A stretch of 16,687 nucleotides of DNA from Candidatus Undinarchaeales archaeon (GTDB taxonomy: Archaea; SpSt-1190; JASMDC01), in NCBI GenBank assembly GCA_030753015.1, contig JASMDC010000061.1, positions 1-16,687 of the forward strand, read 5' to 3'. The position numbers and the translations under genes are program-made. Below the pieces are notes generated by a model that was not told where the DNA came from, did not search any database, and saw nothing but the letters and a program-made list of their open reading frames with translations. Each line of letters begins with the position of its first letter. Positions within the stretch are counted from its first letter, which is position 1. This document shows positions 1-16,687 of this stretch, piece by piece.

Positions 1-34
1 TGGTGTCGAGCTTGACGACGAGCGTTTGCTCCAT
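1..34 (-). CDS. tnpB: 5' end of probable IS200/IS605-family TnpB (RNA-guided nuclease), runs off the window
   Basis: Reverse strand reads ATG GAG CAA ACG CTC GTC GTC AAG CTC GAC ACC = MEQTLVVKLDT, resembling the TnpB N-terminal 'T-x-x-x-K-L' strand. It lies just inside an IS200/IS605-type end hairpin, with an AT-rich TATA-like element (59-65) upstream. Only 11 codons are visible. Confidence 0.55.
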   Translation of the reverse strand, partial: MEQTLVVKLDT

Positions 35-186
35 GATCGTATGTTATGCTTTTCTGGTCTTTTATCGCTTTGGGGGGAAGCGTGCCGGTACTCATTTCAG
101 GGAGGCTTACCGGCGAAGGCATTGAACCTTTCTGATCTCCAATTCCTCCCCCCAATAAATGGGGGGGCTTCCTTGGAGGGGGGTTG
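1..186 (-). mobile_element. Left end of an IS200/IS605-family element (tnpB directly after the end, IS1341-like layout)
   Basis: Minus strand reads CAAGGAAGCCCCCCCATTTATTGGGGGGAGGAATTG, the GGAAGCCC-hairpin-GGGAGG signature of IS200/IS605 ends. Stem 148-154/160-166, outer pairing CTCCAA 137-142 / TTGGAG 173-178, further hairpins at 66-82 and 84-114. The boundary near 186 is inferred from where the interrupted gene resumes. Confidence 0.65.
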
Positions 187-398
187 GTGACATCGAGCTC
201 CTCAGGAGGACCGGAAGGATCGGCGCGAACCACACGGACAGGTTCCGCCTCCTGCGTGCCGGCAACCCGGAGCTCTACCGTATCGCGCATAAGCTGTTCA
301 GGTTCTACAGGGATTCGTACAACAAGACAATCTCGGAACCAGTGTCCAGGCAGGTGAGGGAGAACGTCAGGGCTGCACGACGACTGGTCCTTGGCTAA
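187..398 (+). pseudogene. 3' remnant of a HEPN-like toxin gene interrupted by the IS
   Basis: After the IS end the frame reads DIELLRRTGRIGANHTDRFRLL...PELYRIAHKLFRFYRDSYNKTIS..., a helical segment like archaeal MNT-partner proteins. It overlaps the start of the MNT gene, and the ORF-track ATG at 159 lies inside the IS hairpin. Confidence 0.55.
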
Positions 399-951
399 GG
401 AGCGGATACTCGCCTGGATGAAGAGGCCAGGTGTGGTCGACGTGGTGCTCTTCGGCTCATTCGCACGTTCCGCGACCAACCCTGGTGACATAGATGTCGG
501 TATCATCGTGGAGGACGCGAGGGAGGGCGATGTCCTCGACCTCGTAGGATCCCTCGCCGATGAGCTCGACGGGCTCGGGACCGGGATGGATTTCCACGTG
601 ACCGCGCTGACAGAGAGGAGCTTCATACTCGGTGAGGAACCACTTGCTCGCACCATCATCGCGGAAGGCGTGAGCCTCTTGAAGGGAAAACGGACCGCAG
701 AACTGCTCGGTTATGCTCCGGTCACGATCTTCAGGTATTCGCTAAAGGGCTTCTCCCGATCGAAACGAGTGCGGTTCCACTACCTTCTCCGGGGCAGAGG
801 CGGTGCGACCGGTATGCTGGCAGAGACGGGCGCTGAGCTCATCGGTAGTGGCGTGCTCATGGTCCCCACCGAGGCAGAGGACACCCTCCGCGGCATCATG
901 GACATCTGGGACGTGCGGTTCGAGATGATGCGAGCCCTCGTGGAACGTTAA
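391..951 (+). CDS. Minimal nucleotidyltransferase (MNT, Pol-beta superfamily) with C-terminal Cas2/PaaX-like domain
   Basis: VVLFGSFARSATNPGDIDV = GS-x10-DxD motif. C-terminal ~80 aa YSLKG...RVRFHYLLRG...IGSGVLMVP... is shared in pattern with the two other MNTs here. TTG start overlaps the upstream gene. Confidence 0.85.
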   Translation: MAKERILAWMKRPGVVDVVLFGSFARSATNPGDIDVGIIVEDAREGDVLDLVGSLADELDGLGTGMDFHVTALTERSFILGEEPLARTIIAEGVSLLKGKRTAELLGYAPVTIFRYSLKGFSRSKRVRFHYLLRGRGGATGMLAETGAELIGSGVLMVPTEAEDTLRGIMDIWDVRFEMMRALVER

Positions 952-1001
952 TAGTGTTAACAGTTCTCATATTATTTTCCTTTTTGGTTAATATTGTTAA
1001 C
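947..1001. repeat. Two 15-bp palindromes GTTAA-N5-TTAAC, 40 bp apart
   Basis: GTTAATAGTGTTAAC (947-961) and GTTAATATTGTTAAC (987-1001), 14/15 identical, flanking an AT/T-rich spacer. Confidence 0.7.
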
Positions 1002-1095
1002 GAGTCGTCGTGAACAGGGAGGCAAGTACAAGCAGCAGGGGTGGGAGTGATCCCCTCCGTGTCATATCGACCTCCTGTGCCTGATGAGTTTCCGC

Positions 1096-1130
1096 AAACT
1101 TGTTAAACTTGTGAAACAATGTAAACTGTA
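1096..1130 (+). promoter_or_regulatory. Probable vapBC operator/promoter: four 9-bp-phased direct repeats
   Basis: AAAC starts at 1096, 1105, 1114 and 1123 (AAACTTGTT, AAACTTGTG, AAACAATGT, AAACTGTAG), immediately upstream of the antitoxin ATG at 1139. Confidence 0.6.
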
Positions 1131-1138
1131 GAGATAAC

Positions 1139-1378
1139 ATGGACGTCACTATCCGCAAGGTGGATGAGCGTGCCTACCGGCTCTTCAAGGCCAGGGCCGC
1201 GGAGCGCGGGCTCAATCTCGGGGAGGCGCTCTCGATCGCTCTCCAGGAGTGGTCCAAGCACGAATTACCTCAAGGACCTCGGACCGAACTGCTCGCCCAT
1301 CTCCCCGTCTTCGACTGGGGCACGAGGAGCGAGAGCCTTAGCGAGGACATCGACCGGATCCTTTATGGTGGGGAGTGA
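1139..1378 (+). CDS. vapB: Ribbon-helix-helix antitoxin (VapB-like)
   Basis: MDVTIRKVDERAYRLFKARAAERGLNLGEALSIALQEW fits an RHH pattern. C-terminal 'SEDIDRILYG' is typical of archaeal VapB. Directly upstream of a PIN gene. Confidence 0.8.
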   Translation: MDVTIRKVDERAYRLFKARAAERGLNLGEALSIALQEWSKHELPQGPRTELLAHLPVFDWGTRSESLSEDIDRILYGGE

Positions 1379-1382
1379 GCCC

Positions 1383-1793
1383 GTGATCATCATAGACTCA
1401 TCGGTCGTTCTCGCACGTACGAATCCGAAGGACAACAATCATGAGCGTGCTTGTCAGGTCATGGAGGTCGTCAAGTCAGGGCAGTATGGGCCACTTGTCA
1501 TCACCGACCACATCCTCGCTGAGGTCGTGACCATTACCATGCTCCGACTCGGGATCGAGCAGGCCCGCACCATCGGGTCCACCCTCATGGCAGCGACCGA
1601 GGTGCGGAACGTCGACGACATTGCCCTCCCGCTCGCATGGCGCATCTTCTGCGCACAGGAGAAGGGGCGGCTGAGCCTCTGCGACTGCGCTACTGTGGCC
1701 GTGGCGCGCATCGATGGCATCGAGCACGTGGCGACCTTCGACCGGGACCTCGGACGGGTGGAAGGGATCACGGCGGTCGACGGGAGTAGCTAG
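1383..1793 (+). CDS. vapC: PIN-domain ribonuclease toxin (VapC)
   Basis: IIDSSVVLA...ILAEVVT...LSLCDCATVA...ATFDRDL carries the conserved acidic PIN residues. Start is GTG 1383 or ATG 1365; the ORF-track extension to 1164 overlaps vapB and is spurious. Confidence 0.9.
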   Translation: MIIIDSSVVLARTNPKDNNHERACQVMEVVKSGQYGPLVITDHILAEVVTITMLRLGIEQARTIGSTLMAATEVRNVDDIALPLAWRIFCAQEKGRLSLCDCATVAVARIDGIEHVATFDRDLGRVEGITAVDGSS

Positions 1794-1820
1794 TTCTGCT
1801 CCGCCCACCCGGTATCCCCT

Positions 1821-1898
1821 GTTATTCATAACACATTTCACCGTTATTCATAACGTCATACCTCGTTACAGGTAACGGTATAGACCGTTATTCATAAC
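1821..1898. repeat. Array of four GTTA-N4-TAAC palindromes with exact 22-bp period (probable operator)
   Basis: GTTATTCATAAC at 1821, 1843 and 1887, and GTTACAGGTAAC at 1865, with 10-bp spacers. The array abuts a TATA box. Confidence 0.85.
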
Positions 1899-1899
1899 G

Positions 1900-1907
1900 T
1901 ATATAAG
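1900..1907 (+). promoter_or_regulatory. Archaeal TATA box of HEPN-like/MNT module 2
   Basis: TATATAAG about 24-31 bp upstream of ATG 1931. Confidence 0.6.
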
Positions 1908-1930
1908 CCAGGACGATCATATCTCTATTG

Positions 1931-2335
1931 ATGACCTCTATCGAGGAACATGAGCATGCTGCCGATGAGCTCATACGTGACATCGAGGAGAAGGTACGCT
2001 TCCACCTCCTCGCCAGACGTCAGCGGATCGTCGGATTCGCGGCCTCGGAGGCCGCCGTGAACCTCTTTGCGGCCCTGCTCCACAAGCGCAACCTCATCGG
2101 TCCCGGCACGAACATCAACCACAGGGCCTTTAAGTCCATGAAGATGGCGCGGGAGCAGTACGGCCTCGGATTACCGCACGGGGACGAGCTCCTCATGTTC
2201 TTGGTCGCCCAGGAGGACTTCCGTGACAAGCTCTGCTATGGCAAGGCCAAGGACGAGAGCGTCGTGCAGGAGGCTGTTAGGAACCTCTTCGAACTGAAGA
2301 GGCTCATCGAGTCCATCCAGGAGGGATCGGAATAG
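1931..2335 (+). CDS. HEPN-like helical protein (MNT partner, putative toxin)
   Basis: About 134 aa, helical. RQRIVGF.SEAAVNL...LH...H..F.S...RDKLCYG aligns by eye with the 5405-5803 product. Immediately upstream of an MNT gene. Confidence 0.65.
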   Translation: MTSIEEHEHAADELIRDIEEKVRFHLLARRQRIVGFAASEAAVNLFAALLHKRNLIGPGTNINHRAFKSMKMAREQYGLGLPHGDELLMFLVAQEDFRDKLCYGKAKDESVVQEAVRNLFELKRLIESIQEGSE

Positions 2336-2346
2336 AGCGGCGCGAA

Positions 2347-2940
2347 GTGTTAGCTGACATTCTCGACTTCGTCTCGTTCCTCATGGAGGAGCCCGGTATG
2401 GTGGAACGTATCGGTCGCATCGTGCTGTTCGGTAGCGTCGCCCGGGGGGACTTCGACGAGGAGAGCGACATCGACCTCTTCATCGATGTTCTGAGCGACG
2501 ATGACATCGCATTCGTGGAGGAGCAGAGTCGCTCCGTCCTGGACAGGTTCGAGTCGTCGGCGGAGACGACCTGGCACCTGCGGGGGATAGACCTGCCCAT
2601 CCGTCCCCTCGTCGGACGCCTGGACGATCCGAGATGGGCCGCACTCGTAGAAGATATCAAGGGCAATGGGATCGTTCTCTACGGCCCCTTTGATCAGCTT
2701 CCCGAGAACCTGGAGCGCAGGGTGTTGGTCAACTACTCGCTCGCGGGGCTCGAGCAGAAGGAAAAGATGCGCGTCATACGGCGACTGAAGGGTAGCGTAC
2801 CCACGGGTCTACAGGAAAGGACGCTTCTTGCGGGGAAGGCGCTCCTGGTCGATCCCGTTGACGCAGTGGAACTGGGATCCCTCCTGAGGAAACACGGAGC
2901 GCGCTATCAGGTGCGCGAGGTGTACCTGAGAGAGAGCTAG
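2347..2940 (+). CDS. MNT nucleotidyltransferase with C-terminal Cas2/PaaX-like domain
   Basis: IVLFGSVARGDFDEESDIDLFID motif, GIVLYG end of the MNT domain, then YSLAGLEQKEKMRVIRRLKG...ALLV. Confidence 0.88.
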   Translation: MLADILDFVSFLMEEPGMVERIGRIVLFGSVARGDFDEESDIDLFIDVLSDDDIAFVEEQSRSVLDRFESSAETTWHLRGIDLPIRPLVGRLDDPRWAALVEDIKGNGIVLYGPFDQLPENLERRVLVNYSLAGLEQKEKMRVIRRLKGSVPTGLQERTLLAGKALLVDPVDAVELGSLLRKHGARYQVREVYLRES

Positions 2941-2942
2941 TC

Positions 2943-4202
2943 CTACTGGTTCTGGCTCCATTGCTGGAACTGGTCCGCCCACTCGCCCTGGCTTGTCGGC
3001 TCGTCGGGCGGGGGCTCGTACGAGGGCTGCTCCTCCCGTGGCTCGTTCGACCCGGTCATCGCCTTCACCCGCGTGATCAGGTCCTTGATGCGCGGCATCT
3101 CCACGCCGGCCAGCAGGATGACCACCTCGAACCGGTCATAGCTGGAGATCACGGCGTTCCCCCAGCGCACGGTGCCGCCGGCGCCATCGTTGAGCTGGCT
3201 CCCTAGCCAGCTGATGGCCTCGTGGAGCTCGGACACCTTGGGCGAGGAGGGGCCGGCGACGATGAGGGCCGCCGAGCGTGCGCTCGTGTACACCGCCTGG
3301 GTCGTCGTCCCCTGGAGCACCGCCATCTGGACCAGGTTGGTCAGGCTGGAGCGCGAGTTGCCCTCGGCGTCCACGGGCGATTCTGCCCGGCCCAGGCAGC
3401 ACAGCACTCCGTAGTCGCTGGTCTTGGCCTCGAGGATGGTGTTCTTCAGGTCCGTGGAGTCCATGACCAGGTCCTGCTCCTGTGAGATGGGCAGGCCCGA
3501 GATGGTCAGCAGCTTGATCTGCTTGAGGATCTCCCGGTTGATCTGGTCGAAGATCTCGTTGATACCCACCCGACCTCGCACCTGGGTCGGGATGCGCTCG
3601 TAGAACCACTCGTTATCGGCGATGATGAGCCCGTCCAGACGGGGCAGGAGGTTCTTCATCCCCCAGAGGGCGTTCTCCTCGTACCGGCCGCTCTCGTACC
3701 CGAAGGGCAGCAGCCCGATGCCGATTTTGACGAAGTCGTTGGGATTGACTACGTGGCGCTGGATGAACACCTCGTCGATTATGTCCGCCGCTACCGGCGA
3801 GCACCCGCATCCGGAGCCACCGCCGAGCGAGGTGACGATGAAGCAGAAGTGGGGCATGATGCCGCGGCCGAGGGTGTTGACGGTGATGGTGTTGCGGATG
3901 AGGTCGCGGTTGGCGTTGGCAATGCCCTTGCAGTACTCGGGATTGCCGCCGCACCCCTTGCCGCCGCCGATGAGGATCCGCGACTCCTCGGGGATGTGGA
4001 GGATGTTGAGGTCGCGGATATTGGTGTTCAGGGCCACCGAAGAGAAGTAATCGTCCACCCGCAGGGTGGATATGCCCATGGAGCGGGCGAAGGTCAGCAT
4101 CTGGCTGACGGTCGAGCGTTGGAACTCGGCCACGGCGTCGAGCACGCGGGTGCCCCCCTGACCCAGCCCCATTGCGAATATCTGACTTCCTGAGACGTCC
4201 AT
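2943..4202 (-). CDS. cetZ: CetZ-like tubulin/FtsZ-superfamily GTPase
   Basis: GLGQGGTRVLD (T1), ALNTN..DL, RILIG..KGCGGN (T3), SLGGGSGCG (T4 signature), GLLP..E.G.Y..NA, LDGLIIADNE, FDQINREI, VMDSTDLKNTI (T7). The C-terminal LIVAGP...VRWG...VILLAGVEMPRIKDL pattern matches CetZ rather than FtsZ1/2. Start ATG 4202 (or GTG 4211). Confidence 0.85.
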   Translation of the reverse strand: MDVSGSQIFAMGLGQGGTRVLDAVAEFQRSTVSQMLTFARSMGISTLRVDDYFSSVALNTNIRDLNILHIPEESRILIGGGKGCGGNPEYCKGIANANRDLIRNTITVNTLGRGIMPHFCFIVTSLGGGSGCGCSPVAADIIDEVFIQRHVVNPNDFVKIGIGLLPFGYESGRYEENALWGMKNLLPRLDGLIIADNEWFYERIPTQVRGRVGINEIFDQINREILKQIKLLTISGLPISQEQDLVMDSTDLKNTILEAKTSDYGVLCCLGRAESPVDAEGNSRSSLTNLVQMAVLQGTTTQAVYTSARSAALIVAGPSSPKVSELHEAISWLGSQLNDGAGGTVRWGNAVISSYDRFEVVILLAGVEMPRIKDLITRVKAMTGSNEPREEQPSYEPPPDEPTSQGEWADQFQQWSQNQ

Positions 4203-4220
4203 GATGCACACTTCCCGTTA

Positions 4221-5216
4221 TCAGCCGAACAGGTCCTCCTCCAGCGTCTTCTTCGTGGGCGCGGCCCGCTCGCCGAAGCGGACGTCCTCGAGCTCGCCCA
4301 TTAGATCGGCCTCGAGGCTGACGGCCTTGCGACCCTCCTGTTCAGCCCCTGCACGGACCTCCATGAAATAATTATATATCTTCTGATATCGCGGCCGGAA
4401 CGTTAGGGCGAACAGCTCGTAGTCCGGAGTAGGCGCGACGAAGGTGCGCACGCTCGGGATGATACCGGGTGGCTCCTTGGGCATGCACACGTAAGAGAAC
4501 GAGTTATCGGTGATGGAGAAGTCGGAAGCGCACACGTTCTGGAGGATGGCCGTGTTCATGTCGAGGCCCTGGAGGCTTTCTGCGAACGACGGGACGCACA
4601 GTTCGCCGGTGAGGCCGTCCGAGGCCAGGTACTGGCGCATGCCGTACGTGCCGTTGAGACCCCTGAGGATGTCGAGCATGTACTGGACGAAGGTGTCCAT
4701 GCGCTCGAACGCCGTGTGCTGGTCGACCGCCTTTACTTTGCTCGTCAGTCGCTCCTCTTCGAGCACGATGACCATGTCAGCGGTCTCTTTCATGTCAACC
4801 ATCGTGGCGACGAGGTTGCGCTTGGCGGGCATGGGGTACTCCTTCATGTAGGGGAGGAGGATCACGGCACAGAGGAAGGCGTCGGGCTGGTACTGGCGGA
4901 TGCGCTCGAAGGCGTGGGCGGCCAGTGCCCCGTACTCAGTCGTGGGATTGAGCAGTGCCACGCTCATGCCATCGGTCATGTCCAGGGAGTGGTCCACCCA
5001 GTCCCGGACCAGCCCCATCTTGAAGTCGCGCTTGCTGGTATCGTCGGAGATCTCGATCTTGAGGCATTTGTTGCGGTCGAACTCCTTGAGATCACTGATG
5101 CTCGCCGAGGCCAGGGCAATGGGTGCGCGATGGCGCTCGGTGTACCGCTCGATCCACGTGGTACCGAAGGTCCCGAGCCCGATTAGGTTCACAGCACTCC
5201 CTCCACCGAATGCCAT
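4221..5216 (-). CDS. Degenerate tubulin/FtsZ-fold paralogue lacking the GGGxGxG signature (probable pseudo-GTPase)
   Basis: Colinear remnants: VNLIGLGTFG (T1), ASASISDL, AVILLPYMKE, RNLVATMVDMKETADMVIVLEEERL (cf. NA...L....D.LI..DNE) and AFERMD (cf. F..IN). The T4 position reads LNPTTEYGA. Start ATG 5216 (GGTG upstream) or 5249. Confidence 0.65.
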   Translation of the reverse strand: MAFGGGSAVNLIGLGTFGTTWIERYTERHRAPIALASASISDLKEFDRNKCLKIEISDDTSKRDFKMGLVRDWVDHSLDMTDGMSVALLNPTTEYGALAAHAFERIRQYQPDAFLCAVILLPYMKEYPMPAKRNLVATMVDMKETADMVIVLEEERLTSKVKAVDQHTAFERMDTFVQYMLDILRGLNGTYGMRQYLASDGLTGELCVPSFAESLQGLDMNTAILQNVCASDFSITDNSFSYVCMPKEPPGIIPSVRTFVAPTPDYELFALTFRPRYQKIYNYFMEVRAGAEQEGRKAVSLEADLMGELEDVRFGERAAPTKKTLEEDLFG

Positions 5217-5301
5217 TGTGACACCAGCTAGCCTTTTATGTGCATCCATTCCCGGGCGAGATGCTGGTGTACCGGACCTGGTGATGACATGTATCTGTTT
5301 A

Positions 5302-5403
5302 GATACGAGTGTAACCTAAATTAGTTACAAATGTACCCCTAAAGGGAGTATAGAAATATATTTATAGTTACAAATGTAACCTTATATTGGTTTCTGGTGT
5401 AAC
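5302..5403. repeat. Array of GTTAC-N4-GTAAC palindromes (~22-bp phase) upstream of module 3
   Basis: GATACGAGTGTAAC 5302, GTTACAAATGTACC 5324, GTTACAAATGTAAC 5367 and GTTTCTGGTGTAAC 5390, interleaved with AT-rich TATA-like tracts (5354-5366, 5382-5388). Confidence 0.75.
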
Positions 5404-5404
5404 C

Positions 5405-5803
5405 ATGCAACCCGCATCCCACCGTGCAAGGATACGCGAGAGCGTCGATGTCATCGAGGAGAGCATCACCCGTGGGCTTGTGGAGCGTCAGCGTACCATC
5501 GGCTTTCACACATCCGTGTCGGCAGTGGACATGCTGGAGCTCTACCTCCACGAGCTGCATGTCATAGATCCGGGTGCTGTCCTCAAGCACGAGTGGTTCA
5601 CTTCTGAGCGGAGGATAGCTCAGCGGGTCCCCTGGAGCTTCGAAGGAAGGGACAAGATACTCCCTCTTCTCATCAGGATCGAGTCGCGTCGCAACCTCCT
5701 CTGTTACTCCACGCCCCGCGAGGAGCAGGTCGTTGAAGAGGTGCTGGTCGCATTCCAGGAACTGAGGAAGGTGTTCAGGAGGTTCGGGATCGATGGAATC
5801 TAA
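5405..5803 (+). CDS. HEPN-like helical protein (MNT partner, putative toxin)
   Basis: RQRTIGFHTSVSAVDMLELYLH...KHEWFTS...RRNLLCY; paralogue of 1931-2335. Overlaps the MNT start. ATG at 5405. Confidence 0.68.
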   Translation: MQPASHRARIRESVDVIEESITRGLVERQRTIGFHTSVSAVDMLELYLHELHVIDPGAVLKHEWFTSERRIAQRVPWSFEGRDKILPLLIRIESRRNLLCYSTPREEQVVEEVLVAFQELRKVFRRFGIDGI

Positions 5804-6401
5804 GCTCATTGCATACGCTATGGACTTCACGTCCTTCTTCATCATGAACCTGCGCTACGTCGAGCGTGTGAGGAGGATCATCCTCTATGGGAGCGTTGCC
5901 CGGGGCTCCTCCGAGAATGGGAGCGACGTTGATCTCTTCGTCGACACGGACGAAGACCTCAGCGATGAGGTGGAGAGACTCAGGGACGAATTCTATAGGT
6001 CCGCCCGGTTCACGAAGCATTGGAGGCTCATGGGAGTGGAGAACGAGCTCCACGTTGTGACCGGGAAGCTCGACGAATGGCAGGACCTCAAGTCGGCCAT
6101 GGCGGTTCACGGGACCGTGCTCTACGGACCGTACACGGAGATGCGCTCTGGACGATTGGAGGCGATCGTCACATGGGACCCGGTTAAACCGGCCTCGTCC
6201 CGCGTATTGCTGAACAAACGGCTGTTCGGATTCAAACAGGAGGGGCGCATCTACAGCGGTCTTGTCGAACGGCTCACTGGCTCGAAGCTTGGGCCCAGAT
6301 GCATCCTTGTTCCGGCAGAACACCTTGGACGACTCATGCATGAGTTCGACCGCCTCGGACTGGTCGTGCGCGTCAGGCACATGCGTGAGCTGCCTAGCTA
6401 G
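5793..6401 (+). CDS. MNT nucleotidyltransferase with C-terminal Cas2/PaaX-like domain
   Basis: IILYGSVARGSSENGSDVDLFVD motif, GTVLYGPY, then RVLLNKRLFG...GLVERLTGSKLGPRCILVP. Confidence 0.88.
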   Translation: MESKLIAYAMDFTSFFIMNLRYVERVRRIILYGSVARGSSENGSDVDLFVDTDEDLSDEVERLRDEFYRSARFTKHWRLMGVENELHVVTGKLDEWQDLKSAMAVHGTVLYGPYTEMRSGRLEAIVTWDPVKPASSRVLLNKRLFGFKQEGRIYSGLVERLTGSKLGPRCILVPAEHLGRLMHEFDRLGLVVRVRHMRELPS

Positions 6402-6410
6402 GCATCGCAG

Positions 6411-8258
6411 TTAGAATCCCACCCACTGCCGCATGATGCGCTTCCAGATGAACTTGCGGGCATGCTCTATCAATTTGAACCTGATGGTAACGTACATCAG
6501 GCTGCCGGTCACCGAGAACAGGATGAGCAGGAACAGTGTCCGCTGGCGGAGCCGGTTCACATCCACCGCGCAAGTGCCGTCCTCCTGACGGACGTTGTCG
6601 TTCATGATCCCCTGGAACGTCCCCAGTTCTTCACACGCCTGTGGTATGCAGACGTTGCTCTCGCAGTAGAAGCCATTGATGCACCCGCAGTCGCTGCAGC
6701 ACCGTGCCCGCTCCACCTCGAGGCAGAGGGTGTCGCCGCACTTGATGTCGTACGCTCGTCGAGGCGCGCTGGTGAGGGTGCCCTCGAAGCTCATACCCTC
6801 CTTGAAGCTCATTCCGTCGGGGAGCGACATCGCCAGCCAGTCATCCCCCTGGGGGAGGCGGATGCGCCATTCGCCGGCGTTCTTCGTCCTGTTCAAGATG
6901 CTTGGAACGGTGAAAGTGACGATCTGCTCCTTGACCAGCATGCCCTCGATGGGCGTTACCTTGATATCATTGCCGTGGACCGTGCCGTTGAGCGGGGCGA
7001 GGAGGGCGGAATCCGTGGCGTTCTCCATCTGCCATTCCACCAGTGACAGCACGCCGTCGGGATTAGCGGATAGCACGTCGGCCTCGCCGTAGGCCTTCAT
7101 GTCCTCGACCTCGTGCAATCGGAGCACGGCATGGCCCGAGCCATCGGACAGGAGGCTGAGTGTGACGTTCCGCCGGGCATGCGGCGGGTGGAGCACCTCG
7201 AGCCGGTGCTGGCCCCCGCGGTACAAGCTGCCGTCCACATCCACGTTCATGACCGCCTCGTTGTGCATGATGTACTTGAGCCCGGGGGTTGCCGGAGCGC
7301 GTGTCCGGTACGCCACCACCTTGCGCTCGCCTGCGCCGAGAGTGAGGTTGACTGAGAGGATATTACCCACGCCGGGGACGTACACCGGCGCCAGCGCGCC
7401 GCCCAGGTACTCCAGACGCGGGTTCGTCGGCTCATCGAGCCGGACCTTCACGAGCTGTCCCCCCAGGTTCACGAGGGTGAAGTTGACCTGGAAGCCCTCG
7501 CCCTGGACGATCTTGTCGGGCATCGACCGGCTCATGGACAGCTTCGGGCGCTCGGACGCCCAGGTGATGAGCGAGCGGCCGATGGGGAGCTTCTCGCGGA
7601 GCACGCACAGTCTCCTTGAGCAGTTCAGGCCGGGGACCACGTGGATACCGGGGGTTTCCACATCGAACTTGAAGATGAACCACGTGAAGTCGTCGAACCG
7701 CGAGCCGTTGATCTCCAGGGCATAGGGGAATACCTCTTGGTAGACGGCCTCCTGCGGCGCGGCGGCGGTGTACACCAGGTCGTGCCGGGAGTAGGGGCCG
7801 AAGGGCAGCTCCCGGGTGTGCAGTGCCACTTTCTCCTCCCGAATCCCTGCGGCCTCCCGCGCCAGGTCAGCGCCCATGACCGAGACGTTCATGGGCCCCA
7901 GATCCTCGCTCAAGTGGTTTGCCAGCCGGATGGTGGCGGTGCGCACCACCGTGTCGTTGGGTCCGAGGACCACCTTGTAGAGCACCTCGTCCACGGTCAC
8001 GGTAGTGAGGTCCTGGGACCAGATGTCAGCACTACCCGTGTCGTTCGCCGGTGCCTCGGTGGCGTTGGCGGGGGCGTCGGTGGTGTTCGTCGGTGGCTCG
8101 GTGACGTTGGCGGGGGCGTCGGTGGTGTTCGTCGGTGGCTCGGTGACGTTGGCAGGGAGGTCAGTGGCGTTGACGTCTGCTGTCCCGTTGTCCACCTGGG
8201 CAGCTGTCAGTGACAGGAGGAGTAGGACCATCACAAGGAGTATCGTCGTGCGCGCCAT
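6411..8258 (-). CDS. Membrane-anchored surface (glyco)protein with Thr/Pro/Asn repeats, DUF11/Ig-like domain and Cys-rich module
   Basis: Signal peptide MARTTILLVMVLLLLSLTAA (ATG 8258, GGTGGTGA upstream). Many N-x-T sequons, KLSMSRS...GEGFQVNFTLVNLG...L..GERKVVAY (DUF11-like), CGDTLC...CCSDCGC...YC....C module, and a C-terminal TM TLFLLILFSVTGSLMYVTI followed by a basic tail. Confidence 0.75.
   Translation of the reverse strand: MARTTILLVMVLLLLSLTAAQVDNGTADVNATDLPANVTEPPTNTTDAPANVTEPPTNTTDAPANATEAPANDTGSADIWSQDLTTVTVDEVLYKVVLGPNDTVVRTATIRLANHLSEDLGPMNVSVMGADLAREAAGIREEKVALHTRELPFGPYSRHDLVYTAAAPQEAVYQEVFPYALEINGSRFDDFTWFIFKFDVETPGIHVVPGLNCSRRLCVLREKLPIGRSLITWASERPKLSMSRSMPDKIVQGEGFQVNFTLVNLGGQLVKVRLDEPTNPRLEYLGGALAPVYVPGVGNILSVNLTLGAGERKVVAYRTRAPATPGLKYIMHNEAVMNVDVDGSLYRGGQHRLEVLHPPHARRNVTLSLLSDGSGHAVLRLHEVEDMKAYGEADVLSANPDGVLSLVEWQMENATDSALLAPLNGTVHGNDIKVTPIEGMLVKEQIVTFTVPSILNRTKNAGEWRIRLPQGDDWLAMSLPDGMSFKEGMSFEGTLTSAPRRAYDIKCGDTLCLEVERARCCSDCGCINGFYCESNVCIPQACEELGTFQGIMNDNVRQEDGTCAVDVNRLRQRTLFLLILFSVTGSLMYVTIRFKLIEHARKFIWKRIMRQWVGF
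8063..8153 (-). repeat. 42-bp intragenic tandem repeat (2 perfect copies plus partial) encoding ANVTEPPTNTTDAP
   Basis: CGTTGGCGGGGGCGTCGGTGGTGTTCGTCGGTGGCTCGGTGA at 8063-8104 and 8105-8146, then CGTTGGC. Confidence 0.9.
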
Positions 8259-8260
8259 GA

Positions 8261-9826
8261 TCACCACCCCAGGTACCAGTAGGCCTCCTCGAACCGCTTG
8301 ACGTAATCCGTGGGCGTGTGTCGCCTGAGGTTCTTCGACTCGACCACGAACTTGAACCGCGTGATACTGCTCCCACCACCGATGCGCCATCTAACGAAGA
8401 ACAGGAACGAGGCGAAGGCGAAAGCGAACGATACTGCCATGAAGGTGCACTCGAACCCGTAGATCTCGCAAACGAGACCGGCGGGATGGAGGGTGACAGG
8501 GAAGGACTCGTTACCCGCCTCGAACCCACGGTAGTAGATTCGGCCGATGAGGTTGCATGCGAGTGGATCACGTGTAGCGGGCGTGCTCACATTGCACCGG
8601 TCGATACCGTACTCGCCCACATCGCACCGTCGGTCGAGCAACGTCTCGTTCCCCCCGCAGCGAAGGAAGAGCTCATAGGGAAGGCCCGGGTTTGTGAGAC
8701 TTGTGAACACGATTGTGCTGGCGTTCCCCTCGACGTCCTTTGTCACGGGTCGGAACTGCTCGAAACCCGGTGAGAACTCCCTCACCTCGATCTCCAGTGC
8801 CTCCTCCTGTTCGTCGCCGTCCGTGGAAAAGGTCACCAACCCCTCGTAGATGATCCTGCCCTCGTAGTCATGGAGGGGCAGGCGACCCAGGTCTAGGGGA
8901 CACGTGATCTTGTCGAGGACGTTGGTACAGAGCTGGTCCACCGAGAAGGTTTGGTTTACATAGGCCGTGTTGTTCCATGTGAGCTGGACCGAGATCGTGT
9001 TGTCCCGTCTGAGTATATCGTTCCACTTCTCGAGGGTCGTGTTGACGACCACGGGATCGTACTGGTTCACGAGCCGGGTGTAGTTGGTCAGGGTGAACAG
9101 GGGGTCTTCTGCGAACACGACCGCGAAGGGTGTCTCCAGGTAATCGACGATGCGAGCGCCCGACACTATCTCGAGGCGCGCCGTGTACCGTCCGCGCTCG
9201 TCGGGCACGTCCACGCTCACCGCGTGCCGGATGCTGCCCTGCATCTCACAGCTGAGGTCGATCGGCTGGTGGGAGCGGGCCACTACCTTCCGACCCGGTC
9301 CGAGCACGGATAGGGTCGCGTTGTAGCTCACCCCGTGCTCGGGGCGCCGGATGGTGTAGTCGAGATAGAGCTGCTCTCCAGGACCGAAGATATCCTTGGT
9401 CAGGCCCGCCTCGAGCTCGGTGTTGACGAAGAACACGGTGTGGATGTTGAAGGCGATCGACTCGGACACGGGGGATGTGACGTCGTAGGTGAAGTAGAGG
9501 GTGTGGTCGCCGGGGGTGCTGCATAGCGGGGCCTTCGTCATGATGGTGAACGCCCGCTCAATGTCCTTGCGCACCTCGAGCTTGGGCAGGCCGCCCGGAT
9601 AATCGGTCCCCCAGTGGTACCGGGCGTTCGTGCCGTTCTTCCGGTTGGCGATGCCGTACACGGGCTCGTCGATGAGACCGCGTACCGTGACCTTGTGGAC
9701 GCCCTGGTCACCGGGAAGGAGCACATGGTGGACGTTCTGCACATCGATGATGACCTGCTCGCCCGCAGAGACGCTCGCTAAGCACAGCGCGCACACGAGA
9801 ACGAGAGCAAGAAGCTTGGAAGGCAA
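8261..9826 (-). CDS. Membrane-anchored secreted protein with tandem beta-sandwich (Ig-like) domains
   Basis: Signal peptide MPSKLLALVLVCALCLASVSA (TTG start), beta-rich segments (e.g. FGPGEQLYLDYTI...GRYTARLEI), sequons, paired Cys, C-terminal TM FMAVSFAFAFASFLFFV and a ~40-aa cytoplasmic tail. Its stop lies 2 bp before the next start. Confidence 0.7.
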   Translation of the reverse strand: MPSKLLALVLVCALCLASVSAGEQVIIDVQNVHHVLLPGDQGVHKVTVRGLIDEPVYGIANRKNGTNARYHWGTDYPGGLPKLEVRKDIERAFTIMTKAPLCSTPGDHTLYFTYDVTSPVSESIAFNIHTVFFVNTELEAGLTKDIFGPGEQLYLDYTIRRPEHGVSYNATLSVLGPGRKVVARSHQPIDLSCEMQGSIRHAVSVDVPDERGRYTARLEIVSGARIVDYLETPFAVVFAEDPLFTLTNYTRLVNQYDPVVVNTTLEKWNDILRRDNTISVQLTWNNTAYVNQTFSVDQLCTNVLDKITCPLDLGRLPLHDYEGRIIYEGLVTFSTDGDEQEEALEIEVREFSPGFEQFRPVTKDVEGNASTIVFTSLTNPGLPYELFLRCGGNETLLDRRCDVGEYGIDRCNVSTPATRDPLACNLIGRIYYRGFEAGNESFPVTLHPAGLVCEIYGFECTFMAVSFAFAFASFLFFVRWRIGGGSSITRFKFVVESKNLRRHTPTDYVKRFEEAYWYLGW

Positions 9827-9851
9827 CCTATCGCAACACCACAGCGGGTAT

Positions 9852-9860
9852 CTTTATATC
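9852..9860. promoter_or_regulatory. Probable bidirectional TATA element between divergent operons
   Basis: CTTTATATC reads TTTATAT (+) and ATATAAAG (-), centred in a 57-bp gap about 25 bp from both start codons (9826 and 9884). Confidence 0.55.
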
Positions 9861-9883
9861 TCTTGCACGAAAGGAAGGCACTG

Positions 9884-11830
9884 ATGGCCACCCTGAAGCT
9901 CGACAGGAACCGGTGCACGAAGTGCGGGAAGTGCGTTGTCGCCTGTCCGAACAATGCCATCGTCATGCGGAACTTCCCGGCGTTCTGCAAGCACTGTGAG
10001 CTCAAGGCCGCACCGTGCTACCAGGCCTGTCCGCTGGGCGCCATCGCGGACGTCGGCAACGGTGTGCTCAAGGTGGACGTGAACCGCTGCGATCCCTACC
10101 AGTGCAAGAAGGAGTGCCAGAAGTGGTGCCAGTGGGACGGCGTGTTCGTGTTCGGCGACAAGGCCAAGAAGTGCGACCTGTGCTACGACTTCCAGAACCA
10201 GCCGAACTTCGTTCCCAAGTGCATCGAGGTGTGTGACGCCAAGGCCATCACCACCGACCTCATGCAGGAGGTCGTGCTCGACTACGCGGGATGGAGCGCT
10301 GAGACCATCCCCCAGGAGATCATCGCAGAGGTCCTCCAGAGCTTCACCTACGGCCAGGTCGTCAAGGTGCATGGCCAGCCGGTCCCGTACTACTACGTCA
10401 ACTCGCTGCCCCAGCTCACTGACTGGGCCCAGACCAAGCTCCTGGGTCTCACCATCAAGAAGTACATCGACACCGGCAAGGCGGACCAGGACCCCTTCTC
10501 CTCGCTGATGATGATCATGCGCAAGTCCGCCCAGTGGGTGGGCACCAGCGTGGACGAGAACCTGCTCAAGGAGCTTGCCAACATCGCTCTCATGAACACG
10601 AAGGGCTATGGGCCCTTCGACATCCTGCTTGAGGACGACCAGCTGGAGGAGGTGATGTGCATCGGCCTCGGAAAGGAGCGGCCGATGTATGTCTACCACC
10701 GCGAGTACGGGATGCTGCGTACCAACCTATTCTTCCCCGAGGAATACATGGACTTCACCACGGACCCGCCGGAGAAGAAGTCCGGCGAGGAGGTCCTGTG
10801 GAAGATCATCGAGAAGATGATCGAGCCTATGGGAGAGCGCATCGACCGCCAGCACCCCCGCGTAAACGCGCAGCTGCCGGACGGCTCCCGTCTCCATGCG
10901 TGCATCAAGCCCATGGGATTCTCCGGACCGTCGGTGACGATCCGAAAGTTCCGGGCCGCACCGTTCTCGCCCATCGACACCATCAGGTTCAACACAATCT
11001 CCCTGGAGGCCGTGGTGTATTGCTGGATCGCAATGGAGAGCGAGATCTCGATGATCGTGGCAGGCAACACCGGTTCCGGCAAGACCACCTCGCTCAACGC
11101 CTTCTCCACATTCATCCCTCCCGAGGAGCGCATCCTCATCCTCGAATCGACGCCCGAAATCAATCTGCCCCACCCGCACAAGGCACGTCTGGTCACCGTC
11201 AACAACGCGGACCCGCCCATAGGCATGCAGGACATCATCGAGGACACGCTACGTATGCGGCCCGACCGCGTGGTAGTAGGAGAGGTCCGGAGCGGTGCAG
11301 AGGCACAGGCCTTCATGAACTCGGTCCTGGCCGGTCAGGCCCGCGGCTCAATGTGCACATTCCACGCACAGGACGCCATTTCGGTCGTAAAGCGCATGAA
11401 GAACCCGCCTATGAACATCTCACCGCTCGACCTGCAGGTCCTGGACCTCATCTTCGTCCAGCGCCGCATGTCGCGGGTCGAGGGCAGCAAGCGGAAGCAG
11501 ATCCGTCGCGTCGTCGAGATCGCCGAGATCGACAAGCATCAGATGACCGACGAGGGCGTGCCGCTCATCCACACCATCTACCGCTACAATCCGGACACTG
11601 ACACCGTCGAGCGCGTGCACGCGGGGCTGTCCCCGCTGGAGGAGCGCATCTCCAAATACAACCTCTGCCTCGACGAGGGGCAATTCTGGGGCGAGGTGCA
11701 GGCCCGTACCAAGATGCTCAAGTACCTCATGGCCAACAACCTACGTGACATCAAGGTCTTCATGGACTACATCATCCGGTTCGGTACAGATCCTGCCTTC
11801 AAGCAGAGCATAATCAACATGGACATCTGA
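9884..11830 (+). CDS. Type II/IV secretion (TadA/CpaF/FlaI/VirB11-family) ATPase fused to an N-terminal four-cluster [4Fe-4S] ferredoxin domain
   Basis: N-terminus has 16 Cys in four groups: CTKCGKCVVACP, CKHC-x6-CYQACP, CDPYQCKKECQKWC, CDLC-x12-CIEVC. C-terminus has LPDGSRLHA, TIRKF, Walker A GNTGSGKTT (11063-11089), ILESTPEI, LRMRPDRVVVGEVR (Walker B) and His box TFHA. Single uninterrupted ORF. Confidence 0.92.
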   Translation: MATLKLDRNRCTKCGKCVVACPNNAIVMRNFPAFCKHCELKAAPCYQACPLGAIADVGNGVLKVDVNRCDPYQCKKECQKWCQWDGVFVFGDKAKKCDLCYDFQNQPNFVPKCIEVCDAKAITTDLMQEVVLDYAGWSAETIPQEIIAEVLQSFTYGQVVKVHGQPVPYYYVNSLPQLTDWAQTKLLGLTIKKYIDTGKADQDPFSSLMMIMRKSAQWVGTSVDENLLKELANIALMNTKGYGPFDILLEDDQLEEVMCIGLGKERPMYVYHREYGMLRTNLFFPEEYMDFTTDPPEKKSGEEVLWKIIEKMIEPMGERIDRQHPRVNAQLPDGSRLHACIKPMGFSGPSVTIRKFRAAPFSPIDTIRFNTISLEAVVYCWIAMESEISMIVAGNTGSGKTTSLNAFSTFIPPEERILILESTPEINLPHPHKARLVTVNNADPPIGMQDIIEDTLRMRPDRVVVGEVRSGAEAQAFMNSVLAGQARGSMCTFHAQDAISVVKRMKNPPMNISPLDLQVLDLIFVQRRMSRVEGSKRKQIRRVVEIAEIDKHQMTDEGVPLIHTIYRYNPDTDTVERVHAGLSPLEERISKYNLCLDEGQFWGEVQARTKMLKYLMANNLRDIKVFMDYIIRFGTDPAFKQSIINMDI

Positions 11831-11842
11831 GGACTCTATCGC

Positions 11843-13102
11843 ATGACGGACGACATGTTCTCGGTGAAGGCGGGCCACGACAGGTCCTGGAACCAGGAGG
11901 CACAGGACTGGTCCCAGACGCCCGGGCAAGCCAACCAGGGCTGGGGTGCGCCCGCCCCCGCCATGCAACAGCCCCAAAGCCATCCACCCGGGCCCATATC
12001 ACCGCCACCTGGGCCCACGCAACACGGACCTGGGCCCATGCCGCTCGGCCCCGGTCCTTCACCCATGGGAGGTGCAACGGCCCCCGTCGGTGGCGGCGAC
12101 TGGTACTCGACGTCCGTTGGTGAACAGACGCAGCAGACCACTGACGTCGAGGAGAAAGAGGCCGAGCAGCGCTCCCGGTTCAAGTTCATGGGCCCACTGC
12201 TCCTGCGCTTCGGCCCCGAGCGGATCAAGTGGTACCGCCAGGCCTGTGATGCCGTGGAATTCTTCATGTTCGCCGACGACTGGGTGCTTGTCGCCTCACT
12301 GATAGGCATCGCCGCCTTCGCTGTGGCGTTCCCTGTGCTCACCTCCCTCTCCGACGCCGCCATCATGATGGTCCTCATCCCCGTGACAGGGGGCGGTACG
12401 TTCGTCATCCTGCTCTCCTATCCCATCTTCAAGTTCGAGAACCGCAAGGACGATATCGAGACCAACCTCCCGGACGCCCTGTTCCAGATGTCGAGCAATC
12501 CGCCCCGGACCCACTTCGTGGAGCTGCTGACGGGCCTCACCAAGATCGGGTACGGAGCGCTGACCGACGAGCTGCGGGTCACGGTGAAGGAGATCGAGAA
12601 GGGCTCGTCCGTCAAGGAGGGCCTGGAGAAGCTCTCCGAGCGCAACCAGTCAAAGATCCTGGAGCGGGCCTGCTACCTACTCATCCGGGCGCAGGAGCAG
12701 GGTGTCGATATCGTCGAGGCCCTGGCCGCCCTGGCCACGGACATCAAGGAGACCAAATACCTCCTGCGTGAACAGGCCGCTTCGCTCCAGCTCCAGAAGA
12801 TCACCCTTATAGCAGCGGGCGCCGTCCTCATCCCCCTAATCCTCGGGTTCGTCGTGGGGCTGGCGCAGGCAATGGGCCAGTTCAGCGAGGACAAGGCGGA
12901 GATCATCACCGCCCAGGTCCAGACGGTGCAGCCCATCTTCCTCGGGTACGTGATCATCCACGCCCTCGAGGCGTGTCTGGCCATCGGACGCCAGGAGGGC
13001 GATATCAAGAAGAGCGTGTACTATGTTATACCGGTACTCCTGATCGCGATCATATTGTTTCAGTACGTGGCCCCTCAGGCCATGATGTTGTTCATGGGGT
13101 GA
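11843..13102 (+). CDS. TadC/GspF-family pilus platform membrane protein with Pro/Gly/Gln-rich N-terminal extension
   Basis: IETNLPDALFQMSS...GYGALTDEL...IEKGSSVKEGLEKLSERNQSKILER...G.DI.EAL..LA.DI is the T2SSF pattern. Several TM segments; directly downstream of the ATPase. Confidence 0.88.
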   Translation: MTDDMFSVKAGHDRSWNQEAQDWSQTPGQANQGWGAPAPAMQQPQSHPPGPISPPPGPTQHGPGPMPLGPGPSPMGGATAPVGGGDWYSTSVGEQTQQTTDVEEKEAEQRSRFKFMGPLLLRFGPERIKWYRQACDAVEFFMFADDWVLVASLIGIAAFAVAFPVLTSLSDAAIMMVLIPVTGGGTFVILLSYPIFKFENRKDDIETNLPDALFQMSSNPPRTHFVELLTGLTKIGYGALTDELRVTVKEIEKGSSVKEGLEKLSERNQSKILERACYLLIRAQEQGVDIVEALAALATDIKETKYLLREQAASLQLQKITLIAAGAVLIPLILGFVVGLAQAMGQFSEDKAEIITAQVQTVQPIFLGYVIIHALEACLAIGRQEGDIKKSVYYVIPVLLIAIILFQYVAPQAMMLFMG

Positions 13103-13108
13103 TTTGAG

Positions 13109-14032
13109 ATGGCGACATTCGGCGACGAGATGGAGGTGTACGAACAGGAGAGCACGTTCCGCCAGTTCTTGTTCCGTTTCAACCAGGCTTTCGCTATCTC
13201 GACCCGCATCCGGGAGAAGGACTTTAACGTGCTGTCCGTGGTCCTGCGCAAGGCGCGCATGGACTACGATCCCGGCGAGTACGTCACGCTCACCTACGTA
13301 GCGTGGCTCGCGTCGTTCCTCGGTGTGCTCCTCGTCGGAGGTATCTTCGTCATCGCGCTCGGTGACGTCGTAGGGTACACGAACATGATCGTGGGCGACG
13401 CTATCGCTGCCTTCTTCGTGAGCATGATCGTCTACTCCTACTCCAAGAGCTATCCCTACGGGGAGATCAAGGACATCGGCCTCAGGATCGAGGCGGAGCT
13501 GCCCTTCATGGTCCGGAACCTCGCCATCGAGCGCGAGATGGGCATCCCCATCAAGGACTCCTTTGAGAAGCTGGCCGAGGAGGAGGGGCTCCTGGGACAC
13601 GAATCGCGGGTCATCCTTGCCGAGATCGAGCGCGGGTACTCGGTGACCCAGGCACTGCGCGCGTCCTGCCAGCGCACTGATAGCCGGTTGTACGTGCGCA
13701 CCATGGCCCAGCTCACCCACGCCCTGGAGATAGGTACCGAGATCAAGTCGGTGCTCAACGCCATGGCAAAGGAGGCCGAGACCAACCTCCGCATCGCACT
13801 AAAAGAGTACTCGGGCAAGGTGTCCACCCTCTCCATCATGTACGTCATCGTGGCGGCCGTGGTCCCCGCCATCCTGGGTGCGGCGCTCATCCTATCGGTG
13901 CTCTTCGAGGAGGGCTCCACCCAGCTCCTCTCGGCGGACATGCTCATGATCCTTTATTGGGGCATCTTCCCCCTGATCAACTACACCATCCTGGCCATCA
14001 TGAAGCGGGGACAGCCGTACATCATGGTCTAA
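13109..14032 (+). CDS. Second TadC/GspF-family platform membrane protein
   Basis: IEAELPFMVRNLAIE..MGIP....FE...GLLGHE...IERGYSVTQAL....RTDS.L..R...QL..ALEIG T2SSF pattern, with TM segments at both ends. Confidence 0.88.
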   Translation: MATFGDEMEVYEQESTFRQFLFRFNQAFAISTRIREKDFNVLSVVLRKARMDYDPGEYVTLTYVAWLASFLGVLLVGGIFVIALGDVVGYTNMIVGDAIAAFFVSMIVYSYSKSYPYGEIKDIGLRIEAELPFMVRNLAIEREMGIPIKDSFEKLAEEEGLLGHESRVILAEIERGYSVTQALRASCQRTDSRLYVRTMAQLTHALEIGTEIKSVLNAMAKEAETNLRIALKEYSGKVSTLSIMYVIVAAVVPAILGAALILSVLFEEGSTQLLSADMLMILYWGIFPLINYTILAIMKRGQPYIMV

Positions 14033-14064
14033 GCCCCACTTGAGGGTGACCTGATGTGATCTAC

Positions 14065-14604
14065 ATGGAGCAGGAGTTACTCGACGGACGTGTGCTCGTA
14101 AAGGTGGGCGACCTCACCAAAGAGGACGTGGACGCCATCGTCAACGCCGCGAACTCCGGTCTGATGGGCGGAGGTGGCGTGGACGGCGCCATCCATCGGG
14201 CCGGTGGCAGGGCCATCCTTGATGAGTGCAAGCGAATCAGGGAGACGGATTGGCCAGAAGGTCTTCCCACCGGGCGCGCCGTCATCACCACCGGCGGAGA
14301 TCTCAAAGCACGTCACGTCATCCACACCGTGGGTCCTGTCTGGAGCGGTCGGCCCGGAAAGGACGAGCAGCTGGCCAGCTGTTATACCGAGTCGCTTCGA
14401 TTGGCTGCCGACCAAGGACTTCGGACGATCGCGTTCCCCGCCATATCCACAGGCATCTACCACTTCCCCAAGGACAGGGCTGCGCGTGTGGCGTCAGCTG
14501 CTGTCAAGGCATTTCTAGAAGAGAACGATAGTATCGAGCAGGTGAGGTTCGTGTTCTTCAGCGAGGGTGACGCGAGGACGTTCCTGGAGAACTCCGGGTT
14601 CTGA
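14065..14604 (+). CDS. ymdB: Macrodomain O-acetyl-ADP-ribose deacetylase / ADP-ribosylhydrolase (YmdB/MacroD type)
   Basis: GDLT, AIVNAANSGLMGGGGVDGAIH, VIHTVGP and FPAISTGIY motifs. Start ATG 14065 or GTG 14056. Confidence 0.92.
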   Translation: MEQELLDGRVLVKVGDLTKEDVDAIVNAANSGLMGGGGVDGAIHRAGGRAILDECKRIRETDWPEGLPTGRAVITTGGDLKARHVIHTVGPVWSGRPGKDEQLASCYTESLRLAADQGLRTIAFPAISTGIYHFPKDRAARVASAAVKAFLEENDSIEQVRFVFFSEGDARTFLENSGF

Positions 14605-14620
14605 GCGCACTGCCGGTTTC

Positions 14621-15052
14621 TTATCCTCGCACCTTGACGGATTCCAATGTCCTCCGGGCGAACCTGGCCGCGTCCTCGAGGTCACTCTCGTTCGGCCTGC
14701 CCCGGTTGATGATGAACAGGAACTGTCCATAGCACAAGAATCCGTCGAGATATTTACCGCCTGCCTTCTCGACTGCACTCCTCACATCGTCGAATTCGTA
14801 CGGGATAGCGGCGTGTGTGGAGAAGGGAGCGATGGTCTTACCCGATAGATCGTTCCGTTCGAGGAGAGCCTTCACGCTGTCATGGGCTGAACCCGCGTAC
14901 AAACCCGAGCCGAGGAACACTAGGTCCCCGTCTAGCGAGGAAACATCGTCGGGCCGCTGGACCTCGGCCCCTACCTCTCGCGCGATGCGGTCGGCCACTT
15001 TCTTCGTACCCCCGCTACGTGAATAGCAGATCACTTGGACCTTCATTGACAT
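14621..15052 (-). CDS. Flavodoxin
   Basis: YSRSGGTKKVA (FMN phosphate loop), LVFLGSGLYAG, IAPFSTHA, GRPNESDLEDAARFA. Confidence 0.88.
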   Translation of the reverse strand: MSMKVQVICYSRSGGTKKVADRIAREVGAEVQRPDDVSSLDGDLVFLGSGLYAGSAHDSVKALLERNDLSGKTIAPFSTHAAIPYEFDDVRSAVEKAGGKYLDGFLCYGQFLFIINRGRPNESDLEDAARFARRTLESVKVRG

Positions 15053-15106
15053 TACAATGCATGCTAGAAAAGCGAACTGATAAGACTCCTCACTTTGGAG
15101 ACGTGC

Positions 15107-15835
15107 TCACCAGCCGTGCAGCACGTCGTAGAGCAGGTCGGGCCGGTCCGTGATTATGCCGTCAACGCCTATGTCCACCAATCGCTGCATGTCCGGTTCC
15201 TCGTTCACGGTATAGGAATAGACCTTCAGGCCTGCCTCGTGCGCAGCGTTAACGAAGGCATCGTTCAGGAACTCGTACCCGGGATTGATCGTGTCGGCAC
15301 CGGCAAGGAGCGCCGAGTAGATACTGAGCGGATTGGCGCCATGTACGAGGAGGCCGGTCCTGATGGAGGGATCGGCTCGCTTGGCCTCCCACACCTCCAG
15401 GTAGTTGAAGGAGGATATTAGCGTACTGGACCCCAGACCGTACCGGTTCACGGTCTCCACGACATCCCTGGCGAGACCGGAGTCCTTGATCTCGACGTTC
15501 ACAAGGCCATTGCGGTCGACAGCCAGCTCGAGCGCCTCCTCAAGGGTGGGTACGTGCTCCCCGTCGCCTACGTCCATTCTCTGAAGCTCCTCGAGAGTGT
15601 AGTCGGACACCTTTCCGGTATAGACGCCACCGGTCACGCGATCTAGGTCGTCGTCGTGGATCACCACAATAACTCCGTCACGCGAGCGTCGGACATCCAG
15701 CTCGATCCCGTCCGCGCCCTCGTCGTAGGCGCGGGTGAATCCCCGCAGGGTGTTCTCCGGCTCGAGAGCACGAGCTCCCCGATGACCTATGTTGAGGAGA
15801 TCGTCCCAGTCCCCGAGAGCGCCCCTATCGCTCAT
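15107..15835 (-). CDS. glpQ: Glycerophosphodiester phosphodiesterase (GlpQ/UgpQ family)
   Basis: IGHRGA...PENTL, IELDV..SRDG..VVIHD, VPTLEE, NVEIK, ISSF, YTVN, GVDGIITDRPD. Confidence 0.93.
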   Translation of the reverse strand: MSDRGALGDWDDLLNIGHRGARALEPENTLRGFTRAYDEGADGIELDVRRSRDGVIVVIHDDDLDRVTGGVYTGKVSDYTLEELQRMDVGDGEHVPTLEEALELAVDRNGLVNVEIKDSGLARDVVETVNRYGLGSSTLISSFNYLEVWEAKRADPSIRTGLLVHGANPLSIYSALLAGADTINPGYEFLNDAFVNAAHEAGLKVYSYTVNEEPDMQRLVDIGVDGIITDRPDLLYDVLHGW

Positions 15836-15930
15836 GAGCGTGATGATGACGACGGTCTTATTTGAAGCTTTCGCCGCCGTATACCGGATTCGGGGTAACA
15901 GGTAACCGAAAAAGCGGCCCGTTCATATAC

Positions 15931-15976
15931 CAGTAGATTACAGGGTCACTTAGTGAAATGACCCGCTAATTTACTG
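15931..15976. repeat. 46-bp imperfect inverted repeat in a divergent intergenic region
   Basis: CAGTAGATTA-CA-GGGTCA ... TGACCC-GC-TAATTTACTG, with inner TCACT-T-AGTGA. Confidence 0.65.
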
Positions 15977-16045
15977 ATATTATTTCCGACCATCATCGCG
16001 CTCCCGAACGTTTGATTTTTAAGCTTCCTTCCCTCTCCCTCGGTC

Positions 16046-16375
16046 ATGGCAGAAGTGGAGCTTGAGCTCGAGCTTGATGACACCGAGTACGACTTCGGCG
16101 AGGAGGTCGATGTGTCCTTCACCGTAGAGACCGACGAGGACCTTTCAGTGCGTGGCGTGCGTGTTGAGCTCGTGTGCAACGGCAGTGTCGTCCAGACGAT
16201 GAAGGAGGAGTTCCCCTCCATCCCCCGAGGCGAGAACGAGTACGAGTTCACCCTCCCCGTACCCCGTGGCAGGCCGACTGTGAACGGAGGGCGTTGGAAC
16301 GTTCGCGGGATCGTGGACATCCCCCTCTGGCCCGATAAGTCCGTGAGCAAGGACATCGTCGTCTGCGAACCCTGA
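16046..16375 (+). CDS. Small acidic beta-sandwich protein, arrestin-N/SpoOM-like
   Basis: LELDDTEYDFGEEVDVSFTV....VRGVRVEL...GENEYEFTLPVP...PT....W.VRGIVDIPLWPD......IVV follows the arrestin-N strand pattern. TTTTTAAG TATA-like element upstream; no signal peptide. Confidence 0.6.
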   Translation: MAEVELELELDDTEYDFGEEVDVSFTVETDEDLSVRGVRVELVCNGSVVQTMKEEFPSIPRGENEYEFTLPVPRGRPTVNGGRWNVRGIVDIPLWPDKSVSKDIVVCEP

Positions 16376-16687
16376 TAAGCGTTCTATACACACGTCAAAT
16401 GGGGCCGGGAAGGCCCGTATCAAGGAAAAGTATAAATTCTTATTAATACTTAATAATATCTTGGGTTATCGTGGATCTGGCCTGTAATGGCGCCCCTTCT
16501 GGAGGGACTGGGGAGTCGGGACCGCGCCTGTTCACAACCCATGGATGACGTAGGGACCAACGGCGACCGCTGCATTCTCTGCCGGCCGGACCGACACCTT
16601 TCCCCCCTGAACGGTGACCGGCCTCTGTGGCCGCCGCCCCCTTCGTCACGCGTTTGACATCGATTTTGTGAACTACACCTCTCCAAG

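Follow-up and report, generated by a model that had tools for sequence, protein, structure and literature searches.

The stretch of DNA analysed here, which I call the window, is the whole of a 16.7-kb contig (16,687 nucleotides) from a marine archaeon, and every gene reported in a first-pass annotation of it was found where that annotation had placed it. The plus strand carries, in order, a secretion ATPase and two TadC platform genes, and the minus strand carries two surface proteins, an orphan protein and a CetZ, a set that in a sister species (same genus, dS ~0.3-0.5) is contiguous and divergent from the motor genes. The two gene sets part at a 57-bp intergenic gap (9827..9883), between a TTG start at 9826 on the minus strand and an ATG start at 9884 on the plus strand, and the gap does hold the one central TATA element that had been reported there: TTTATAT at 9853-9859, with ~28-30 nt between it and each of the two starts. 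The sister species has the gap at 96% identity with the TATA invariant, and I infer a candidate archaeal TATA element that is shared by the two gene sets or bidirectional, its promoter function being predicted. Seven assembled contigs from one RNA library fall on the window and none on its flanks: four on the ATPase, counting one that crosses the junction into TadC-1, and one each on TadC-2, the surface protein 2 gene and CetZ, numbers that are too few for ranking the genes and that leave DNA carry-over possible. The host genome measures 3.85 Mb at 98.9% completeness, which is not DPANN-sized and does not fit the DPANN-type cell that had been imagined for it; the other sampled genomes of its class span 0.6-1.2 Mb, against which the host looks odd.

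The motor genes bear out the description of an Fe-S ATPase followed by two TadC genes, with Pfam T2SSE, Fer4 and T2SSF matches among them. The ATPase (9884..11830, plus strand) is of the FlaI/TadA/VirB11 type with a fused Fe-S N-domain (T2SSE 4.7e-32, Fer4 1.6e-07), has a Walker A motif, GNTGSGKT, readable in the translation, and matches the NCBIfam models for FlaI (4.8e-68) and TadA (8.4e-41), both under the equivalog cut-offs. Its N-domain of ~130 aa holds 16 cysteines in four groups (four Cys4 motifs, residues 11-117), residues ~31-131 match NCBIfam models of the DmsB/NrfC/TtrB type, and the domain as a whole resembles, at the level of sequence, a DmsB/NrfC-like poly-[4Fe-4S] ferredoxin. 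The closest paralogue of the ATPase (on contig C40, 37-47% identical) retains the Fe-S fusion with 14 of the 16 cysteines invariant in the alignment; the best matches outside the genus are 35-43% identical with alignments that begin at ~residue 147, and no description of such a fusion was found in the literature searched. The platforms TadC-1 (11843..13102, plus strand, 419 aa) and TadC-2 (13109..14032, plus strand, 307 aa) have one T2SSF domain each (2.8e-09 and 3.9e-13), and TadC-1, which also gives weak NCBIfam matches to ArlJ/UpsF, begins with a cytoplasmic, Pro/Gly/Gln-rich extension of ~130 aa with W-containing motifs. Together these genes encode the core motor, made up of a secretion ATPase of the hexameric type, with its poly-Fe-S N-domain, and two half-size TadC platforms.

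On the other side of the gap lie two membrane-anchored surface proteins, as tightly coupled as first described: the stop of the first is 2 nt ahead of the ATG of the second, and each has one C-terminal TM segment. Surface protein 1 (8261..9826, minus strand, 521 aa from the TTG start) has a signal peptide, 10 NxS/T sequons, 12 cysteines and a cytoplasmic tail of 43 aa with the terminus YWYLGW. Surface protein 2 (6411..8258, minus strand, 615 aa from ATG 8258) likewise begins with a signal peptide and has 18 NxS/T sequons, 12 cysteines, a repeat rich in Thr, Pro and Asn, a Cys-rich stalk with matches at three other loci of the genome, and a basic tail of 23 aa with the terminus QWVGF. By hydropathy and sequon counts both are predicted type I membrane proteins, glycosylation-rich by their sequons. 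Neither has a Pfam or NCBIfam match; the first has no paralogue within the genome, and the ESM Atlas offers for the second a sub-threshold lead only (0.78). Their dN/dS values against the sister species are 0.13 and 0.19, respectively.

Further along the minus strand lies a divergent CetZ (2943..4211, 419-422 aa, starting at ATG 4202 or GTG 4211) with matches to Pfam Tubulin (PF00091, 1.9e-16) and CetZ_C (PF21011, 1.3e-11, 44.7 bits against a cut-off of 21.6), a nucleotide loop, SLGGGSGCG, readable in the translation, an acidic, Q-rich and W-rich C-terminal tail, a dN/dS of 0.068 against the sister species and its one RNA-library contig at 3493-3733. A profile built from two paralogue pairs gives, against solved structures, 4b46 at 1.9e-24, 3zid at 2.3e-19, 4b45 at 1.2e-14 and FtsZ at 6e-14, where I take 4b46 and 4b45 to be H. 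volcanii CetZ1 and CetZ2; by these profile scores the protein stands nearer to CetZ than it does to either FtsZ or tubulin. The first-pass annotation had paired it with a pseudo-CetZ 18 bp away, and of this claim the CetZ family and the spacing stand (18 nt with ATG 4202, 9 nt with GTG 4211), whereas the tubulin assignment of the partner stands on weaker evidence. That partner is an orphan of 323 aa (4221..5192, minus strand, probable start GTG 5192 with MNLIGLG..., the ORF being open up to ATG 5249) with no Pfam match at E up to 1, no NCBIfam match, nothing beyond one chance match among PDB sequences, and just 2 true relatives in protein libraries of 5.8 billion and 1.84 billion. Three partly independent lines weakly suggest a tubulin-superfamily core: the best ten family-bearing matches by ESM Atlas features are all Tubulin/FtsZ/TubZ (top 0.92, 198/256 features); hhalign aligns 76 columns in register with a tubulin-family profile at E 0.019 (E 0.2 in the other alignment); and a Foldseek search of the PDB with the better of two low-confidence AF2 models (pLDDT 31.6 and 39.4) returned tubulin-superfamily chains for all matches listed, the first being CetZ 3zid (E 8.8e-4, TM 0.31, 121 columns). 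The hhalign alignments begin just past the GGGTG(S/T)G loop, and the orphan appears to be without this motif, with NPTTEYG opposite the GGGSGCG of CetZ when the register is extended by eye from a weak alignment. Against the sister species the orphan has a dN/dS of 0.10, a sign of purifying selection; analogy with heterodimeric tubulins suggests that it and CetZ form a pair, and a degenerate CetZ partner hints at a two-subunit polymer.

The tubulin-like pair is parted from the surface genes by a cassette on the plus strand, a ~1.2-kb indel (5193..6410) absent from the sister species, in whose genome the blastn blocks 2935-5191 and 6415-14606 of the window abut. The cassette contains three 20-nt operator-like repeats (5300-5384), a helical partner of 138 aa (5387-5803, plus strand, no Pfam or NCBIfam match) that shares 31% identity (5e-18) with its counterpart in the window's second module at 1928-2335, and an MNT-type nucleotidyltransferase (5793-6401, plus strand, NTP_transf_2 1.3e-07, Polbeta 3.9e-07). 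It had been listed as an opposite-strand TA module, and the MNT-type nucleotidyltransferase agrees with this; the features of a HEPN partner do not, for the partner has no HEPN match and no Rx4-6H motif was seen in its translation, which is why I call the module toxin-antitoxin-like only. In the sister species, the stop of surface protein 2 overlaps the start of the orphan as ATGA, and this overlap, with no cassette present, makes surface 1, surface 2, orphan and CetZ one operon. The comparison of the two sequences indicates that the minus-strand genes are ancestrally one operon and that the cassette was inserted in this species only. That the two surface genes belong together with the tubulin-like pair, as proposed, is supported in the sister species, where they make up a contiguous, translationally coupled four-gene operon, and the cassette makes their co-transcription doubtful in the species studied here.

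Beyond the window, CetZ and TadC-1 have a single closest paralogue each (28% and 32% identical, respectively, the latter at 2.9e-43 and the only paralogue of TadC-1), these are reciprocal best matches, and the two paralogues are adjacent on contig C117 (12420/12421 in L001) with CetZ directly upstream of TadC; in the sister species this second locus reads A24 peptidase, CetZ and TadC, contiguous and on one strand. The CetZ-TadC link thus recurs, and, the pairs being paralogues, the second adjacency does not count as a separate event. By hand calculation, the five T2SSF-bearing contigs taken at +/-10 kb make up ~2.6% of the genome and two of the three non-FtsZ tubulin genes lie inside this fraction, with a chance of ~0.002 if they were placed independently. 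Like the ATPase paralogue on C40, the closest paralogue of TadC-2 (C73:129559-130614, 31.5%, 2.6e-24) has no adjoining tubulin match; the ORF that comes after this TadC-2 paralogue, 156 aa long, carries a KRGQ class III signal peptide. The first-pass annotation had seen no class III prepilin, prepilin peptidase or archaellum gene, and the window indeed has no class III signal peptide ORF by pattern scan, no Peptidase_A24 and no archaellin match; that this absence is a special feature is not supported, for elsewhere in the genome a crude [KR]GQ-plus-hydrophobic pattern picks out at least 37 candidates for class III signal peptides and there are four Peptidase_A24 matches, one of them just upstream of the paralogous CetZ-TadC pair. 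Pfam Pilin_N, Class_IIIsignal and archaellin models gave no match genome-wide. Outside the genus, no close CetZ relatives were found in 185,579 species genomes or metagenome contigs, 15 other genomes of the class gave FtsZ-level matches only with no CetZ_C, and in four more distant genomes with CetZ_C none was near an ATPase match; the comparative support is drawn from one genus.

With slightly more conviction than doubt, I read the locus as encoding an archaeal type IV filament (pilus-like) machine in a variant peculiar to this lineage, with a genetic tie to a pair of tubulin-like cytoskeletal genes. In such a machine, other loci would provide pilins and class III signal peptidase in trans; CetZ would form, together with its degenerate partner, a membrane-proximal filament or scaffold that positions or stabilises the platform, perhaps via the long N-extension of TadC-1; the scaffold may also touch both surface proteins via their short aromatic-ended cytoplasmic tails; and the Fe-S domain would make the motor responsive to redox state or to an electron donor. 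What speaks against this reading includes the restriction of its comparative support to one genus and a motor for which no pilin is assignable. A bolder version, which I consider distinctly unlikely, has CetZ join a tubulin-like partner, catalytically dead, in a heteromeric cytoskeletal element bolted to the envelope via the surface-protein tails and the disordered TadC-1 N-extension, which would position and mechanically back a redox-gated (Fe-S) pilus-type motor; if true, it would mean transmembrane coupling of a cytoskeleton to a surface organelle, with the module present in duplicate, in a lineage that has a large genome and is placed among the tiny-genome Undinarchaeota.

The strongest competitor, to which I would give an appreciable minority chance, sees two independent units that share no more than a promoter gap: an ordinary pilus-type ATPase/TadC core for pilins with genes elsewhere, and an envelope operon of its own whose CetZ pair gives the cell its shape or organises the two surface glycoproteins and has no contact with the pilus motor. 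Coupling is directly shown within the minus-strand operon only, the C40 ATPase paralogue has no tubulin neighbour, and two papers record that pilin-less ATPase/TadC modules acting in trans are common in archaea (PMC4858521) and that CetZ1 is known for shape control (PMC11621097). Against this independence stands the second locus, where the CetZ paralogue directly precedes that of TadC and, in the sister species, follows closely on a prepilin-type peptidase, an adjacency that is hard to explain without some relation between CetZ and the platform, and one that has its like in Thermococcales and Halobacteria. It is very unlikely that the locus encodes an export or display device (bindosome- or secretion-like) rather than a filament builder, with the anchored proteins as its cargo or outer part. 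In favour of such a device, there is no pilin in the locus, the ATPase and TadC-2 weakly match the NCBIfam models of bindosome BasE/BasF (1.6e-31 and 1.9e-05, far below cut-offs), and functionalised T4F machineries have been proposed (PMC13705601); against it, both surface proteins begin with Sec-type hydrophobic signals and not with [KR]GQ-type class III ones, so that neither a class III peptidase nor a T4F platform would be expected to act on them, and many true class III candidates reside elsewhere in the genome. Barely credible is an accidental cluster in a variable toxin-antitoxin-rich island or mis-binned contig, without functional meaning, for although the 16.7-kb contig has three NTP_transf_2 genes and one PIN gene and indels separate the two species at both CetZ loci, the sister locus sits within a 605-kb contig that also has the ATPase paralogue, all seven genes are under purifying selection (dN/dS 0.07-0.19 against the sister species), gene order is kept outside the cassette, and the stretch is present at 0.93-0.99 of sampled words in 11 of the 22 runs listed (X1-X11, six coded studies).

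Returning to a type IV filament machine tied to a tubulin-like pair, the locus sharpens in four ways the question of why several archaeal groups have CetZ genes next to loci of the pilus type: in the sister species, translational coupling joins a tubulin-like gene to the gene of a membrane-anchored surface protein, CetZ is accompanied by a degenerate partner, an anciently diverged second copy keeps CetZ beside TadC and a prepilin-type peptidase, and a poly-Fe-S domain is found on the motor ATPase in both paralogues. These features supply concrete candidate binding partners.

Several known systems invite comparison. Two adjacent and co-transcribed genes of the tubulin superfamily, one without canonical nucleotide motifs, recall alpha/beta-tubulin, BtubA/B and Asgard AtubA/B, chains of which are among the Foldseek matches of the low-confidence orphan model; unlike those heterodimers, the present pair is known from genes alone and the fold of the orphan is weakly supported. 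The Aap pilus of Sulfolobales also ties an Fe-S protein (arCOG07320, presumably AapX) to an archaeal type IV filament system; there it is a separate gene of another family, whereas here a ferredoxin-like domain is fused to the ATPase in two paralogues. The locus had been put forward as an undescribed system, a claim that cannot be kept in that form, as published work already places FtsZ-family/CetZ genes within clade 1 pilus loci of Thermococci and adjoining the 4F pilus loci of Halobacteria (Makarova et al., 2016, PMC4858521; Brown and Duggin, 2023, PMC9856176; Sivabalasarma and Albers, 2026, PMC13705601). Like the haloarchaeal 4F cluster (pilB2/pilC2) next to cetZ2, which includes an adhesin-like protein (PMC9856176; PMC13705601), the locus has CetZ adjoining a pilus-like ATPase/platform cluster, but it belongs to another lineage, its CetZ is distantly related by profile score, and it has a split platform, an Fe-S fusion and a pseudo-CetZ. 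In gene layout it is like the Thermococcales clade 1 or system 1 (Epd-like), where two platform genes beside the ATPase are a stated trait (PMC13705601; PMC4858521), the pilus locus contains or adjoins a gene for an FtsZ-family GTPase (arCOG02202, now CetZ), additional proteins that are secreted or anchored occur, and the pilin genes may lie elsewhere; Nanobdellati (DPANN) are reported to have system 1 too (PMC13705601). Unlike that system, the locus has no pilin genes beside CetZ, and what is new here with respect to the published CetZ-pilus link is the motor ATPase with its poly-Fe-S N-domain, the pairing of CetZ with a motif-less tubulin-like orphan, and the placing of CetZ after two large anchored glycoproteins in one operon.

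The gene map, assembled from an ORF list together with Pfam and NCBIfam scans of the window (contig C75 in its entirety), agrees at every coordinate checked with what the first-pass annotation had observed, namely an ATPase and two TadC genes diverging from surface-protein genes that share their strand with a pair of tubulin-superfamily genes. On the plus strand, the secretion ATPase (9884-11830) has a T2SSE match at 4.7e-32 and, among NCBIfam models, a best match to FlaI (4.8e-68) ahead of TadA (8.4e-41), both under the equivalog cut-offs; its N-terminal ~130 residues hold 16 cysteines arranged as four Cys4 groups and match Fer4 models as well as DmsB/NrfC/TtrB-type four-cluster ferredoxins in the Pfam and NCBIfam scans. 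The genes that follow, TadC-1 (11843-13102, plus strand) and TadC-2 (13109-14032, plus strand), have one T2SSF domain apiece, each encoding a half-size TadC platform protein. A 57-bp gap lies between the ATPase operon and the surface operon, with TTTATAT at 9853-9859 exactly in its center. On the minus strand, surface-1 (8261-9826, 521 aa) and surface-2 (6411-8258, 615 aa when counted from the ATG preceding its signal peptide) lack any Pfam or NCBIfam family match, and 2 nt lie between the stop of the former and the ATG of the latter. Each possesses a hydrophobic N-terminal signal and a single C-terminal transmembrane helix with a short cytoplasmic tail, along with 12 cysteines and 10 (surface-1) or 18 (surface-2) NxS/T sequons; an Atlas search with surface-2 gave nothing firmer than a lead, scored 0.78, that points to a DUF11-type cluster. 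At the far end of this strand is CetZ (2943-4211, minus; Tubulin 1.9e-16, CetZ_C 1.3e-11). As for the flanks, the left third of the contig (391-2940) is packed with toxin-antitoxin-type genes: 391-951 encodes a nucleotidyltransferase, 1164-1793 a PIN domain protein, and 1928-2940 a second pair of small partner and nucleotidyltransferase. Toward the other end, a 109-aa ORF at 16046-16375 shows weak arrestin N- and C-domain matches (7.7e-06 and 0.0017) that are near or below the cut-offs.

The sister species, a second genome of the same genus whose locus proteins are 92-96% identical, clarifies how the minus-strand genes were once arranged. There, the counterparts of 2935-5191 and 6415-14606 form abutting blocks, and therefore the ~1.2 kb nucleotidyltransferase module that divides them here (the cassette, 5193-6410) is an indel; moreover, the sister surface-2 stop overlaps the start of the next gene as ATGA. 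This contiguity and overlap thus point to an ancestral four-gene, translationally coupled operon, most simply in the order surface-1, surface-2, the 323-aa orphan that had been called pseudo-CetZ, and CetZ. Insertion into the species studied here is the likelier direction, since a homologous module lies at 1928-2940. The cassette genes (5387-6401, plus strand, between the surface genes and the orphan) encode a 138-aa protein without a family match and an NTP_transf_2 nucleotidyltransferase, and the cassette carries an AT-rich region of its own in which a 20-nt operator-like repeat occurs three times; these three copies of an internally palindromic, ~20-nt TAGTTACAAATGTAACCTTA-like unit at 5292-5384, just upstream of the inserted module, probably form its operator, and the AT-rich palindrome at 5351-5366 could drive the orphan and CetZ genes in the opposite direction. 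None of the contigs from three DNA runs crosses the cassette, which makes them uninformative on polymorphism, and a scan of the window for sigma-70 promoters and terminators, models that are irrelevant to archaeal promoters, gave no excess over shuffles.

The orphan (4221-5192, minus) is a real gene, with a dN/dS of 0.10 across the 323 codons compared with the sister species, and the "pseudo" in its earlier name should be taken to mean motif-less, not decaying. It is also extremely rare: among 5.8 billion proteins, a word-index search retrieved two relatives, both clusters of its own genus, and HMMER, run exhaustively against 1.84 billion representatives, retrieved the same two plus P0004, a Big_12 repeat protein rejected as spurious. 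Since the relatives begin MNLIGLG, the true start is probably the GTG at 5192. The orphan sequence has no significant similarity to tubulin models, and three weak lines nevertheless agree on the tubulin superfamily. The ten best family-bearing language-model neighbours are all Tubulin/FtsZ/TubZ clusters (the top one at 0.92, sharing 198 of 256 features); hhalign against a 19-row tubulin-family profile gives an E-value of 0.019 over 76 columns, in the same register as an earlier 4-row profile (E 0.2), and by eye pairs S5 (AVILLPY/LLPF), S6 (ADMVIVLEEE/DGLIIADNE) and the start of helix H7; and an AF2 model from a 4-row alignment, of low confidence (pLDDT 39.4, pTM 0.40) and taken as a weak lead only, retrieves nothing other than tubulin-superfamily chains among the Foldseek PDB matches listed, the first being the CetZ of Methanosaeta thermophila (3zid_A, E 8.8e-4, TM 0.31, 121 columns). 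A single-sequence model was discarded (pLDDT 31.6). Extending the weak hhalign register by eye places the orphan NPTTEYG opposite the CetZ GGGSGCG, and I consider it likely that the orphan is a tubulin-superfamily protein without the canonical GTP loop. When CetZ and the orphan were modelled as a complex, without controls, the scores were 0.00, 0.53 and 0.26, a median under the mark that speaks neither for nor against binding.

Paralogues within the same genome provide a second view of the association between CetZ and TadC. On another contig, C117, a CetZ paralogue (Tubulin 1.3e-22, CetZ_C 1.7e-06) has a T2SSF gene directly after its stop, and this pair comprises the closest paralogues of the window CetZ (28%) and TadC-1 (32%), as reciprocal best matches. 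The sister-species counterpart is a contiguous, single-strand run of a 386-aa membrane protein, an A24 peptidase, CetZ, TadC and PrsW, into which three unrelated minus-strand genes of 179, 920 (polytopic) and 457 aa (Cys-rich, anchored) have been inserted on C117 between the A24 peptidase and CetZ (6479-11227 of locus L001, not there in the sister locus L048), with paralogues on C37 and C51; the two big ones were considered as a parallel to the surface pair and, being an insertion relative to the sister species, rejected as a conserved feature. The ATPase likewise has a single closest paralogue, on C40, with 47% identity and a clear double-Fer4 plus T2SSE architecture, in alignment with which 14 of the 16 N-domain cysteines of the window ATPase are invariant; the 408-aa membrane protein that follows it is not demonstrably a TadC (hhalign E 0.025, 50 columns). 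For TadC-2 the single closest paralogue (31.5%) is on C73, where the next ORF downstream encodes 156 aa and has a KRGQ class III signal. The simplest history is that a module of Fe-S ATPase, TadC-1, TadC-2 and CetZ was duplicated, the window being the copy kept together and the other copy being dispersed with CetZ still glued to TadC-1, and the adjacency of CetZ and TadC has outlasted divergence to ~30% identity. By a rough hand estimate, the surroundings (+/-10 kb) of five T2SSF-bearing contigs make up ~2.6% of the genome and contain two of the three non-FtsZ tubulin genes (those of the window and C117, the third being on C23), for which the chance would be ~0.002 if they were independent, not the best measure since the two are paralogues. 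The C23 gene, divergent in sequence and coding for 427 aa with a partial Tubulin match (1.4e-20), stands at the head of a minus-strand series of three large uncharacterised proteins (645, 324 and 959 aa; 593-9585 of locus L170, C23:46000-60000). Transcribed divergently from it is the gene of a 620-aa protein that matches ubiquitin-like and OTU1_UBXL models.

How widely the arrangement recurs could be answered within one genus only, where the link between ATPase/TadC, surface and CetZ genes holds. Profile searches found no close CetZ relative outside the genus: the 79 loci among genome contigs comprised both loci of the sister species, one in a Thaumarchaeota MAG (25% identity) and FtsZ-level matches, the metagenome contigs gave 44 loci, the best ~25-26% identical, and neither search placed a TadC or ATPase homologue near a CetZ-like or FtsZ-level match outside the genus. 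All 15 further class genomes (0.6-1.2 Mb) gave FtsZ-level matches only and lack CetZ_C, and in none of the four more distant genomes carrying CetZ_C is it near a match from the ATPase search. In that search, the first ~146 residues of the ATPase are covered by no match outside the genus. Word-index searches, which miss distant relatives, returned the genus's own cluster as the one match both for CetZ (threshold 1e-10, too strict) and for the Fe-S N-domain. The host genome itself is 3.85 Mb in 117 contigs (98.9% complete, 5.0% contamination) and its congener 3.6 Mb, with all 15 other sampled class genomes at 0.6-1.2 Mb; either the lineage is one of large genomes within the DPANN-type archaea or, with contamination at 5%, there is a problem of placement or binning.

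My own pattern scan of the window found no ORF with a class III signal. The genome as a whole has four Peptidase_A24 matches and at least 37 ORFs in which a hydrophobic stretch comes directly after [KR]GQ. Among these ORFs, four with class III signal peptides (749, 156, 179 and 961 aa) lie directly beside an A24 match at C28:44092-50601, a cluster that could be a candidate pilin locus for motors encoded elsewhere. Also among them, by eye, are seventeen ORFs of 580-691 aa (on C21, C22, C25, C26, C28, C29, C30, C36, C38, C39, C40, C41, C76 and C117) that begin with a [KR]GQ class III signal and a similar hydrophobic segment, and that resemble one large family of prepilin-like paralogues. The Pfam models Pilin_N, Class_IIIsignal and archaellin had no match in the genome, a weak negative since few control genomes give matches either. 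Scattered pilins with the ATPase adjoining its platform are the pattern described for Nanobdellati in section 7 of Sivabalasarma and Albers (2026, PMC13705601).

The window is found in seawater-type metagenomes from several studies, and one RNA library yielded seven contigs on it, all at >=99% identity (three on the ATPase and one each on CetZ, surface-2, TadC-2 and the junction between ATPase and TadC-1), which is compatible with, not proof of, expression of both arms given the few contigs and possible DNA carry-over; absence of cover over the flanks, cassette, orphan and surface-1 is not evidence of silence. In a working model, the ATPase and two TadC proteins would assemble or retract a filament with pilins supplied in trans, CetZ and its orphan partner would build a membrane-proximal scaffold, and motor activity would be tied to redox state through the Fe-S domain. 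Candidate scaffold contacts are the TadC-1 N-extension (~130 residues, Pro/Gly/Gln-rich) and the surface-protein tails ending QWVGF and YWYLGW. A WSQ motif and W/Q/acidic composition are common to the CetZ C-terminal tail (…GEWADQFQQWSQNQ; 2943-3060) and the TadC-1 N-terminus (…SWNQEAQDWSQTPGQANQGW…; 11843-12240), a likeness that could be coincidental or could mark a binding motif used by both.

The first-pass annotation had proposed a candidate undescribed system, and of this the tie of the tubulin pair to the surface operon and TadC is supported; "undescribed" does not, since CetZ-pilus loci are published and the kind is therefore already known. According to these papers, clade 1 loci consist of an ATPase, two TadC genes and pilins, and most Thermococci have an FtsZ-family GTPase (arCOG02202) encoded within such loci, as Halobacteria have one adjoining subclade 4F loci (Makarova et al., 2016, PMC4858521); cetZ2 adjoins pilB2/C2 in Haloferacales and Halobacteriales, all analysed Thermococcales cetZ genes adjoin pilin genes, and co-option of CetZ by type IV systems has been proposed (Brown and Duggin, 2023, PMC9856176); and system 1, with two platform genes, occurs in methanogens, Thermococcales and Nanobdellati, 4F comes with CetZ2 and an adhesin-like protein, pilus ATPase N-domains are variable, and a separate Fe-S protein accompanies Aap-like pili (PMC13705601). 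The literature searched contained nothing relevant on an Fe-S-fused archaeal pilus ATPase; "ferredoxin" and "4Fe-4S" are absent from PMC13705601, and "Fe-S" and "ferredoxin" from PMC4858521, although the supplements of the cited papers may include such fusions or DPANN CetZ loci. What appears to be new, as judged from the literature searched, is the fusion of an Fe-S domain to a pilus-type ATPase, and there also appear to be new a motif-less tubulin-like partner of CetZ, anchored glycoproteins coupled in an operon with the tubulin pair, the A24-CetZ-TadC operon and the host lineage of a CetZ-pilus locus.

Follow-up and report, generated by a model that had tools for sequence, protein, structure and literature searches.

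The window analysed here is the whole 16,687-nt stretch of contig JASMDC010000061.1 from a Candidatus Undinarchaeales archaeon (assembly GCA_030753015.1). We focus on the minus-strand gene at 4221-5192, whose product we call pTub, and on its surroundings:

2943 to 4202, minus strand: CetZ-like GTPase gene, 419 aa from the ATG at 4202, which lies 18 nt beyond the stop of pTub
4221 to 5192, minus strand: pTub gene (GTG start 5192-5190, TGA stop 4223-4221) for a 323-aa protein, very probably of tubulin fold and without a GTP pocket
5199 to 5207, minus strand: Shine-Dalgarno-like GGTGGAGGG, read from the sequence and presumed to serve pTub
5193 to 6414, plus strand: 1.2-kb insertion with a two-gene cassette, not in the sister species (blastn colinearity breaks at 5191/6415)
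5387 to 5803 and 5793 to 6401, plus strand: the cassette genes, encoding a 138-aa protein and a nucleotidyltransferase (Pfam NTP_transf_2), respectively
6411 to 8258, minus strand: surface glycoprotein gene, 615 aa from M45, with a signal peptide, N-x-T/S-rich repeats and a C-terminal transmembrane helix
8261 to 9826, minus strand: gene for a second surface protein of 521 aa, which has a signal peptide, a transmembrane helix at its C-terminal end and a ~45-aa cytoplasmic tail
9863 to 11830, plus strand: divergently transcribed gene for a PilB-like ATPase with an N-terminal 4Fe-4S domain (Pfam T2SSE 4.7e-32, Fer4 1.6e-7)
11843 to 13102 and 13109 to 14032, plus strand: two genes for PilC-like platform proteins (Pfam T2SSF 2.8e-9 and 3.9e-13), downstream of the PilB-like gene

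The first-pass annotation of this DNA had described pTub as an intact ORF of ~331 aa. The ORF is indeed intact, across 4221-5249 and with 342 aa counted from its first ATG; the protein itself is more likely 323 aa long. The GTG at 5192 is favoured over the ATG at 5216 (331 aa) because both P0003 and the sister-species orthologue start with MNLIGLG, because there is no conservation upstream of 5192 and because the Shine-Dalgarno-like element sits 6 nt upstream of this GTG. Residue numbers follow the 323-aa protein throughout. Searches of Pfam and NCBIfam gave no match to pTub: all four members of its family have 0 Pfam matches at E up to 10, the gathering threshold of PF00091 (33 bits) is not reached, and the CetZ_C domain (PF21011) is absent from the family. 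A phmmer search of the PDB sequences returned a chance match only (E 0.082).

The relationship of pTub to the tubulin/FtsZ superfamily (TSF) emerges from profiles and models. A TSF HMM built without the pTub family matches the ORF among 11,736 ORFs of its own genome with an E of 1.7e-6 (26.5 bits), and the next non-TSF ORF in the same search follows at 0.086; therefore the resemblance exceeds chance. Profile-profile comparison with hhalign gave a probability of 91.5% (E 8.7e-7, 146 columns) and, in a second comparison, of 82.2% (E 1e-5, 226 columns), and BLASTP links pTub to an FtsZ-like protein at an E of 4e-8. The MSA-free model of the ESM Atlas (pTM 0.77) reaches TM scores of 0.63-0.78 to CetZ, FtsZ and tubulin clusters, with 0.72 to a CetZ cluster. 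The AF2 model has a pLDDT of 69.2 and a pTM of 0.74, and is circular in one respect, as its input alignment contains TSF proteins; a prediction from the family's own 4 sequences had a pLDDT of 37.7 and was discarded. In VIA-align the AF2 model scores Z 20.6 to BtubA, 20.6 to beta-tubulin, 20.2 to AtubA/B2, 19.9 to CetZ (3zid_B), 19.4 to 4b45_A and 17.9 to FtsZ, with 260-289 residues aligned in TSF matches, and the best non-TSF fold reaches Z 10.6. Foldseek gave FtsZ or CetZ throughout, among the matches listed. According to the AF2 model, the 323 residues comprise a tubulin fold and a tail, and the two-domain architecture of this fold (N-terminal Rossmann-like domain, core helix H7, C-terminal domain) is found in pTub. 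The tubulin/FtsZ fold proposed in the first-pass annotation is thus upheld by the family-free HMM, by hhalign and by both structural models, and the profile and Foldseek checks suggested there agree with it.

The nucleotide-binding motifs tell of a loss. We located them in a MAFFT alignment of pTub with 64 TSF proteins:

5163 to 5180, minus strand: T1-loop equivalent G5-L-G-T-F-G10, with the glycines of G-x-G-x-x-G retained and the second Gly and the following Asn-Thr lost
4929 to 4949, minus strand: T4 (tubulin signature) position, where N82-P-T-T-E-Y-G88 replaces GGGTGTG
4752 to 4760, minus strand: T6 position E145-E146-E147, replacing D-N-D/E and invariant in all four family sequences, including a 63%-identical fragment
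4617 to 4655, minus strand: T7/H8 region N180-D192, 5 residues shorter than in FtsZ and without N-x-D-x-x-D
4224 to 4304, minus strand: C-terminal tail L297-G323 (LMGELEDVRFGERAAPTKKTLEEDLFG), with 21 of 27 residues identical in the 63%-identical fragment P0004

The columns of the T3 motif GAGxxP are a gap in pTub. At T4 the protein does not fit the pattern [GAS]GGTG[SAT]G, of which T85 and G88 are the sole matching residues; four of the five glycines are substituted, including one by Pro and another by Glu. The same NPTTEYG stands in all three full-length family members. The DNE of the CetZ-like neighbour (IIADNEW) corresponds to E145-E146-E147, with E146 in the place of the T6 Asn. These three losses had been noticed in the first reading of the sequence, and all of them are borne out by the alignment. 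Its fourth observation, the lack of a T7 D-x-x-D, needs qualification: N-x-D-x-x-D is absent and the invariant Asp (64 of 64 TSF rows) gives way to L189 (MAFFT) or T182 (hhalign), yet the second, catalytic acidic residue corresponds to D192, invariant in the family, in MAFFT and to M185 in hhalign. The two programs thus disagree on which residue would face the nucleotide of a partner, and since D192 matches the catalytic acidic residue in one of them, a fully dead T7 is likely, as judged from the alignments, and not proven. Other elements persist: G5, G7 and G10 of T1, the 'AF...D' of H7 (A161, F162, D166), and the conservation of T5 and H7 within the family. Conservation among the 64 TSF rows is 85% or more in 61 columns; of these, pTub retains 17 and the CetZ-like neighbour 38. 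The tail, which is modelled at low confidence (pLDDT 30-36), could serve as a docking peptide. We hold with high confidence that pTub is a protein of tubulin fold that has lost its GTP pocket.

The CetZ-like neighbour, by comparison, retains all T4 glycines and the T7 Asp (T1 GLGQGG, T4 GGGSGCG, T6 DNE, T7 MDSTD). It carries the Pfam domains Tubulin (61.4 bits, cut-off 33) and CetZ_C (44.7 bits, cut-off 21.6), its best PDB sequence matches are CetZ1 (4b46, 4.1e-16) and CetZ2 (4b45), and a CetZ-like protein record of the same 419 aa exists (P0008). The claim that pTub stands in tandem with an intact CetZ is therefore confirmed. The neighbour is a divergent CetZ, with 28-29% identity to the genome's other CetZ, and its dN/dS is 0.068.

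The descent of pTub is harder to trace. There is no detectable sequence similarity between pTub and its CetZ-like neighbour by BLASTP (E 0.76) or with a 5-sequence CetZ-like HMM (E 2.2), and pTub has its strongest sequence link with an FtsZ-like family (about 335 aa) from other archaea rather than with the CetZ-likes encoded in the same genome. In the best tree (39 rows, with the P0004 fragment left out and the alignment rows after the first 11 thinned to every second), the pTub branch, 9.3 substitutions per site long, falls on the CetZ-like side with an SH-aLRT of 75.7 and a long-branch warning; from these sequences its grouping with CetZ-likes is weak and prone to long-branch attraction. The family comprises one genus and the metagenome fragment P0004. 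A scan of species genomes gave 13 pattern matches, among which the sister species was the sole relative, and a scan of metagenome contigs gave 0 relatives among 171 pattern matches. A further candidate from a search of 1.84 billion proteins, P0005, was rejected as a repetitive unrelated protein. Only two genomes carry the pair of pTub and CetZ-like genes, so that the synteny has little statistical weight.

One would argue that an ORF without any database family match and of very narrow distribution is a decaying pseudogene or a chance reading frame. Against this, the comparison with the sister species yields a dN/dS of 0.100 at a dS of 0.34 (61 synonymous versus 25 non-synonymous differences), inside the range of the neighbouring genes (0.068-0.224); the ORF is unbroken in the source genome and in the sister species; the 63%-identical relative retains the same motifs and tail; and the ESM Atlas and AF2 models support a fold. 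The dN/dS value means that the gene is not decaying: it indicates purifying selection and contradicts the neutral decay that the first-pass annotation had wished to see checked, and we consider a pseudogene or chance ORF hardly credible.

The order of the pTub, CetZ-like and glycoprotein genes is the same in the sister species, with the 18-nt gap between pTub and the CetZ-like gene in both, and the pilB/pilC locus (9863..14032) is colinear there as well. In the sister species the TGA stop of the glycoprotein gene overlaps the ATG of pTub (ATGA), and by this sequence pTub is translationally coupled to the glycoprotein gene; in the genome studied here the insertion parts pTub from the upstream glycoprotein operon. 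The glycoprotein ends in a basic cytoplasmic tail of 23 aa. No Pfam family was found for it or for the second surface protein; their dN/dS values are 0.224 and 0.130, respectively. This setting, with two surface glycoproteins anchored in the membrane and with pilB/pilC nearby, had been overlooked in the earlier reading, and it changes the picture. Genes of the cetZ type are known to adjoin pilB/C loci that include about two envelope proteins, as far as PMC9856176 and PMC4858521 describe them. The other two CetZ-like genes of the genome also adjoin genes for signal-peptide-bearing, C-terminally anchored proteins, and do so without a pTub-type partner.

On these grounds we propose that pTub is probably a non-enzymatic partner of the CetZ-like filament protein. 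It would make a tubulin-type longitudinal contact with this protein; since its top face should be unable to hold GTP, and since it would offer no invariant T7 Asp to the GTP of the partner, the contact is proposed to form without turnover, and pTub would serve as a stable partner in a heterodimer or as an end-cap. The envelope proteins encoded with it have short cytoplasmic tails, to which pTub may link CetZ-like filaments by its own conserved tail or its surface. We assign a probability of roughly 0.45 to this explanation as a whole, namely a nucleotide-free TSF member that is kept by selection, acts as a stable heterodimer partner or end-cap and possibly ties to the envelope; the partner or cap role would be much less certain than the fold and the pocket loss. 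A pseudo-GTPase partner for CetZ had already been suggested from the sequence: the missing nucleotide-binding loops, the fold, the purifying selection and the intact CetZ speak for this suggestion, while the partnership itself is what we infer, for a family documented in a single genus of uncultured marine archaea. If D192 were a working T7 catalytic residue, the contact would stimulate hydrolysis instead of being inert, which counts against the proposal, as do the missing sequence similarity to the neighbour, the synteny seen in two genomes only and the insertion that parts pTub from the upstream operon in the genome studied here.

A different function within the envelope has to be weighed against it. 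pTub could be a static, nucleotide-independent scaffold or adaptor that self-associates or binds the glycoprotein tails or PilB/PilC without touching the CetZ-like protein. That the coupling in the sister species is with the glycoprotein gene and not with the CetZ-like gene fits such a scaffold, as do the short, basic glycoprotein tails facing an acidic, conserved pTub tail, and the two CetZ-like genes that manage beside anchored surface proteins without a pTub-type partner. In both species, however, 18 nt separate pTub from the CetZ-like start, which speaks for the other side, and the conservation of T5 and H7 in a tubulin fold is explained most simply by tubulin-type contacts; we think the scaffold unlikely. 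It is somewhat more doubtful that pTub is a negative regulator in the manner of ARC3, which would sequester or poison the CetZ-like protein or one of the three FtsZs against mistimed or misplaced assembly. The FtsZ-like domain of ARC3 directly inhibits Z-ring assembly, according to 10.1101/2024.01.08.574726 and PMC12232670 as far as they cover it, and a filament would end at a subunit that has neither a GTP pocket nor the invariant T7 Asp; however, pTub has no MORN or extra domain (none of the four family members has any Pfam match), and a single operon, presumably giving similar levels, suits a stoichiometric partner better than an inhibitor.

The pocket could also have been remodelled for another ligand, for example a different nucleotide, so that pTub would not be a pseudo-enzyme. 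The retained T1 glycines and the base-contacting H7 Asp (D166), together with the invariance of the replacement residues at T4 and T6, speak for such a pocket. However, with T3 missing, a Pro and a Glu among the four replaced T4 glycines and a Glu for the T6 Asn, there is little room or charge complementarity for a triphosphate, and we regard this as quite improbable. The partner or end-cap role is our preferred reading. Its most far-reaching form is an archaeal filament system of one GTP-binding CetZ-like subunit and one permanently nucleotide-free subunit, which docks the filament to surface-glycoprotein tails and couples it to a type IV pilus-like envelope machine. We consider this form unlikely; if true, prokaryotes would have a counterpart of the asymmetric alpha/beta-tubulin dimer, pushed to an extreme.

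Filaments of the superfamily are defined by GTP-driven assembly. A pocket-less subunit under selection, with its gene head-to-tail to that of an active subunit, would illustrate how filament capping, nucleation or anchoring can be achieved without extra protein families. In alpha/beta-tubulin, one interface is non-hydrolysing, since beta-tubulin lacks the catalytic T7 residue. The alpha/beta-tubulin, BtubA/B and Asgard AtubA/B systems resemble the present one in having two adjacent TSF genes, and the best model scores are to BtubA and beta-tubulin; in those pairs, however, each subunit binds GTP and retains the signature, in contrast to the pocket-less pTub. ARC3 of plant chloroplasts, an FtsZ-fold derivative that acts on true FtsZ instead of polymerising as a GTPase, is not known to have GTPase activity. 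ARC3 is eukaryotic and, as PMC12232670 outlines it, has a middle domain and MORN domains, while pTub consists of just the two domains of the tubulin fold plus a short tail. With the CetZ proteins (H. volcanii CetZ1/CetZ2, 4b46/4b45; M. thermophila CetZ, 3zid), pTub shares the two-domain fold (Z 19.9 to 3zid_B), the archaeal host and the proximity to pilB/pilC and envelope proteins, which PMC9856176 describes for some cetZ genes; it differs in lacking the T3, T4 and T6 motifs, probably a functional T7, and any Pfam Tubulin or CetZ_C match. For the unexplained association of cetZ genes with type IV pilus-like loci, pTub offers a concrete candidate.

Some archaeal FtsZ paralogues without motifs important for FtsZ-tubulin function, with obscure roles, are already in print, to the extent that Makarova and Koonin (2010, PMC2875224) set them out, and patchy non-canonical TSF proteins appear in the list of Brown and Duggin (2023, PMC9856176). 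On this account pTub is a further variant of that kind, and its family differs in being invisible to Pfam, confined to one genus and encoded in a defined operon, together with a CetZ-like GTPase and envelope proteins. Ordinary annotation misses pTub for want of a Pfam or NCBIfam match, so cryptic tubulin-fold partners may be under-counted.

RNA-library contigs (X18, X19, X20; depth 1-4) overlie parts of the CetZ-like, glycoprotein, pilB/pilC and cassette genes, and those from two studies map to 3493-3807 of the CetZ-like gene; none lies on 4221-5192, at a depth too low to bear on pTub expression. An ESM Atlas search with the 659-aa glycoprotein left a lone 0.78 lead. The inserted cassette is paralogous to 1928-2335 plus 2347-2940 of the same window, and given the 1928-2335 paralogue of the plus-strand ORF 5387-5803, a 168-aa minus-strand ORF at 5339-5845 is probably spurious.

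Our data show that pTub, the 323-aa product of the minus-strand gene at 4221-5192, is a conserved protein of the tubulin fold that lacks a GTP pocket, and that it is encoded immediately upstream of a CetZ-like GTPase, predicted to be active, in an envelope-associated operon. The ORF is uninterrupted at 4221-5249 (minus strand); the first-pass annotation, too, had called it intact. Translation could begin at the ATG proposed there (5216, 331 aa), yet a start at GTG 5192 (323 aa) is more likely, because the 95% identical database protein P0003 and the sister-species orthologue both start with MNLIGLG at this position, the DNA similarity to the sister species stops exactly at 5191, GGTGGAGGG stands 6 nt before this GTG, and the 331-aa form stored in the ESM Atlas is an annotation that carries no evidence for the start.

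Family-level searches did not reveal the fold: Pfam gave no family at E up to 10 for all four members of the pTub family (pTub, its orthologue, P0003 and the fragment P0004), NCBIfam gave none for pTub, a PDB sequence search with pTub returned a chance match only, and BLASTP found no similarity between pTub and the CetZ-like neighbour. The sensitive fold and homology tests agree with each other. In 61 genomes, weak matches besides the orthologue were found in two genomes of another family (E 3.1e-4 and 5.1e-4); both are genuine FtsZ-like proteins of roughly 330 aa carrying GGGTGTG, and pairwise BLASTP of pTub with such an FtsZ-like protein gave E 4e-8 over 84 residues (27% identity). An HMM of 65 tubulin/FtsZ superfamily (TSF) proteins, none of them from the pTub family, ranked six recognised TSF genes and then pTub (E 1.7e-6) among the 11,736 ORFs of at least 120 aa in the organism's own genome, with the following ORF at E 0.086. 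Two profile-profile comparisons with TSF gave probabilities of 91.5% (E 8.7e-7, 146 columns) and 82.2% (E 1e-5, 226 columns). The Atlas single-sequence model has pTM 0.77 and TM 0.63-0.78 to CetZ, FtsZ, tubulin and phage-tubulin clusters, and the best 10 of its named feature matches are all tubulin-clan. Given just the four family sequences, AlphaFold2 yielded no usable fold (pLDDT 37.7); a mixed 68-sequence alignment gave pLDDT 69.2 and pTM 0.74 (N-domain pLDDT 80-92, C-domain about 60-65), but this model does not count as independent of the tubulin family, whose sequences are part of the alignment. All Foldseek matches listed for it are FtsZ or CetZ (E down to 4.5e-9). Thus HMM, profile-profile, Foldseek, VIA-align and Atlas results bear out the tubulin/FtsZ fold that had been read from the sequence.

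VIA-align Z scores of the AlphaFold2 pTub model
BtubA: 20.6
Beta-tubulin: 20.6
Asgard AtubA/B2: 20.2
CetZ 3zid: 19.9
CetZ2: 19.4
FtsZ: 17.9
First unrelated fold (short-chain dehydrogenases): 10.6

The best tree places the pTub family, on a branch of 9.3 substitutions per site, on the side of the CetZ-like proteins of its own genome (SH-aLRT 75.7, with a long-branch warning). By HMM score, an FtsZ-like family of roughly 335 aa from other archaea is closest to pTub (E 5.6e-7), canonical FtsZ is second (E 0.0046) and the five CetZ-like proteins are last (E 2.2). A tandem duplication of the neighbouring gene is a possible origin of pTub. The closest sequence relative is the FtsZ-like family of L009, L010 and L011, loci with three tandem genes (roughly 330 aa, all GGGTGTG) in G034 and G057, small archaeal genomes of about 1.4 Mb. 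The organism's own genome (3.85 Mb, 98.9% complete, 5% contamination) is strikingly large beside the 15 same-class genomes searched, all of 0.6-1.2 Mb, and holds seven TSF genes: three FtsZ, three CetZ-like and pTub.

The nucleotide-pocket motifs were read on an alignment of pTub with 64 TSF proteins.

Pocket motifs, TSF consensus and pTub
T1: G-x-G-G-x-G-x-N-T; pTub G5-L-G7-T-F-G10-T-T-W, three glycines retained
Strand 2: NTD; pTub SAS
T3: GAGxxP; pTub gap
T4: GGGTGTG; pTub N82-P-T-T-E-Y-G88
T6: Asn; pTub E146, inside E145-E146-E147
H7: AF...D; retained in pTub as A161, F162, D166
T7/H8: N-x-D-x-x-D; motif absent from pTub, region 5 residues shorter

The missing T3 glycine loop, the changes of GGGxGxG to NPTTEYG and of DNE to EEE, and the lack of an evident T7 D-x-x-D motif had all been noted in the first-pass annotation, and each is seen again here. 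The T7 Asp, present in 64/64 TSF rows, is replaced by L189 (MAFFT) or T182 (hhalign), and the family-invariant D192 matches the second, catalytic acidic residue of T7 in MAFFT only. Of 61 strongly conserved TSF columns pTub retains 17, the CetZ-like neighbour 38 and the two other CetZ-like proteins of the genome 31 and 30. Judged from sequence, the pTub pocket is certainly degenerate and its T7 probably, though not certainly, dead.

The neighbour was said to be an intact CetZ, and Pfam (Tubulin 61.4 bits, CetZ_C 44.7 bits, both over cut-off), its best solved relatives (CetZ1 4b46, E 4.1e-16; CetZ2 4b45) and complete T1, T4, T6 and T7 motifs uphold this.

2943-4202, minus strand: CetZ-like GTPase gene, 18 nt downstream of pTub on the same strand

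Along the minus strand of the sister species, the genes for a 521-aa and a 659-aa protein are followed by pTub and then by the CetZ-like gene; the stop codon of the 659-aa gene and the start codon of pTub overlap in ATGA. The 521-aa and 659-aa proteins share one layout: after a signal peptide comes a large ectodomain rich in N-x-S/T, then a single C-terminal transmembrane helix and a short tail in the cytoplasm. Five tandem repeats at 21-nt spacing (8038-8163) encode the N-x-T-rich segment PANVTEPPTNTTDA of the 659-aa protein, probably a variable glycosylated stalk. The divergent genes encode two PilC-like proteins and a PilB-like ATPase that carries a 4Fe-4S domain at its N-terminus; this ferredoxin-type Fer4 motif of the PilB/T2SSE-type ATPase (9863-11830; residues 13-33, Pfam E 1.6e-7) is unusual for this ATPase family. 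Beyond the CetZ-like gene the sister species encodes a secreted protein of 937 aa and a protein of 625 aa (6633-8510 of its locus) whose N-terminus is prepilin-like, with RGQ ahead of a hydrophobic stretch. The latter has a large paralogous family in the source genome (28 matches at E up to 1e-5), at C39:40838-42712 and at least 20 other places. In Thermococcales and some Halobacteria, cetZ or FtsZ-family genes have been described next to pilB/C loci that also include pilins and about two envelope proteins (PMC9856176, PMC4858521), and the context of the pTub cluster fits these neighbourhoods. The other two CetZ-like genes (C23:46592-53645 and C117:19853-23697) adjoin genes for signal-peptide proteins with C-terminal membrane anchors, so that a module of CetZ-like and anchored surface protein seems to recur three times in the organism. 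In RNA libraries, contigs that match the window with full identity cover parts of the CetZ-like gene, in two studies, as well as parts of the glycoprotein and pilB/pilC genes.

We propose that pTub would touch the CetZ-like protein via a tubulin-type longitudinal interface; such an interface would be unable to turn over, and pTub would therefore be a stable partner or cap. It may also tie filaments to the cytoplasmic tails of the surface proteins encoded with it. One could argue instead that pTub is a stand-alone adaptor without contact to the CetZ-like protein, that its pocket was re-purposed for a ligand, or that it is an inhibitor like ARC3, the precedent of a regulator derived from FtsZ (10.1101/2024.01.08.574726, PMC12232670). 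A decaying gene is contradicted by selection: dN/dS against the sister species is 0.100 (25 non-synonymous and 61 synonymous differences, dS 0.34), similar to the CetZ-like gene (0.068), pilB (0.083) and other neighbours (0.11-0.22). Furthermore, the degenerate state is, on sequence grounds, old and stable, because P0004, a 208-aa metagenome fragment of 63% identity, still has EEE and the H7 motif, along with most of the C-domain and 21/27 tail residues.

Archaeal FtsZ paralogues without key motifs are mentioned in PMC2875224, and PMC9856176 catalogues non-canonical TSF proteins. Full-text searches on pseudo-GTPase or motif-less tubulin/FtsZ paralogues, in a library with few subscription journals, turned up no account of an archaeal operon that pairs an active with an inactive TSF member.

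The pTub family is tiny: a 5.8-billion-protein collection held two relatives among 3,244 candidates, 1.84 billion representatives held two real ones, the GTDB species genomes gave the sister species only, and a metagenome-contig scan gave none. The window DNA recurs in marine and seawater metagenomes, with at least half of the sampled words in 17 runs; the 20 metagenome rows with any part of it represent 11 studies. Some of these matches may stem from the source sample.

A 1.2-kb two-gene cassette (5193-6414) is inserted exactly at the junction of the 659-aa gene stop and the pTub start. Together with a paralogous cassette at 1928-2940, also on the plus strand, it flanks the pTub/CetZ-like pair; each encodes a protein of about 135 aa and a nucleotidyltransferase of roughly 200 aa (paralogue identities 31% and 34%), and the sister species has neither at the corresponding sites. 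Directly in front of the cassette ORF 5387-5803, two copies of a 20-nt repeat (5322-5341 and 5365-5384, 43 nt apart), containing the palindrome GTTACAAATGTAAC, lie on either side of a TATA-like, AT-rich stretch, and the arrangement looks like an operator. Three 23-nt repeats (1810-1898) precede the 1928-2940 cassette. Genes resembling toxin-antitoxin systems make up an island at the left end of the contig, which carries a third nucleotidyltransferase-like ORF (391-951) and, at 1139-1793, a small ORF with a PIN-domain gene behind it (VapBC-like).
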